Assembly (NCBI GenBank): GCA_963840035.1
Contig: CAWIXE010000001.1
Coordinates: 704,001 to 768,000 of the forward strand
Reading direction: 5' to 3'
Length of the DNA stretch: 64,000 nucleotides
Source of the DNA: a candidate division FCPU426 bacterium
GTDB taxonomy: Bacteria > Oederibacteriota > PGYV01 > Palsa-1178
Made by a program: the position numbers and the translations under genes. Below, piece by piece: positions 1 to 64,000 of the stretch. The notes below the pieces were generated by a model. The model was not told the origin of the DNA and did not search any database. It saw only the letters and a program-made list of their open reading frames with translations. Positions within the stretch are counted from its first letter, which is position 1. Every line of letters begins with the position of its first letter.

Positions 1-2
1 AG

Positions 3-926
3 ATAAAAAACAGGGTCGGCAATGAGCGCGTACTCTGCGCGGTGTCAGGCGGCGTTGACTCGACTGTCGCCTCGGTTTTGATAAGCAAGGCAATCGGCGA
101 TAAATTGACCTGCGTTTTTGTGGACAACGGCCTTCTGCGCCTGGATGAAGACAGGAAAGTCATGGAGATGTTTAAAAAGCTCGGCATAAAAGTAACACTA
201 ATAAAGGCCGCAGAGGCTTTTTTAACGCGGCTTAAGGGCGTGTCTGACCCTGAGAAAAAAAGGAAGATAATCGGCAATTATTTCATAGACGTATTTGAAA
301 AGCACACGAAGAAGCTCAAGGCAAAGCTCGGAAGGTTCGAGTTTTTGGCGCAGGGCACGCTTTATCCGGACTTGATTGAAAGCGTCTCGGTTAAAGGCCC
401 GTCAGCCATGATAAAGTCGCACCATAACGTGGGCGGGCTTCCGGAAAAAATGGAAATGAAACTCGTGGAGCCGCTGCGCTACCTGTTTAAAGACGAGGTA
501 AGGGAGATAGGAAAAAAATTGGGCATAGCGCAGGACATACTCTGGCGCCAGCCGTTCCCCGGCCCCGGGCTTGCGGTCAGGATACTTGGCGATGTCACAA
601 AAGAAAGAACGACCATATTAAAGAAGGCTGACAACATAATAGTCGAAGAGATAAAAAAGGCCGGGCTGTATTTCAAGATATGGCAGTCCTTCGGTGTGCT
701 CCTGCCGGTTAAGACAGTGGGCGTCATGGGCGATTTGCGCACGTATGAAAATGTCATAGCGCTGCGCGCCGTGGATTCCAAGGACGGCATGACAGCCGAA
801 TGGGTGAAGCTTCCTTATGACGTATTGAACAATATTTCCTCGAGGGTAATTAACGAGGTTAAGGGTGTTAACAGGGTGGTGTATGACATAAGCAACAAAC
901 CGCCGGCAACGATAGAGTGGGAATAG
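3..926 (+). CDS. guaA: GMP synthase, C-terminal part (runs off left edge)
   Basis: SGGVDS PP-loop, [23 protein letters not shown], terminal KPPATIEWE; frame open to window start. Confidence 0.97.
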
Positions 927-930
927 ATTC

Positions 931-1046
931 ATTTTAAATTTTAAATTTTATATTTTAGATTTATGGTTAGCGCTGCGCGCTTTTTATCATAATTAAGTGC
1001 AAAAGCACACCTTAAATCTAAAATTTAAAATCTAAAATATAAAATT
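931..1046. repeat. Inverted pair of AT-rich heptamer arrays (ATTTTAR-like, then TAAAATY-like)
   Basis: 931-963 is the reverse complement of 1013-1045 with about 3 mismatches. Confidence 0.8.
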
Positions 1047-1064
1047 ATGAGGGTGGTATAAGGG

Positions 1065-3080
1065 ATGATAAGTTTCGGCCGTCACATTTGCAATGACTTT
1101 AACATTGCGATAGAGAAGGAGTGGATAATAACCAACAAAAAGGGAAGCTTTGCTTCCTCCACTATCCTTATGGCCAATACCCGCAAACACCACGGACTGC
1201 TTGTGGCCAAGTTTCCCGGCATAGACAACAGGATAGTGGTATTCCCCAACTGCGACGAAGATGTGGAAATAGCAGGACACATCTACAACATATCCACTCA
1301 TAAATACCGCGAGACAGTATATCCAAAGGGTTTCGCCCACCTGGAGAACTTCGGGTTAAAAGACGACATCATAACCATGCTTTTCCTCATAGACAATGTC
1401 CGCCTTAAAAAAGAAATATTCCTCATGAAGGATTCCAATACCACGGTGATAACATATACCGTGCTGACGCCGAATTCATTCGCAAAGCTCCATGTAAAGC
1501 CTTTCATCGCCTTCAGGGAAGCTGAAAACCTCATAAGGGAAATGCCGATATTTGACGCAAATGTAACCGTGGAGAGCCCCGATAAAATAAAACTTCAGCC
1601 ATACATGAACATACCGCCGGCTTATATTTACAACCCTGACGGCGCTGAGTTCAAGCAGGAAGGCGTATGGTACAGGGACTTTTATTATCTGCGGGAGGGC
1701 CAGTCCGGTTTTGAATCCACGGAGGACCTTTATAACCTGGGTATATTTACCCTGGACATTGAGTATAACAGCCCAAAATCAATAGTGTTTTCAACGGAGA
1801 ATCTTACCGGAGTCAGCAGGGAAGGGCTCTGGAAACAATACAGGGCGCAGATAAAGAAGGTAAAGGACCTCTGCAAAGAAACAGGGTCATGCGTAAAAGA
1901 TGACGATTACAGGATGAATGTGCAGCAGCTTTTAGCCGCGGCGGAATCATTCGCCATAGAAGATAATGACGGGGTTCCCATGGTCGTGGCCGGATATCCG
2001 TGGCCGCATTACATATGGTTCAGGGACGCCTTTGCGGCGCTGCCCGGGCTCTTCCTTGTGACGGGAAAATACGCGGACGCCAAGCGCCTGCTTGCCGAAT
2101 CCATAAAGTTCGAGAAAAACGGGCTGCTGCCCCTTAACATGACCATAAATAAGAACGACATAAAATACGCCTCAGCGGATACCACGCTGTGGTTTTTCTT
2201 CGCGCTGTATAAGTATCTGGTATACACAAAGGATTTCTCCCTTGTCGACAAAGGCGGCGAATTTTTCAAAAGGCTAACTTGGATCATACAAAAGCACGTC
2301 GAGGGCACTGATTTTAACATACACATGGCGGACGATTCCCTGCTGTACGCGGGTTATCCCGGGCTTCAGCTGACGTGGATGGACACCAAGGTCGGAGCCA
2401 CAGCCAGGCAGGGCAAGGCCGTGGAAATAAACGCGCTTTGGTATAACGCGATAAAGATCATGGAATTTATATGCAAAAATAACAGCGAGCCGCAAATGGC
2501 GGAGTCATACGGCGCCATGGCAAAGAAAGTTTATGACAGCTTCAACGAAAAGTTCTGGGATGAGGAGGCGGGATGCCTTTATGACTGCATTGAAAACGGA
2601 CATAAGGACGCTTCTGTCAGGCCCAACCAGGTGCTGGCAATAAGCCTGCCTTTTATGCTCATTGAGGATGAAAACAAACGCGAGATGATAATGAATACCG
2701 TGATCAAGGAATTATACACGTCATTCGGCTTAAGGACCCTGTCTAACATGAACCCGAATTTCAAGGCACGCTATGACGGAAACCAGGGAGCGCGCGACTC
2801 CGCAGCGCACCAGGGTACTGTGTGGGCGTGGACTACGGGCCATTTTGTGACCGCGTACTTAAAGACATACGGCACGGGCAAGGAATCCATGGATTTCATA
2901 GAAACCGTATATGAACCCATCTTTGAGCACTTAAAAAACGCCGGGCTGGGCACTGTTTCCGAAATGTTTGACGGGAATTTCCCGTATAACGCGCGCGGAA
3001 GGATATCGCACGCGTGGGCCGTGGCAGAACTGCTGCGCTCTTACATCGAAGACTATACAGCGGTAAATGAAAAAGCATAA
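1065..3080 (+). CDS. Glycogen debranching enzyme / amylo-alpha-1,6-glucosidase (GH133-like)
   Basis: N-terminal EWIITNxxGSFAS and TRKHHGLL; AGYPW, LTWMD, GKAVEINALWY, RPNQ, GLRTL, HQGTVWAW, SEMFDG, AWAVAE. Confidence 0.92.
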   Translation: MISFGRHICNDFNIAIEKEWIITNKKGSFASSTILMANTRKHHGLLVAKFPGIDNRIVVFPNCDEDVEIAGHIYNISTHKYRETVYPKGFAHLENFGLKDDIITMLFLIDNVRLKKEIFLMKDSNTTVITYTVLTPNSFAKLHVKPFIAFREAENLIREMPIFDANVTVESPDKIKLQPYMNIPPAYIYNPDGAEFKQEGVWYRDFYYLREGQSGFESTEDLYNLGIFTLDIEYNSPKSIVFSTENLTGVSREGLWKQYRAQIKKVKDLCKETGSCVKDDDYRMNVQQLLAAAESFAIEDNDGVPMVVAGYPWPHYIWFRDAFAALPGLFLVTGKYADAKRLLAESIKFEKNGLLPLNMTINKNDIKYASADTTLWFFFALYKYLVYTKDFSLVDKGGEFFKRLTWIIQKHVEGTDFNIHMADDSLLYAGYPGLQLTWMDTKVGATARQGKAVEINALWYNAIKIMEFICKNNSEPQMAESYGAMAKKVYDSFNEKFWDEEAGCLYDCIENGHKDASVRPNQVLAISLPFMLIEDENKREMIMNTVIKELYTSFGLRTLSNMNPNFKARYDGNQGARDSAAHQGTVWAWTTGHFVTAYLKTYGTGKESMDFIETVYEPIFEHLKNAGLGTVSEMFDGNFPYNARGRISHAWAVAELLRSYIEDYTAVNEKA

Positions 3081-3630
3081 CATACTTGTCATACTGGCAA
3101 GCCCGAGGAAGGGGAGCAACTCCGCCCTCGCCGCGCTGTATTTGGCCGGGATCACAGATTCCAGGCTCCAAATCTCAAACTTAAACACCTTAAATATCCA
3201 CCCGTGCACCGCCTGCGACAAATGCGAAAACACCTTTAAGTGCGTTTTTAATGACGACGCGGGCAAACTCATCAGAAAAATTGAAAAAGCCGATGTTGTC
3301 ATCGTTGCTTCGCCTGTTTATTTTACCGGGGTACCGGGGGTTTTTAAGGTGTTTATAGACAGGAACCAGAGCGTGTGGAATAAACAGAACTCAAAACTTA
3401 AAGCTGAAAATTTAAAACTGAAACAGGGAATAATCATTCTGACCCAGGGCGATAACAAACCAAAATATTTCCGCCCGGCGGAAAGCGAAATACGCTCTTT
3501 TTTCGCGGTCAACGGTATAAAGACAAAAGCCGTACTTAAGTTTACCTCCATGGACAGGCAGAAATCCATACTTTCGGATAAAAAAGCGTTGAAAAAAATA
3601 AAGGCCGCGGCAGGGTTGATACATGGATGA
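3067..3630 (+). CDS. Flavodoxin family / iron-sulfur flavoprotein
   Basis: ASPRKGSNS, CTACDKC...C, DD, SPVYF, KVFIDR. Confidence 0.85.
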   Translation: MKKHNILVILASPRKGSNSALAALYLAGITDSRLQISNLNTLNIHPCTACDKCENTFKCVFNDDAGKLIRKIEKADVVIVASPVYFTGVPGVFKVFIDRNQSVWNKQNSKLKAENLKLKQGIIILTQGDNKPKYFRPAESEIRSFFAVNGIKTKAVLKFTSMDRQKSILSDKKALKKIKAAAGLIHG

Positions 3631-4495
3631 AAGGGAAGAAGCGTTCATAAATTTCATACAGTTTGAAAAAGGGCTGTCTTCAAACACCATAAAGGCGTAC
3701 AAATCAGACCTTAAAATATTTAACCAATTCCTTAAATCCCATGAAATAAGTTCCCCTTCCGAAGACGAGATCCTGGATTTTATATTTGAGCTGAAAAATA
3801 AAAAACACGCGGAACTTTCCATAGCGAGGGCCCTGGTTACAATCAGGAATTTTTATAAATTCATGGTCAGGACAGGGCATATGAAAAAAAGCCCTTTTGA
3901 GGACATGGATTCCTTCAAGACCCACAAGCACATACCCGAAGTACTCACAGGCGCTGACATAGAGCGCATGTCCGCCGCCATAGACCCGGCTAAAAAGGAA
4001 GGTATACGCGACAGGGCCATAATGGAACTTTTGTATTCGGCGGGGCTGCGCGTATCCGAGCTTGTCAGCCTTGAGCTGACTGACATTGACCTGGAGGAGA
4101 AGATACTACGGTGTTTTGGCAAGGGGTCAAAAGAACGGCTGGTGCCGGTGGGCGATTTTGTGGTAGAATCGCTTTCGGAGTACCTGGACATAAGGAAATC
4201 ATTCATAAAGGATTTTTCGCCGCATCTTTTTGTGACAAGGCTCGGGAAAAAGTTTACAAGGGAAGGCATATGGAAGGTTGTAAAGGGTTACGCGAAGAAA
4301 GCCAAAATAACAAAAGACGTTTACCCGCACATATTCAGGCACTCGTTTGCCACGCACCTGCTCGCAGGCGGCGCTGACCTAAGGAGCGTTCAGGAAATGC
4401 TGGGCCACGCGGACATATCCACAACGCAGATTTACACGCACGTGGACAGGACGAGGTTAAAGAAGATACATAAGCAATTTCACCCGCGAGGGTAG
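3623..4495 (+). CDS. xerD: Site-specific tyrosine recombinase XerD
   Basis: EKGLSSNTIKAY, RDRAIMELLYSAGLRVSEL, GKGSKERLVP, HIFRHSFATHLL, LGHADISTTQIYTHV, terminal HPRG. Confidence 0.92.
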   Translation: MDEREEAFINFIQFEKGLSSNTIKAYKSDLKIFNQFLKSHEISSPSEDEILDFIFELKNKKHAELSIARALVTIRNFYKFMVRTGHMKKSPFEDMDSFKTHKHIPEVLTGADIERMSAAIDPAKKEGIRDRAIMELLYSAGLRVSELVSLELTDIDLEEKILRCFGKGSKERLVPVGDFVVESLSEYLDIRKSFIKDFSPHLFVTRLGKKFTREGIWKVVKGYAKKAKITKDVYPHIFRHSFATHLLAGGADLRSVQEMLGHADISTTQIYTHVDRTRLKKIHKQFHPRG

Positions 4496-4543
4496 TGGGT
4501 AGTGGGTGGTGGGTAGTAGGTGGTAGGTGGTGAGTGGTGGTAG
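4490..4543 (+). repeat. G-rich heptamer repeat (GGGTAGT-like) with a G3N4 quadruplex motif over the xerD stop
   Basis: GGG tagt GGG tagt GGG tggt GGG at 4490-4513. Confidence 0.7.
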
Positions 4544-4562
4544 CCGCAGCCTTCAGGCTGCG
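4540..4562 (+). repeat. GTAG-type REP-like hairpin
   Basis: GTAGC CGCAGCC TTCA GGCTGCG; related copy near 36897-36927. Confidence 0.65.
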
Positions 4563-4618
4563 TAAGGAAGGAAGTTAGTTCGGAGGGTGGAGGGTAGAGT
4601 TCGGAGTGGTAGAACTAA

Positions 4619-4905
4619 GAACAACGAACAATAAACAACGAACAACGAACAATGAACAACGAACAACGAACAATGAACAACGAACAATGAACAACGAACA
4701 ACGAACAACGAACAACGAACAACGAACAACGAACAACGAACAACGAACAACGAACAACGAACAACGAACAACGAACAACGAACAACGAACAACGAACAAC
4801 GAACAACGAACAACGAATAACGAACAACGAACAACGAACAACGAACAACGAACAACGAACAACGAACAACGAACAACGAACAACGAACAACGAACAACGA
4901 ACAAC
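4619..4905 (+). repeat. Tandem heptamer array (GAACAAC)x41
   Basis: 287 bp = 41 units, few variants (GAACAAT, AAACAAC, GAATAAC); ends directly at AGGAGGA RBS. Confidence 0.97.
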
Positions 4906-4915
4906 AGGAGGACTT

Positions 4916-5437
4916 ATGAGTAAGAGATTTATAACCATGGTAATTCTCGCAACAATTGTGGGAATTATGGCTGTTTATTTCGCGGGGCTGGGCATAAAGA
5001 ACATCAGTGAGAAAAACTCTCTTCATAAGTTTGAGGCAGTCGTGGAAAAGGTTGTGGACGGGGATACCGTTGTAACCGATGCGGGCGAGAAAGTGCGGTT
5101 TCTTGGCGTTGACACCCCGGAGCTTCACCACCCTGACCGGCCTGAGGAGCCTTTCGCGCAGGAGGCAAAGCAGTATGTTAAGGAAAGGATAGAGGGTAAA
5201 AAATGCGTTTTTGAGTACACCGACCGCGACCACTATGACAAATACGGAAGGACGCTGGCTTTCATATATATTGACGGCGACCTCCTGAACTCGGAACTTG
5301 TGAAAAAAGGGTATGGTTACGCGAGTGTAAGCAAGTTCATATCTAAAACAAAAGAATTCCTTGTGCTTGAAAATATAGCAAAAAAGTTCAGGCTCGGATT
5401 ATGGCAGTATAAAGAAGGAGGACAGAAGAAAAAATGA
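4916..5437 (+). CDS. Thermonuclease (SNase) family protein with N-terminal TM/signal
   Basis: VVDGDT, VRFLGVDTPE, DKYGRTLA, LVKKGY, GLW. Confidence 0.92.
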   Translation: MSKRFITMVILATIVGIMAVYFAGLGIKNISEKNSLHKFEAVVEKVVDGDTVVTDAGEKVRFLGVDTPELHHPDRPEEPFAQEAKQYVKERIEGKKCVFEYTDRDHYDKYGRTLAFIYIDGDLLNSELVKKGYGYASVSKFISKTKEFLVLENIAKKFRLGLWQYKEGGQKKK

Positions 5438-5943
5438 ATGATGATATGAAGCAGCAAGGCGGATTTGCGTTAAAGGCGGTTGTCGTGGTACTTGCCGCCA
5501 TAGTGGTCATGTTTTTCGCGAAGATATGGATAGTGGACCCGCTCATGTCAGCGCATGAGGCAAAGGAAGGGCCTGAAGCCTCGGAAGAGCCGTATGAAAA
5601 AAAGTGGGATGACGCGGCCAGGCAGCCGGAGAAGAACTGGTCAAAGTTCAAGAAAAAGATAGACTGGAAAAACGCCGGGGACTACATAGACCAGTACGTG
5701 GAGGTCGAGGGCACGGTGGTATCCTCGCATAAAACAGAAAAGATATGCTACCTGAACTTTGACAAGGATTATAAAAGGTACATGGCGCTCATCATATTTG
5801 CCGGGTCATTTAAGAAGTTCCCGGACAACCCTGAAAAATATTACATGGGCAAGAAAGTAAAGGTTGAAGGCAGGGTAAAGGAATATAAGGGAAGGCTGGA
5901 AATAGTATTGGGGTCGCCGGAACAGATAAAGTTGCTGGAGTAG
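5434..5943 (+). CDS. Membrane-anchored OB-fold protein
   Basis: TM segment; VEVEGTV..YLNF..F.....YMGKKVKVEGRV.EYKGRLEI OB-fold pattern; ATGA overlap with nuclease gene. Confidence 0.7.
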   Translation: MNDDMKQQGGFALKAVVVVLAAIVVMFFAKIWIVDPLMSAHEAKEGPEASEEPYEKKWDDAARQPEKNWSKFKKKIDWKNAGDYIDQYVEVEGTVVSSHKTEKICYLNFDKDYKRYMALIIFAGSFKKFPDNPEKYYMGKKVKVEGRVKEYKGRLEIVLGSPEQIKLLE

Positions 5944-5988
5944 GGAATAAAATGGAAATTAACAGTCGTTTAAAGATTTATTATGTTT

Positions 5989-6050
5989 CGTAGAGACGCC
6001 ACCCGTGGGCGTCTCAGTGCTGCGAGACGGGCACGGGTCCCGTCTCTACG
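5989..6050. repeat. Paired GTAG-REP hairpins (REPIN/BIME-like)
   Basis: CGTAGAGACG...CGTCTC and GAGACGGG...CCCGTCTCTACG; similar unit at 45541-45605. Confidence 0.8.
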
Positions 6051-6111
6051 GGGGTTTTTACAAGAATGTATTTATGGGTTTAAAACATTATAGATTAATC
6101 AGGAGGAAAAG

Positions 6112-7104
6112 ATGAAAAAAGTCGGGCTGTTAATCGCGGTATTTTTTGTATTTACAGTTTTTTCCATGGCGGCAGTGGAGACGAAGTTTTACGGGTTCCA
6201 GTGGATAAAATATAATCTGAGCTATACAGGTGCGTCGCAAACATCAAGCACATTTTGCATACCCAGGACTTATTTAAGGTGGAAGATGAAGGACGCGGAA
6301 ATGGGATGGGAAGGGAACCTCACGCTGGATGTAAATAACGACCAGTACGGGCAGGAAGTAACCACGACCGCCTCCACAGGCAACCTTGACTGGGCCGCGT
6401 TCATAAAGCACGGTTATGTGGTATTAAACAAAATACCGCTTTTATCCGACGCCGGAATTTCACTTAAAGTCGGGTTGCAGCCCACATATTACGGCGTCAT
6501 AGACACATGGTGGTCGCCGCTCATAGAACGCTGCGTGGAGGATATCAGGGGAGTTATTTCAGCCGCTGACCAGGGAATAATAATTGACGGTACCATCCCG
6601 GCGGGATTTGGAAGTTATCAGGCGGGCATATATAACGGGACAGGGTACAGAAAGATGGAAAGTGATTTTGAAAAAATGGCGCTGGCAAGGGTTATAATAA
6701 CGCCGATCAAAGAAGCATATTTACGGGCTTCGTATTTCAGAAATATAACAGGGGGAAAACTTACCGCCTCAACCGATTTTGTGATTGGCGGCGCGGTGGG
6801 GCCGGTTGACGGTTTCGCTGAGTATGTTGTGAAAGCCGGCGATATTACTTCCATAGGGTGGAGCGGGTACTTGAATTACAATATAACCGATCCGCTTTCT
6901 TTCATGATAAGGTATGACAACTGGAAGGCTGATACGAGACAGGCCAACGTCCAGGAACACGTGTATATCGCCGGTATTAATTACAAAATAATGGGTGAGA
7001 ATGTTTTGCTGCAGCTTAATTATCAGATGAATAACCTGAGCCTTGGCAGCGGTGTGAACACATATAAGACACAGTATCTGGCGCAGATAAAGTGGTCGTG
7101 GTAA
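6112..7104 (+). CDS. Outer-membrane porin-like beta-barrel
   Basis: Signal peptide, alternating beta pattern, GIYNGTGY, RYD, C-terminal aromatic QIKWSW. Confidence 0.7.
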   Translation: MKKVGLLIAVFFVFTVFSMAAVETKFYGFQWIKYNLSYTGASQTSSTFCIPRTYLRWKMKDAEMGWEGNLTLDVNNDQYGQEVTTTASTGNLDWAAFIKHGYVVLNKIPLLSDAGISLKVGLQPTYYGVIDTWWSPLIERCVEDIRGVISAADQGIIIDGTIPAGFGSYQAGIYNGTGYRKMESDFEKMALARVIITPIKEAYLRASYFRNITGGKLTASTDFVIGGAVGPVDGFAEYVVKAGDITSIGWSGYLNYNITDPLSFMIRYDNWKADTRQANVQEHVYIAGINYKIMGENVLLQLNYQMNNLSLGSGVNTYKTQYLAQIKWSW

Positions 7105-7147
7105 GGCCATAAGAAAATTAATAATAAGTAAAGAATAATCAGGGCAT

Positions 7148-7186
7148 AAAAGGGCGCGGATAAAACCGCGTCCTTTTGTTTTTTTT
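7148..7186 (+). terminator. Rho-independent terminator
   Basis: AAAGGGCGCGG-loop-CCGCGTCCTTTT followed by T tract. Confidence 0.7.
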
Positions 7187-7272
7187 CCTCTCCCATTTGG
7201 GAGAGGGTAGGGTGAGGGGAATAAGTCACTTGGTTTCACCTCACCCCAGCCCCTCTCCTAAGAGGAGAGGGG
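7174..7272. repeat. Dispersed palindromic repeat (CCTCTCCC..GGGAGAGGGTAGGGTGAGGG..CCTCACCCCAGCCCCTCTC), copy 1
   Basis: Near-identical to 28775-28901. Confidence 0.85.
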
Positions 7273-7430
7273 AAGAAGGGGGTTTAAACCGAAATAGGAA
7301 AAGCATAAGCGAATTTATATAGAATCAGATACATCAACCTCAAGGTTTTGTCCGTTGTGTTTATTTTGAAACAATGATAGATTATATCCCATAAGGGATA
7401 CAAAAACTAAAACCCGCGGAGAAGATTAAT

Positions 7431-8783
7431 ATGGCTTATGGACATTCCGGATCATTCCTGAAACGAATCCTTGCAACAGCTTTAATTCTTGCGATTTTGC
7501 CTTTATCCATATTTGCCGGGGATTTTTATTACGGCGGGCCTGCGCGGCTTCTGTCGCTTGGCGGGCCTGGCGCGGCCATGTTTGATATTTCAAGCGCTGC
7601 CGACGGATACTCAGCGGGTTTTGCTTCCGCCATCTTTGCGCGGCCGGCTGTCAATGTCATCACATTAAACCCGCAGGTCATAGCGCTCGCGCGGGACGGC
7701 GCGCAGTGGCCCGGGACTTTAGTTATGGACTGGAGATATAAAACCGCAAATGTCAGGCTCAGTAATGAGGATGTGGGTATCATTTACCGCTTAGACGAAG
7801 ACACATCCTTTGTTATAAAACCGTATGCTGGTTTTTACGGGAATGACCCTTTTTTCAGCGACCACAGCGCCGGGGGTTTTTACGCCGAGGCAGCCCAGAG
7901 GTTTTTTGGGCGCTTCTGCGCGGCTATAAGCGGCGGGTGGTACAGGTTAAATTATTCCGAGCCTCAGTATTCGAAAAATATGGGATTTTACCAGGTTTCT
8001 TTATCACTGCTTCCCGAGGCAAAGGACGGCTGGGCATATTCCGTATCAGCCGGGAATAAGGGGAAGTCCGCCCTGTATTCGGATTATAAGTTATTGAGAT
8101 TTGACGCGGCCGCTTCCATGAGGTCAGCGGGAGACATTGAAATGCTTTTTAAGATTGGGACAGGGCCGGGTTATTCCGAGGATATCAGGAGGTATGGTTT
8201 TACTTTCACGCAGAGCCAGCCGGTTCAGGCGGACGCAGAGGCTTCCGTAAAAAAAGTTTTTGGGCCAATCACATACGGGCTTAAGCTGAACGCAAAATAC
8301 GGAACATCCATAACAGGGTTAGACAGCGCGGCAGGTGTTATGGTCAGGATAACAGACACTATTGCGTTGCCGTTTGAGGCGGGATACGCGTTTATTAAAA
8401 AGAACCGCGACTACAATAATCAGGGGTACGACCTTTTTTCAGCCTTTTACAAAGTAAGCCTTGGAGCGGAACTGAACATCTCGCCTGAGATGGCGATAAG
8501 GGCCGGAATAAATTGTGACGGGCAGAACGATGAATACACCAATATTGATGAGGAATATGGATTCTTAATCACGGAAACAACCGGGGCAGTTGGAACGAAA
8601 GATAACCCGCTTTTCCTTTCACCGGGACTGAACATAGGCGCGGGGTATAAGGCCGCTAATTTTGAAGTGAACATAGGGGCAAGGTACGCGAGGCATTTTT
8701 GGGCGCCTGAAGACAAATACCACATGGATATGCTCCATTACGGAATTGTGACAATAATAAGCGATTTCAAGTACTATTATTAG
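7431..8783 (+). CDS. Predicted outer-membrane beta-barrel protein (FadL/PorV-like N-terminus)
   Basis: Signal peptide, GGPARLLSLGG, beta-rich, ends FKYYY. Confidence 0.6.
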   Translation: MAYGHSGSFLKRILATALILAILPLSIFAGDFYYGGPARLLSLGGPGAAMFDISSAADGYSAGFASAIFARPAVNVITLNPQVIALARDGAQWPGTLVMDWRYKTANVRLSNEDVGIIYRLDEDTSFVIKPYAGFYGNDPFFSDHSAGGFYAEAAQRFFGRFCAAISGGWYRLNYSEPQYSKNMGFYQVSLSLLPEAKDGWAYSVSAGNKGKSALYSDYKLLRFDAAASMRSAGDIEMLFKIGTGPGYSEDIRRYGFTFTQSQPVQADAEASVKKVFGPITYGLKLNAKYGTSITGLDSAAGVMVRITDTIALPFEAGYAFIKKNRDYNNQGYDLFSAFYKVSLGAELNISPEMAIRAGINCDGQNDEYTNIDEEYGFLITETTGAVGTKDNPLFLSPGLNIGAGYKAANFEVNIGARYARHFWAPEDKYHMDMLHYGIVTIISDFKYYY

Positions 8784-8829
8784 CCGGTTCTTTGAAAACC
8801 ATAAATCAACGATTGCTGTTTTCTAAATA

Positions 8830-9216
8830 CTACATCGCCCTGGTATCCGGATGGATTAGCTTGTTTAACAGCGGTTTTATTTCCATTATCTCGTCAGGCA
8901 TTCTTACATAAGCCGCGGCGCCGAGCTTCACTAGCCTTTCTTTCATTGCGGGGTCATCGTTTTTCCCATATACAATAATGGGAATGCTTATGGTTGTTCC
9001 GCTGCACTTTAGGGCTTTTAATGTATCCTCCCCGCTCATCCCCGGCATGTCCAGGTCCAGTATAATCGCGTCGGGTTGTTCCTTTTGCGCTTTTTCAATC
9101 CCGTCCCTGCCGTCAAAAGAAGAAATCATCTGGTGGTGCTCATTGCCGCCGTGCCTTAAGTAATACCCTATAAGTTTGTGCTGCATGTTAGTGTCGTCGA
9201 TGTATAGAACTTTCAT
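8830..9216 (-). CDS. Single-domain response regulator receiver (atypical)
   Basis: VLYIDD, ILDLDMPGMSG, IPII; conserved Thr/Ser and Lys appear replaced. Confidence 0.85.
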   Translation of the reverse strand: MKVLYIDDTNMQHKLIGYYLRHGGNEHHQMISSFDGRDGIEKAQKEQPDAIILDLDMPGMSGEDTLKALKCSGTTISIPIIVYGKNDDPAMKERLVKLGAAAYVRMPDEIMEIKPLLNKLIHPDTRAM

Positions 9217-9592
9217 AGTGCACCTCCCGTATCACAGGCCCGTATGACGGGCAGAATAAGGGAAAGTACAGGCGCGATAGCGCGGACAACTCAAGTAAAC
9301 AATCGATCAAAGCGGGCGTGTGTTGTTCATGTGCCTATAGGATTTGAATTTTTAGCATTTTAGAATCCAATATCTTTCCCCTATGGTATAAATACATTTA
9401 AATGGCAAAAAAGTCAAATTTTCGTAAATCCATTTTTTAGATAATTTGAAACAGTGACAAAATCCGGATAATCACGGGAACTAATATGCTGTTTTATATC
9501 CTCGTTTTTAATGGCGTTTCATGGTTTAACCATGTTGTCGTAATACGGGTAAAATGAATAAGGCCGGGGCACAATTTCCTCACGTAAAAGGC

Positions 9593-9737
9593 GAGAGGGA
9601 GCAAGCTCCCTCTCTACGAAAAACAAAGACAAAATAAAAACAAAACAAAAACGAGCAAGGGCCATAAATATTTACACCTACTGTAGAAACGCAGATTCCG
9701 ACTTTGCCAAGGCTTCGCCGGACAGGTGCTGCGGCTC
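9593..9737. repeat. Composite REP unit, copy 1
   Basis: GAGAGGGAGCAAGCTCCCTCTCTAC...ATAAATATTTACACC.ACTGTAG...GCTGCGGCTC; paralog at 12451-12577. Confidence 0.85.
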
Positions 9738-9915
9738 AAGTCAGAATGTAAAAAAAGTTTGCTCCCGTTGTTATCAGCATAGAGGCGACAGAATAGACCC
9801 GGAGTCGGTAAACATACAAGCACAACTTCTTGGATATTGACACCAAAGGTCGAATTGGTGTAGAATTAACACGATTTAAGGGGATTTACAATAATTCAAA
9901 TTGTGGGAGGATTTC

Positions 9916-10791
9916 ATGAAAAAAACTATTTTTAATCTTTTATTACTATCCGTAATTGTTTTTATTGCTTCCTGTGGGGATAAAAAAGCAACCGGCCCCG
10001 GCATGGCACCGCCCGAAAATTCAGCGACCGTGACGCAAACTTACACTATCACACTTACAATGACTCCTTACCAGAGTTCTACTATCACGGCGACGAGGAC
10101 GATAACGCTTACCAATACAGACACGCCGACTTATACGGTGACTCCGACTAAGACCGCAACATCAACCTCGACGGTCACCCCTACAAATACCCCGAAAACA
10201 TTTAACCTCATACCGGGAAACAACTTAGGCTGCGCTGATGCTGATATCTTAAATTTATCGCCCACAAATAATACCGGAAGCTGCGGCGGCATAAGCATAT
10301 ACGCGGATCCTTCATCAGGCTATACAAAAAGGATCCTGTTGCGTTACGGAGTGGCTTCGGCTTTTATTACTCCGACAGTTGTGGCTGTAAACTTGAAGAT
10401 GAAGTTAAACGCATATGCCAACAGGAATGGCAATATAAACGTCCACAAGATGAATGCCCCATGGGTTGAAGGAAAATTTTGCGATGCTTCTTCCACTACA
10501 ACTGTAAGCTGGAGCGGGAGCGGGACTTCGGCGTGGACAACCGCGGGCGGAGACTATGATTCGGGCATTCAGGCTTCATTTCCATTTGATTCATATACGG
10601 GGACGGACAGCGTTATCAGGATACCCCTGCCGATATCCGTTTTTCAGGGATGGCTTGCAAACGACGCGACAAATTACGGGCTACTTTTAAAGCTGGCAAA
10701 CGAAAACCCGGCAGATTCCACAGGTATTTCATTTTACGCGGCGGGTGTAGGGTCTTCGAATAATCCAACGCTTGAGGTTTTATACTATTGA
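9916..10791 (+). CDS. Lipoprotein with Thr-rich linker and DNRLRE (CBM96-like) domain
   Basis: GGGAGG RBS; lipobox IASC; W..AGGDY, W......NYGLLLK, P.LEV.YY. Confidence 0.75.
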   Translation: MKKTIFNLLLLSVIVFIASCGDKKATGPGMAPPENSATVTQTYTITLTMTPYQSSTITATRTITLTNTDTPTYTVTPTKTATSTSTVTPTNTPKTFNLIPGNNLGCADADILNLSPTNNTGSCGGISIYADPSSGYTKRILLRYGVASAFITPTVVAVNLKMKLNAYANRNGNINVHKMNAPWVEGKFCDASSTTTVSWSGSGTSAWTTAGGDYDSGIQASFPFDSYTGTDSVIRIPLPISVFQGWLANDATNYGLLLKLANENPADSTGISFYAAGVGSSNNPTLEVLYY

Positions 10792-10798
10792 TATGATG

Positions 10799-10826
10799 TG
10801 AAGGCAGGCCGTAAAGCCTGCCTTCA
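10799..10826. terminator. Stem-loop between the two DNRLRE genes
   Basis: TGAAGGCAGGC-CGTAAA-GCCTGCCTTCA. Confidence 0.55.
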
Positions 10827-10928
10827 TCCGGTTTTTGGGGAAGCTAAAATAATAACGGGGCCGCATGCGTCCGTGAAATCCTTCACGGATTCCTTTTCAT
10901 TTCCGGAAAAATTTATTGGGAGGTTTCC

Positions 10929-12440
10929 ATGAAAAAAATTAGTGTGTGCGGGTGTATTCTTATTTTAGCCCTGTTTATATTTTCCTGCGGGAAAAAATCA
11001 ACGCCTTCGGGCCCGTCCGGGACACCGGGGCAGGCGGAGACTATGACTGTAACCGCGACGCTGACATCGACAGCGCAGCCCACGGGCACGGCCACGGCAA
11101 CGAGAACCGCCACACAGTCAGCCACCACGGAAAACAGCGCTACGCTTACCGCCACGAAAACCCACACCCAGGCCATGTCATCAACCGCGACACCGACGGC
11201 CACTACGACGCCTGTATTCACGATAAAAGTATCGGCCACATACAAATTTGATGATTTATTTTGCGCGGTGCCGGTGCGCAGCATCGACTGCGTAATACTC
11301 AACAATTGGGGCACCGAGGTATTTATCGCAAGTTCAATCATGGTGGACAATCTTTCAGACCCGGCGCCTGCATCGCAAATGCCGGCAACAACCGTTTATG
11401 ACGGGGGATGTTCCTGTTTTAAGATCACTGACTATGGCGGGCATACGGGCATGATACTCATGCCGCCGGAAGGCTGCAACGACAGCCGCATACTGGCTTT
11501 TGCGCCGGGTGATATATTAAGGTTTACTGTAACCATAGCAGGCACAGATACAGTCCTCGAACAGGAAGTGCCGGATATGTCCAGGACAGCCGGCGGGCAT
11601 ACCATACTTATGCCTTCTTCAGGATTTGATTACAGCGTATGTGATACATTTTATGGCTCAGCCTGTGATTCGGGCATAACCCCGCATACTTATACGGTAA
11701 ATCCTTCAAGGCCTTCGTGCACAGATAAAATTAGCGCGTATTTAAATAAAACAACATTCGCGTACGGCGCGGAAATATATACGGAATCTGAAATGTACTA
11801 CAGCATAGCCACGGCTACATCGACTTCTACAGCCACGGCCACGGTGACTCCGACAAACACACCCCAGACAGCCTCGTTTCAGCAGGGCGCGAATCTGTAT
11901 ACGGGGTGCGCGGACGCGTCGCTTCTGAGCTCCTCCCCGACTTTTAACAACGGTTCATGCACAATGATATCCATCGGAAAAAGTGGCACAAGCCTCTCAA
12001 GGGGAGTAATAAAATTCGTACTTACGTCGCTTTCGGGCGCGCAGGTGCAGTCAGCGCTGCTGACGTTTAAACTGAACACAATAATATCCGGCAGCGGAGA
12101 TGTGGAAGCATTCAGGCTGGCGAGGGCTTTTACAGAGGGGAACAAGTGCAATGCGGCAGGGGTAAATGAAGCGTGCTGGACAAAAGCATCAGCCACATCC
12201 TGGACAAATCCCGGCGGTGACTATACGGTGAGCATGGGAAGCGGAAGTTTCAGCGTGGGTTCCACATATCTTACGATGAGCCTCGACCCGGCGGTGGTGC
12301 AGGCATGGATAAACAACTCAGCTGTTAATTATGGGATGCTGCTTAAGACAAAGGAAACAGCGGACGCGGCCGCGCCGGTTTTTACCCAGGATAACGCGAC
12401 CCAGTCAAACAGGCCCGAGCTGGAGATAATATACTACTGA
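10929..12440 (+). CDS. Lipoprotein with Thr-rich linkers, Cys-containing middle domain and DNRLRE domain
   Basis: Lipobox IFSC; WTNPGGDY, VQAWI....NYGMLLK, RPELEIIYY. Confidence 0.75.
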   Translation: MKKISVCGCILILALFIFSCGKKSTPSGPSGTPGQAETMTVTATLTSTAQPTGTATATRTATQSATTENSATLTATKTHTQAMSSTATPTATTTPVFTIKVSATYKFDDLFCAVPVRSIDCVILNNWGTEVFIASSIMVDNLSDPAPASQMPATTVYDGGCSCFKITDYGGHTGMILMPPEGCNDSRILAFAPGDILRFTVTIAGTDTVLEQEVPDMSRTAGGHTILMPSSGFDYSVCDTFYGSACDSGITPHTYTVNPSRPSCTDKISAYLNKTTFAYGAEIYTESEMYYSIATATSTSTATATVTPTNTPQTASFQQGANLYTGCADASLLSSSPTFNNGSCTMISIGKSGTSLSRGVIKFVLTSLSGAQVQSALLTFKLNTIISGSGDVEAFRLARAFTEGNKCNAAGVNEACWTKASATSWTNPGGDYTVSMGSGSFSVGSTYLTMSLDPAVVQAWINNSAVNYGMLLKTKETADAAAPVFTQDNATQSNRPELEIIYY

Positions 12441-12450
12441 AGCGGCGTTT

Positions 12451-12644
12451 GAGAGGGAGCAAGCTCCCTCTCTACAAAAACAAAAAAGATACGGCGGGTT
12501 ATAAATATTTACACCCACTGTAGAGCCGCTGCTTCCGACTTCGCCAAGGCTACGTCGGACAGGTGCTGCGGCTCTACAGTGGGTTATCAAATATTTGCAT
12601 TTAAAACAATTCCAGCCTTGAGCCGCAGCAAGCGGCGGCTCTAC
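12451..12644. repeat. Composite REP unit, copy 2, plus an empty inverted REP at 12620-12644
   Basis: Paralog of 9593-9737; long stem ACCCACTGTAGAGCCGC...GCGGCTCTACAGTGGGT. Confidence 0.85.
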
Positions 12645-12838
12645 AAAATATAAAAAGCGCGTATTTGTCCCCGCCTTAAGTGGCGGGAAGCCGCCTCTCT
12701 GCACAAGAAGCCAATAGCCAATATACTTGTAGCCAATAATTATGGTTTGTACTATTATAATAATACCGCAAAGCGATACCATATCTAATGGCTAAGCGTA
12801 TATTGGCTAAATTTTGTCCGGCCCAAAAGGAGTAAAAC

Positions 12839-13246
12839 ATGCATAAAATGCCCTTTGAAGTGCGATTAAGCGACACCGATGTCACAGGCCAGGTCTACTA
12901 TTCCAAGCCGCTTGAGTGGATGGAATGGTGCCGAGTGGACTGGTTCCAGGCAAAGTACGGAAACTTCATGAAACATGTGGAGGAAACAGGCGTAACTTTT
13001 TTCCCTTCAAAAGTCAGCGTGGATTACAGGAAGCCAATCCTGTTCGGGGATAAACTTCAGATAGAGATGTCCTCAAAGGATATCAAAAAAGTTTCCTTTG
13101 TCCTTGAATATGCCATGAAAAGGCAGGGTGACACCGTGTTACAGGCGGAGGTTTTAATGGTGTGTTTTGATGTTAAGAACAAGAAACTCGCAAAGCTCGA
13201 AGGCGGCATGCTTGAGCACATTGGCGGGATTGCTGTCACGGCGTAG
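12839..13246 (+). CDS. Acyl-CoA thioesterase (4HBT/YbgC family)
   Basis: VRLSDTD..G.VYY, DYRKP..FGD hot-dog fold motifs. Confidence 0.85.
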   Translation: MHKMPFEVRLSDTDVTGQVYYSKPLEWMEWCRVDWFQAKYGNFMKHVEETGVTFFPSKVSVDYRKPILFGDKLQIEMSSKDIKKVSFVLEYAMKRQGDTVLQAEVLMVCFDVKNKKLAKLEGGMLEHIGGIAVTA

Positions 13247-13439
13247 TATATGGCTTAAGTGCGAGGTTGAGCTTGCGGCACGTGCAAGCGGCGGTTCTGC
13301 AAAATCATGAAAGGCCCGGAGTTGATATTTAATAACCTGGCAAATCCGGGAAAATTGAAAGAACTGGCAAATGATATCCCGATGGTGTATAATAAAAAAT
13401 AATTACATTATCGCAGAAAGCCACTTTACGGGGTCATAT

Positions 13440-15287
13440 ATGAAAACAACGACAGGCAGCCGGGGTTTCTTTTTAAAGAGCGTCTTTGTCCTGCTTTATA
13501 CCGCTGCCATAGCCTGCGCCTGTGAGGCGGCCACGACTGCGACATTTACGCCGACAGGCACGGCCACCTTCACTAACACTCCCACCCGAACCGCCATTGT
13601 CTCTTCGATATGGCGGGTAAATGCGGGCGGGCCACTGTATCCGGACAGCTGGGGCAACACCTGGGCCGCGGATACTAATTTTAACAACGGCACCGGACAC
13701 TGTGTGACGATGACTGTTGCAAATACCATTGACAGCGTGCTTTACCAGTGTGAAAGATACGGCAGTCCCTTCACGTACGGTTTTAATGTCCCCGCGGGAA
13801 ATTATCAGGTCACGCTGAAATTCGCGGATTTATTCTGGGAAGCCGCGGGGGAGAGGGTATTTGACGTGTTCATAAACGGCGCGCTGGTGCTGGATAATTT
13901 TGACATTATATCGGATTCCGGGTCCGCTTTTACGGCAGTCAGCAAAGTGTTCAACAACATTGCGCCCGTAAGCGGGGCCATAGCATTACAGTTCGGGCCT
14001 GCGTCAGTTGATAACGCGCAGGTGTGCGCGATACAGATAAATCCCATGCCGCCCGCGCCGACACCGACTAAGACGCCGTGCCTGCCTACCACTATTAACC
14101 CATATATCCGGGTGAATGAAGGAATCTGGTCGCAGAGCAGCAGCGTAACCGTGTTCATGGGCACCGCCGTGAACCTTGGGCCGCAGCCTTTAACCGGCGG
14201 AACGTGGAAATGGACCGGCCCGGCCGGGTTTGTTGCCAATTCGCGGGAAATCAGCAATATTCCGCTGACATACGGCGTCAACACGTATACGGTAGTGCAC
14301 ACTAATTCCTGCGGCGGCCAAAACTCCGTGACTTTTACGGTTACGGTTCTGGTGCCTGTCATAACTGAGGCGGTCGGCGGCTGTGCCGCGGCAATAACCA
14401 CGGACGGAGTCATGAACGAAAGCGAGTGGGATTCAGCGGCATGGAATTCAATATCCAAAATCTGCGAAGGCACCAATCCCGGTAACGTATCAGGAAATTT
14501 CAAGCTTTTGTGGGACACAAAGAACCTATACGCGGGTATTGCCATAAACGACGCTTACCTGAACGCGACACAGGTGGCCTGCGCGAATTATAATGATTCT
14601 GCCGTTGAAATGTACCTTGATATGGCCAATGACCATGGCGCGCAGAGTTACCCGGGCTCTGTGGGAGATTTTCATTTCATGATCAGTTATGACTGCCTGC
14701 AGTTTTGCTTAAACGCCGCGGTGGCCATGGCTCCTTCCGGCATGAAGTACGCCAGCACGCATGATGCCGGCGGGTATGTTATGGAAGTGAAAATTCCCTG
14801 GGTGCTTTTGGGGGTTGTGCCCGCCGTAGGAGATACATATCAGTTTGATTTGCAGGTGGATTTCAACAACGGGACCAGCGAGCGCGTGGGACAGCTTGTC
14901 TGGAACGGCGACGCCAATAACTGGAAAAGTTCGGCTAATTTTGGAAATGTGCGGCTGGGCTATTGCCCGGGCCCGCCCCTCAAAGAATCATTCCATGTTT
15001 TCCCAAACCCCGTCAACCCAAAACAGTCGCAGGCGCGTTTCAATTACAACATTGAAAATGAGTCGGAAATATCCATAGAGATCTTCACCATAAGCGGCAG
15101 CCGCGTAAAAACCGTGCTGAATAAAGTTATAAAACCCGCCGGCCAGCATAATGAGGACGCATGGGACTCGAAAAATGAGTCGGGCAAGGAAGTGCTCTCG
15201 GGCGTTTACTTATGCGTTCTGGAGGTAAAAGACAGGGTCACTGGCGGGACAACAAGGCTCGTAAAGAAGATGGCGGTACTCAGGTGA
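13440..15287 (+). CDS. Secreted non-catalytic protein: malectin domain, Ig-like module, CBM9-like domain, T9SS/FlgD-like CTD
   Basis: RVNAGG...W.AD, YQ.ERY, VTLKFA, GERVFDV (malectin); DG...E.EW, LLWD..NLY, DSAVE, Y.MEVKIPW (CBM9-like); FPNP...WD.KN..G.....GVY...KKMAVLR. Confidence 0.85.
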   Translation: MKTTTGSRGFFLKSVFVLLYTAAIACACEAATTATFTPTGTATFTNTPTRTAIVSSIWRVNAGGPLYPDSWGNTWAADTNFNNGTGHCVTMTVANTIDSVLYQCERYGSPFTYGFNVPAGNYQVTLKFADLFWEAAGERVFDVFINGALVLDNFDIISDSGSAFTAVSKVFNNIAPVSGAIALQFGPASVDNAQVCAIQINPMPPAPTPTKTPCLPTTINPYIRVNEGIWSQSSSVTVFMGTAVNLGPQPLTGGTWKWTGPAGFVANSREISNIPLTYGVNTYTVVHTNSCGGQNSVTFTVTVLVPVITEAVGGCAAAITTDGVMNESEWDSAAWNSISKICEGTNPGNVSGNFKLLWDTKNLYAGIAINDAYLNATQVACANYNDSAVEMYLDMANDHGAQSYPGSVGDFHFMISYDCLQFCLNAAVAMAPSGMKYASTHDAGGYVMEVKIPWVLLGVVPAVGDTYQFDLQVDFNNGTSERVGQLVWNGDANNWKSSANFGNVRLGYCPGPPLKESFHVFPNPVNPKQSQARFNYNIENESEISIEIFTISGSRVKTVLNKVIKPAGQHNEDAWDSKNESGKEVLSGVYLCVLEVKDRVTGGTTRLVKKMAVLR

Positions 15288-16831
15288 GGAAAGAAAAAGC
15301 CTCAGCAGTGAGGCTGTATTTATTCATGCTGTTTTTGCTTTCTTCGGCGGCATTTGCGGCGCCGGGGGATTATGGCACGGAAAATGTATTCATGATCGGA
15401 GCCGGGTCCAGGCCGGATGGCATGGCCGGCGCTTTTACGGCCGTGGCTGATGATCTCTCCGCGATACACTTTAACCCCGCAGGTATGGTAAACATAAAAA
15501 AACAGGAAGTATCCCTTCTATATTATCCGCTCTATGAAGGCGCCTCAATCGGCTCGGCCGCGTACGGGCAGTCCATCCTGAATTTTGGCACGATCGGAGC
15601 CGCTTTTTCCGTGTTTTCCTCGGGCAATATGGAGGGTTATGATGAGGCGGGGGAGCTTACATCTGTTTTCAGCAGCCAGCAGTATAAACTGACGGCCTCA
15701 TACGGGCGTTATCTGGCAGAAGGCCTTTCTGCCGGGGCAAATATCAATATATACTACTCCAATATGTCCAGGTTCAATTACGCGGGATTTGGCGCCGATC
15801 TGGGAGTCCTGTACAAACCTTTTTCTTTTTTTTCCGCGGGATTGATGGCCGGAAATATCATTACGCCGGCTTTTTCCATGCAGTCGGTTACAGAGGCGCT
15901 TGGCCGCAAATACACTCTCGGGCTTCTGGCAAGGCATCAGATCGCGGATTTTGAATTCAAGGCCGCTTTTGACGCTTCTGCCGGCGAAAAGGAAAACTTT
16001 AAAGCAAGGGCCGGCATGGAAGTCAGATGGGCCGGCATAGCGGCTGTGAGGGGCGGTTACAGCGAAGGCGAATTCACTTTCGGGGCGGGGCTGTCGCTAT
16101 ATGACGCGAAATTTGATTACGCGTACATAGCCAACAGGAATTTCGGAAGGATGGACAGGTTCGCGGTTTCATACGCGTTCGGAATGACCATAGATCAGCA
16201 GCGGGCGCAGTGGCGCAGGGCCATATATAATGAAGTGCGCAGGATCGTCGACGCCAGGATCAGGATAAAGATAAAGGAAGAGGCGGAAGCGCACTACAGC
16301 CGGGCATACGGGTATTATCAAAACGGCGAATACGAAGAAGCGCTTGCCGCGGTGGAGAAGTCCCTGGAGTGGAAGCGCGACCATGAACCTTCTATCATGA
16401 TGAAGAATATAATTGAGGAGAAACTTAAGGAAAAGCTCAGTTCAGGAGCAGGCATATCCGGGATAAAGGACGCGTATGTCATAGCCGGCATTGAATTTTA
16501 CGAACAAATGCAGTATGATGAGGCCTTAAAACAGTGGGAACTGGCGTTAAAGGGCAGGCCCGGAAATAAAGCCATTCAATCGCTTATTTTGAAGGCAAGG
16601 AAAGCCATGGCAACAGTTCCCAAAAGCAGTCAAGTGCCGAAGGAACAAAAGGAACTGGCGGACAGGATGTACTATATAGCGGTAAACAGCTATACTTCAG
16701 GCGACCTGAAAGGCGCTATAGAGATGTGGAAAAAAGTCCTTGCAATAGACCCGGAAGACGTCAAAACGCTCAGGGACTTAAGGAAAGCTCAGGCGGAACT
16801 TGAAGAACTCTCCAGGCGGGGAATCGAATGA
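15284..16831 (+). CDS. PorV/PorQ-like outer-membrane beta-barrel fused to C-terminal TPRs
   Basis: GTGA overlap start; IGAGSR..GMAGAFTAVADD.SA..FNPAG, DLG.LY, R.GY, G.G....FDYAY; then three TPR-like helical repeats. Confidence 0.8.
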   Translation: MRKEKASAVRLYLFMLFLLSSAAFAAPGDYGTENVFMIGAGSRPDGMAGAFTAVADDLSAIHFNPAGMVNIKKQEVSLLYYPLYEGASIGSAAYGQSILNFGTIGAAFSVFSSGNMEGYDEAGELTSVFSSQQYKLTASYGRYLAEGLSAGANINIYYSNMSRFNYAGFGADLGVLYKPFSFFSAGLMAGNIITPAFSMQSVTEALGRKYTLGLLARHQIADFEFKAAFDASAGEKENFKARAGMEVRWAGIAAVRGGYSEGEFTFGAGLSLYDAKFDYAYIANRNFGRMDRFAVSYAFGMTIDQQRAQWRRAIYNEVRRIVDARIRIKIKEEAEAHYSRAYGYYQNGEYEEALAAVEKSLEWKRDHEPSIMMKNIIEEKLKEKLSSGAGISGIKDAYVIAGIEFYEQMQYDEALKQWELALKGRPGNKAIQSLILKARKAMATVPKSSQVPKEQKELADRMYYIAVNSYTSGDLKGAIEMWKKVLAIDPEDVKTLRDLRKAQAELEELSRRGIE

Positions 16832-18318
16832 AGAAAAAATATTCAGGAATAAGGCTTGAAATAATGGCGGTTATTTTGTCCCTTACCCTGGCTGTTACAG
16901 CCATCATGAGCTTTATGGTGCTTAACATCCAGAAAAAAAGCCTCACAAACGAGATGGAACTCAGGGGCTTAAGCATGACGAGGAACATAGCGAACAATAT
17001 CTCGGATTTTATGCTCATGAAATACGAACTCGAGGCCGCAAAAATATTGAAAGAGGCGATGCAGAACAAGGGCGTTAAGTACGCTATGGTTGTCGGCCCA
17101 AGCGGCGTAATCCTCGCGCACAACGACATGACGCTGGTAAAAACCGCTTATGCGCCTCCGGGCAGGCTGCTTTATACCACGCCGGGGAAAAACAGCGTTT
17201 ATGTAACTGCGTCCGGCGAAAAAGTGATAGAGTTTACCTCGGCAGTGGTCGCCAAGCGCAAGGCAAAAATAGGCGTTGTACACGCGGGCATATCTTATGA
17301 TCTCATAACAAACGCGCTCAAGAGGACATACTTTGACATAATACTTGTGGCCGTTGTTGCCGTACTTTTAAGTTTGCTTGGCGCTTTCCTGCTGAGCGCC
17401 GCGTTCACAAAACCGATCCACGCGCTTGCCGAAGGCGCGAGGATAGCGGGAATGGGTGATTTAAACCATAAGATCAGCATAAAAAGCAGGAATGAACTCG
17501 GATTGCTGGCGGAGGCTTTCAACAGCATGACCGAGGGTCTGCAAAAAGCGCAGAAAGCCGAGATAGAAAGGCTGGCGCTGGAAAAAGAGCTTGAGATAGC
17601 GTGGAAGATTCAGGACTCCCTGCTGCCAAAGTCATTTCCTGAGATGAAGAAATATGAAGTCGCCGCGTTTTACAAGCCGGCAAAGGAAATCGGCGGGGAT
17701 TACTATGACGTGATACCGCTCTCCGGCAACAGGTTCGGGATGGTGATGGCTGACGTATCGGGTAAAGGAATACCCGCGGCGCTGATTATGACCATGCTCA
17801 GCGGCATATTAAATATGGAAGCAAGGGCGAATCAGGATCCTGTAACCGTGCTGACAAAATTAAACGAAGGCCTGCTCGCAAAAGTCGGGGGCGGCATGTT
17901 CGCGACGATTTTTTACGCTGTGCTTGATACTGTAAGTAATACGATAGAGATGGTTTCCGCAGGACACCATGAAATACTTGTATACAGGCAAGCGGCGGCT
18001 AAGGTCGAATCATACTGCCCCAAAGGCGCTGCCATAGGGATTTTAAACGGCAAAGAGTTTGGGTCAAGGCTGGAAAAGATAACGCTGAAGGCTGAACCGG
18101 GCGATAAATTTTTGCTTTTTACAGACGGCATAAGCGAAGCCAGGGCGGACGGCGGAGGCAGGTTTGGCATGGACAGGGCCGCGCAGTCCCTGCAAAAAAA
18201 CGGCGGCTTGGCGTGCAAGGCGGTGCTCGACGGGCTGCTCGGGGAAGTTGAGAAATTCACAGGCGGCCAGGAACAAAGCGACGATATCGCGGTCCTTTCT
18301 ATAGGAAGAAACGCTTGA
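16828..18318 (+). CDS. Membrane SpoIIE/RsbU-type PP2C phosphatase with periplasmic sensor and HAMP
   Basis: Two TM, HAMP (NELG.LA..FN.M), EIA..IQ.SLLP, GGDYYD, ADVSGKG.PAA, AGH, FTDG.SE, DDI. Confidence 0.93.
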   Translation: MKKKYSGIRLEIMAVILSLTLAVTAIMSFMVLNIQKKSLTNEMELRGLSMTRNIANNISDFMLMKYELEAAKILKEAMQNKGVKYAMVVGPSGVILAHNDMTLVKTAYAPPGRLLYTTPGKNSVYVTASGEKVIEFTSAVVAKRKAKIGVVHAGISYDLITNALKRTYFDIILVAVVAVLLSLLGAFLLSAAFTKPIHALAEGARIAGMGDLNHKISIKSRNELGLLAEAFNSMTEGLQKAQKAEIERLALEKELEIAWKIQDSLLPKSFPEMKKYEVAAFYKPAKEIGGDYYDVIPLSGNRFGMVMADVSGKGIPAALIMTMLSGILNMEARANQDPVTVLTKLNEGLLAKVGGGMFATIFYAVLDTVSNTIEMVSAGHHEILVYRQAAAKVESYCPKGAAIGILNGKEFGSRLEKITLKAEPGDKFLLFTDGISEARADGGGRFGMDRAAQSLQKNGGLACKAVLDGLLGEVEKFTGGQEQSDDIAVLSIGRNA

Positions 18319-18331
18319 GCGGAGGTGGACA

Positions 18332-18685
18332 ATGGCATTTGAGATCAGGGAAAATGAAGACGGTGAAATAATCATAGTGGCGCTTTTCGGCGAGCTGGAT
18401 TCCTCGTCGGTTGCGGCTTTTAGCCTGGGGTTTAAGGATATTATTGGCAAGCGAGGCCCTAAGAAATATGTCCTGGATTTAAAAGGGCTTGAATTCATAA
18501 GCTCCGCCGGCTGGACCGCGTTTTTGAACGAATTCAAGCAGCTCCGGGCGTCAGGCGGGGATTTGAAGCTTGCCGCCATGCAGCAGGACGCGAAAAGAGT
18601 CTATTCGCTTGTGGGCATAGACGGGGTGATAGAAAGTCACGAAACCGTGAAAGAGGCTGTGAAGAGTTATGCCGGGAAAAACTGA
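18332..18685 (+). CDS. STAS anti-sigma factor antagonist
   Basis: GELD, DLKGLEFISSAG phospho-Ser motif, GGDLKL. Confidence 0.92.
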   Translation: MAFEIRENEDGEIIIVALFGELDSSSVAAFSLGFKDIIGKRGPKKYVLDLKGLEFISSAGWTAFLNEFKQLRASGGDLKLAAMQQDAKRVYSLVGIDGVIESHETVKEAVKSYAGKN

Positions 18686-19115
18686 AATAATAAGCGCGGA
18701 AATCAAAGTGGACGCGGCAGAGGGCAATCTCAGCCTGATAAGGAAATTCATCGGCGGCAACATGAAAAGCACGGGCTTCCCGGGGAAAAAAATATCGGCG
18801 CTGGCAGTGTCGGTAACAGAGCACTGCGAAAACCTGATTAAGCACGCTTACGCCAAAAAAACCGGTAAAGTCGCGCTGAAGCTGGCGCTTAAATACCCGG
18901 AGGCAAAAATAACGGCATGGGATTCCGGGCCGCGGTTTAACATGAAGGAACAAAAGATACCTGATACCTCCCGGAGAATAAAAAAAGGCCTCGGCGGGAA
19001 AATGGGGATTAAGACAATACTGGCATTATGCGACGCGGTCGAATACAAAAGAATAAACGGCCGCAATGAAAATACTTTCATAGTCCGGGCGAAAAGCCTA
19101 AGAAAAGGAAAATAA
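18669..19115 (+). CDS. RsbW/SpoIIAB-like anti-sigma Ser kinase (HATPase_c)
   Basis: E.CENLIKHAY, DSGPRF, GLGG.MG. Confidence 0.85.
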   Translation: MPGKTEIISAEIKVDAAEGNLSLIRKFIGGNMKSTGFPGKKISALAVSVTEHCENLIKHAYAKKTGKVALKLALKYPEAKITAWDSGPRFNMKEQKIPDTSRRIKKGLGGKMGIKTILALCDAVEYKRINGRNENTFIVRAKSLRKGK

Positions 19116-19118
19116 TAA

Positions 19119-20135
19119 ATGGCAACGATAAAGGACGTGGCAAAGATAGCGGGGGTCTCCTATAATACCGTTTCTTTTGTGGTCAACGGAGTGGATAAGG
19201 TCGCGCCCGCGACAAGGGAAAAGGTCCTGAAGGCAATAGAAAAACTGCATTACAAGCCAAACAAGACCGCGAGGGCCTTAGTAGGCGGTAAAGCGGACTC
19301 CATAGCCTTCATAAGCACCAGGTTCACCTCTGTATTCGGCATGAACATATTAAGGGAAATCGAAGACGGCGTTCACTTAGCCGGGCTTTCATCCAACTAT
19401 GACCTCATACCGTACTCAACAAGGGGCGAAGAGGAATTCAAGGAACAGATAATAGACTCCATAATACGCAACAGAAAAGCGGACGCCATAATCATGCTGG
19501 GCATAAAACCCGGCCCGGAAAACATGTCGGAACTCAAAAAGAACGGCATACCGGTGGTCGTCATAGACGGAACAATATCCGGCGGACACAGCGTAAAGTG
19601 CGACAATGAAAAAGGCGCTTACCTTGCGACAGATTACCTTATAAAATCCGGCAGGAAAAAAATTGCGTACTTAGGCATGTCCAAAACAGGCGGAGAAACA
19701 TGGCCGTCGATAATAGAAAGGGAGCAGGGCTATAAAAAAGCGCTCACTGAAAAAAACATCGGCATAAATGACCGCCTGATTGTCACAGTAAACAACAACT
19801 ACATAAACGAAGGCAGGGCCGTCATGCATACGCTGCTGAAGGCAAACAAGGACATAGACGCAGTCTTCTGCGGAGCCGGCGACAGCACGGCCATCGGAGT
19901 TGTGAACGCAATAAAGGAAGCGGGACTTAGCGTCCCAAAAGACATAGCCGTAATAGGCTACGACGACATCCCGGTAGCGTCAGCCATAACGCCGTCGCTG
20001 ACTACAGTAAGGCAACCCGTGGAAAAAATGGGCAATGAAGCTTTTTTAATGGCGCTTGAAGCCATGCAGGGAAGGCTGAAAGAGCCAAAGAACCTGGTAT
20101 TTGAGCCGGAGTTGATTGTAAGGGAATCGGCGTAA
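19119..20135 (+). CDS. LacI family transcriptional regulator
   Basis: TIKDVAKIAGVS..TVS, YKPN..AR.L, P.DIAVIGYDD, LTTVRQP, LIVRES. Confidence 0.95.
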   Translation: MATIKDVAKIAGVSYNTVSFVVNGVDKVAPATREKVLKAIEKLHYKPNKTARALVGGKADSIAFISTRFTSVFGMNILREIEDGVHLAGLSSNYDLIPYSTRGEEEFKEQIIDSIIRNRKADAIIMLGIKPGPENMSELKKNGIPVVVIDGTISGGHSVKCDNEKGAYLATDYLIKSGRKKIAYLGMSKTGGETWPSIIEREQGYKKALTEKNIGINDRLIVTVNNNYINEGRAVMHTLLKANKDIDAVFCGAGDSTAIGVVNAIKEAGLSVPKDIAVIGYDDIPVASAITPSLTTVRQPVEKMGNEAFLMALEAMQGRLKEPKNLVFEPELIVRESA

Positions 20136-20219
20136 GTGGGGAAAGGGAATTCGACAAGACAATCTTACATCGGCAATGAAATAAGGTAATTAACCCGGGG
20201 TCTGATTTGGTTTTGTTTA

Positions 20220-20247
20220 TTGACAAACAGTATACAAGATGTATACT
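20220..20247 (+). promoter_or_regulatory. Sigma70-type promoter with palindrome AGTATACA-N3-TGTATACT
   Basis: TTGACA-16-TATACT; palindrome 20229-20247 also at 39552-39570. Confidence 0.7.
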
Positions 20248-20307
20248 TTATTTGATTCTTATGAGGGAATCAAATAACCCGTGCAAGGCGGGACAATAGG
20301 GGAAAAT

Positions 20308-21126
20308 ATGGATAGTCTACCGGTTGTTTTTGAGAATTTTGAGATACGCAGGGTTTATGATGAAAAGAAAGAGGTTTGGTTTTTTTCTGTAGTTGATATT
20401 GTGGGGGCGCTTATACAGCAGAAGGATTTTCAGGCGGCGAGGAAGTATTGGAATAAGCTTAAGGAAAGACTGGTAAAGGAAGGAAATCAGTCGGTGACAA
20501 ATTGTCACCAACTGAAAATGGAAGCGGCAGACGGAAAAAAGTACCTTACAGATGTGGCGGATCCGGAGGTCCTGCTTCGCCTCATCCAGTCCGTCCCGAG
20601 CCCCAAGGCTGAGCCAATAAAACTATGGCTTGCCAAGGTCGGTTACGAAAGGATGCAGGAACTGGCTGACCCGGAGCGTTCCTTAAACCGCGCCAGGGAA
20701 AACTGGCAAAGGCACGGCAGAAGTGAAAAGTGGATACAGCAGAGGATGATGAGCCAGGAAACCAGGAACAAACTCACCGACTACTGGAAAGACAACGAAA
20801 TAACACAAAAAGAAGAATACGCCATACTGACAAACATAATACACAAAGAATGGTCCGGACTGGATGTAAAAACCCATAAAATCCTGAAAGGCCTAAAAAG
20901 CCAAAACCTGCGGGACCATATGAGCGAGGCGGAGCTCATTTTTACTGCGTTAGCCGAACTCTCCACAAGGCAGATAGCACAGGCAGAGAAAGCAAAGGGC
21001 TTAAAGCATAACAGCCGCACCGGAAAAAAAGGCGGGAAGATAGCGGGTAAGGCAAGAAAAGAGCTGGAGAAAAAAACCGGCAGAAGTATTATAACGGGAG
21101 ACAACTTTCTTCCTCCAAAGAAGTAA
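20308..21126 (+). CDS. Bro-N domain protein
   Basis: IRRV......WFFSVVD, RKYWNKLK.RL, LK..A.DGK...TD, RLIQS.PSPKAEP.KLWLA, NLRDHM..EL.F..LAE. Confidence 0.88.
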   Translation: MDSLPVVFENFEIRRVYDEKKEVWFFSVVDIVGALIQQKDFQAARKYWNKLKERLVKEGNQSVTNCHQLKMEAADGKKYLTDVADPEVLLRLIQSVPSPKAEPIKLWLAKVGYERMQELADPERSLNRARENWQRHGRSEKWIQQRMMSQETRNKLTDYWKDNEITQKEEYAILTNIIHKEWSGLDVKTHKILKGLKSQNLRDHMSEAELIFTALAELSTRQIAQAEKAKGLKHNSRTGKKGGKIAGKARKELEKKTGRSIITGDNFLPPKK

Positions 21127-21135
21127 GATAAAGGT

Positions 21136-21400
21136 TTGGTACTGGTACGCTATTGCGTGAAGAAAAATGCGGGGCTTGTTATACACCGTGAAATCGGCAA
21201 CAGCATGGAATGGTCGTTAAATGAGGACGGCTACGCTTATAAAACGCTTGGGCCATTGTATGAGACTCTTTTTAGGGCTCCGGCGCCGCTTGAGAAGATA
21301 AAGGAAGTCATCAAAGAGAACCTGCCAAAAAACATGGTCCTGGAGGCGAAGTTATTCGGTTCCATGGCTAGGGGCGATTACGGCGGAAGCAGTAACGTCT
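21136..21400 (+). pseudogene. Truncated nucleotidyltransferase (MNT-type) remnant
   Basis: LFGSMARGD....SN motif, then frame runs into REP sequence; no convincing start. Confidence 0.55.
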
Positions 21401-21424
21401 GTGGCGGTCTTAATGGCTGGGGCT

Positions 21425-21448
21425 GGGCGATTCGTGAATCGCCCCTAC
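21425..21448 (-). repeat. GTAG-REP (GTAGGGGCGATTCACGAATCGCCC)
   Basis: Identical copy near 44899-44922; interrupted copy at 58271-58317. Confidence 0.8.
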
Positions 21449-21562
21449 AAATGAATGAATCATGGACATAAATACTGTTTTCTGAGACGTTAATTCATTA
21501 AAATATAACACCTTTATTTTAAGGGCTTTTATGGAATTAAGCCTTATTTTATAAAAATATCC

Positions 21563-21673
21563 TTGACAATCAGACTTAAATCGGGTAAATTTGTATTGAA
21601 GATATGAACGTTCATATAAATCAATTTACTTAGGAAAAGTATATTTAAAGCGCAAGAATATGAACGTTCATAT
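21563..21673 (+). promoter_or_regulatory. Xylanase promoter with two identical LacI-type operators
   Basis: TTGACA-17-TAAATT; perfect palindrome ATATGAACGTTCATAT at 21602-21617 and 21658-21673. Confidence 0.85.
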
Positions 21674-21742
21674 GATGATAAAGAAAATAACGGAGGATAA
21701 AAAATAAAAATGAAAATAAAAATTTCAAAGGGGAGTGGGAAA

Positions 21743-24241
21743 ATGAAAAAAATCTTTTTGTTCCTGATCGTGCTTTTGTCTTTTGTTGTTCCTGTCTTAA
21801 ACGCGGCGACCTGTACGGTTGACGCGAATGCCACGTACCAGTACATACGCGGCATAGGAGCTTCCAGCGCCTGGTATGGTTTGGCCGGCGCGAGCGCTGC
21901 ATCGCTTTTTGCGGATGACAACGTCAACGGCCACATCGGAATGTCCATGTTGAGGGCCAGGATAGATCCAAACGGAAGCCACGCAGCTGAAGTCAATAAC
22001 CTGGTCGCTGCCAAGGCCGCCAATCCCAACCTTCTTTTATGGGCCACAGAGTGGTCGCCGCCAGCGCAGTACAAGGCTAATAATAATGTAAACGGGCCGG
22101 CAACCAACAATACCTTCCTTGGCGCCTCATCCGGCGCGCCTAACAGCGCGGATACGGGTTATGCCAATTACCTGGTCTCATATATACAGTACGCGAAAAG
22201 CCGCGGCATAGACCTTTACGCCATTTCAGTCCAGAACGAACCAAACTGGAACCCGGACTATGAAGCCTGCCTTTGGACAGCGGGGCAGTTTGAAGTTTTT
22301 GCGCGCGCGTTTAAAAGCGCGCTCACAACCGCCGGGCTTACGACCAAGATCATGATACCTGAGCCGATTAATCCGGGGGGATTAAACCTGGCTTCCGCAT
22401 CCATGAACAACGCGACAACAGCCTCCTATATTAATATAATCGGAACGCACCTTTATGGCGGGATGCCCAACGCCCTTAATACTTACGGCTTCACACAGCT
22501 GACAAACCAGGAATTCTGGGAGACAGAGATATCAGCCAATACGACCGATATAGCGGGCGCATTGCAGCAGGCGGGCTGGGTACAGACGTGCCTGGTGAAC
22601 GCAAGCATGAACGCTTTCCACTACTGGTGGATACAGGATATGGCCACCAACGGCAACCTGAACATAAAGGCTTTTGCCCTGGGCAATTACAGCAAGTTCA
22701 TAAGGCCGGGATATTACCGCATGGGAGCGACAGCCGCCCCGACATCCGGCGTGCAGGTCAGCGCATTTAAGAACACCAATAATTCCACGCCGTCAAAGAT
22801 TGTCTTTGTGGCGATTAACAACAACTCTTCGGCAACCAGCCAGACATTCAGCTTAAACGGCCTCAACGTAACATCGGTTACGCCGTGGCGTACAGACGCC
22901 AGCACAAACCTGGTGGCACAGGCCGCGGTAAGCGTTTCAGGAAACAGTTTTACTTACAGCCTTCCGGCAAGAAGCATAGTTTCCTTTGTGGGAACAAACG
23001 GCACCACCGGGCCTACAGCCACAAACACGGCAATAGTCCCTACATCAACATCCACACCGTGTGCGGCAACAGCTATCGTGCCTTATCTTCAGGCTGACGC
23101 AGGCGCATGGCAGCAGGTTGCCAGCGTTACTGTAGCTTCCACCACCTCCGCTGTTAACCTCGGGCCTCAGCCGGCAACCGGCGGTTCCTGGAGCTGGACC
23201 GGGCCTAACGGTTTCACATCAACTTCGCGTGAACTTCTCGGTATTGCGTTAAGCGCCGGGAATAACGTATTCACGGCAACATATACGAACGCGTGCGGGG
23301 CCAAGTCCACGCAGGCTTTCACTATTATAGTATCAGGTTCGGCCACATCAACGGCCACGGCTGTTGTGACGCCGGTAAACACGCCGATAACGAACTTACT
23401 TGGCGGCAATCCGCTCATGTACCAGAAATACACCGCTGACCCGACAGCCTGCTGGTTCAACGGCAGGATGTATATTTACACTTCGCATGATAAAACAGGC
23501 GCGACAGGTTACGATATATCCGATGTAACCGTCATGTCATCAGATGACCTTGTTAACTGGACCGACGAAGGCGAAGCGGTCAAGGCGTCAGACACATCAT
23601 GGGCGGGGCTGACTTACGCGCCGACGAGCGTTTACAGAAACGGATATTACTATGTATATTTCGGCAACGGCGGAGGCAGCATAGGCGTGGTCAGGGGCAC
23701 GAGCCCGACAGGCCCGTTCACAGACCCTGTAGGACACGCGATTGTAACCGGCTCCACGCCGGGCTGCAGCGGCATGACATACGTATTTGACCCCGCTGTA
23801 TTTGTTGACGACGACGGACAGGCTTACATGTATTTCGGAGGAGGCGGGCCGGGCAACGCAAGGGTTATAAAGCTCAACGCCGACATGATAAGCGTCAATG
23901 GTTCTGCCGTGACGATAGACGCCCCAAGGTATTTTGAGGCTCCATTCATGAATAAGAGAAACGGGATATATTATTACTCGTACTCGACTGATTTCTCGGC
24001 GTCACCGGCTGCGACAATTGACTACATGACTAGCAGCAACCCGATGACAGGCTTTGCATACAAAGGAACCATACTCGGGAATCCATCGGATAACTGCGGC
24101 AACAACAACCATGCTTCGATTGTGAACATAGGGACCGACTGGTACATAGCTTACCATACCAGGAGGCTTCTCAAACATAAACCTCGGCAACTGCAACGGC
24201 ATATACCAGAGGAGCGTGGCTTTAGACAGGCTCTACTTTAA
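21743..24241 (+). CDS. Multimodular xylanase, 5' part: GH30, Ig-like module, GH43 (frameshift near 24170)
   Basis: Signal peptide; WSPP, SVQNEP, WETE (GH30); ADP, FDP, FEAP, NNNH, WYIAYH (GH43). Confidence 0.88.
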   Translation: MKKIFLFLIVLLSFVVPVLNAATCTVDANATYQYIRGIGASSAWYGLAGASAASLFADDNVNGHIGMSMLRARIDPNGSHAAEVNNLVAAKAANPNLLLWATEWSPPAQYKANNNVNGPATNNTFLGASSGAPNSADTGYANYLVSYIQYAKSRGIDLYAISVQNEPNWNPDYEACLWTAGQFEVFARAFKSALTTAGLTTKIMIPEPINPGGLNLASASMNNATTASYINIIGTHLYGGMPNALNTYGFTQLTNQEFWETEISANTTDIAGALQQAGWVQTCLVNASMNAFHYWWIQDMATNGNLNIKAFALGNYSKFIRPGYYRMGATAAPTSGVQVSAFKNTNNSTPSKIVFVAINNNSSATSQTFSLNGLNVTSVTPWRTDASTNLVAQAAVSVSGNSFTYSLPARSIVSFVGTNGTTGPTATNTAIVPTSTSTPCAATAIVPYLQADAGAWQQVASVTVASTTSAVNLGPQPATGGSWSWTGPNGFTSTSRELLGIALSAGNNVFTATYTNACGAKSTQAFTIIVSGSATSTATAVVTPVNTPITNLLGGNPLMYQKYTADPTACWFNGRMYIYTSHDKTGATGYDISDVTVMSSDDLVNWTDEGEAVKASDTSWAGLTYAPTSVYRNGYYYVYFGNGGGSIGVVRGTSPTGPFTDPVGHAIVTGSTPGCSGMTYVFDPAVFVDDDGQAYMYFGGGGPGNARVIKLNADMISVNGSAVTIDAPRYFEAPFMNKRNGIYYYSYSTDFSASPAATIDYMTSSNPMTGFAYKGTILGNPSDNCGNNNHASIVNIGTDWYIAYHTRRLLKHKPRQLQRHIPEERGFRQALL

Positions 24242-27200
24242 CGCTGACGGCACCATACAGAAAGTGGTAACGACAACAACAGGCGTAAACGCGCTGAAAA
24301 CCGTGAACCCGTATACCACATTAAAAGCGGTTATGATGGCAAAAGAATCAGGGATAACCACTGAAATATGCACAGAAGGCGGGCTGAATGTAGCGAACAT
24401 TGAGAATAATGACTCGATACAGGTCAAGAACCTCGAGTTCGGCACCGGCGCTACAGGATTTAACGCACGCGTGGCGAGCGCGACCAGCGGCGGAAACATA
24501 GTGATACACCTTGACAGCGCGACAGGGCCGGTCATCGGCACGTGCGCTGTGACAGGCACCGGCGGATGGCAGACATGGCAGACCAAGTCGTGCGCGATAT
24601 CCGGCGCGACAGGAAGACACGATGTATACTTTGTGTTTACCGGCGGGTCAGGATTCCTGTTCAATTTCGCGTCCTACAGCTTTACACAGGGAAGCGTAAC
24701 AGCGACACCTGTAGTAACAAATACAAACACACCGGTTCCTCCTACAGCGACTCCGACAACACCGGTGGCCACAAGCACGCCGGTTGTACCTACAGCTACT
24801 CCGACAACACCGGTTATCACGGGCGGATTAAGGGACTTAGCCGCAGCCAAAGGGCTGCTGCTCGGCTCAGAGGCTACGAACAGCCCGCTGCAGAATGAAG
24901 CCATATACAGGACCACGCTTGCCAAGGAATTCAACTGGATGGGCGGGGAGAATGAGTTCAAGGCTTATCTTTGGAACGGGCCTTACTCCTATAATTTTGG
25001 GACCACTGATTATTACAAGAATTTCAGGGATGCTAATAATATGCAGATGAGGGGACATGTCCTGGTTTATAACGCGGTTGTGCCAAGCTGGATGAGCAGC
25101 GGCAGCTATACAAACACCCAGATTGGCGACATGCTCAAGGCATACGTGCTGGCCATGGCCGGCAGGTACAGCGGCAAGATGAATGAATGGGATGTTGTAA
25201 ACGAGGCAGTCTCAGACGGCGCGCCGTATGGGTATAAGTCCAACGACTTCTGGTACCAGAAGCTTGGCGATTACATCCCGCAGGCGTTCCAGTGGGCAAG
25301 GCAGGCAGACCCGAACGCGAAGCTTGTCTACAATGATTACGGCAACGAAGGCTTAAACGCAAAGTCAAACTATATATACACCATGGTCAGCAATATGAAA
25401 AACCAGAACATTCCGATCGACGGTGTGGGATGGCAGTGCCACGTAAGCAGCAGCTGGCGCTTAAACGACGACATATGGGAAAACGCGCAGAGGCTCAGCG
25501 CGCTTGGCCTGCAGATATCGGTTACCGAACTCGATGTAGCCATACCGGTCCCTGTTGACGCGGCAAAACTGCAGTCGCAGGCAAAGGCGTATGCCGACAT
25601 GGCTTTCCTTTGCATGACGCATCCGAGCATAAAGAGGATGTTCCTGTGGGGATTCACGGACAAGTATTCGTGGATACCCGGCTTTACGAACGGGGCATCG
25701 GACGCGGCCCTGATATATGACGCGAATTACGCCAAAAAACCGGCGTATTACGCGATAGAGTCGGTCTTAAAGCTGCAGCCTGTGGACGGCATTTACAATG
25801 GCGGCTTTGAAAGCTCCATTTACTGCTGGAATGAAAGCTCGGGCGGCACCATAGCGGAAGAGACCAGCGTGGTACACAGCGGCACAAAATCAGCCAGGGT
25901 TGAGAACAGGACACAGGCATACCAGGGCATAGGCCAGTATGTGCTGCCTTATCTTCTGAAGAACGGACAGGGCAACTACAGCGCAGGCGTGTGGGCAAGG
26001 CTCGCCTCCGGCACTGACACGGCAAAGCTGACCCTCTATATAAAGGATGACGCGGGCAGCAAGTATATATCGCTCGGTTCAGCCGCGGTAAACAGCACAC
26101 AGTGGAGCCAGGTAAACGGTTCGGCAAATGTCACATGGACCGGGCTTTTAAGGGTCGCAAGGCTGTTTGTTGAAACATCCACCGGGACATCGAATTTCTA
26201 TGTGGACGACATGAGCTTTGCAACGCAGGGAGTTACAACACCTACAAACACGCCGGTAGTACCGACAGCGACACCTACAACACCGGTGCCGACAAACACG
26301 CCGGTAGTACCGACAGCGACACCTACAACACCTGTGCCGACAAACACGGCCATAGTTCCTACAGCAACACCTACAACACCGGTGCCGACAAATACGGCCA
26401 TAGTTCCGACAGAGACACCGACAACACCTGTACCGACAAACACGGCGATAGTTCCTACAGCTACGCCTATAACACCGGTACCTACAAACACGGCAATAGT
26501 GCCGACAGCGACACCGACAACGCCGGTACCCACAAACACGCCGATAACACCGACGGCAACACCGACAACGCCTGTGCCCACCAGCACACCGATAACACCG
26601 ACACCGACCACACCGGTAACAGCAAATATTTCAATACAGCTTAAAAGCGGAGACACCAACAGTTCTACAAGCAGCCCGCATCCGCAGATAAGGATAATAA
26701 ACACTGGCTCAACAGCGCTTAACATGAATACTGTTGAGGCCCGTTACTGGTTCAGCTATGACGGCGCAGGCCAGTCATTACAGGCTTTTGTTGACTGGGC
26801 CGGCAGGATGCCGCAGGGAGCCGGGGTCAGCGGAAATGTCCAGATTTCGGTCGTCGCTAAAACCCAGGGAACCCAGACACATTACATGAGCATCAAATTC
26901 ACCGGAGGGCTCATGCTGCAGCCTGGGGAATATGTTGAAGTCCAGACAAGGTTCAACAAAAATGACTGGTCATCCATGCTGCAGGCCAATGACTGGAGCT
27001 TCGCATCATACACAGGATTTACAACATGGAGCAGGATAACCGGGTATGTGAACGCGGCAAGAGTATGGGGAGAAGAACCTAACGCGGCAATATCAGGCCA
27101 GGCGGCGCAGGTTTCCAGCGCGATGAGCTATCCGAATCCGTCAACAGGCGGAACGACAAATCTTTCTTACACCATAGCGGGCACGGGCGCGTCATCGCTT

Positions 27201-27452
27201 GATATGAATTACACGATACCTGACCCTGACGCGAAAGTATCGCTGAGGATATATACGGTATCAGACAGGCTGGTGTGGGGAAAGGAAATCAGCGGAGTGC
27301 AGAATGTATCCGCGGGAAAGCATATTGTAAGCTGGGACGGAAAGACGTCCGGCGGCGTTGAACTTGCAGCCGGGACATACACGCTGAATGTAAGGGTAAT
27401 CTCAAACGGAAAGATAAGCAGCAAGGATTTTAAGATAATAATGCTGAAGTAA
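24171..27452 (+). CDS. Multimodular xylanase, 3' part: GH43 tail, CBM6, GH10, CBM22/CBM4-9, P/T linker, CBM3, T9SS-like CTD
   Basis: YQRSVALDRLYFNADGTI GH43 tail; TGGWQTW (CBM6); ENEFK, RGHVLV, WDVVNE, YNDY, VTELD, WGFTD (GH10); NGGFE; RYWF, QANDWSF (CBM3); YPNP...KIIMLK. Confidence 0.88.
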   Translation, partial: SNINLGNCNGIYQRSVALDRLYFNADGTIQKVVTTTTGVNALKTVNPYTTLKAVMMAKESGITTEICTEGGLNVANIENNDSIQVKNLEFGTGATGFNARVASATSGGNIVIHLDSATGPVIGTCAVTGTGGWQTWQTKSCAISGATGRHDVYFVFTGGSGFLFNFASYSFTQGSVTATPVVTNTNTPVPPTATPTTPVATSTPVVPTATPTTPVITGGLRDLAAAKGLLLGSEATNSPLQNEAIYRTTLAKEFNWMGGENEFKAYLWNGPYSYNFGTTDYYKNFRDANNMQMRGHVLVYNAVVPSWMSSGSYTNTQIGDMLKAYVLAMAGRYSGKMNEWDVVNEAVSDGAPYGYKSNDFWYQKLGDYIPQAFQWARQADPNAKLVYNDYGNEGLNAKSNYIYTMVSNMKNQNIPIDGVGWQCHVSSSWRLNDDIWENAQRLSALGLQISVTELDVAIPVPVDAAKLQSQAKAYADMAFLCMTHPSIKRMFLWGFTDKYSWIPGFTNGASDAALIYDANYAKKPAYYAIESVLKLQPVDGIYNGGFESSIYCWNESSGGTIAEETSVVHSGTKSARVENRTQAYQGIGQYVLPYLLKNGQGNYSAGVWARLASGTDTAKLTLYIKDDAGSKYISLGSAAVNSTQWSQVNGSANVTWTGLLRVARLFVETSTGTSNFYVDDMSFATQGVTTPTNTPVVPTATPTTPVPTNTPVVPTATPTTPVPTNTAIVPTATPTTPVPTNTAIVPTETPTTPVPTNTAIVPTATPITPVPTNTAIVPTATPTTPVPTNTPITPTATPTTPVPTSTPITPTPTTPVTANISIQLKSGDTNSSTSSPHPQIRIINTGSTALNMNTVEARYWFSYDGAGQSLQAFVDWAGRMPQGAGVSGNVQISVVAKTQGTQTHYMSIKFTGGLMLQPGEYVEVQTRFNKNDWSSMLQANDWSFASYTGFTTWSRITGYVNAARVWGEEPNAAISGQAAQVSSAMSYPNPSTGGTTNLSYTIAGTGASSLDMNYTIPDPDAKVSLRIYTVSDRLVWGKEISGVQNVSAGKHIVSWDGKTSGGVELAAGTYTLNVRVISNGKISSKDFKIIMLK
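26241..26618 (+). repeat. Coding tandem repeat, about 8 x 48 bp (PTNTxxxPTATPTTPV)
   Basis: Visible in the translation. Confidence 0.9.
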
Positions 27453-27467
27453 AAAGCCGTTGAAGTG

Positions 27468-27501
27468 AAAAGCCCTCCTCCGGAAACGGGGAGGGCTTTT
27501 T
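27468..27501 (+). terminator. Rho-independent terminator
   Basis: AAAAGCCCTCC...GGAGGGCTTTTT. Confidence 0.85.
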
Positions 27502-27585
27502 CATTTTAGGCTGTGTGCGGGGCGTCGAGGATTGAAAATAGATCAGCAGGTTCCCAAGGGGAGAGGGAATAAAAGTGCGGTATGT

Positions 27586-27656
27586 AATTTACACACGATC
27601 GTAAACACTGTACGTTTCTTATGCGCCTTGACAATACCAAAATTCAATGATACTTT
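27586..27656 (+). promoter_or_regulatory. Promoter with upstream motif AATTTACACACGATCGTAAACA
   Basis: TTGACA 27628-33, 17 nt, TACTTT; motif repeated at 28949-28970. Confidence 0.6.
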
Positions 27657-27698
27657 GAATTTGCAGGAGACATAAAATAACGCGGCCGCGGCGGGCGG

Positions 27699-28742
27699 AT
27701 GAGGAAACGTAAATTGAAAAAACTTGTAATCAAGGACATCGCGAGGCTTGCCGGGGTCAGCTACAGCGCGGTATCGAAGACTATCAATAATTATCCGGAC
27801 ATTTCCGACGTTACAAGGAAAAAAATCCAAAAAATAATCATCAAACACAATTACTGCCCCTCAAAATCGGCCCAGGCCCTGCGCAGCGGGAAAAACAACA
27901 ATATAGCTTTTATGTCCGGGAGGATCGCATCGCATTTTACCGTTGATATACTCGGCGCCATTGAAAGGCGGACTTTTGCCACCGGAAAATATGTGCACGG
28001 GATAATCCCTTACTCCACCAATTACGACACCGGCATAATGAATGAAATATTCGACAAGATACTTTATGGCAGGGAAGCTTCGGCTGTCGTGGCGCTGGCC
28101 ATGAATCCCCCTTCCGGCATACTGCAAAAGCACAGGAAGGCTGGGATTCCGGTGATACTCATAGAGAACTTCATGAAAAATGCCCATACTGTAAATATAG
28201 ACAACAAAAAAGCCGGATTTATGGCGGCCCAGTACCTTATAAAAAGCGGCAGGAAAAACATAGGAATCATATGCGGCGGGCTCAAAGCCGGGTCAAAATT
28301 CGGATACAGTTACGCGGCGGTGGAAAGAAAAGCCGGGTTTGACGCTGCGCTCAAAGAGCATGGGGTCAAATCAGGGGATGAGTACCTGGTAGAATGCGGC
28401 CAGTATACGATTTCGGAAGGCATGGAAATCTTTGGCTCGATGATGAAAAAAGGAAAAATCCCGGGCGCCATTTTCTGCGCTTCCGGAGACATGACCGCTG
28501 TCGGGGTGATGGAGAGCGCGAAAAAACACGGATTGAAAATACCGGATGACCTGGCGGTCATCGGATTTGATGATTCGGAATGCTCGGCCTTTGTCAATCC
28601 GCCGCTGACCACAATAAGGCAGCCGATTGAAAAGATTGGCGCGGAAGTTTTTGACATGGCGGTTGAGGCAATAGGGGGCAAATTAAAAAAATTCAGGCAT
28701 GTTTTGGTGGAACCGGAGCTAATCATAAGAAAGTCGGCTTAA
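27699..28742 (+). CDS. LacI family transcriptional regulator
   Basis: IKDIARLAGVS...VS, IPDDLAVIGFDD, PPLTTIRQP, LIIRKS. Confidence 0.95.
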   Translation: MRKRKLKKLVIKDIARLAGVSYSAVSKTINNYPDISDVTRKKIQKIIIKHNYCPSKSAQALRSGKNNNIAFMSGRIASHFTVDILGAIERRTFATGKYVHGIIPYSTNYDTGIMNEIFDKILYGREASAVVALAMNPPSGILQKHRKAGIPVILIENFMKNAHTVNIDNKKAGFMAAQYLIKSGRKNIGIICGGLKAGSKFGYSYAAVERKAGFDAALKEHGVKSGDEYLVECGQYTISEGMEIFGSMMKKGKIPGAIFCASGDMTAVGVMESAKKHGLKIPDDLAVIGFDDSECSAFVNPPLTTIRQPIEKIGAEVFDMAVEAIGGKLKKFRHVLVEPELIIRKSA

Positions 28743-28774
28743 AATCGATATTGTCAAGAATTGTGTGTAAATTG

Positions 28775-28901
28775 TTTTGTTCTTTTTTCCCTTTCCCCTT
28801 GGGAGAGGGTAGGGTGAGGGGAATAAGACAATTGGTTTCACCTCACCCCAGCCCCTCTCTCCCCCGCAAGGGGGGACTATAAATAGCTAAGAGGAGAGGG
28901 G
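28775..28901. repeat. Dispersed palindromic repeat copy 2 with 27-bp insertion
   Basis: Matches 7174-7272 plus extra TCCCCCGCAAGGGGGGACTATAAATAG at 28860-28886. Confidence 0.85.
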
Positions 28902-28948
28902 GGAGCAGTGGTAGAAGAAAATTAACACGTTTAATATAAGCAAATATG

Positions 28949-29035
28949 AATTTACACACGATTGTATACAATAACCTTAAAATCGAGCATATTGACATTT
29001 TGAGCTGTTTTTGGTATATTTAACTAAATCGATTT
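28949..29035 (+). promoter_or_regulatory. GH74 promoter with upstream motif and downstream LacI-like palindrome
   Basis: AATTTACACACGATTGTATACA; TTGACA-17-TATATT; AAATCGATTT at 29026-29035. Confidence 0.65.
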
Positions 29036-29093
29036 CGATAAATTGGCAAGTCGCGCGATTGCTTTGTAATACTCTCCAGAAAAGCGGGGCATT

Positions 29094-32000
29094 ATGCATG
29101 GGAAAAAGAATATGACAAGGTTAAGAGGTGTTATTTTTTACGGCGTCATTTTGCTCCTGCTGTCCGGAGATATATCCGCCGCCTGGAAAAATGTCGTGGT
29201 ACCGGCCGGCGGCGCCATACAGGATGTCGTATTCAGCAGGGCCGAGCAGGGGCTTAGTTATATCCGCACGGACATGGGCGGGGCTTACCGCAAGGACAAT
29301 AACAACAGCAACTGGATACCCTTGACTGACTGGCTTGATGACTGGAATTTATACGGGGTCGAGAGCATAGCGCCGGACCCGGTAAATCCGGATATTGTTT
29401 ATGCCGCTTTAGGGCAGACTTACGCCGGCACAAACGGCGCTTTTATAGTTTCAAATGACCGCGGAAATACATGGACTCAGCATCCCCTTCCTTTTATGTG
29501 CGGCGCTAACAATTCCAATAATTACGCCGGCGAACGCCTGGCCATAGACCCAAATCTCAGGACAACGTTATTTTTTGGTTCGCGTCTTGACGGGCTGTGG
29601 AAGAGCACAAACTCCGGGGCCGACTGGAACAAAATCACCTCATTTCCGGTAAACGGCGACTCCGGCAACGGATTAAGCTATGTTATTCTTGATAAAAACA
29701 GCGGCACTTCAGGGAACGCATCGCAGACAATTTATGTCGGAGTTCAGGCGGTTGGTTCCGGAAACAGCAATCTTTACCGTTCTTTAAACGGCGGAACAAC
29801 ATGGTCCGTGATTCCGGGAGGGCCATCGGGCATGTCCACTCCGCAGGCATCGCTTGGTTCCGATGGAAATCTGTGGGTTGTCTGCAACAATTCAAACACA
29901 ACCGGGCAGATATGGAAACTAAATACCGGCACCCTTGTGTGGAATAATATATCCCCGGCAGCGGGGCCCGGAGCCGGCTCCGGCGGATACGCCGGTATCA
30001 GCGTCGATTATCAGAACGCGCAGCACGCGGTTGTGTCCACGACGGGCTGGTGGGGCGGCACTGACAAGTGTTTCCAGACAACAAACGGCGGGACTTCATG
30101 GACCATTATTGCAAATACCCAAAACAACTGGAATTCGGGCCCATACCCGGTTTATAATATAAACGGGGCGCCGTGGACAAGGTTTTGCAGCATATATAAC
30201 GGCGGCGCCTGGCTGATATCCTGCGTGCAGATAGACCCTTTTAATTCAAACAATGCCATTTATTCGACAGGCGGCGGCATCTGGTCCACGACAAACGTGC
30301 TTGCGGCCACGCAGCCGCAGGGGATTACCTGGACATTTACCGACTATGGCATAGAACAAACCGCGGTCCTGTTTATCAACCCGTCCTCAAAAGGCGGAAC
30401 TTTTTTCAGCTGCCTCGGGGACATAAGCGGAATGCGCTATACAAACCTTGACGCGCCTGCGCCCAATAAATACTGCAGCCCGCACGTGGGAAACACCCTT
30501 TGCCTGGATTACGCGGAGAATAACATAAACATCGTGGCGCGCGTCGGCAACAGCGGAGCAGTAGCCACTGACACCGCGTTTTCCACGGACAATGGGCAGA
30601 ATTGGGCACCTGCGGCGTCAGCTCCGCCGGGCTATGGAACAAGCAATGAGATGCGTTCATGCGCGGTGGCTGCAAACGGGTCGCGCGTGTTAGTTTGTCC
30701 CAATGCCGGTTACGGCAATCCCGCTTATACCCTTAACAGCGGTTCGAGCTGGACTGCGTGCAACGGCCTGCCGTCAGGCTCGGATCTGGCATCCGACCGC
30801 GTAAACTCCTCTGTTTTCTTTGCCACCAACGGCAGCAACCTATACTTAAGCACCGACGGAGGCGCCAACTTCAGCATGGTTAATAATTTTTCCGGCAACG
30901 GGGCGCCGCGCCCGGTTTTCGGATTAACAGGGGAAGTATGGGTGGCTACCGGGGACGGCCTTTACCGCTTTACAAATAACGGTTCGACAAAAACTACAAT
31001 CAGCAATGTTTCGTCCGCCAACTCAGTTGGTTTCGGCAAAGCCGCGTCAGGACAGCCGCATCCCGCGGTATATCTTTCCGGAACTGCCGGCGGCCAACGC
31101 GGATTTTTCAGGTGCGATGACGGGGTTGGGACATCATGGCTTAGGATAAATGACAATGCCCACCAGTACGGATATGCCGGATGGTGCGGCGGGGATCAGG
31201 AAGTTTACGGAAGGATGTACATAGGCACCAACGGCCGCGGCACGCTTTACTGCGACAGCGCCTCTGGCACCGCGACCCCGACAACGTCAGGAACGCCGCC
31301 GAGCGTTACGTTTACCCCGACAATTACGAAGACACATACTATTACACCGACATACACAGTGACGCCCATGCAGTGCAGTGATGCGATATATTCCGGGGAG
31401 GCTCCCCATAACCTGGCATCGGGCGGGAGTTATATAGACACGGGCGGAACTGTAAGCGAAGTCACGGCACAATCACATTCCGCAACGCACAGCATGCAGG
31501 TGCATTTTTTATGGCCTGACGGCTGGTATCAGGGTATGGCATATAACTGGGCGAACTGGAACGCGTCAGGGGCATATAACGCGTCAAACGCTTCCGCGCT
31601 TAGCGTGTGGCTTAAGTCGGAAACCGGAACCATAAGCACATTATCCGTCTCTTTGCACGATTCGGCGGGTGTTGGCACGAATAATATCCAGGTGACGACA
31701 TATCTGACAGGGGGCGTAACTACAACCTGGCAGGAGCTTAAGATTCCGCTTTCAGCTTTTACAGGCGCTGATATGTCGCTGCTCTGGGAACTGAGGATAA
31801 CTACGGGAGGGTCCCAGGCAGGGGACCAGATTATTTATCTTGACGACCTTGCATTCATAAATGGCTGCGATACGCCGACCTTTACGCCTACCGCCATAAA
31901 CAGCCCCACATATACCAGGACAGCGTCATTGACCGCGACACGCACAGCTACAGCGGCAAATACTTTTACCTCCACGCAGAGCCCTACCGGGACAAGCACA

Positions 32001-32807
32001 TCAACCCGGACTGCAGTTAATACGGCGACTTATACCGGGACGCCGTCGGCGTCAGCCACTACGTCCGTAACAGGTACAGCCACGCCTACACGTACAAGTT
32101 CTCCAGGCTTAAGCCCGACAGGGACATGGACAAGTTCGATACCAACATTGACGGATACCCCGACAATAGCCTGGACAGCCACAAATACGGCAGCTATGAC
32201 CGCGACAAATACATTTACACGGACAAGTACCGCCACAAACACAAATACGCCCTCTCTCACAGCCACGCGCACGAGTGTTAATACCGCGACCGGCACGGCA
32301 TCTCCTTCAGCCACAAACACGCCGGCAGGCACCATAACCAATACCGCGCTCCCGACATCCACGCTGACCCTTACAAGAACTGTCACGCCAAGCCAGACTC
32401 GTACAGCATCACCGGCGGCTACCAGGACAATTACGGCAAGTTTTACGCCCACGCCAAAACCCGACACGCCTACTCCCACACCCACAATAATATTTTCCGA
32501 TAAATTTGAAATCAAAGATGTGGTGATAATGCCAAACCCGTATAATCCGGCAAAGAGGAATTTCAGCGCCGCGGCCAATCTGACAAGGCCGGCCTCCAGG
32601 CTGACTGTAATCATTTATACGGTTTCATTCAGGCGCGTACTGGAGGAAAGCATCAGCGTAAGCGCGTACGGCCCCTGCGTTTTGAGCTTTGCGGCTAAAA
32701 AATTCAAAGGGCTATCCAACGGCACGTATTATGCCGTCATATCAGGCGTGACACCCGGCGGAATGAAGGCCGTGTCAAAACCGGCGGTTATGATAATTTT
32801 GAAATAG
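29094..32807 (+). CDS. GH74 xyloglucanase-like protein with CBM-like domain, Thr-rich linker and T9SS-like CTD
   Basis: YIRTDMGGAYR, WIPLTD, GERLAIDP, GIEQTA, GDISG, Asp-boxes, YIGTNGRG; MPNPYNP...NGTYY...VMIILK. Confidence 0.9.
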   Translation: MHGKKNMTRLRGVIFYGVILLLLSGDISAAWKNVVVPAGGAIQDVVFSRAEQGLSYIRTDMGGAYRKDNNNSNWIPLTDWLDDWNLYGVESIAPDPVNPDIVYAALGQTYAGTNGAFIVSNDRGNTWTQHPLPFMCGANNSNNYAGERLAIDPNLRTTLFFGSRLDGLWKSTNSGADWNKITSFPVNGDSGNGLSYVILDKNSGTSGNASQTIYVGVQAVGSGNSNLYRSLNGGTTWSVIPGGPSGMSTPQASLGSDGNLWVVCNNSNTTGQIWKLNTGTLVWNNISPAAGPGAGSGGYAGISVDYQNAQHAVVSTTGWWGGTDKCFQTTNGGTSWTIIANTQNNWNSGPYPVYNINGAPWTRFCSIYNGGAWLISCVQIDPFNSNNAIYSTGGGIWSTTNVLAATQPQGITWTFTDYGIEQTAVLFINPSSKGGTFFSCLGDISGMRYTNLDAPAPNKYCSPHVGNTLCLDYAENNINIVARVGNSGAVATDTAFSTDNGQNWAPAASAPPGYGTSNEMRSCAVAANGSRVLVCPNAGYGNPAYTLNSGSSWTACNGLPSGSDLASDRVNSSVFFATNGSNLYLSTDGGANFSMVNNFSGNGAPRPVFGLTGEVWVATGDGLYRFTNNGSTKTTISNVSSANSVGFGKAASGQPHPAVYLSGTAGGQRGFFRCDDGVGTSWLRINDNAHQYGYAGWCGGDQEVYGRMYIGTNGRGTLYCDSASGTATPTTSGTPPSVTFTPTITKTHTITPTYTVTPMQCSDAIYSGEAPHNLASGGSYIDTGGTVSEVTAQSHSATHSMQVHFLWPDGWYQGMAYNWANWNASGAYNASNASALSVWLKSETGTISTLSVSLHDSAGVGTNNIQVTTYLTGGVTTTWQELKIPLSAFTGADMSLLWELRITTGGSQAGDQIIYLDDLAFINGCDTPTFTPTAINSPTYTRTASLTATRTATAANTFTSTQSPTGTSTSTRTAVNTATYTGTPSASATTSVTGTATPTRTSSPGLSPTGTWTSSIPTLTDTPTIAWTATNTAAMTATNTFTRTSTATNTNTPSLTATRTSVNTATGTASPSATNTPAGTITNTALPTSTLTLTRTVTPSQTRTASPAATRTITASFTPTPKPDTPTPTPTIIFSDKFEIKDVVIMPNPYNPAKRNFSAAANLTRPASRLTVIIYTVSFRRVLEESISVSAYGPCVLSFAAKKFKGLSNGTYYAVISGVTPGGMKAVSKPAVMIILK

Positions 32808-32981
32808 AACCTACCCTTAAGTATTGCAGCCCGCCCGCGGGTTGCCCCACCATTTTTCATTTTTACACGCGATAGGTTATAACCTGGTCATTCAATAGAT
32901 AACGCAAATTTGGGGACTATCCCTATTTATGCGCTATGTTTTCGTTCAATCTGAGCGGGCATTATCCCTACTTTTATATCG

Positions 32982-33055
32982 TTGACCGAATCTTTATCGA
33001 GGCGTATAATATTTTCATAAGCGGGGAATTGGTAAACCAGGGAAAAATTAACAAA
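32982..33055 (+). promoter_or_regulatory. Promoter plus conserved leader, copy 1
   Basis: TTGACC-17-TATAAT, shared with 37041-37123. Confidence 0.7.
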
Positions 33056-33082
33056 GATAACAGCCTGGCATAAGGGGGGAAA

Positions 33083-34624
33083 ATGAAAGCAATCCATTTG
33101 TTTCTTGTCATTATCATAATATCCGTTGTATCATGCGCAAAACGGGGGCCTAACTTTCCTGTGGAAAATACCGCGACTCCCACTTTAACTCAGGCATTGA
33201 CAGCCACGCCATCAAATACAGCCACTCCGGTAAATACAGGAACGCCGTCAAATACAGCCACTCCATCAAATACAGCCACGCCGTTAAATACAGCCACGCC
33301 GTTAAATACAGCCAAGCCGTCAAATACAGCCACACCGTCAATTACAGCTACTCTGTCAAATACAAGCACACCGTCAAATACAGCCACACCGTCAAATACA
33401 CATACTGATACTGCCACGCCCGTGGAAACCCCTACAAATACAACAACAGCTTCGGATACCCCGACTTTAACCCTGACCCCGTTTGCGTCAGCCACTCATA
33501 CGCATACAAGTACGCCGACTAAAACCCCCACGCATGGCATCACGCCCGATATTTACGAAGACGACGATGCATATACAAACGCCGGCGTGATAATTTCCGG
33601 AGTCCGGCAGGTGCACAATATTTTTCCTTTTCTCGATGAAGACTGGGTGAAATTCAGCCTGCCATACATGTCAAATGTCACTCTGGAGACTTCCGGCCCG
33701 GGAACGGGCGATACCACAATATATCTTTATACCCCCGCGGGAGCCGCGGCTTCCACGTATTTTATGTTTGATGCCAACAGCGGTGAAGGCGCTTTTTCAA
33801 AAATTACAGCGAATAATCTTGCGTCCGGCGATTATTACATGCGGGTACACAGCCCCATACTATTGCAGGTTATACCCGAATACTACATAGACCTGACCAT
33901 AGTACCGATAGAAACGCCGACGGATACTCCTTCTCCGAGTGTTACTCCGACAATAACAACTACAGTCACGGCGACACTTTCGCGTACGGCAACAGCGACA
34001 TCAACCGTAACCGCGACCGCAGGAACTCCGGGGATCACGCCGGTCGAAGTATATTTTCAGTATGGAGTTAATCCGTCTACCGCTTATGCGGGGTCAAAGG
34101 ACGTATCGTACGACAGCCTGATGCCTGATGACAATTACAGCGCGTCAGCCTTCGGGTATATCGGCGCTTATAACGCGGGCCCGAGGATTTTCCGGACAAT
34201 CCTGTATTTTGACGTCTCCGAGATACCGGCTAACGCGGTAATCTACGCGGCAACACTTAGGGTGTATACGGGAGGGATCACAGGCACGGTTTATCTTGAT
34301 GCCTATGCGCTGACCCGCGACTGGAGCGAAACCGCGGCAACCTGGAACTCGCACGATACGGGTTCCGCGTGGACCGCGTCCGGCGGAGATTTCGGGCAGT
34401 CAGCAGCCTCTAACGTAGCCGTCTCAGCTATAGACTGGGTCAATATACCGCTCTCGACGGAAGTGGTAAGGCAGTGGGTGGCGGATTCAGCCGTTAATTA
34501 CGGGCTGCTTCTGAAGGATAAATTTGAAAACCCGTCAGCGTCGAATTTTTGCATAATAGACACAAAAGAATCCACGAATACGAATACCAGGCCGAGGCTG
34601 TATGTAAGTTATATGCTGCCGTGA
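33083..34624 (+). CDS. Lipoprotein: TPSNTA repeats, PPC-like domain, Thr linker, DNRLRE domain
   Basis: Lipobox VVSC; D.YE.DD, DEDW..F, GDY; FDVS.IP, ATWN, W...GGDF, NYGLLLK, RPRL. Confidence 0.78.
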
Positions 34625-34920
34625 GATAAAGGATGACGCGGTAAAAGTTAAGGCATCAAACGCCGAACAGCGCGTAATTTTAATAAAACATCATACATAT
34701 CGCAAATTTGGTTTCTGTCCCGATTTTTGCGGTTATTGCCTATATTAACCCCGTCCTGTTCCTGTAATTTTCAAAATAGTTTTACTGAACTATGTATTAC
34801 CATGTTTATTAAAGAATTCTAACCTGTATGAACAGCCTAAAAATGCAACCATATACATGATAAATCCGGCGGTTAAATTTATTCTTGACAATAAGCGCAA
34901 AATAGCATATCATTAGAAAT

Positions 34921-35505
34921 ATGTCTAATGATATTAAACCTTTGAGAACCTACAGGCTGAAAAATGAAATACAAATAAAAAGCTATGTCCACCCGGCACG
35001 GCTGAATATACTTAAAATGCTGGCGCGGGAGAAACGCACCATAACCGGTGTTGCGGAGGAAATCGGTGTGCATCCGGCCAATATCACCCACCACTTTAAG
35101 AACCTTGAAAAATCAGGCCTTATAAAAATTGTGGAAAAAAGGGACATCGGGCGTAATATTGAAAAGTATTACAGGGCCATAGCGTATAGTTTCAGCGTGC
35201 GTATAAGCAAGGAAATGAAGATAAACAAGGAAGCGCTTGCCCTGTCCATACTAAGGGACGATATGTCGGCCGCGGTTGAAACGCTAAAAAACAGCAGCCC
35301 GGAGGCTGACACTGTGAGGGCTTACATTACTTCGGCAAGGATAGACAGAAAACAGTTTGAGGTTTTCAGCAAAAAACTGGAAAAACTGTTGAAAGATTTC
35401 AGGGCATCCGGCCATGCCCGTGGGGCGGCCACAACCATCAACCTTAGCATATACCCAAATGACACTGATTCCATACCGGAAGATGAGGAGGTAATAATCA
35501 GATGA
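34921..35505 (+). CDS. ArsR-like winged-helix regulator
   Basis: HPARL.IL..L, HF..LEK.GLI, EKYYRA. Confidence 0.85.
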   Translation: MSNDIKPLRTYRLKNEIQIKSYVHPARLNILKMLAREKRTITGVAEEIGVHPANITHHFKNLEKSGLIKIVEKRDIGRNIEKYYRAIAYSFSVRISKEMKINKEALALSILRDDMSAAVETLKNSSPEADTVRAYITSARIDRKQFEVFSKKLEKLLKDFRASGHARGAATTINLSIYPNDTDSIPEDEEVIIR

Positions 35506-36854
35506 AACATGATATCAGGGGAGCTTTTTTTGTGATGTTTATTGCGGCATTTTTAATGGCTGTTGGCTGCACACCAAAAGGAGGTGGTTCTGTGGAGAAG
35601 CAACTGCTTGAACAGATTCAGAAAGCCGGAAATGAATACAAAGCAGGTGATTTTAGCGAGGCAAAACTGTCATATTTAAAAGCGCTGGAGCAGTCAAAAA
35701 ATGACAGCCAGTCCCTGTATGGGCTCGGGAACATAGCGCTTTTTGAAAATCGCGCTGAAGAAGCGGTTGATTATTATAACAAACTGATAGAGGCAGCGCC
35801 CTGGTACGCGAAAATCTGGCCATTGAATGTGGAACCTTACTACAGGCTCGGGCAGGCGTATTACCGTAAAGATGATTTTGCAAATGCGGCCAAAGCTTTT
35901 AATAAAGCGGCAGGCCCCATGCAGGCAGGGCCTTTTGAAGCGTTAAAAGGGTTAAAAGAAATAGAAAAACAGCTGGCACTTTTTAACGGCATAAAACCCT
36001 ATGAGATTGAAGGGCAACAGAAAACAAGCATAAAATTTGTGGTAACTGACCCGCTTCCGGTTGTCATGGTATCCATAAACGGGGCTAAACCGGAAGAGTT
36101 TTTCCTGGATACCGGAGCTGCAGAGATTGTGCTGGATAAAAAATATGCCGCTGAAATAGGGGCGAAAATCACCGGCTCTATGTCAAGCCAGTATGCGGGC
36201 AATAAGAAAAGTGATACAGGGCTTGGAATGATTAACACGATGGTTATAGGCGGAATAACCGTAAAAAATCTTCCGGTTCACACCCTTGACATGACAGATA
36301 TACCGTCCGTATTAAATGGCAGGCCTGTAAAAGGCGCTATTGGCACGCGCTTTCTTATGCATTTTTTGTCTACGATTGATTATAAAAACGGCGCCCTGAT
36401 ACTGGACAGCAGGGTTCCGGGGAAAAAAGCTGAAGAAAGCAGGGGTATACCTTTTTGGCTGGTTGACATGCATTTTATCCTTGCCAGGGGCACGGTTAAC
36501 GGGTTTGGCCCGTTTTTGCTTTTTGTTGACACCGGCCTTGCGGGCGCGGGATTTACGGCAAATGAAAATCTGCTTGAAAAATACGGCATGAAACCTGACT
36601 GGAGCAAAGCCAAATACGGCGCTGGCGGCGCAGGGAAAGTAAAAGGAACTGAGCTTGTAGTTGATAAACTGACGCTCGGGACAGGGGCTATGGAAATCGT
36701 GGAAACAAAAGTTGCCGGAGGCGCGATAGAGGGCGGGACGCCGGTGGTCGGGGACCAGCTTGGATTCCATGTAGGCGGGCTTATATCGCATCAATTTTTC
36801 AGAAAACATGCACTCACTTTGAATTTTAGTGATATGAAAATGCTGGTTGAATAG
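35502..36854 (+). CDS. Lipoprotein with TPRs and tandem retropepsin-like aspartyl protease domains
   Basis: Lipobox AVGC; TPRs; FLDTGA...GAIG and VDTG...GGLI. Confidence 0.85.
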   Translation: MKHDIRGAFFVMFIAAFLMAVGCTPKGGGSVEKQLLEQIQKAGNEYKAGDFSEAKLSYLKALEQSKNDSQSLYGLGNIALFENRAEEAVDYYNKLIEAAPWYAKIWPLNVEPYYRLGQAYYRKDDFANAAKAFNKAAGPMQAGPFEALKGLKEIEKQLALFNGIKPYEIEGQQKTSIKFVVTDPLPVVMVSINGAKPEEFFLDTGAAEIVLDKKYAAEIGAKITGSMSSQYAGNKKSDTGLGMINTMVIGGITVKNLPVHTLDMTDIPSVLNGRPVKGAIGTRFLMHFLSTIDYKNGALILDSRVPGKKAEESRGIPFWLVDMHFILARGTVNGFGPFLLFVDTGLAGAGFTANENLLEKYGMKPDWSKAKYGAGGAGKVKGTELVVDKLTLGTGAMEIVETKVAGGAIEGGTPVVGDQLGFHVGGLISHQFFRKHALTLNFSDMKMLVE

Positions 36855-37040
36855 CAAGGCGGAAAAGATGCCAGAGCCGGAAGACGTTCTTGTAATGGCA
36901 GCCGCAACCTTCAGGTCTGCGGCTGCCAGCCTTTCCACAAACCAAAACAGCGCCTCACGGGGACAGATTGTAAACATGACATTTTAACAGCACACCATAA
37001 TTCTTAATTATAAATTGTTAATTGCATTTGCTCTATTTTC

Positions 37041-37123
37041 TTGACTGTATGTCTATTGAGGCGTATAATCATTTCATAAGCGGGAATTGGGACTAGCGGC
37101 TAAGCCGGGGAAAAATCAACAAA
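37041..37123 (+). promoter_or_regulatory. Promoter plus conserved leader, copy 2
   Basis: TTGACT-17-TATAAT, shared with 32982-33055. Confidence 0.7.
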
Positions 37124-37333
37124 TGAAAAAATTGCCCGCCATAGGTGTTTCCAAAAATAAGTATTTGTAATAAGGATAAATAGGAGCGAATAGGCATTAA
37201 ATACAGCAGAAACCCATTCGTAGAGCCGCCTTTTGCTGCGGCTCAGGGCTGGACTTTTAAGTTCTAGGATCCGAGAATCGAGAATCGAAAATTGATCAGC
37301 AAGCTTGGATAACTATTATATATAAGGAGGAAC

Positions 37334-38023
37334 ATGAAAAAAGCGGCGATATTTCTGGTTTTTGTTTTATCTCTTATCATGTCTTTCGGATGCGCGAAAA
37401 ACAGCCCAACCACCACGCCGGAGCCTGTTCCTACGGCCACGGCTGTCGGTGTATATGTGCAGGCTGTTGTGATAAACCGGCCTGACACGACAAACAAGAC
37501 TGTGCCCTACGTGATGCTCAAGCACGGCAACGAGGGAGGAACGGTCATAAACGACGCGACAGTGACATTTAACAGCGCGGCGCTGTCCTTTGACAGCGTC
37601 TCAAACTCCTACACAGCGTCAGTCACCTTCGCCGCCGCAGGCACCACAGCCAGCCTCGCGGTTAACTCAGCCTCAGGCAACCTCACAGGCTCGGTAGTGC
37701 TCCCGCCCTACATAACAGTAACATCCCCGGCGCAGGGCATAACAGTCTCACACACAACCACAACCATCCCCCTTGTAGTCTCCACAGCCACAGACCCGGG
37801 ATGGTTCACAATAATCTCAAACCACATGCCCACATACCTGGCCATGTTAGCGGGAGGAATGGGAGACGTAAGAACCTTCAACATCTCCCCGTCGCTTGCT
37901 GGGATAGGGGATGACATAGTAATAGTAAGGGCATCATTCACCGGAACCCTGACAGGAGCAACAACAGATTCGGACTTCTGGGCGGAGGACCAGGGCGGAC
38001 AACTGGTGATGCGGGTGGAGTAG
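37334..38023 (+). CDS. Hypothetical beta-rich lipoprotein
   Basis: AAGGAGG RBS; lipobox SFGC; P/T stretch. Confidence 0.75.
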   Translation: MKKAAIFLVFVLSLIMSFGCAKNSPTTTPEPVPTATAVGVYVQAVVINRPDTTNKTVPYVMLKHGNEGGTVINDATVTFNSAALSFDSVSNSYTASVTFAAAGTTASLAVNSASGNLTGSVVLPPYITVTSPAQGITVSHTTTTIPLVVSTATDPGWFTIISNHMPTYLAMLAGGMGDVRTFNISPSLAGIGDDIVIVRASFTGTLTGATTDSDFWAEDQGGQLVMRVE

Positions 38024-38051
38024 GAAATAGAATCATGAATCAGGACCTGAC

Positions 38052-39262
38052 TAAAAAGTGTAAGATGAAATGCACCATCTGAGTAAATAAAAAGTCCCAC
38101 CAAGCACTTGTGTTATTATGTTGTTTGCGAAGACACCATAAAAAACACGAGGTGAATGATGGGACAAGTCAAGATTACCACAAGGGACAGGAAAAACAAG
38201 TATTTAAGTTTAAAAGAACGGTACCAGATTGAGGCTCTGCGCGATAAGAAGTGTACTGGGCGTGAGATAGCCGAACAACTTGGAAGAGACCCAAGCACGA
38301 TAAATCGTGAGATAAAAAGAGGTTCTGTAATACAGACGGATTGGGAACTCAAAGAGAGATTGGTATATAGGGCCGATCATGGACAGCTGGACTATGATGA
38401 AAAACAAAAGAACAAAGGACGCCCGTTAAAGATCGGGTTTGACCACGAACTAAGCAGGCATATAGAACGGAAGATAACGCAGGATAAGTATTCGCCGGCA
38501 GCAGTAATAGGCGAAATAATGCGAACCAAGCTGGGGTTTAAGACATATCTGTGCATAAAGACAGTTTACAATTATATACATTCCGGTGTGTTTGCAGGTG
38601 TTGGAGAAGCAGAACTGGTATATGGAGGAAGGCGTAAAAAGAAGTATCGGAAGGTCGGAAAAGTAAATAGAAGCAGGCTTTTCAAGAGCATAGAAGAAAG
38701 ACCAAAGGCGGCAAACGAAAGAACGGAGTATGGTCACTGGGAGATAGATGTTGTTAAGGGTATTAAATGGACAAGAGCATGTCTTCTGACAATCAGCGAA
38801 CGTATGACAAGACAGGAAATAATAATTAAGATGAACTGTTGCAAGGTCGAAGAAGTGGACAAGGCGTTGACTGGACTCGAAAGGACTTATGGCGGTTTGT
38901 TTGCCAGGATATTCAAGACGATAACCGCAGACAACGGTTCGGAGTTTCTCGATTGGAGAACCCTTGAAGAGAGTAAATTAAAGCCAGGGACAAAAAGGAC
39001 CATGCTATATTACGCGCATCCTTTCAGTTCTTTTGAAAGAGGAACCAACGAGAATACAAACCGCATAATAAGGCGGTTCGTACCTAAAGGGACGGATATA
39101 GGGGAAGTGTCTGTAGAAACGGTAAAAAAGGCCCAAAATTGGATAAACAACTATCCCAGAGGGATATTTGGATACAAAACAGCCAACGACATGATAATTC
39201 AAAATGCTACAAGAAAAATGTGTGGGATTCAGGGAGTGGTGCATTAAAACTTGCAACTTACC
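38052..39262 (+). mobile_element. IS30-family insertion sequence, 1211 bp, 15-bp direct repeats
   Basis: Imperfect IRs sharing TG.AAG...AATGCACCA; GAATCAGGACCTGAC at 38037-38051 and 39263-39277. Confidence 0.92.
38156..39247 (+). CDS. IS30 family transposase
   Basis: LS..ER..I, STI.REIKR, GHWEID, ER.TR, TITADNGSEF, ERGTNEN.N..IRRF.PKG. Confidence 0.96.
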   Translation: MMGQVKITTRDRKNKYLSLKERYQIEALRDKKCTGREIAEQLGRDPSTINREIKRGSVIQTDWELKERLVYRADHGQLDYDEKQKNKGRPLKIGFDHELSRHIERKITQDKYSPAAVIGEIMRTKLGFKTYLCIKTVYNYIHSGVFAGVGEAELVYGGRRKKKYRKVGKVNRSRLFKSIEERPKAANERTEYGHWEIDVVKGIKWTRACLLTISERMTRQEIIIKMNCCKVEEVDKALTGLERTYGGLFARIFKTITADNGSEFLDWRTLEESKLKPGTKRTMLYYAHPFSSFERGTNENTNRIIRRFVPKGTDIGEVSVETVKKAQNWINNYPRGIFGYKTANDMIIQNATRKMCGIQGVVH

Positions 39263-39288
39263 GAATCAGGACCTGACACCTTTTTCCC

Positions 39289-39510
39289 TGGCATGGATGT
39301 CCCTATCATGGTACGATACCGGATGCAAACAGGGCTTTTTGGATAAAAAAAATAGAAAAGAATAAAAAGCGAGACAAAAGTGTTAAGTTATTTTTGCGAA
39401 AAAAGGGTTGGAGTGTAGTCAGAATTTGGCAGCATCAACTAAAAACAATAAAATCTGAAAGGCATTTGAAAAATATACTCTATAAATACTCGACGCCATC
39501 GCATCTTTAG
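39289..39510 (+). pseudogene. vsr: 5'-truncated very-short-patch repair endonuclease
   Basis: Manual translation WHGCPYHGTIPDANRAFWIKKIEKNKKRD...LRKKGWSVVRIWQHQL; no start or N-terminal half. Confidence 0.85.
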
Positions 39511-39541
39511 TAATTCCTTTTCAATTTAAATAAAGATTTAC

Positions 39542-39573
39542 TTGACTGATAAGTATACAATGTGTATACTTAT
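39542..39573 (+). promoter_or_regulatory. Promoter with palindrome ATAAGTATACA-N3-TGTATACTTAT
   Basis: TTGACT-17-TATACT; same core as 20229-20247. Confidence 0.7.
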
Positions 39574-39678
39574 TGCATAAAGGAAGTTCTTGAATAATGA
39601 AGTGTAGATAATTGTATAAAAACCTTGAGAAAAACGGCGAATTAACGTAAAATAATATCACAAAAGATAGGTATCTAA

Positions 39679-40827
39679 ATGAATAAACCGGGAGAATCAC
39701 AGGTCATGTCAAAGAAATTTGTTGATTTAAAGCCTGGCTTTTTGGATTTTTTTGCGGGTAGTGGCCTTGTTTCCGAAGGTTTAAAGCATTATTTTGATAC
39801 AATTTGGGCAAATGACAATTGTATAAGAAAACGCAACATATATTGCGCCAATCATAATAGTGATGTTTTCCACTTAAAATCAATTGAAGAAGTCAAAGGT
39901 AAAGAACTCCCTCCGGCAATGTTATCTTGGGGTAGTTTTCCGTGTCAGGATTTGTCCCTGGCCGGCAAAATGGCCGGGATTTTTAGTACTAGGAGCGGTT
40001 TAGTTTGGCACTGGTTGAGGATTATGGACGAAATGAAACAGAGACCGCCGATTGCTGTGGCGGAAAACGTAGTTGGATTAATATCGTCGGCAAACGGGCA
40101 GCATTATAAACGTCTTCACGCCGCATTGGTTGAGCGGGGTTATAAGGTGGGCGCTGTTATTGTAGACGCATCCTATTGGGTTCCGCAGTCTCGCAAACGC
40201 GTATTTGTAATTGCGGTTGATAAGAATTTACCAACTAAACAATTTGAATCAGATGTTCCAATATGGTGCCATCCAAAGCCAATTGTTAAAATTGCAGAGA
40301 AACTGGATAATTGGGTTTGGTGGAATATGCCCGTTCCTCCGGCAAGAAAACAAAACCTTGAACATATTGTAAATTTTCAAGCCCCGGTCCATGGCAAAGA
40401 GAAAAATGAAAAATTATTAAAACTTATATCTCCCAAACATAATTTTATGTTGAAAAATGCCGTTGAAAACGGGCAAATGGTTTTTCCCGGATACAAGCGA
40501 ACACGCAATAACCGGCAGGTTTTGGAATTGAGATTTGATGGAATTGCGGGCTGCTTGAGAACGCCGGGCGGCGGAAGCAGCAGGCAATGGCTTGTGATAA
40601 AGGATAAGGATTTGTTTAAGACGCGTTTATTTACCACGGATGAACTTGCATCGCTTATGGGAGCGCCTAAAGGATATAAACTGACGGGATCATACAATGA
40701 GGGTTATAAAGCAATGGGTGATGCGGTAGCGGTTCCAGTTGCTCAGTACCTCGCAAAACAACTGCTTTTGCCGCTGGCCAAACTGGTTGATCGGGGAGAC
40801 GTAAATGAAAATAGAAAAATCTCTTAA
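39679..40827 (+). CDS. DNA (cytosine-5) methyltransferase
   Basis: FFAGSG, SFPCQDLSLAG, ENV, PQSRKRVF, terminal MGDAV.VPV. Confidence 0.95.
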   Translation: MNKPGESQVMSKKFVDLKPGFLDFFAGSGLVSEGLKHYFDTIWANDNCIRKRNIYCANHNSDVFHLKSIEEVKGKELPPAMLSWGSFPCQDLSLAGKMAGIFSTRSGLVWHWLRIMDEMKQRPPIAVAENVVGLISSANGQHYKRLHAALVERGYKVGAVIVDASYWVPQSRKRVFVIAVDKNLPTKQFESDVPIWCHPKPIVKIAEKLDNWVWWNMPVPPARKQNLEHIVNFQAPVHGKEKNEKLLKLISPKHNFMLKNAVENGQMVFPGYKRTRNNRQVLELRFDGIAGCLRTPGGGSSRQWLVIKDKDLFKTRLFTTDELASLMGAPKGYKLTGSYNEGYKAMGDAVAVPVAQYLAKQLLLPLAKLVDRGDVNENRKIS

Positions 40828-41731
40828 CAAGTTTTTTAAAGATAATAGCATGAACAGCAAGGGATCGTTAAGCGTGCTGCTTGTTGTAACAAGATATGCA
40901 AAAGAAAAGGGACTTCCAATTAAGACAAAAGATCTCCTTACGGAAGGAGGAGGACAAGTAGTCGGATTGGGCAAAGCGGCGGTTCAGTCCATCTTAAAGG
41001 ATTATGGGATTGATAGGGTCTTGGCTGAAGAAGGCGGACGAACAAGTCGTGGAAGTGTGGGAAATATGAAAAAATATGTTGAATTTTTAAACGACCTTAA
41101 GTTAAAAGAAAAGTTCGAATTGGATTTGATTGAAAGATGGTGTATTGGAAAAGTTAAGGCTTTTCTGTCCGGCAAACCTCTAATATTGAGATTTGATAAT
41201 TCAAAGTCGTTGAGGTCTATAGTTCATGACCTTTTATTGCAGGCTAAAAAAAGACAGGAACAATCTTCCGGCACGGCCTACCTTGGCGCAATTCTGCAGC
41301 ATTTGGTCGGCGCAAAACTTCAGATTCTATTGAAGCGTAAAATGAAGAATCATGGTTCTTTTGTCTCCGATGAATCAACGGAGCGTAATGCAGATTTTTC
41401 GATTGAAGATGTCACAATTCATGTTACGACGTCTCCAAGCGAGGCGCTTGTTAGAAAATGCAAAGAAAATATAGATAAGAACTTTAAGCCGATAATAATT
41501 ACTATCAATAAAGGCGTTGATATCGCCGAGGGATTGTGTGAACAGTCAAACATTAAAGATAGAGTTGATGTTTTTGAAGCTGAGCAATTCATAGCCGGAA
41601 ATTTATATGAATTGGGTAAATTTGCTTTGGAAGGCAGACATTTGACGGCAAATCAATTAATAGAATCATATAATGAAATAATAGATGAATGCGAAACGGA
41701 CCCTGGCTTACGGATTGAGATATCGCAATAA
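40805..41731 (+). CDS. DUF4928 family protein, putative restriction endonuclease
   Basis: GGGQV.GLGK.AVQ.IL..YGI.RVLAEEGGRTSRGS, LQHLVGAKL, ADF....IHVT; overlaps the methyltransferase. Confidence 0.7.
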   Translation: MKIEKSLNKFFKDNSMNSKGSLSVLLVVTRYAKEKGLPIKTKDLLTEGGGQVVGLGKAAVQSILKDYGIDRVLAEEGGRTSRGSVGNMKKYVEFLNDLKLKEKFELDLIERWCIGKVKAFLSGKPLILRFDNSKSLRSIVHDLLLQAKKRQEQSSGTAYLGAILQHLVGAKLQILLKRKMKNHGSFVSDESTERNADFSIEDVTIHVTTSPSEALVRKCKENIDKNFKPIIITINKGVDIAEGLCEQSNIKDRVDVFEAEQFIAGNLYELGKFALEGRHLTANQLIESYNEIIDECETDPGLRIEISQ

Positions 41732-41792
41732 CTTATTTTGTTGGGGAAAACAAATTAATGCGTCAACTGCGGAATAAGGAAAAGGAGACGCA

Positions 41793-42410
41793 ATGACTAT
41801 TCAAACAAACGTAAGGCATAATAGAAGAGGTACTTTAAAAAAAATTACTGATAAAATGAATCCGGACTTTATTTACCTTATGCAATCTCGTATGGCCCAG
41901 GCATCTATAGGGGCATCCTCTCTACGAAATCAAGGGAAATCCAAAGTAATAGAGATATGTCGTAAATTTTGCATGGCTATGGACCTCTCAAAATATACGC
42001 CCAAAAGTTTTAAAACCCAGCTGGATAAGGATACGCGTAAACTGCTTAAGCGGTTAGGAATGAAAGAAACCCAGTGGGGAACTGCCAGAAAAGCGATAAA
42101 TCTATTTTTACGCGATGTTTTTTATAATAAATATTTGGTACCGGTGTATAAAATGGGAAAACTGGATTACTTGTTGGAAGTGCCATTAGATACTCAGGTA
42201 GCTGATAAAATCAAAAGGTACTCTCAAGGGGAAGATTTGATATGGCATGGAATAAAACACACTACCGAGAGTGAAAACAAGGCTTTTCAAGATGCGGCTA
42301 ATCAAATTGCTAATGAAAACATCTCGATTAATTTTAGAGTACATTTGGATTTAATTTTTTGGCGTTATGAAAACGAAAACGTCCTTATTAAAGGTGCCGA
42401 TTATGAGTAA
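41793..42410 (+). CDS. Hypothetical protein in defence island
   Basis: AAGGAG RBS, 205 aa; WGTARKAINLFLRD and EVPLD..VA motifs. Confidence 0.7.
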   Translation: MTIQTNVRHNRRGTLKKITDKMNPDFIYLMQSRMAQASIGASSLRNQGKSKVIEICRKFCMAMDLSKYTPKSFKTQLDKDTRKLLKRLGMKETQWGTARKAINLFLRDVFYNKYLVPVYKMGKLDYLLEVPLDTQVADKIKRYSQGEDLIWHGIKHTTESENKAFQDAANQIANENISINFRVHLDLIFWRYENENVLIKGADYE

Positions 42411-43260
42411 TCAAGCTTGGAGCGTAGCTGAGGTAGAATCTGCTATTAAGGGATATTTTCAATTGTTGGAAAGCGAATTAAGCGGTAAGGCTGTTAATAA
42501 AGCTCGATTTATTCGAGAATTAAATACGCATATTAAGGACAGGACCAAAGGTTCAATTGAATATAAATTTGGAAATATAAGCGCGGTTTTGTCCGAAAAG
42601 GGGCTTGATTTTTTAAATGGATATGCGCCGTATAATAAATATCAGAACTTGCTTGTAAACATGACCGAGTCATATTTGGATGAAAATCCTAATTTTAGGG
42701 TCTTGCTTGAAAAAAAATCTCCCATTTCGAAACCAATTTTAATCGATGACCTTAGGCCTTATCAATCTTACATAGTACCGGTTCCAAAGGTCTCAGAATT
42801 GAAAGAGGAACGGGAAAGCTATCCCAGGCATATTGATTTTGCCGCTAAGGACTTTCGGAATAGGCTGTTGGGGAAAAAAGGCGAAGAATTTGTTTATGCG
42901 CTGGAAAAGAATAATCTTGAGAAGCAGGGTCTTGATAAACTTGCCACCAAAGTCAAATGGGTATCTCTGGAAGAAGGAGATGGGGCTGGATTTGATATTT
43001 TATCTTTTGATGCGAAAGGAAGAGAAAAATATATAGAAGTAAAAACTACGACCCTAAACATTAATACCTCCTTTTATATGAGTGACAGTGAAATTAAGTT
43101 TTCAAAGAAACATATGAGTGACTTTTATATGCATCGTCTATACGATTTTTTTAATGAAAGGCGTTTTTATGTTGCCGATACGGAAAAGTTGCTAAAATTC
43201 GATATAAAACCATTGCAATTTATGTTGAGCCCAACACCGGAACAGCTTGCAGGATTATAA
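42403..43260 (+). CDS. DUF3883 (NOV-C) PD-(D/E)xK nuclease with helical N-terminal domain
   Basis: G..GEE.V...E, GDGAGFDI.SF, IEVKTT; N-terminal RT.GS.EYK..NISAVL...GY.P. Confidence 0.85.
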   Translation: MSNQAWSVAEVESAIKGYFQLLESELSGKAVNKARFIRELNTHIKDRTKGSIEYKFGNISAVLSEKGLDFLNGYAPYNKYQNLLVNMTESYLDENPNFRVLLEKKSPISKPILIDDLRPYQSYIVPVPKVSELKEERESYPRHIDFAAKDFRNRLLGKKGEEFVYALEKNNLEKQGLDKLATKVKWVSLEEGDGAGFDILSFDAKGREKYIEVKTTTLNINTSFYMSDSEIKFSKKHMSDFYMHRLYDFFNERRFYVADTEKLLKFDIKPLQFMLSPTPEQLAGL

Positions 43261-43414
43261 AATCTAAGCCCCGTTGACTCGGGCCACTGGTTCCTTGACG
43301 GCAAGTAAAACACTGTTCCTCATACTATATGGAAGTTAAGAACACGGCCGGCGGGAGACAGAGCAAGTTCTGTCTCTACATAGCACAGAAAAAATATAGA
43401 ATAAGAAAAAGAAA

Positions 43415-43645
43415 GTGATGGTGAAGCGTATGAAAGTTGCAAGGTACACCTGGGGCGAGTTTAACAACGTGGAAGAATTGTCAAAGCAGTACCTTAAAGG
43501 CATGAGAAAACTTACAAAGACCGAACTGCTTGGGTTTAGTTTTAGGAAGCAGGATGTGGGGAAGGATTTTTATGCGGAAGAGGAATATATAGATTCGGGG
43601 GCAGACGGGACGACTGTTAAGTTTTCTTATGCTTTGGAGAAATAG
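43415..43645 (+). CDS. Small hypothetical protein
   Basis: 76-aa ORF with protein-like composition. Confidence 0.45.
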   Translation: MMVKRMKVARYTWGEFNNVEELSKQYLKGMRKLTKTELLGFSFRKQDVGKDFYAEEEYIDSGADGTTVKFSYALEK

Positions 43646-43669
43646 TCAGCTTTCGGCGAAAAAATAGAG

Positions 43670-43762
43670 TCCCAACACCGTGCCTTGACTAATGACATTA
43701 CAGAAAAATATGCCCTTAAAATAAGGGTAAAGTATTATTTGTTGACAAATACAGCTGTTTTG
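43670..43762 (+). repeat. About 90-bp intergenic direct repeat, copy 1
   Basis: CCGTGCCTTGACT.ATGACATT.CAG.AAAA...TTAAAATA...GTATTATTT; copy 2 at 45688-45780. Confidence 0.75.
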
Positions 43763-43889
43763 TCATTTTGTAATTACACACAATAATTTACAATATGATA
43801 ATTCTGAACTTATTGAATACCTCTATGTTATATGATATTATGCACTCGTTGGTTGGTTTTATCAAAATACCAATCCGGGGAGGCGTGTT

Positions 43890-44879
43890 ATTCTTAATAT
43901 ACATCAAATACTCAAAAAAAAATTGTATCCGGTTTTATTTATTTTTGTTTTATCCGTTCCTGCCCTTAACATGGCCGCTCCGGCTAAGCCTTCTTATCCT
44001 GTTGTCGTTTACCTTCAGGGCGGTAAAAGCATTGACGTTGGCAGGCTTGCCTGGGGGGATATGACTCATGTGGCTGAGGCTTTTGCGCATGCGCGTGCTG
44101 ACGGGACCCTGTCACACCGTAAGCGGAAGGGGCTTGTTTCCATGGCTCACAGCAGGAATGTCCGCTGTATGCTCAGCATTGGCGGGATGGGGGATTCTAA
44201 TGAGGACTGGCGGATGGCTATCGGGGCTAATCAGGATGCTTTTGTGAAGAATATTGTTGAATATATAACGATGAATGATTATGACGGTATTGATGTGGAC
44301 TGGGAATTTCCCCGGGAGCAGGATATGGTTAATTTTACTTCTTTCATGACAAAACTCTCTGCAGCGGTCCATGCGGTAAACGGTTACGACGGAAAGCCGA
44401 AAGAGGTCATGTTTTGCATCTGCGAGGCGCCCGGGAGCAACGGGGGATATGATTATCCCTCGCTGGGGAAGATTGTGGATTACGGGATTTTGATGTCTTA
44501 TAACTCACTGCCCTCGGCACAGGCGGCCAGCCAGTCCGCGATGGAGCTGGGGTTTCCTGCTGAGAAGATGCTCATAGGGCTCGGGCTTTTTGACAGCACC
44601 GGGACAAGTTCTGTTTTAAGGGTCATGAATGAAGGCAGTTATATCGGCTATGACGAAAGCCAGGAAACGGGGAGCTATTATTATAAGGGCGCCACGGTAA
44701 CCGTCAACACCCCGCAATCCATCAGGGCCAGGTTAAAGTGGGTTTTGAACCGGGCCGTCCCGTTCCCAGGCATAGCCGTATGGCAGGCCACATACGCCTA
44801 CCCGCCGACAGATAAAACCGCAGCGGAATTGTGGGATGCAATCGGCGGCGGGGAAGTTGCTGTGGATGAGGCGCGGTAA
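43890..44879 (+). CDS. GH18 chitinase-like secreted glycoside hydrolase (start uncertain: ATT 43890 or TTG 43923)
   Basis: LSIGG, YDGIDVDWEFP catalytic motif, LMSY. Confidence 0.85.
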   Translation: MLNIHQILKKKLYPVLFIFVLSVPALNMAAPAKPSYPVVVYLQGGKSIDVGRLAWGDMTHVAEAFAHARADGTLSHRKRKGLVSMAHSRNVRCMLSIGGMGDSNEDWRMAIGANQDAFVKNIVEYITMNDYDGIDVDWEFPREQDMVNFTSFMTKLSAAVHAVNGYDGKPKEVMFCICEAPGSNGGYDYPSLGKIVDYGILMSYNSLPSAQAASQSAMELGFPAEKMLIGLGLFDSTGTSSVLRVMNEGSYIGYDESQETGSYYYKGATVTVNTPQSIRARLKWVLNRAVPFPGIAVWQATYAYPPTDKTAAELWDAIGGGEVAVDEAR

Positions 44880-44987
44880 GTACGACTCGGGGAAAGGCGG
44901 GCGATTCGTGAATCGCCCCTACAAAAACAACAAAATCAAATAAAGAGAAAGAGTCAGACCATTACCTGATACACTCGGGGAGACAGA

Positions 44988-45474
44988 ATGATGCTGATAA
45001 AAGAAAAAGAATACAATTACGGACAGAATACCGGCACGTTGATTATGTTGGCTGTTCTGTTTGCCGGGTTTTCGGGGGGGGTTGGCTTGGATGGGGCATA
45101 CTCATACTGGCGGGTTGGTGATACGGAGTTTAATTAAGCTGAATCAGGGGCAGGCTATATTACTGTACTATACGCTGGCTGTTTCATTTGGGTTGCTTAC
45201 TATCCTTACGGGCGCCTCGGCTGTTTCTAGCAGGATGGAAAAAAGGAAGCTGATTGTGTACAATGACAGGCTGCTTTTTACCGGGGGCAAAGAGCCTGTT
45301 ACTCATTTTTTCAGGGATATATCATCGGCAAAAGTGTCACAAATCTCAACCGCACGGTTTCTGGAGGCTGATATGAAAGACGGGAATAAAGTGATGATAG
45401 CGGAGGTCAATTTTAGAACCGTAGCGGAATTTGAGGAAGTATCGGCGTATGTAATGGAAGCGGTTAAAAGATAA
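44988..45474 (+). pseudogene. Two-TM membrane protein frameshifted at a G8 tract
   Basis: GGAG RBS and ATG 44988; removing one G of 45074-45081 joins it to the 45061-45474 frame. Confidence 0.7.
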
Positions 45475-45540
45475 AGGGCCGTCCGTTTGAATTTATACAG
45501 TGCGTTTTCATTTTTTGACCCACAACATCCCCAAAACAAA

Positions 45541-45605
45541 CCGTAGAGACGGCCCTTGTGGCCGTCTCGCTCTGCTTTAGACGGGGACGAGCCCCGTCTC
45601 TACGG
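45541..45605. repeat. Paired GTAG-REP hairpins
   Basis: CCGTAGAGACGGCC..GGCCGTCTC / AGACGGGG..CCCCGTCTCTACGG. Confidence 0.8.
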
Positions 45606-45825
45606 ATTTTTTTTGATTTTTTCATATTTTTAGTATATTATTACCGTACGGTAAATATGGGGTGAAAAATGAGAATAACAGGAAGAATCCTAATACCGTG
45701 CCTTGACTCATGACATTGCAGGAAAAAGCGCTTTTAAAATATAGCCATTGTATTATTTCTTCTTAAATATGACGGTTTTATAGAGCAATGGAAACACAAA
45801 TCTAACTGCATTTCAGGAGGGCCTT

Positions 45826-47079
45826 ATCAGGAAGATATGGATTGTCTTAATGGCGGTTTTTATTTTATCCGTTCCCTTTGTACTTGCAGACACGCCTCCC
45901 CGTGAATGGTTTGCAACGGAGCTTGCTGTCAGGGACTGTAAGATGCCAAAGGAAGAATCACAAAAAAAGCTCAGCGAACTGCGGCCTTTGCTGGATAAAT
46001 ATTTCATCGATAACGGCGGCACTATAGCGGCTTACACGCCTGTTTTCCCCCTTGAAGGCTACGATGTCTATGACGCGGACACTAAAGGTTATATCGTTAA
46101 TGGGTATGATTTTTTTGACGGCAACCAGCATAAGGACCATCCCGCTGTGGACATATTCATACGCGACAGGAATCAGGACTGCCTTGACGACAGGACCGGA
46201 AAGCTGGTAAAGATATTTTCCGTAAGCCCCGGGGTCGTGACTGGGATAAATACGGGATGGACGCCCGGCAGCCCTTTGCGGGGAGGAAATTATGTTTTTG
46301 TCTATGACCCGTTCACAAAGGGGCTTTTCTATTACGCGCACATGTCTTATACCGCTGTGGACGTGGGGCAGGTGGTAAAGCCCGGGGATTTGCTCGGCAC
46401 CGTGGGCAGAACCGGGCTTAACGCTTACAAAAAGAAATCCCCGACACACACGCACCTGATGTACCTTAAATACCATGAAAATGGCTACCCCATGCCGGAA
46501 AAAGCCGCAAAATTCCTCTATGCCGCGCACAGGCACAGGGAAATTCCCGGGCCTGAAAGCCTTGCCCTGATAGCCTCGCAGATTCTCAAAGGCGCAAAAA
46601 ATGAGGCCGCGGCCGGAAAAAATTACAAAACAAACTATCCGGAACCGGAAGCCGGCACCGCCGTATTTCACGGCGCTGACGCGGTATTTGAAGCTTTCCT
46701 TTTCGCAGGCATAGACCTCAAGGCGCTTATCTCTGAGGATATGCGCCAGAATATCACCGTATATCCGGGCAGGATTATGTGGGATAAGATTAAGGCTGAC
46801 CCGGATTTCATCGAGGGGCAGTACAACGATATCACAATATTTTTTGACAGGTTCGCCGAGGAGCTTACCCTAAGGACGGATATTTTAAGCCTGCATCAAT
46901 GGGCGCCGGGTGACGTGGTAATCTGGAGCTATAAAAACGCGTACCATGCCGGCATAATATCCGACAGGAAAGACGGCGCAGGCACGCCATATGTCATCCA
47001 TTCTTACCCGGGTTATACAGCCGAGGAGGATGTTTTAAATACATGGAAAATAATACGGCATTACAGGTACGGAGGGTAA
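45826..47079 (+). CDS. M23 metallopeptidase fused to a DUF1287-like domain (probable ATC start)
   Basis: HPAVD, GGNYV, YYAH, G.VG.TG, HTH; C-terminal GIDL..LI..D, W.PGD.V.W, H.GIIS, EED.L..W.I..HYRY. Confidence 0.8.
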   Translation: MRKIWIVLMAVFILSVPFVLADTPPREWFATELAVRDCKMPKEESQKKLSELRPLLDKYFIDNGGTIAAYTPVFPLEGYDVYDADTKGYIVNGYDFFDGNQHKDHPAVDIFIRDRNQDCLDDRTGKLVKIFSVSPGVVTGINTGWTPGSPLRGGNYVFVYDPFTKGLFYYAHMSYTAVDVGQVVKPGDLLGTVGRTGLNAYKKKSPTHTHLMYLKYHENGYPMPEKAAKFLYAAHRHREIPGPESLALIASQILKGAKNEAAAGKNYKTNYPEPEAGTAVFHGADAVFEAFLFAGIDLKALISEDMRQNITVYPGRIMWDKIKADPDFIEGQYNDITIFFDRFAEELTLRTDILSLHQWAPGDVVIWSYKNAYHAGIISDRKDGAGTPYVIHSYPGYTAEEDVLNTWKIIRHYRYGG

Positions 47080-47205
47080 TTCAGCGGAAAGTAGCAATAA
47101 TTAATTACGACAAAAAATGGCAAAAAACAGCGCTGATTTCGGCGCGTTTTTTACGGCATGGTTTTTTGGAATAAATGGGAGACACTTTTTTTAGGAGGAT
47201 TGACC

Positions 47206-47802
47206 ATGAAAAACAAGACAAATGTGACAAAGTACGCTTTTTTGTCCCTGATTTATGACCTCGTCTTTACCCCGTTCTTCACTGCGGCGCGCAAAAAGAG
47301 TTTTGATATGCTCGGGATAAAGAAAAACGATAAAGTCCTGCTTGTTGGCGTGGGAACCGGGCTGGACATTCCCCTGATTACTCCGGGGGCATGGGTGACC
47401 GGGGTGGATTTGTCGCCAGCCATGCTTGAAAAAGCGGAAAAAAAGAAGACTTCACGCACTCAGCTGATAAAGATGAACGCGGAGAAACTGCAGTTTAAAA
47501 GCGGGGCTTTTGATGTGGTGGTACTGAACCTCATACTTTCCGTGGTTGAAAAACCTTCGGCTGCCATGCGTGAGGCTTACCGGGTGCTGAAAAAAGGGGG
47601 GCGTATTATGGTGTGGGATAAGTTTGCGCCGGGAAAGAAAACAAGCCTGGCCCGTAAGGCCCTGAATGTCATTACCTCGCTAATAGGGACGGACATAACA
47701 CGGAACTTTGAGGATATAACGCAGGGTATGAAACTGAAGATTTTAAATGACGAAGCTGTAATGTTTGGCGGGAATTACAGGACGATAATAATAAGGAAGT
47801 GA
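47206..47802 (+). CDS. Class I SAM-dependent methyltransferase (PmtA-like)
   Basis: VGVGTG, GVDLS..ML, FD.V, RVLK.GG. Confidence 0.88.
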   Translation: MKNKTNVTKYAFLSLIYDLVFTPFFTAARKKSFDMLGIKKNDKVLLVGVGTGLDIPLITPGAWVTGVDLSPAMLEKAEKKKTSRTQLIKMNAEKLQFKSGAFDVVVLNLILSVVEKPSAAMREAYRVLKKGGRIMVWDKFAPGKKTSLARKALNVITSLIGTDITRNFEDITQGMKLKILNDEAVMFGGNYRTIIIRK

Positions 47803-47912
47803 ATAAAGAAAGGTGTCAGGCCTATACCTGATAAATGACATAAGACGCATAATCAGACTTCGCCAAAGCTTCGCCTGACAAGCCATGCGCCCGCTAATAT
47901 GAGGTATAAAAC

Positions 47913-49103
47913 CTAAAATTTCACATTAAAAGCGCGGCGTTTTACCGCCAGGGAGGTTATCTTTTCCATTACTTTTTTCCAGTTATAATTCTCCCTGATG
48001 TTCGCGGAGGCTTTTGCGCGCATGGCTTTGTATTTTGACAGGGCGTTTTCCTTCATGTTAAGCACGTGTTCTATTTTATTTTTCCACGCTAATTTGGAGG
48101 CGAAACCGGCTATGAAGCCGGTTATTTTTTTGATTATAATTTCCTTCGGCCCTCCTATGTCAGAAACCACAACCGGGGCGCCGCAGGCCTGGGCTTCCAG
48201 CACTACCATGCCGAATGTGTCGGTGGTGCTGGGGAAGACGAAGAGGTCGGCGGCGGAATACAGCAGGGGCAGGAAGGACTGCTTTTGCCTGCCTGTGAAA
48301 ATGACGCGCGGGAAAGCGCTCATTTCAGCCTTAAACTCCTCAAGATACGGGCCGTCGCCGACAATCAGCAGGTTTATGTTCGGCCTTTCTTTAAGCAGGT
48401 TCGTATAGACCTCTTTTAAGAGCAGGAGGTTCTTGTCCTTTGACACGCGGCCCGAGTACATAAGCAGGGGGCCGTTTTTTATCCTGAATTTACCGCGCAC
48501 TTTTTGTCCGGCGTTCTTCCTGTAGCCGAAGATATCCAGGTTTATCCCGCGCTCGAAAACAGACATTTTAGCCGCGGGAAATCCGCGCTTTTCAAGTATG
48601 GAAATATATTCTTTTGTCGGCACTTTTATCTCATCCATGCAGGAGTAAAACCAGCGCAGGCCGGATTCTATGGAATCCTCAGCGAATTTATTTTTTACTA
48701 TGGTATTGGCCTGCAGGGTAAAATCAGTGTGGTAAATCCCGGTGGCCCAGATATTGAGCATATTTGAGATAAAAAGCCCGAAGAGCCCGACCGGCCCGGG
48801 CGTGGATATGATTATCTCATCCGGCTTGAAATTTTTAACGGCTTCAATGGATTCCGGCAATGACGGAATCTTTAGGGAAAGGTGCTCGTAAAAGGGAAGC
48901 TTGAAACTGCAGTAATGAGGCAGGTTCATGACATTGGGGGGAAGTTTTTCGCTGCTTTGTTCGGCGTTTGTCAGGCTTGTGGCCAGCCTGACATCCTTTC
49001 CCATTTTATGGGCGGTCCACGCGGCGTTCCTTAAAGTGACGGAAACGCCGTTTAAGTCCGTTAAAGTATCTGTAAACCAGAGAATACGCTTGTTTTCAGC
49101 CAT
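47913..49103 (-). CDS. GT4 family glycosyltransferase
   Basis: FTDT...NGVS, TPGP.G, YHT, GRVSKDKN, FPS.TDTFG.VVLEA.ACG.PV. Confidence 0.92.
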   Translation of the reverse strand: MAENKRILWFTDTLTDLNGVSVTLRNAAWTAHKMGKDVRLATSLTNAEQSSEKLPPNVMNLPHYCSFKLPFYEHLSLKIPSLPESIEAVKNFKPDEIIISTPGPVGLFGLFISNMLNIWATGIYHTDFTLQANTIVKNKFAEDSIESGLRWFYSCMDEIKVPTKEYISILEKRGFPAAKMSVFERGINLDIFGYRKNAGQKVRGKFRIKNGPLLMYSGRVSKDKNLLLLKEVYTNLLKERPNINLLIVGDGPYLEEFKAEMSAFPRVIFTGRQKQSFLPLLYSAADLFVFPSTTDTFGMVVLEAQACGAPVVVSDIGGPKEIIIKKITGFIAGFASKLAWKNKIEHVLNMKENALSKYKAMRAKASANIRENYNWKKVMEKITSLAVKRRAFNVKF

Positions 49104-49296
49104 TTTGCCCCCCGTTTCTTTATTTGACGCCGGCTGTATGGGAAAGGGTTACAGGAAACCGTATACTCTCTGCAATGTCAAAAAAAGTATGGTTTTCATA
49201 GAGTGTTTCTTGTTATATTAGTATTAAAGAAACATTTATAATTCCGATATATATAACAGCAGATATTGGTATGAATAGTTTTGTATAAGGGGAGTA

Positions 49297-51402
49297 ATGA
49301 AAAAAACACGCGGGTTGCATATTCAGTTAATAAGACATACGGCACTGGTATTGCTGGTATGTTTTTTGGCATTTAATAGTATTACAGCAGCCGTGGCGCC
49401 GTGTTTTATACTGGAGTGGGGGACTACCGGGGCCGGAAACGGACAGTTTAAAAATCCGCTGGGTATCGCTGCGGATGGAGGCGGAACGGTATTTGTTTCT
49501 GACTGGGTAAACAAGAGAGTCGAATCTTTTGACAATACGGGAATATACTTGTCGCAATGGGGTGGGGCCGGCACCGGCAATGGGAAGTTTGACGGCCCAT
49601 ACGGTATGGCAATGGGAACCGGAGGAAATGTGTATGTGGTTGATTCTGGAAATAACAGGATCCAAATATTTGACAGCGCCGGAAATTACCTGGGCAAGTG
49701 GGGAACACCCGGGCCAGGTAACGGGCAGTTAAATAACCCTACGGGGATTGCGACGGATGTTTCTGGAAATGTGTATGTATGCGACTGGGGAAACGCAAGG
49801 ATACAAAAATTTGACAGTCTCGGCAATTATCTGAATCAGTGGGGGACATTAGGCCCGGGGAACAGCCAGTTTAACGGGCCTTACGGCATAGCGGTTGACG
49901 GATCGGGAAATGTGTTTGTGGCTGACTGGGGCAACAGCAGGATACAAAAATTCAGCAGTGCCGGAACATATATAACGCAGTGGGGCACGGCTGGCAGCGG
50001 AGACGGCGAATTTACGGGGCCGTACGGCATAGCAGTGGATACCGCCGGCAATGTATATGTCGCGGATGAATATAATTACAGGATTCAGGTATTCAGCGGC
50101 ACAGGCGCGTATATAACAAAGTGGGGGTCCATGGGGAGCGGGCCCGGTGAGTTTAATGTTCCTTCGGGAATAGCAGTGGATGGCAGCGGGTACATATATG
50201 TTACTGACCGGGATAATAACAGGGTGCAAAAATTCGGGCCGTGTACTACACCGACAATCACTCAGACAACAACACAAACATCGACCCCTACTTTTACACA
50301 TACACATACGCTTACGCATACTTTTTCACAGACACCCACGCATACCGCTTCCTGGACGCCTACTACGACATGCTCGATGACATTTACCATTACCGCGACC
50401 GCAACAAGCACTACAAGCCCTGCAAATACTTCCTCATACACCCGGACAAATACTCCTACATATACCAAAACTCCGGCTTATACCCTGTCAGCCACACCGT
50501 CATATACGGCATCATGCACCATGACGGCATCCGGGACTATAACTCCCGGTTATACATCGACCGAAAAGGCTACACTTTCATCCACGCCGACAGATACGCC
50601 GACTGCGACAAAAACAGCCACATCCACAATTACAGCCACATCATCGCGCACCGCTTCACAGACGGCTACACCATCAAAAACAATTACGGTATCTGCCGCA
50701 AATTCACCCACTGCGACACATACCCCTGTTGCCGCGAACTACAGTGTGGACCTGACAGCGCTGAAGACCGCAAGAGGTGAGGATGTGGCTGTCGGCGCGG
50801 TTTATACTTATACGCTCTTACTTGAAAACAATGACAGTCATGAGGCGAAAAACATCAGCATATGGGACACCATCCCTGACGGGCTTGCTGTGATATCAGC
50901 GGGGCTTAACCAATACCTTACCGTTACGGGCAATCTTTACAAATGGGACCTGCCGGCATCATACAACCTTTTTCCGGGAGGCCGTGTCGGCATAGATATA
51001 ACCGTCTCAATAAGCGTTATGCCCCCGGACGGTATTTTTAAGAATATATTTATGTGCGACTATAAAGACCCGGCGCATGATGTTTTAGGCCTGAGGCATG
51101 AACCTGTTGCTTCCGGGCAGTGTTTTTACCCGGGCGCGGTGCCTGTGGTGTACCCGAATCCGTTCAAGCTTTCTCTCGCGTACAAAAATATGAAATTCGG
51201 CAATATAACACCCGGATCAAATGTGCACGTATATACCTTAAGCGGAGAGAGGGTGTGGACCATGTATTGCAAAGGCATAATGGTTCGATGGGATCTGAAG
51301 AATACTTCGGGATTTATTGTTTCCCCGGGAATATACTACTACGTGATAAACAACCTATCAAGCGGTCAGACGCATGCAGGAAAGATATATATTACGAAAT
51401 AA
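49297..51402 (+). CDS. NHL-repeat beta-propeller, Thr-rich linker, DUF11-like domain, T9SS-like CTD
   Basis: Six G.F..P.GIA.D..G.VYV.D..N.RIQ.F repeats; YPNPF...VYTLSGE.V...WD..N..G..V.PGIY...GKIYITK. Confidence 0.88.
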   Translation: MKKTRGLHIQLIRHTALVLLVCFLAFNSITAAVAPCFILEWGTTGAGNGQFKNPLGIAADGGGTVFVSDWVNKRVESFDNTGIYLSQWGGAGTGNGKFDGPYGMAMGTGGNVYVVDSGNNRIQIFDSAGNYLGKWGTPGPGNGQLNNPTGIATDVSGNVYVCDWGNARIQKFDSLGNYLNQWGTLGPGNSQFNGPYGIAVDGSGNVFVADWGNSRIQKFSSAGTYITQWGTAGSGDGEFTGPYGIAVDTAGNVYVADEYNYRIQVFSGTGAYITKWGSMGSGPGEFNVPSGIAVDGSGYIYVTDRDNNRVQKFGPCTTPTITQTTTQTSTPTFTHTHTLTHTFSQTPTHTASWTPTTTCSMTFTITATATSTTSPANTSSYTRTNTPTYTKTPAYTLSATPSYTASCTMTASGTITPGYTSTEKATLSSTPTDTPTATKTATSTITATSSRTASQTATPSKTITVSAANSPTATHTPVAANYSVDLTALKTARGEDVAVGAVYTYTLLLENNDSHEAKNISIWDTIPDGLAVISAGLNQYLTVTGNLYKWDLPASYNLFPGGRVGIDITVSISVMPPDGIFKNIFMCDYKDPAHDVLGLRHEPVASGQCFYPGAVPVVYPNPFKLSLAYKNMKFGNITPGSNVHVYTLSGERVWTMYCKGIMVRWDLKNTSGFIVSPGIYYYVINNLSSGQTHAGKIYITK

Positions 51403-51471
51403 ACGACGACGACTAAAAAGGCAGCAAAAAATATTTTTGTTTGATTTATGATTCAAATAAAAGGAGACAAG

Positions 51472-52059
51472 ATGAATATTTTAATTGTACTTGCAAGCCA
51501 GAACAAAAACAGTTTTTGTAAAGCCATAGCGCGGACAGCGGCAAAGGCGCTGAAGGAAAAGGGGTGCGGGGTTGTGTTGCATGACCTTTACCTGGAAAAA
51601 TTCCCTCCTGTGCTGGAGGAAGGCGAGGATCAAAGCGGCGCAAAACCTCCCGCTATAATACAGAAGCATTGCAGGGACCTGTCCCGGGCTGACGGGATTA
51701 TAATCGTTCACCCCAACTGGTGGGGCGGGCCTCCGGCTATTCTTAAAGGCTGGATTGACAGGGTCATACGGGCGGGTGTCGCTTATAAGTTTGTAGGGCA
51801 GGACAAAGGCGAAGGCGTGCCTGTGGGACTGCTTGGCGCTAAGAAGGCCATGGTATTTAACACTTCAAATACAAAAGCCATAAGGGAAAAGAAAGTGTTC
51901 GGCGATCCGCTTGAAACCATCTGGAAGAACTGCGTGTTCGGCCTGTGCGGGGTAAAAGATTTTAAAAGAAAGATTTACGGCGTCATAATAACAAGCGCGG
52001 CCGCAGACAGAAAAAAATGGCTGAAGGACGCTGAAAAGACGGTTGTAGGATTTTTTTAA
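51472..52059 (+). CDS. NAD(P)H-dependent oxidoreductase (flavodoxin-like fold)
   Basis: DLY...F.P, HPNWWG.PPAILKGWIDRV. Confidence 0.9.
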   Translation: MNILIVLASQNKNSFCKAIARTAAKALKEKGCGVVLHDLYLEKFPPVLEEGEDQSGAKPPAIIQKHCRDLSRADGIIIVHPNWWGGPPAILKGWIDRVIRAGVAYKFVGQDKGEGVPVGLLGAKKAMVFNTSNTKAIREKKVFGDPLETIWKNCVFGLCGVKDFKRKIYGVIITSAAADRKKWLKDAEKTVVGFF

Positions 52060-52226
52060 GGGTTTGAAAATTGAAAAGTCAATTTACAAGGTCCGACACC
52101 AGTGAATTCCATATACACTTGAGGTATTTTAATTGTCTTTTTTGCAACGTTTTTGGCCGGGGGCGCATTCTATAATATAGAAGAGGCATGATTATGCCTA
52201 AAAAGGGAAGAAACGAGGCCGTGCTT

Positions 52227-55200
52227 ATGAAAAGGTCCCTGATCGCGCTGTTATTCGCGTTCCCGCTCAATTTGTTCGCCGCAACTGCCGGCGTGAGCGT
52301 GGATTACGGTTCTGATATCAATTATTTCTCCCCAGGCGCGGCTTTTTCCATCAATTCCGGCATATGGGACGGCGCAGGCATCGTCCAGGGCAATGCATGG
52401 CAGTTCCAGCGCGCCGGCATCAGGTACATCCGGTTCCCGGGCGGGTCCCACTCCAACAATTATCACTGGAACGGCAGCGGCTATTATGACACGGATAATA
52501 TATGGCATGTGAACGGGAGCCCCTCGCCGTCAGGCTTCGCCGCCGGGTTCGAGGTCAAGCCGGTTTTCAGGGGCACGACATCCCTCATATACGGGCGCAA
52601 GGGGAACGTAACCGATACGGACATGAACACATCGTGGAAGAGTTTCGCCGGCGAGACAGGGCCGCAGTGGATATACCTCAACATACAGACATCCTCCTAT
52701 CAGCCTGTGGTATGCGACAGGGTTGTCATAGAGTGGGGCGCGGACTACGCCGCCCAGTACAAGGTGCAATATTCGAACGCGAACTGGCCGGGTTCGTACG
52801 ACGCGTGGATATATAACGACACGGCATGGAAAGACACGTCGCCGGGGACCCTCAGCGGGACCGGAGGACATGACGACCGTTCATTTTCCGTGGTCAGCGC
52901 GAAGTTCATCAGGATACTATGCCTCGCGCCGTCTCCGGGAACGCAATATGAGATAAAGGACATAAAGGTATACAACGGCGCGGCGCAGGTATCGGTCAAC
53001 AGCGACGACCCGGTAACACAGACCGGTACTGTGACATCCTCCATGTCATATGGCGACCGGCCGGACTGGACGCCGGGTTATGACTTTGAGCGCTTCATGA
53101 CCGTATGCAGGTCGCTTACGCCGGCGGCTGAGCCGCTTATAACAATAAATTTTTTCACAGGCACCACGCAGGAGGCCGCTGACTGGGTGTATTACGCCAA
53201 CGTGGACAAGGGTTATGCAATTAAGTACTGGGAAATAGGGAATGAAAACTGGGGCAACTGGGAGTCGGGCGGCCCGGCAGGCCCCGAATTCTACTCCAGG
53301 AGGTTTGTGGACTTTTATGACGCCATGAAGGCCGTGGACCCGTCGATCACGGTGCTGCCGCAGTTTTGTTCCGCTGATGATCCGTGCAACGTGACATGCA
53401 ACGCATCCGGGAACCCGTCGGGCAGCGACCACTATATCGAGTCGTTCTTAAAGGGGCTCCAGTCCATGGGAAGATCGGACATAATAACCGGGATATCCAT
53501 ACACAGGTACGCGGCATACAACCCGCCGTCCGAGGCCTCTGTGCTTGCAAGCACAAATACATGGGACTTGGAACTCTCGGGCGCGGGGAAGCTTAATGAC
53601 TGGATAAACACATACTGCGGAGGGCCGGAGAAGACAAAAATATGGCTCACCGAATACAATGACGGCATAGACAGCAGGTATACCAACAATTATTACAACA
53701 GCCTTTTCATACCTTTGTTCATGCTCGGTTTTATAAAGAACGGCGGGGATTACGGGTTCTTATTCACGGATTTCGGAAACCCGGGCATGGGCCAGGCCCC
53801 CGGATTATACAGCGACCTTGGCGCCATCGAGAACGGGACCTTAACCGGACAGTACAGCCAGTTTAAGAACCAGCCTCGGTCGTCCTACTGGGGTTTATGG
53901 ATGCTCAACAACAGGTTCGCAGCCGCAGACTCCCTTGGAAATACCCTTGTCTCGTCATCCTCGACCCTGCCTTCTTTCAGGGTTTACGCTGACAAGCGTG
54001 GAGACAGGAAACTATCCGTGATGCTGGTAAATACCGACCCGGTAAACAGCGTGGACGCGAACCTGGCCATAACGGGTTTTACCCCGCTTGCCTCGGCCGA
54101 TGTCATGTCGTTTTCGCCGCAGCAGTACTCATGGGTGTCCACGCAGCTTACATCCCACGCCGATCCGGACCTGGCGCCGGTGGACTCGCAGATAAGCAAC
54201 GCCGCACCCGCTTTTTCCGTGAACGTCCCGGCTTATAACATAAAAATAATAACCATGTACGACGCTTCCAGGGAAACCCTGACGCCCTCCGTCACGCCCA
54301 CGCAGCCGCCCACTCCGACCATATCGCCGACACCGGACGTGAACGCCGGGACAATGCTTGACAACTGCGAGGACGGGAACCTTACGGACTTATGGAACGG
54401 GACATGGTCGGCTTACGGCGACGGGGTATCTTTTTATATGGCTCCGGGCATGACATGCGATGGGGCTGGAGCCGCAGGCACGAACTGTTATTTTAAGATA
54501 ACCGGCACAGTGGCCGCGGGAAACTGGGGTTTCGGGGTAAACTGCACGCTTAGCCCGTCATGGTCGCCGGTGGACCTCTCCGGTTATGACGCTATTGATT
54601 TTTACTTTAAGGGCGACGCCGCATCGCAAAAAAGGATAATACTCTCGGCTTCATCCACGGGCAGCGACTCCGCGCATTACGGATATGATTTCACGGCAAA
54701 TACGGGCTGGACGCGTTATACGATCCCATTTTCGTCGCTCACACAGCCGTCGTGGCTTACCACGCCTGTCGCGTGGACCGGCACTGACATACTCGGGGTG
54801 CAGTTCCAGACGCAGAACAACGGCGGCTATGAGGAAATGTGCGCCGACGAGATATCATTCCGGGTCTTCACCAAAACCCCCACAGCGGTAATCACGGCGA
54901 CATCCACTCCGGCTGTTATCGGGCCCACAGCCACCATAACTCCGACACAAGCGGCATCCGCGCTTATTCCCGGGGCCGGCAAACCCCCGCATATTTACCC
55001 TAACCCGTCAAAAGGCCTGGTCAATGTATTTTTGCCCGATGACAGAGGCGCGGATAAAGTCATAGTTACGCTGTATTCCGGCTCTTTCAGGCTTATACGC
55101 AGGTCAGAGCATGGCGCAAACCCTGAAAACATATATTCAATGGAGACAAAAGGGCTGGCAAGCGGCTCGTACGTATTGAGGGTAGTCCTGACACGCAAGG

Positions 55201-55247
55201 GCAGCACCATATACAGCAGCACGCAGCCGGTCATTGTGATAAAATAA
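52227..55247 (+). CDS. Clan-A glycoside hydrolase (GH44/51/79-like) with inserted F5/8-type domain, CBM11-like domain and T9SS-like CTD
   Basis: IRFPGGS.SN.YHW, YWEIGNE, WLTEYN; T.W.S...PQWI...V.I.W...YA..Y.VQ.S; YPNPSKG...VIVIK. Confidence 0.8.
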   Translation: MKRSLIALLFAFPLNLFAATAGVSVDYGSDINYFSPGAAFSINSGIWDGAGIVQGNAWQFQRAGIRYIRFPGGSHSNNYHWNGSGYYDTDNIWHVNGSPSPSGFAAGFEVKPVFRGTTSLIYGRKGNVTDTDMNTSWKSFAGETGPQWIYLNIQTSSYQPVVCDRVVIEWGADYAAQYKVQYSNANWPGSYDAWIYNDTAWKDTSPGTLSGTGGHDDRSFSVVSAKFIRILCLAPSPGTQYEIKDIKVYNGAAQVSVNSDDPVTQTGTVTSSMSYGDRPDWTPGYDFERFMTVCRSLTPAAEPLITINFFTGTTQEAADWVYYANVDKGYAIKYWEIGNENWGNWESGGPAGPEFYSRRFVDFYDAMKAVDPSITVLPQFCSADDPCNVTCNASGNPSGSDHYIESFLKGLQSMGRSDIITGISIHRYAAYNPPSEASVLASTNTWDLELSGAGKLNDWINTYCGGPEKTKIWLTEYNDGIDSRYTNNYYNSLFIPLFMLGFIKNGGDYGFLFTDFGNPGMGQAPGLYSDLGAIENGTLTGQYSQFKNQPRSSYWGLWMLNNRFAAADSLGNTLVSSSSTLPSFRVYADKRGDRKLSVMLVNTDPVNSVDANLAITGFTPLASADVMSFSPQQYSWVSTQLTSHADPDLAPVDSQISNAAPAFSVNVPAYNIKIITMYDASRETLTPSVTPTQPPTPTISPTPDVNAGTMLDNCEDGNLTDLWNGTWSAYGDGVSFYMAPGMTCDGAGAAGTNCYFKITGTVAAGNWGFGVNCTLSPSWSPVDLSGYDAIDFYFKGDAASQKRIILSASSTGSDSAHYGYDFTANTGWTRYTIPFSSLTQPSWLTTPVAWTGTDILGVQFQTQNNGGYEEMCADEISFRVFTKTPTAVITATSTPAVIGPTATITPTQAASALIPGAGKPPHIYPNPSKGLVNVFLPDDRGADKVIVTLYSGSFRLIRRSEHGANPENIYSMETKGLASGSYVLRVVLTRKGSTIYSSTQPVIVIK

Positions 55248-55432
55248 GAACACTGGTCGCCTCTTAACCCTTAGCCCTTTAAAGCAGGATCTAAGTGCTG
55301 AGGATAAGGGTTAAGTATAAGGATAAGGAAGGTCCGTTTGGACAGGCGGAACTATCAAACAGGCCGCGCAACGGTTTTTGATTTGGCGCATTATATAATA
55401 GAGAAGCATATACCTGAAAGGCAGGCGCGGCC

Positions 55433-58105
55433 ATGAAAAAGACCCTTGCGATTTTAATGTTTATTTTGACTTTGTCCGTTTCCGCCTTTGCCAATTACCT
55501 CACAACCAATCCATCCTTTGAAACAGGGAACCTGTCCTCATGGGGATTTTTCTGGATGCGGGACAGCGGGCCCGGTACAGCTTCGGCCTCAAATACATAT
55601 GCCCATACAGGGGCTTACTCTATGGACGTCAATTACCAGGGCTCTCAGGACTGGTCGCTGCCTTATGCCGCGTCAATGACGGTCACCCCGGGCGAGATAT
55701 GGAGCTACTCGGTATGGGTAAAAACTGTCACAAACACCAACAAGGTGGAATTTTCAGTAACAACAAGGGACTCATCGAATAACGTGCTGAACTGGTCGCA
55801 CGCGTATCAGTCCCGTACAGGAGTATTTGACTGGCAGCAGGTGCAGACAACTTTCGTAGTGCCGCCCAACTGCGCCAACATACAGTTCAGGTTCATGGGG
55901 GTTGGCGCGTGCGACGTTTACTTTGACGACGCGGACCTGGAGAGGACCGCTGCGGCTGTCCAGCCCCTGGATATAAGCGGCCAGGTATTCACCATCAGCA
56001 ACGGCGGGACATCGCTGGCCTATAACGGCGCCACCGGCAAGTTCGAAATAAAAAAACAATCATGGCCATCGGGATTCATCATGTCCGGTCCGGGCAACGC
56101 TTCGCTTACCGCCATCACTCCCACGTCAAGTTCCCTGGACATGCGGCTTGAGTCTGGCGCTGTGGTGGACGAACTTGTTTCCATAGATTCCTCAGGCGAC
56201 ATCACCATGAAATTCACCATGTCGGGGCCGGTCATGGGCGACATGGCATTCCCGGGCAGGCTCGAGTCGGCACCGGGCACATCCTGGGTCCTGCCGCAGA
56301 ACGAAGGGCTTTTGATACCTTCCAACGACACGTATTACATGCCGCCTTTTGAAAAATATTTTTACATGGGACACTCTGGCTTTTGCATGCCCATGCTGGG
56401 GTTAACGGACGGCGCCAGGGGGATATTATACATAATAGAAACGCCTGACGACGCCGGGGTGACGTACACGGCGCCGGCGGGCGGGAACACTTCCGCGTGG
56501 CAGGTGGTGTGGCAGCCGTCAAAAGGGGCATTCACATATGACAGGTCCATGAAGGTCCACCTGGAAGACGCGGGCGGGTATGTGTCGCTGGCAAAGGCTT
56601 ACAGGAATTACGCGGCGCTGCACGGCAAGGCAGTGACGCTCCTTCAGAAAAAAGCAGCGAACCCGAACCTTGATCTTTTAATGGGCGCGGCAGACATATG
56701 GTGGTGGCAAAACGCGCCGATTTGGTCGAAGGACTTAAACTGCACAGCAGCGGCAACTGAAATTAAAAACTCGGGATTTGACAGGGTGCTTTGGTCCCAG
56801 GAGGCTTCCGGCCAGGCAGTCGATGACATGAACGCCATGGGTTACCTCACAGGCACCTACGATATTTACCAGGATTCATTTGACCCGGCAAACGGGATAT
56901 CATGGGAACAGACCATAGGCTGGCCCAACGACCTTGTGCGCGACTGGCAGGGAAATATAGTGCCGGGATGGCTGGACATGGTCAATGGCGTCGGATATCA
57001 GGGCGGAAAGATATGCTCGCCAAGGGAAATATACTGGGCGGACACCCGCATACCCGGAAATCTCTCGACGCATAATTACAGGGCGCGGTTCATAGACACG
57101 ACCACGGCCACGGAACTCAACGAATGCTTTGACCCGAACCACCCGACGACCAGGAGCGACGACAGGAACTACAAAGGCCAGCTCCTGGCCAGGATCAAGG
57201 ATTATTACGGCATGATAACAGGCTCGGAGACGGGCATAGACTGGGGAGCGCCATATGTGCACTACTTCGAGGGTATGATGTCCATCGCGGATTACCGCGT
57301 GCCTAACGCCGGTTATGACCTGACCACATACATCGCGCCTTCCGCGGATTACCTGCGTTTTCAGACAGGGCCATTTTACAGGATACCCTTATTCGAGCTT
57401 GTCTACCACGACTGTGTGGTGACCACGTGGTACTGGGGCGACGCAAGCAACCGCATACCCGAGCTGTGGGACGACAAGGACCTGTATAACTGCCTCTACG
57501 GAACGCTTCCATTATATATAATGGATCCGGCCATCTGGGCGTCGAAAAAAACAAGGTTCGTGCAAAGCTTTAACTTAACCACGGCTGTCACGCGCAGGGT
57601 GGGGTATGAGGCCATGACAAAGCACGAATTCATAACAGCGGACCACTCCGTGCAGTGCACGGAATTTTCAGACGGGACAAGGGTGTGCGTGAACTTCGGG
57701 ACAGCGCCGTATACCCTCAATAACGGAATAGTGCTCGCTGCAAAAGGAATGACCATGACCGCGGCAGCAGGGCCCACAGCCACGCCCACGCCAATCATGA
57801 CGCCGACCCCGGCCGCGGGGCTTGCGCCCGAGGCTGGCAAACCCCCGCTGGTTTATCCGAACCCGGCAAAAGGGCACATGAACATATTCCTGCCGGACTC
57901 CAGGTCCTGCACGAAAGTGTCGGTGAGCCTTTACACCGGGTCATTCAGGCTGATAAGCAGGACCGCGCTTGACGCGGCCCCTGAGAACATATATGCCATA
58001 TCCTTGAAGGACATGGCAAACGGATGGTATGTGGTGAATGTGACGCTTGAAAAGGACGGGAAGCAGGTATACTCCAACACCCAGCCTTTTATCGTATTAA
58101 ATTAG
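55433..58105 (+). CDS. CBM4/9-like domain, GH129/DUF5696-like glycoside hydrolase, T9SS-like CTD
   Basis: NPSFE; LP.NEGLL, AK.YR, YD.YQD, F.DTTTA..L.EC...HP.TR, GSE.G, IPLFELVYHD; YPNPAKG...FIVLN. Confidence 0.72.
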   Translation: MKKTLAILMFILTLSVSAFANYLTTNPSFETGNLSSWGFFWMRDSGPGTASASNTYAHTGAYSMDVNYQGSQDWSLPYAASMTVTPGEIWSYSVWVKTVTNTNKVEFSVTTRDSSNNVLNWSHAYQSRTGVFDWQQVQTTFVVPPNCANIQFRFMGVGACDVYFDDADLERTAAAVQPLDISGQVFTISNGGTSLAYNGATGKFEIKKQSWPSGFIMSGPGNASLTAITPTSSSLDMRLESGAVVDELVSIDSSGDITMKFTMSGPVMGDMAFPGRLESAPGTSWVLPQNEGLLIPSNDTYYMPPFEKYFYMGHSGFCMPMLGLTDGARGILYIIETPDDAGVTYTAPAGGNTSAWQVVWQPSKGAFTYDRSMKVHLEDAGGYVSLAKAYRNYAALHGKAVTLLQKKAANPNLDLLMGAADIWWWQNAPIWSKDLNCTAAATEIKNSGFDRVLWSQEASGQAVDDMNAMGYLTGTYDIYQDSFDPANGISWEQTIGWPNDLVRDWQGNIVPGWLDMVNGVGYQGGKICSPREIYWADTRIPGNLSTHNYRARFIDTTTATELNECFDPNHPTTRSDDRNYKGQLLARIKDYYGMITGSETGIDWGAPYVHYFEGMMSIADYRVPNAGYDLTTYIAPSADYLRFQTGPFYRIPLFELVYHDCVVTTWYWGDASNRIPELWDDKDLYNCLYGTLPLYIMDPAIWASKKTRFVQSFNLTTAVTRRVGYEAMTKHEFITADHSVQCTEFSDGTRVCVNFGTAPYTLNNGIVLAAKGMTMTAAAGPTATPTPIMTPTPAAGLAPEAGKPPLVYPNPAKGHMNIFLPDSRSCTKVSVSLYTGSFRLISRTALDAAPENIYAISLKDMANGWYVVNVTLEKDGKQVYSNTQPFIVLN

Positions 58106-58179
58106 TTCGCGGCTTTTTAATCTTAATCATATCCTTAATTCTTATGCCGGGCGCTCTATACCATGACCCGTCTTCGTAA

Positions 58180-58370
58180 GCGGGAGCAAGCCCCCGCTCT
58201 ACAGTGTCTTTTGTAGAGAGGCGGCTTGTCCTGCCTCTCACAGTTGGCTATAATGATTTGCCTTTCCCTCGTAGGGGTGATTCACTTGTCCTGAGTTTAT
58301 TGAAGGACGAATCGCCCGCTTTTTGAGCAGGCCATATAAACGCATCCCCTCTCCCTCGAGGGAGAGGGTG
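58180..58370. repeat. Cluster of REP-like hairpins, one with a nested insertion
   Basis: AGCGGGAGCAAGCCCCCGCTCTAC; GTAGAGAGGC..GCCTCTC; interrupted GTAGGGG REP; CCCTCTCCCTCGAGGGAGAGGG. Confidence 0.75.
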
Positions 58371-58568
58371 CTGTAGCGGCACAAACCGCAATAAGGCGAA
58401 CACCGGATTACCGACACCTCAAGCAGGGTCCCGGCGGGATTTTTACGCAAAGTGTGTAGAACAAGAATTGCCTGTCATCACTGACACCTTTATGCAACTC
58501 TGAATACTTGCAACCATTCCGGCCTTCACGCATTATACAGGTGTAACAACGCCAGGCCGGAGGTTAAA

Positions 58569-61178
58569 ATGAAAAGGATCGGTTTACTCTTTCTTGCAGT
58601 GCTTATCACTGTAAGTTCCCATGCCGCCTTGCTCATCGACGACGCTGAGACGGGTACGGCCGTAAATACGCTCAACGGGAACTGGATAACCTATAATGAC
58701 GGCCATTCATCCGCAACATTTATCCCTGATTCCGCGCCAGCGTACGCTGGAAGTTACAGCAGGCGTATGGACTGGGAGATGATATCCGGCAGTACGGACC
58801 TTTTTGCGGGAACGGCCTGCGGATTGAATTCTTCATGGGCTGCTGTCGACATGAGCGCATATTACGGCCTTCGTTTTTACGCGAAGGGGAGCGGCGATTA
58901 CGCGGTATATGCCGGGGAGGAAGAGACAAGGGCCGATAACAACCACTATTCCGTGTCTATAACCCTGACTTCCTCCTGGAAGCTATACGAACTGCCTTTT
59001 TCCGGATTTGCCCAGACATGGGGGACTCATCAGGTCTGGGACCCCGCGAAAATTTTCTCTATAGGGTTTACCGCCTCCGGGGCGCCGGGCCAGACTGGCG
59101 CGCTGTATTTTGACAATGTGGAATTTTACACGCAGGCGGAAGGCGCGCCCCTGGCCGACCCCAACGTGATTATCCTGCAGCCAAAGGTAAACCAGCTTGG
59201 ATACCTGCCGGCTGAAAAAAAGTATTTTACTGTGGTGACAAATACGGCTTCAGCAAACGACACTTTCAGGATATTTGACGCAGGCGGCAATACCGCCTTT
59301 ACCGGCACGATAACAGGCGCTCCCGTCGACGAAAGGCAGGTTTCCGGCGAAGGCGTATATAAGGCTGATTTTTCAGGGCTGACAGTCCCGGGCACCTACC
59401 ATGCGGAAATAAACGGCATGGAAAGCTTTACCTTCAGGATAGCGGAAAACGTATATGACAAACTTTTCAAAGACGCGCTCAGGTGTTTTTACCTGATACG
59501 CTGCGGTACTTCCGTGGATGACCCCATAACCGGGCTGCAGCGCAACGCCTGCCATACCGCGCCGGACACCATACGCGGAGGAACAGGAACAAGGGACTTA
59601 AGCGGCGGCTGGCACAATGCCGGCGACCTGGGCAAATGGTGCCACGAGGAAGCCATATCATGCTCGTACATGCTCTGGCTTTATGAACTCAAGAAAAGCA
59701 AAATGAAAAATATCAAGAACAGCATACCGGAATCAAATAACGCGGTATCCGACCTTTTAGACGAGGCAAAGTGGGGGCTTGACTGGCTGCTGAAACTGCA
59801 GCTCCCGGATGGCAGCGTATATCATAAGTCTGACACTGAGCCCAATTTCTGTTTCGGCACCAAACCCGACCTGGACCCTTATGTTCGGTACGCCGCGTTT
59901 CAGGGAAAGGACTTTCCACAGACGCCGTCCTCCATAGACGCTGCCGTGTTCGCGGCAGTGATGGCGCAGGCCTCCAGGGTTTATAAGGATATCCTGCCGG
60001 CATACGCCGCGGTCTGCCGTGAGGCAGCACTTAAGTCGTGGAACTGGCTCAAGGACCACAGGGGAGTGTCGTCGACCGACCCGTATTATCTCCAGAACCT
60101 GAGCGCGCCGGGACCCACGGGCTGGATGAATGACCCGGCAGATACATATCAGGAGGAGGAGTGGGCCATGGCCGAGATATACAGGCTCACCGGAGATCCC
60201 ACTGTGCTGTCGCTTTTCGACGCGGACACGAACCTGCATCCCCTCGGGACCATTGCCTGGTGGTCGCCGGAATTCTTCGGCTACTTCTCGCTGTACCAGG
60301 ACCCGAGAACTCCGCAGGCAATAAAGGACAAGATACGCACAAGGATAGACGCGCTGTGCGGCCAGCTTGTAAATACCGCGAACACCGCGGGGTACGGGGT
60401 GGTGAACAGCCTCGGCGATTATTACTGGGAGAGCAATGAGAACGTGATGCATAAGGCGAACAACCTTTTGATGGGATATCTGATAACCGGAAAAACAGCG
60501 TATAAGGATACGGCGCTGGCGCAGCTGGGTTACATACTGGGCAACAACAGCCTGAACATGGTATTTGTCACAAAGGAAGGGACGAACTACAACCAGCACC
60601 CTTATAACTGGATATATTTCGATTACGGCATATTATTCCCGGGCTGGGCTTCCGGCGGGCCCAATGGCAACCTGAGCGCCTACGGCGCGGGGGGCCCTGT
60701 GGACGCGCCGCTTACCGCGCTCATCAAACTGGGCACACCGCCGGCAAAATGCTGGCTGGACGTATGCACGTCATCGGGTTCCTACGCGTCCAACGAGGGC
60801 GAGACCTCGGCAAACGCGGCGCTCGTGTTCCTGTCGGGTTTTTTTTTAAGCAGTGAGGACGCGGAGGCGGGGCTTGACAGGGCCATGCTGCCGGTTGATA
60901 AATCTACGGACGTCGTCGCCTATCCCGTCCCATGCGACATGAGAAAAGGGGCTGCCGGAATAACTTTTGCCAACCTGCCGGCGGGCGCCGAGCTGAGCAT
61001 ATACAACATGAGCGGCGAGCTGGTGCATAAAGCGGAAATAAAAGGGCAGGACGGCATTTATTTCTGGGAATTAAGCGAACTGAGAAGATACAAAAAACTG
61101 GCTGCGGGAGTTTATGTTTATTCCGTAGCGGACAAAAAGGGATATTTTTATAAAGAAAAGATAGCTATCATAAGATGA
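58569..61178 (+). CDS. CBM11-like domain, Ig-like CelD-N, GH9 endoglucanase, T9SS-like CTD
   Basis: VNQLGYLP, ADFS....PG.Y, RCG, DLSGGWHNAGD, DLLDE.KW..DW, YILG.N, YASNE; YPVP...IYNMSGELV...AAGVY...KIAIIR. Confidence 0.88.
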   Translation: MKRIGLLFLAVLITVSSHAALLIDDAETGTAVNTLNGNWITYNDGHSSATFIPDSAPAYAGSYSRRMDWEMISGSTDLFAGTACGLNSSWAAVDMSAYYGLRFYAKGSGDYAVYAGEEETRADNNHYSVSITLTSSWKLYELPFSGFAQTWGTHQVWDPAKIFSIGFTASGAPGQTGALYFDNVEFYTQAEGAPLADPNVIILQPKVNQLGYLPAEKKYFTVVTNTASANDTFRIFDAGGNTAFTGTITGAPVDERQVSGEGVYKADFSGLTVPGTYHAEINGMESFTFRIAENVYDKLFKDALRCFYLIRCGTSVDDPITGLQRNACHTAPDTIRGGTGTRDLSGGWHNAGDLGKWCHEEAISCSYMLWLYELKKSKMKNIKNSIPESNNAVSDLLDEAKWGLDWLLKLQLPDGSVYHKSDTEPNFCFGTKPDLDPYVRYAAFQGKDFPQTPSSIDAAVFAAVMAQASRVYKDILPAYAAVCREAALKSWNWLKDHRGVSSTDPYYLQNLSAPGPTGWMNDPADTYQEEEWAMAEIYRLTGDPTVLSLFDADTNLHPLGTIAWWSPEFFGYFSLYQDPRTPQAIKDKIRTRIDALCGQLVNTANTAGYGVVNSLGDYYWESNENVMHKANNLLMGYLITGKTAYKDTALAQLGYILGNNSLNMVFVTKEGTNYNQHPYNWIYFDYGILFPGWASGGPNGNLSAYGAGGPVDAPLTALIKLGTPPAKCWLDVCTSSGSYASNEGETSANAALVFLSGFFLSSEDAEAGLDRAMLPVDKSTDVVAYPVPCDMRKGAAGITFANLPAGAELSIYNMSGELVHKAEIKGQDGIYFWELSELRRYKKLAAGVYVYSVADKKGYFYKEKIAIIR

Positions 61179-61339
61179 GCAAAGCGCGGCGCTGATTTTT
61201 ACAAACCCTGCCTGTGATTAAATGAGGATGAATTCACATTAAGGATTTAAGCCGGGTTTCATCCAAACACCATACCCCGGATTCAAGCCGCCTATTATGC
61301 GGTTTTTATTTTTTCTGTGAACAGCAATAAATCATGCGG

Positions 61340-62674
61340 TTATCTAAAGGACTTCACGTATGTCTTATAATCCGTCATGTCAAGGGCCATGAAATACGGG
61401 ATGCCCGCGGCGGTTACTATGTATAAAAAACTGCTGGCGCCGGGCGTGAGATATCCGGTGCCGATTTGGGACCATGCCGAACCGTTATAATGCATGGCCA
61501 CGGCGTTATAGTTTCCTCCGTTGAAGACCTGATAGGCGGCATAGATTGAATTCTCGTTTTCCACAAATATTGACCTGTAGGTGCTGACAGCCTGTTCCGC
61601 CCCGAAACCGGGAGTCCCGACGTCCGTCCATATGCTCAGGTTGTCGCTGTAGGATTTCACCGACGGTTTATAGCCCTGTGAAGCGGAGGAATACATGACG
61701 TAAAGCGAACCGTTATAGAGATATGATGATGAGGAATACTGAGTGTTCGCAATGTTGCCGTTGACTATGGACATCCATACGCCTGAAGCCTGCGTGTATT
61801 TGTATACCTGCACTGATTTATCGCTTGATTCCGTATAGGAAACATATGTGGTGGTTCCGTCCGTGGTTAATTTAATGTTATTTGCCTGCGTGGTGACGTA
61901 TATGGGGGAACCCAGCGTTTCCCACGCCGGGGATGAAAATGATTTTACATATATTTTATTACCGTCGGCTGACTCGCAGTAAGCCGCGTAAGGCACTGAG
62001 TTATAGGCGGCCACGGAAATATTTGACGTGCTTGAGGCGGAAAGCGAGCCGCCCACATCAGACCATGAAGCGCCGTCGTATGAAATTACCTTCATAACAT
62101 AAGGGCTCTGGGTCCTGACCATGGCGTATATATTTGTCCCGGCAGGATCCGCCGCAATCTCAAGGGCCTCGGCATTCGGGCAGAAGGTGCCTGTGCCAAG
62201 CCTGGCCCACGAGTCTGTCAGCGCGGAATAACCGTAAACATAAGCGCTGAAATAGTCGCCTCCGCTTTTGGATATATAACCGGCGTAGAGCCCGGCGCCT
62301 TTTGCCGCGAGGGTGCTCGGGTATCCTGAAGAGACAAAATAGGTGCCGCCGGTATTGGACCACTTCGGCGTCTGTGTGGAGGTCGGGGTTGCTGTCGAAG
62401 TGGAAGTTATCGTTGCTGTCGGCGTTATGGTGGAGGTTTTGGTAGCGGTTGACGTGACAGTTAAAGTCGGCGACATGGTTGATGTCGGCGTTATGGTAGA
62501 TGTTTTGGTTGCGGTTGACGTGGGAGGAGGGGTGAAAGACTGCGTTATCGTAGGCGTGCATGATGGAGTAAAGACCGGGGCCGGCGAAGAGGGCGTATTT
62601 TTTTTGCAGGAAACGGAAAATAAAGCCGGCATAAACAGGATCATAAATATGGACACAATTCTGGTAAGTTTCAT
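61340..62674 (-). CDS. Lipoprotein with Thr-rich linker and beta-propeller-like repeats
   Basis: Lipobox SVSC; GGAGG RBS; repeated Y.AY...V..Y.G..W..VG blades. Confidence 0.75.
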   Translation of the reverse strand: MKLTRIVSIFMILFMPALFSVSCKKNTPSSPAPVFTPSCTPTITQSFTPPPTSTATKTSTITPTSTMSPTLTVTSTATKTSTITPTATITSTSTATPTSTQTPKWSNTGGTYFVSSGYPSTLAAKGAGLYAGYISKSGGDYFSAYVYGYSALTDSWARLGTGTFCPNAEALEIAADPAGTNIYAMVRTQSPYVMKVISYDGASWSDVGGSLSASSTSNISVAAYNSVPYAAYCESADGNKIYVKSFSSPAWETLGSPIYVTTQANNIKLTTDGTTTYVSYTESSDKSVQVYKYTQASGVWMSIVNGNIANTQYSSSSYLYNGSLYVMYSSASQGYKPSVKSYSDNLSIWTDVGTPGFGAEQAVSTYRSIFVENENSIYAAYQVFNGGNYNAVAMHYNGSAWSQIGTGYLTPGASSFLYIVTAAGIPYFMALDMTDYKTYVKSFR

Positions 62675-62877
62675 AAAGCCTCCTTATATGGTATGAAACA
62701 GATTAGCTTATTGGATTTGAAAAGTAAAACAAAATAACGCAAAATAGCAAAAAACCAGAACTCGGAGTTTTGGCAAAAGGCTGCGCTGGTAGCTCTGGTG
62801 GGAAAGGCTGAATAAATCCGGAAAGAACAGAGCAAATTCTGCATCATAATTTGTACAGTTAAGATGATGGCTTTACA

Positions 62878-62998
62878 GCCTGTCATTGCGAGGAGCCGTA
62901 TTTGTTTTATGGCGACGAAGCAATCTTGTTTAAGCGTTATAAAACAGCCGGATTGCTTCGTCGGCATGGAACTATGACGCCTCCTCGCAATGACAGGC
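62878..62998. repeat. Palindromic miniature element (TGTCATTGCGAGGAG...GAAGCAATC / GATTGCTTC...CTCCTCGCAATGACA)
   Basis: Long terminal and internal inverted repeats, non-coding. Confidence 0.85.
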
Positions 62999-63013
62999 TG
63001 TCAAATTGACAAC

Positions 63014-63086
63014 TTAACAGCACACATAATTAACATGTATTTAACAATTATTTGTTAATGTTTATGTTATAAAAGTATTGTATAAT
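63014..63086 (+). promoter_or_regulatory. Pho-box-like TTAACA direct repeats
   Basis: TTAACA at 63014, 63030 and 63041 (last two 11 bp apart); TATAAT at 63081. Confidence 0.55.
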
Positions 63087-63111
63087 TAGCCATCAACAGA
63101 AAGGGGACATA

Positions 63112-63789
63112 ATGGAAAAAATAATAGCTGTCGTGGACGACGAGGAAGATATACGCGAGCTTGTGTCCGTCAACCTTAAAAAGGCCGGATATAAGGTAAA
63201 GGAATACCCTGACGCTGACGCGTTTTTAAAATCCATTTCAAAATCCATGCCCGACCTTATCATCATGGACATCATGATGCCCGGGACCGACGGCCTGGAA
63301 GCCTGCAGGATACTTAAAAAAGAGGCAAAGTATTCGGGCATACCTATAATAATGCTTACGGCAAAAACCGACGTATCAGACAAGATAACCGGCCTGGACA
63401 CGGGCGCGGATGATTATGTTTCAAAGCCGTTTTCACCCAGGGAACTTACGGCAAGGGTAAAGGCGGTCTTAAGAAGGGGCAAGAAAACTGAAGCGTCAGC
63501 TGAGCTGGTAAAGCTGGGCGGGATATCCATAAACAGGGAAAAGCATGAAGTGCTGGTAAAGGGCAAGAGCATAGAACTGACGGCGACGGAATTTAACATA
63601 CTCGAGATAATGGCTTCAAAGACAGGCAGGGTGTTTTCCAGGGAGCAGCTGCTGGACACCCTGTGGGGAAATGAAAAAACAGTCGTGGACAGGACCGTGG
63701 ATGTCCACATAAAGCACTTAAGGACAAAACTCGGGGCCGCCGGCAAGATGATAAAGAACGTGCGCGGAGTGGGGTATAAAATAGGATAA
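63112..63789 (+). CDS. OmpR/PhoB family response regulator
   Basis: VVDDE, DIMMPG.DG, MLTAK, GADDY..KPF, LT.TEF, RTVDVHI..LR.KL, VRGVGY. Confidence 0.95.
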   Translation: MEKIIAVVDDEEDIRELVSVNLKKAGYKVKEYPDADAFLKSISKSMPDLIIMDIMMPGTDGLEACRILKKEAKYSGIPIIMLTAKTDVSDKITGLDTGADDYVSKPFSPRELTARVKAVLRRGKKTEASAELVKLGGISINREKHEVLVKGKSIELTATEFNILEIMASKTGRVFSREQLLDTLWGNEKTVVDRTVDVHIKHLRTKLGAAGKMIKNVRGVGYKIG

Positions 63790-64000
63790 TGAAAAGGTCA
63801 ATATTCGGCAGGATATTTTTCAGCTATGTGCTGCTGACAGCGGCGCTTTCCACGTTAATTATATTCTTTTCCTTCCGCGCGGTTAAGGACCATTATATAC
63901 AGTTTGAAACCGCGAACCTGCGCGAAGAATCCCGCATACTCATACACACCATAGACCCGTACCTGTTAAAAACAGATTATAAGGGAATTGACTCGCTGCT
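63789..64000 (+). CDS. Sensor histidine kinase (PhoR-like), 5' fragment
   Basis: TAATG overlap with regulator; MKRSIFGRIFFSY plus TM; runs off right edge. Confidence 0.65.
   Translation, partial: MKRSIFGRIFFSYVLLTAALSTLIIFFSFRAVKDHYIQFETANLREESRILIHTIDPYLLKTDYKGIDSL

Follow-up and report, generated by a model that had tools for sequence, protein, structure and literature searches.

We describe a six-gene cassette, found in a window of 64 000 nt (the whole stretch of DNA analysed), that is likely to represent a new class of trans-envelope signalling; the parts are all known, their wiring is new and the evidence is computational throughout. The proposed relay consists of a surface lectin held on its own PorV-like barrel, a TPR tail of this barrel contacting a Cache-PP2C sensor, and a STAS/RsbW pair controlling a LacI repressor on a xylanase operator; taken as a whole, we judge it evenly balanced between right and wrong. 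A literature search found no published description of such a two-membrane route for sensing plant polysaccharides.

Organization of the cassette

A sequence check found six ORFs, all on the plus strand, where the earlier note had placed them.

13364..13393, plus strand: sigma-70-type promoter-like site of the cassette, with extended -10 TGTATAAT
13440..15287, plus strand: gene 1, non-catalytic lectin cargo, 615 aa; signal peptide (by eye), Thr-rich linker, malectin, Ig-like, CBM9, type A T9SS-like C-terminal domain (CTD)
14979..15284, plus strand: C-terminal sorting-like domain of gene 1, a 7-strand sandwich (AF2 model, pLDDT 97.5)
15284..16831, plus strand: gene 2, 515 aa; 14-strand plugged barrel of the PorV/PorQ family, 44-residue helix, three helical (TPR) pairs
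16661..16786, plus strand: distal TPR of gene 2 (aa 460-501), predicted to contact the Cache domain of gene 3
16828..18318, plus strand: gene 3, 496 aa; TM1, periplasmic sCache_3 (aa 31-170), TM2, HAMP, PP2C
18332..18685, plus strand: gene 4, STAS anti-anti-sigma-type protein (Pfam STAS; TIGR00377 over cut-off; motif SSAGW)
18669..19115, plus strand: gene 5, RsbW-like Ser kinase (HATPase_c_2; E51-x3-N55, D85-x-G, G-rich box; pI ~10)
19119..20135, plus strand: gene 6, the likely output: a LacI-family repressor (Pfam LacI) whose clade is specific to the cassette (clade comparison)

Genes 1 and 2 are joined by a GTGA overlap (15284-87) and genes 2 and 3 by an ATGA overlap (16828-31); a 13-nt gap separates gene 3 from gene 4, genes 4 and 5 overlap by 17 nt, and 3 nt lie between genes 5 and 6. 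The claim of six coupled genes was thus borne out by coordinates, overlaps and Pfam matches, and the domains claimed for genes 1-6 by Pfam together with NCBIfam. The -10 word is common to 11 of 12 orthologous upstream regions (one mismatch allowed); a search for an operator palindrome near this promoter found none.

The gene order, whose conservation the earlier note had proposed as a check, is the same in 11 of the 14 other cassette-bearing genomes (six families); the remaining three loci are cut by contig ends and no locus among the 14 contradicts the order. The arrangement is therefore not due to chance. Neither a broken gene order, nor a gene 2 unlike PorV, nor a catalytic domain in gene 1, nor a lack of interaction between the components, all named beforehand as grounds against the proposal, was what we observed.

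Probable surface lectin and its barrel

Gene 1 had been read as a malectin and CBM9-like protein with a CTD and no catalytic domain. Pfam agreed (Malectin, E 2e-26; CBM9_1, E 2e-28) and found no catalytic family; the CTD passed the TIGR04183 type A sorting domain marginally (23.7 versus a cut-off of 23, NCBIfam). To this we add the Ig-like domain between malectin and CBM9, absent in one ortholog (L014). The two-aromatic clamp of CBM9, Y384/W495, does not vary among the 11 aligned orthologs; its residues align to W71/W175 of TmCBM9-2 and form the same Tyr/Trp pair as in CkCBM9.3. Of six malectin site residues, four are kept or conservatively changed. The best Foldseek matches to the CTD fold were PorZ (5m11) and PorU (6za2), with ScpA, FlgD and other Ig-like folds close. 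Judged by sorting-domain sequence and modelled fold, gene 1 would be a type A cargo of the T9SS; it is likely exported and held on a PorV-like barrel of its own. The adjacency of genes 1 and 2 suggests that this barrel is the product of gene 2, which we regard as quite probable.

For gene 2, the AF2 model (pLDDT 87.5, 14 strands), the best structure matches (PorV chains 8gl6_F and 6h3i_F) and the NF033709 PorV/PorQ family (106.5 versus 90, NCBIfam) all upheld the assignment as a PorV-like barrel with added TPRs. Pfam families UPF0164 and TPR were over cut-off, with PorV (E 0.005) below it. Equivalence to PorV as the general T9SS shuttle was rejected (NF033710, 36.8 versus 250).

One could also see in gene 2 a FadL-type importer: a small molecule would enter the periplasm and bind to Cache as ligand, with the TPR merely holding both proteins close. 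FadL is structurally near (Z 29.8, rmsd 2.6, compared with Z 32.1, rmsd 4.7 and 278 aligned residues for PorV), the NPA hatch motif is kept, Cache H98 is kept in 89%, and an importer role has been proposed for FadL-like barrels of Treponema that bear TPR tails (PMC8407342). The 14-strand barrel and NPA hatch do not discriminate for FadL, since PorV shares them. Gene 2 is moreover over the PorV/PorQ cut-off, ~20 of the ~40 barrels in this genome come after a CTD gene, and a CTD gene lies directly upstream of 63 of 84 sensor-linked barrels. We take R107, H110 and R147 to be the carboxylate-binding positions of DcuS; two of the three are replaced in the gene 3 Cache, and the DcuS-type arginines are absent. 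With these points against it, import is very unlikely.

Sensor phosphatase and its predicted contact with the TPR tail

The succession of sensor-HAMP-SpoIIE, STAS, RsbW-like kinase and LacI claimed for genes 3-6 agreed with Pfam (sCache_3_2, HAMP and SpoIIE in gene 3), and the PP2C metal-binding motifs are intact.

An interaction between the TPRs and the periplasmic sensor, suggested earlier as a modelling test, was predicted: the gene 2 tail with the gene 3 Cache gave ipSAE 0.75 (0.73, 0.77, 0.75), a score silent on paralog specificity, versus 0.00 for the best of three controls. The runs agreed in 100% of contacts, with partner pLDDT of at least 87. The mark for such predictions is reached by 116 of 157 solved pairs and 2 of 215 mismatched pairs, and a close cousin of the true partner may pass it as well. 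The predicted interface joins the distal TPR to the Cache apex; in the model this placement would be the geometry demanded by topology. Its centre is conserved (L68 in 78/84; Y470 in 77/84, with F in 5; V467 as V, I or L in 84/84); averaged over the TPR interface, conservation (0.42) does not exceed that of the remaining distal TPR (0.48), and DCA covariation between the proteins gave no signal above shuffles. Relying on the model, we consider binding of the distal TPR to Cache highly probable.

Partner switch, LacI-family repressor and probable xylanase operator

The phosphatase, STAS and kinase parts of an RsbU/RsbV/RsbW switch were found: PP2C motifs, a phospho-site Ser in STAS and the ATP-binding boxes of a GHKL kinase. 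The putative phospho-site is S58 of gene 4, in the SSAGW motif present in 60 of 73 STAS matches of paired loci. Gene 5 is below the RsbW and SpoIIAB equivalog cut-offs (NCBIfam). Pfam and NCBIfam revealed no cognate sigma factor, anti-sigma membrane protein or TonB-dependent receptor in the operon, and no TIGR02980 (SigB/F/G) match was over cut-off in the genome, which is 98% complete (one control was over cut-off). LacI is therefore the likely output of the switch. Whether STAS/RsbW acts on LacI we hold to be a matter of even chances; any polarity assigned to the switch is guesswork.

21563..21591, plus strand: sigma-70-type promoter-like site of the xylanase gene, TTGACA-17-TAAATT; TTGACA is conserved in orthologous loci
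21602..21617: operator copy 1, perfect palindrome ATATGAACGTTCATAT, just 3' of the xylanase promoter
21658..21673: operator copy 2, identical palindrome ATATGAACGTTCATAT, an exact repeat
21710..27452, plus strand: likely target, xylanase gene GH30-GH43-CBM6-GH10-CBM4/9-CBM3-CTD, in two frames here

The xylanase reading frame is broken near 24170-24216 in this genome and is continuous in orthologs. The two exact operator sites are the only ones genome-wide (three shuffles give 0 to 1 within one mismatch). Among 99 genomes of the phylum, a doubled LacI-type palindrome in the downstream xylanase promoter was seen in 14 of the 15 with the cassette and in 0 of the 84 others; in 11 of these 14 genomes its distance downstream from gene 6 does not exceed 5 kb, and the other LacI gene of this neighbourhood is missing from 8 operator-bearing genomes. 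Gene 6 fits a local LacI/GalR repressor (HTH, effector domain, nearby palindrome with central CG), and likely binds the doubled palindrome; its repression of the xylanase is strongly favoured. The earlier claim of control over adjacent CAZymes is supported to the extent of this conserved operator.

LacI could nevertheless be an ordinary sugar-inducible repressor, with the glycan still sensed and the switch acting on a distant RpoD, RpoS-like sigma, FliA or ECF sigma. The usual partner of an RsbW-type kinase is a sigma factor (Chlamydia Rsb, Pseudomonas HsbR), the genome has 15 sigma-region-2 matches as possible targets, and most cassettes are without LacI. By its sequence gene 6 may simply be a sugar sensor: the LacI pocket residues N163, D255, D282 and Q299 are largely kept (27 close orthologs), and the Arg/Lys of CcpA for phospho-HPr binding are absent. 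Against this reading, pocket residue Arg201 is Lys in 5 of 27 orthologs compared with Arg in 53 of 53 paralogs, and four of six divergent members have another residue in place of D282, as do four of the six for Q299. The helix-I surface is better conserved than the rest (0.94 versus 0.77), and two separate LacI clades share one slot, one of them in a cassette without RsbW. We find a distant target rather unlikely.

The module in this genome and in other lineages

The core (cargo, barrel-TPR, Cache-HAMP-PP2C, STAS) is present five times in this genome, where all five Cache-HAMP-PP2C genes are inside barrel-TPR cassettes although the barrels number ~40, and it recurs, combined with different cargo and outputs, in Ignavibacteria, Calditrichia and Zixibacteria. 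Of 80 loci chosen by PP2C motifs alone, 11 had this Cache type, 7 of them with a barrel-TPR directly upstream; among the 69 without a Cache match, 2 had one. These counts include kin and are not independent. Where barrel and TPR are split into two genes (L036, L041, L050), the TPR gene stays beside the sensor.

The genes might be clustered just to be expressed together, without any physical relay. This would accord with the blank DCA result and with unlinked members: the script left 22 of 110 barrel tails without a partner (3 of these being cassettes that it missed), 16 of 110 Cache+PP2C genes had no barrel-TPR or TPR within 2.5 kb upstream, and a conserved subfamily combines a CTD protein of ~790 aa with a barrel-TPR and no linked sensor. 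The recurrence of barrel-TPR beside this Cache-PP2C type in several phyla and the predicted TPR-Cache complex make this explanation highly improbable.

The gene after STAS/RsbW differs among cassettes (LacI, TPR protein, MCP-like, HATPase, or GGDEF, the last following STAS in L068, L084 and L032); this position resembles an output slot. The interpretive frame of the earlier note was too narrow, the glycan cassette being a specialised version of a more general module whose cargo and output can be swapped.

A real relay might instead report on occupancy by cargo or on the state of the envelope (feedback from secretion, spacing of the membranes), the lectin being an adhesin whose delivery is monitored. 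Cassette E, with barrel-TPR and sensor and without cargo or STAS gene, is surrounded by housekeeping genes across the order; the cargo of cassettes C and D is giant (~2700 aa), with no CBM match in the one tested; and a similar feedback model is proposed for PorA (PMC7712824). In the present clade, by contrast, every cargo is a glycan binder and keeps its CBM9 clamp despite changed architecture (L016, L014), cassette presence tracks the xylanase operator, and one cassette B cargo has CBM35. We believe an occupancy signal to be improbable, and lean slightly towards glycan binding as the signal.

Under the glycan-sensing relay, the cassette would be expressed constitutively and the lectin would bind insoluble xylan or cellulose at chain ends. 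Load or conformational change could then travel along the barrel, the long helix and the distal TPR, reach the tip of Cache farthest from the membrane, and pass on via TM2 and HAMP into the phosphatase. STAS, once dephosphorylated, would lift LacI repression either by itself or by sequestering RsbW, and the GH30-GH43-GH10 enzyme would be made. The spread of tail lengths in this one genome (170 to 266 aa) is awkward for a rigid bridge. Slightly below even odds, we would place a widespread undescribed class with interchangeable T9SS-type receptors, dedicated PorV-like barrels, TPR-gripped Cache-HAMP-PP2C sensors, a sigma-less switch and interchangeable outputs; here a force-bearing lectin would report attachment to insoluble xylan, with STAS a direct LacI anti-repressor acting on the multi-domain xylanase.

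If true, this would be a Gram-negative envelope signalling route without TonB-dependent receptor or anti-sigma factor, and an example of a partner switch whose final element is a LacI repressor. PorV-like barrels would gain a receptor role besides shuttling, and detection of insoluble substrates would be explained for polysaccharide degraders beyond Bacteroidota and Clostridia. The key steps are accessible with small soluble domains in E. coli.

Comparison with known systems

In clostridial RsgI, an anti-sigma domain, a TM helix and an extracellular CBM are in one chain encoded beside sigI; in RsgI/sigma-I and in TonB-dependent FecA/FecR/FecI, an external polymer or ligand controls transcription of nearby catabolic genes. 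The cassette resembles both in coupling outside binding to transcription of adjacent catabolic genes, and shares no parts with them; membership in RsgI/sigma-I was rejected, with no anti-sigma domain or sigma gene present.

One-to-one pairing of cargo and barrel is known for type B CTD/PorP. With the Bacteroidota T9SS (PDB 6h3i, 8gl6) the cassette shares the PorV barrel fold and CTD fold. Its genome has a candidate SprA-like translocon, a SprA/Sov homolog of 2165 aa that scores just under the cut-off (E 1.5e-55, 188 versus 200). PorU and GldM/PorM models had no match over cut-off in this genome, and control genomes were likewise below. Unlike the Bacteroidota PorV shuttle, many of the ~40 barrels here are one-to-one with a cargo gene, and the barrel of gene 2 has an added TPR tail. 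Treponema pallidum TP0548, TP0859 and TP0865 are FadL-like 14-strand barrels with NPA hatch and periplasmic TPR tail, read as nutrient importers, so a barrel with TPR is in itself already described; as far as the available text goes, CTD cargo or sensor phosphatase is not described with them, in contrast to the cassette (PMC8407342).

Equivalence of gene 3 to SiaA was rejected (81 versus 700), and the six-gene cassette has no GGDEF. Chlamydia RsbU has a periplasmic Cache. Pseudomonas SiaABCD is a partner switch with a non-sigma output, a diguanylate cyclase (10.1101/674879); it shares with Chlamydia RsbU/V/W and the cassette a membrane HAMP-PP2C, a kinase and a STAS-type substrate, whereas an outer-membrane partner and surface cargo, found in the cassette, are described for neither in the material consulted.

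CcpA is a precedent for a LacI-family repressor controlled by a small Ser-phosphorylated protein, HPr-Ser46-P, through helices I and IX (PMC10287919, PMC6155242); gene 6 is alike in family and has clade-specific invariant residues on helices I and IX, and differs in that the phosphate-binding Arg and Lys are replaced by L310 and E314 and the proposed partner is STAS or RsbW.

The cassette also resembles PorA/PorV/PorXY-SigP of Porphyromonas gingivalis. There, a PorV-bound, non-catalytic, lectin-like CTD protein on the cell surface has been proposed to send a signal that reaches a sensor in the inner membrane, and the authors call for a further factor as mediator (PMC7712824). If true, the relay proposed here would offer a model for this missing link. 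PorV of P. gingivalis is a general shuttle, and the sensor there a histidine kinase feeding an ECF sigma; in the cassette, by contrast, the barrel is dedicated and has a TPR tail of its own, for which binding to the sensor is predicted, and the sensor is a PP2C phosphatase with LacI as its likely output.

The six genes and their products

The six ORFs of cassette A and their five junctions all match the description in the earlier note, and domain scans bore out its assignments: malectin, CBM9 and CTD in gene 1 (the cargo); a UPF0164/PorV-family barrel with TPR in gene 2; sCache_3, HAMP and SpoIIE (PP2C) in gene 3 (the sensor); then STAS, HATPase_c_2 (RsbW-like) and LacI in genes 4–6. The window's genome (G000) has 3.46 Mb in three contigs (C1, C2 and C3) and is 98% complete. 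An Rfam search of window positions 12400-22000 gave no match.

Elsewhere in the window we saw a low-complexity ORF of NNEQRTT repeat units (4606-4923), an intergenic tandem repeat; a REP-like 35-bp repeat (28746-28780) with >20 matches in the genome; and a low-GC island (38156-43260) with IS30-like transposase, cytosine methylase and DUF4928/NOV_C genes. The ORFs of C3 at about 13800-21000 are fragmented, high-GC-looking and unlike the remaining genome, a possible contamination or chimera.

When a profile of 11 gene 1 orthologs was compared with PDB, the only matches were malectins, CBM9 domains and two malectin-bearing proteins. Domains and linkers fill the whole chain; therefore, as was claimed from the sequence earlier, gene 1 shows no evident catalytic domain. 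The CBM9 clamp, Tyr384/Trp495, is invariant (11/11 orthologs); the same Tyr/Trp pairing appears for CkCBM9.3 in the available part of PMC8280721. Compared with six binding-site residues of Xenopus malectin (from the available part of PMC13335976), the equivalents E105, Y107, F/Y132 and D191 are kept, W133 is variable and Tyr67 is not kept. The last 102 residues are predicted to form a 7-strand sandwich (pLDDT 97.5); PorZ and PorU match it best, and unrelated Ig-like folds score nearly as well.

The gene 2 model (pLDDT 87.5, 41 alignment rows) combines a plugged 14-strand barrel with a 44-residue helix and three helical pairs. In fold it comes closest to the T9SS translocon's PorV chains (Z 32.1 and 31.3), with FadL next (Z 29.8). 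The reading of gene 2 as a PorV-like barrel with added TPRs thus held: PorV is the best fold and the PorV/PorQ family cut-off is passed, though the PorV equivalog model is failed. The genome has ∼40 PorV-like barrels with varied periplasmic tails; a CTD match precedes 21 of them (1 of the 21 is spurious). A SprA-like gene was found; the PorU and GldM models gave no match over cut-off either in this genome or in the control genomes, and PF14349 had no match anywhere searched. In PMC7031533, T9SS is absent except in one reference.

The module across cassettes and genomes

All five Cache-HAMP-PP2C genes of the window's genome lie within barrel-TPR cassettes.

Barrel-TPR cassettes of the window's genome
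Cassette A: window 13440..20135, + strand; the six-gene cassette
Cassette B: 1299-aa cargo, STAS, a LacI different from gene 6, no RsbW
Cassettes C and D: cargo of ∼2700 aa, additional STAS and RsbW
Cassette E: C3:438752-442482 (L004); barrel-TPR, then RsbW-Cache-HAMP-PP2C fusion with a C-terminal extension

Cassette E, with neither cargo nor STAS, has an RNase R-like gene on one side and his genes on the other, and is conserved across the order. Cassette A is present in 15 of 99 phylum genomes, all within the window's taxonomic order (a 16th cargo match, part of another protein, was left out). The gene order described earlier is kept: in 11 of the 14 other genomes a single contig carries the complete six-gene series; the remaining three cassettes are cut at contig edges, with nothing contradicting the order. 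Some copies vary: G010 has a CBM9-bearing cargo of 1196 aa and a split LacI, G008 a split sensor, and G022 a cargo that lacks the Ig-like domain.

A PP2C-motif survey of all species genomes gave 601 matches, with 80 loci kept. A barrel-TPR gene was directly upstream at 7 of the 11 loci with this Cache type versus 2 of the 69 with no Cache match. The survey records include Ignavibacteria, Calditrichia and Zixibacteria; locus L075, of the window's own cassette-C type, was not counted as another phylum. Among all loci in hand, the 2.5 kb upstream of 110 Cache+PP2C genes held a barrel-TPR gene in 85 cases, a TPR gene in 9 and neither in 16, the first count being biased upward because 60 of the loci were chosen by barrel score.

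Barrel-TPR tails with no sensor (22/110) come mostly from a single conserved subfamily whose gene follows that of a 790-aa CTD protein; such pairs occur at C1:1135283-1139428 (L005), L198, L202, L206 and others, and could signal in trans. At L151:7454-10245 and L152:8778-10346 a related Cache-HAMP is fused to HD and adenylate/guanylate cyclase domains; these fusions are possible trans partners of TPR tails.

Predicted contact between TPR tail and Cache domain

The relay proposed earlier has the TPRs of gene 2 touching the periplasmic sensor of gene 3, and complex prediction agrees. For the TPR tail (gene 2 aa 296-515) with Cache (gene 3 aa 31-170), given 84-row alignments each, ipSAE was 0.75 (best control, 0.00). 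Among solved pairs 116 of 157 attained this mark, among mismatched pairs 2 of 215; both counts are rough for custom alignments. Contacts agreed 100% between runs and partner pLDDT was at least 87. As a prediction, the model supports binding of the gene 2 tail to the gene 3 Cache domain. Left out of alignments A5/A6 were L146 and L148 (no PP2C), L037 and L059 (intervening gene), L194 (broken barrel) and L018 (split sensor).

In the predicted interface the last TPR (aa 460-472 and 494-501) lies against the membrane-distal Cache tip (aa 63-75 and 100-105). Its centre, L68, V467 and Y470, is among the best-kept positions in both alignments. Mean conservation rises modestly on the Cache side (0.44 versus 0.37) and not on the TPR side. 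Mean-field DCA on the 84 paired rows (Meff 72) gave no signal, with top z of 7.6 versus 6.0 to 8.5 in shuffles. For the 25 predicted contacts that ranked best, mutual information was elevated (mean z 0.62, a level reached by 0.2% of random sets); it was not counted because the alignments are those of the model and kinship is ignored. A mirror-tree r of 0.91 was set aside as shared inheritance, and the state of Y470 in unlinked barrels (kept in 4/15) was discounted as too kin-laden. No TPR-Cache complex was apparent among the PDB sequence matches listed, which were isolated sensor domains and generic TPRs. Two of the three residues that we take to be DcuS ligand residues are replaced in the gene 3 Cache domain.

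Does the switch act on gene 6?

Control of gene 6 by the STAS/RsbW switch is the weakest step of the chain. It is supported because the slot after STAS/RsbW holds differing regulators in differing cassettes: among 84 cases we counted 13 LacI, 28 TPR proteins and 17 others (including MCP-like, GGDEF and HATPase). Two separate LacI clades occupy this slot, also in favor; furthermore, gene 6 and its relatives show relaxed pocket residues and an unusually conserved surface around helix I, the face that HPr binds in CcpA (PMC10287919, available part). Against it, close orthologs of gene 6 keep most pocket residues, and loop insertions like those of gene 6 also occur in other LacI paralogs.

HPr-like phosphate binding by gene 6 was rejected, the CcpA phosphate-binding residues being missing, which likewise speaks against this step. 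A metagenome scan with a divergent gene 6 relative returned only LacIs of about 30% identity. Of the LacI family in the window's genome, 6/22 have no HTH domain (C1:291074, C1:916467, C1:919740, C2:218213, C2:774400 and C3:87465); one paralog has 72% identity to three proteins named Candidatus Goldbacteria, and by this single gene the genome probably belongs to that group.

Putative operator and xylanase gene

No SigB/F/G was over cut-off in the window's genome, and the operon itself has no sigma gene. Downstream of gene 6, as near most orthologous cassettes, is a xylanase gene.

Features downstream of gene 6
21602..21617 and 21658..21673: copies of ATATGAACGTTCATAT, shortly after TTGACA-17-TAAATT in the xylanase promoter
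21710..27452, + strand: GH30-GH43-CBM6-GH10 xylanase gene

These two are the only exact copies of ATATGAACGTTCATAT in the whole genome. The 14-base core of the operator was found in 14 of 99 genomes, every one among the 15 with cassette A, and in 11 of the 14 it lies within 5 kb downstream of the gene 6 ortholog. Gene 6 is, from its distribution and position, the likely binder of this operator; another order-wide LacI is a less likely candidate. The region upstream of cassette A has no operator-like palindrome. A frameshift near 24170-24216 breaks the xylanase gene in two; the orthologs of the gene are continuous, and the frameshift could be either an assembly error or a recent lesion.

The LacI at 27699 was rejected as general operator binder: of 24 order genomes 8 have it, and 8 genomes that carry the operator lack it. 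A second LacI-type palindrome, TTTACCGGTAAA-like (C2:1603077, C2:1604204, C1:5516, C1:5598; L018 and L019), flanks another LacI and precedes a cassette B cargo paralog and two CAZyme genes.

Comparison with known systems

The cassette is real and conserved, and it is likely a new class of trans-envelope relay. We consider a physical relay across the envelope rather probable; for the full chain from glycan to xylanase the chances are about even. The cassette works like RsgI/sigma-I and TonB-dependent surface signalling and, to our knowledge, has no part in common with either. A literature search of incomplete coverage returned no account of this wiring. Some elements are known already: a barrel-plus-TPR protein was reported from Treponema, where it is presumed to be an importer (available part of PMC8407342), and SiaABCD is a membrane PP2C switch with non-sigma output, so such switches have precedent (available part of 10.1101/674879). 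The nearest described case is PorA-PorV-PorXY, whose periplasm-crossing bridge is unknown according to the available part of PMC7712824. New here are the interface predicted between TPR and Cache, the clade specific to glycans, and the putative operator with its likely target.
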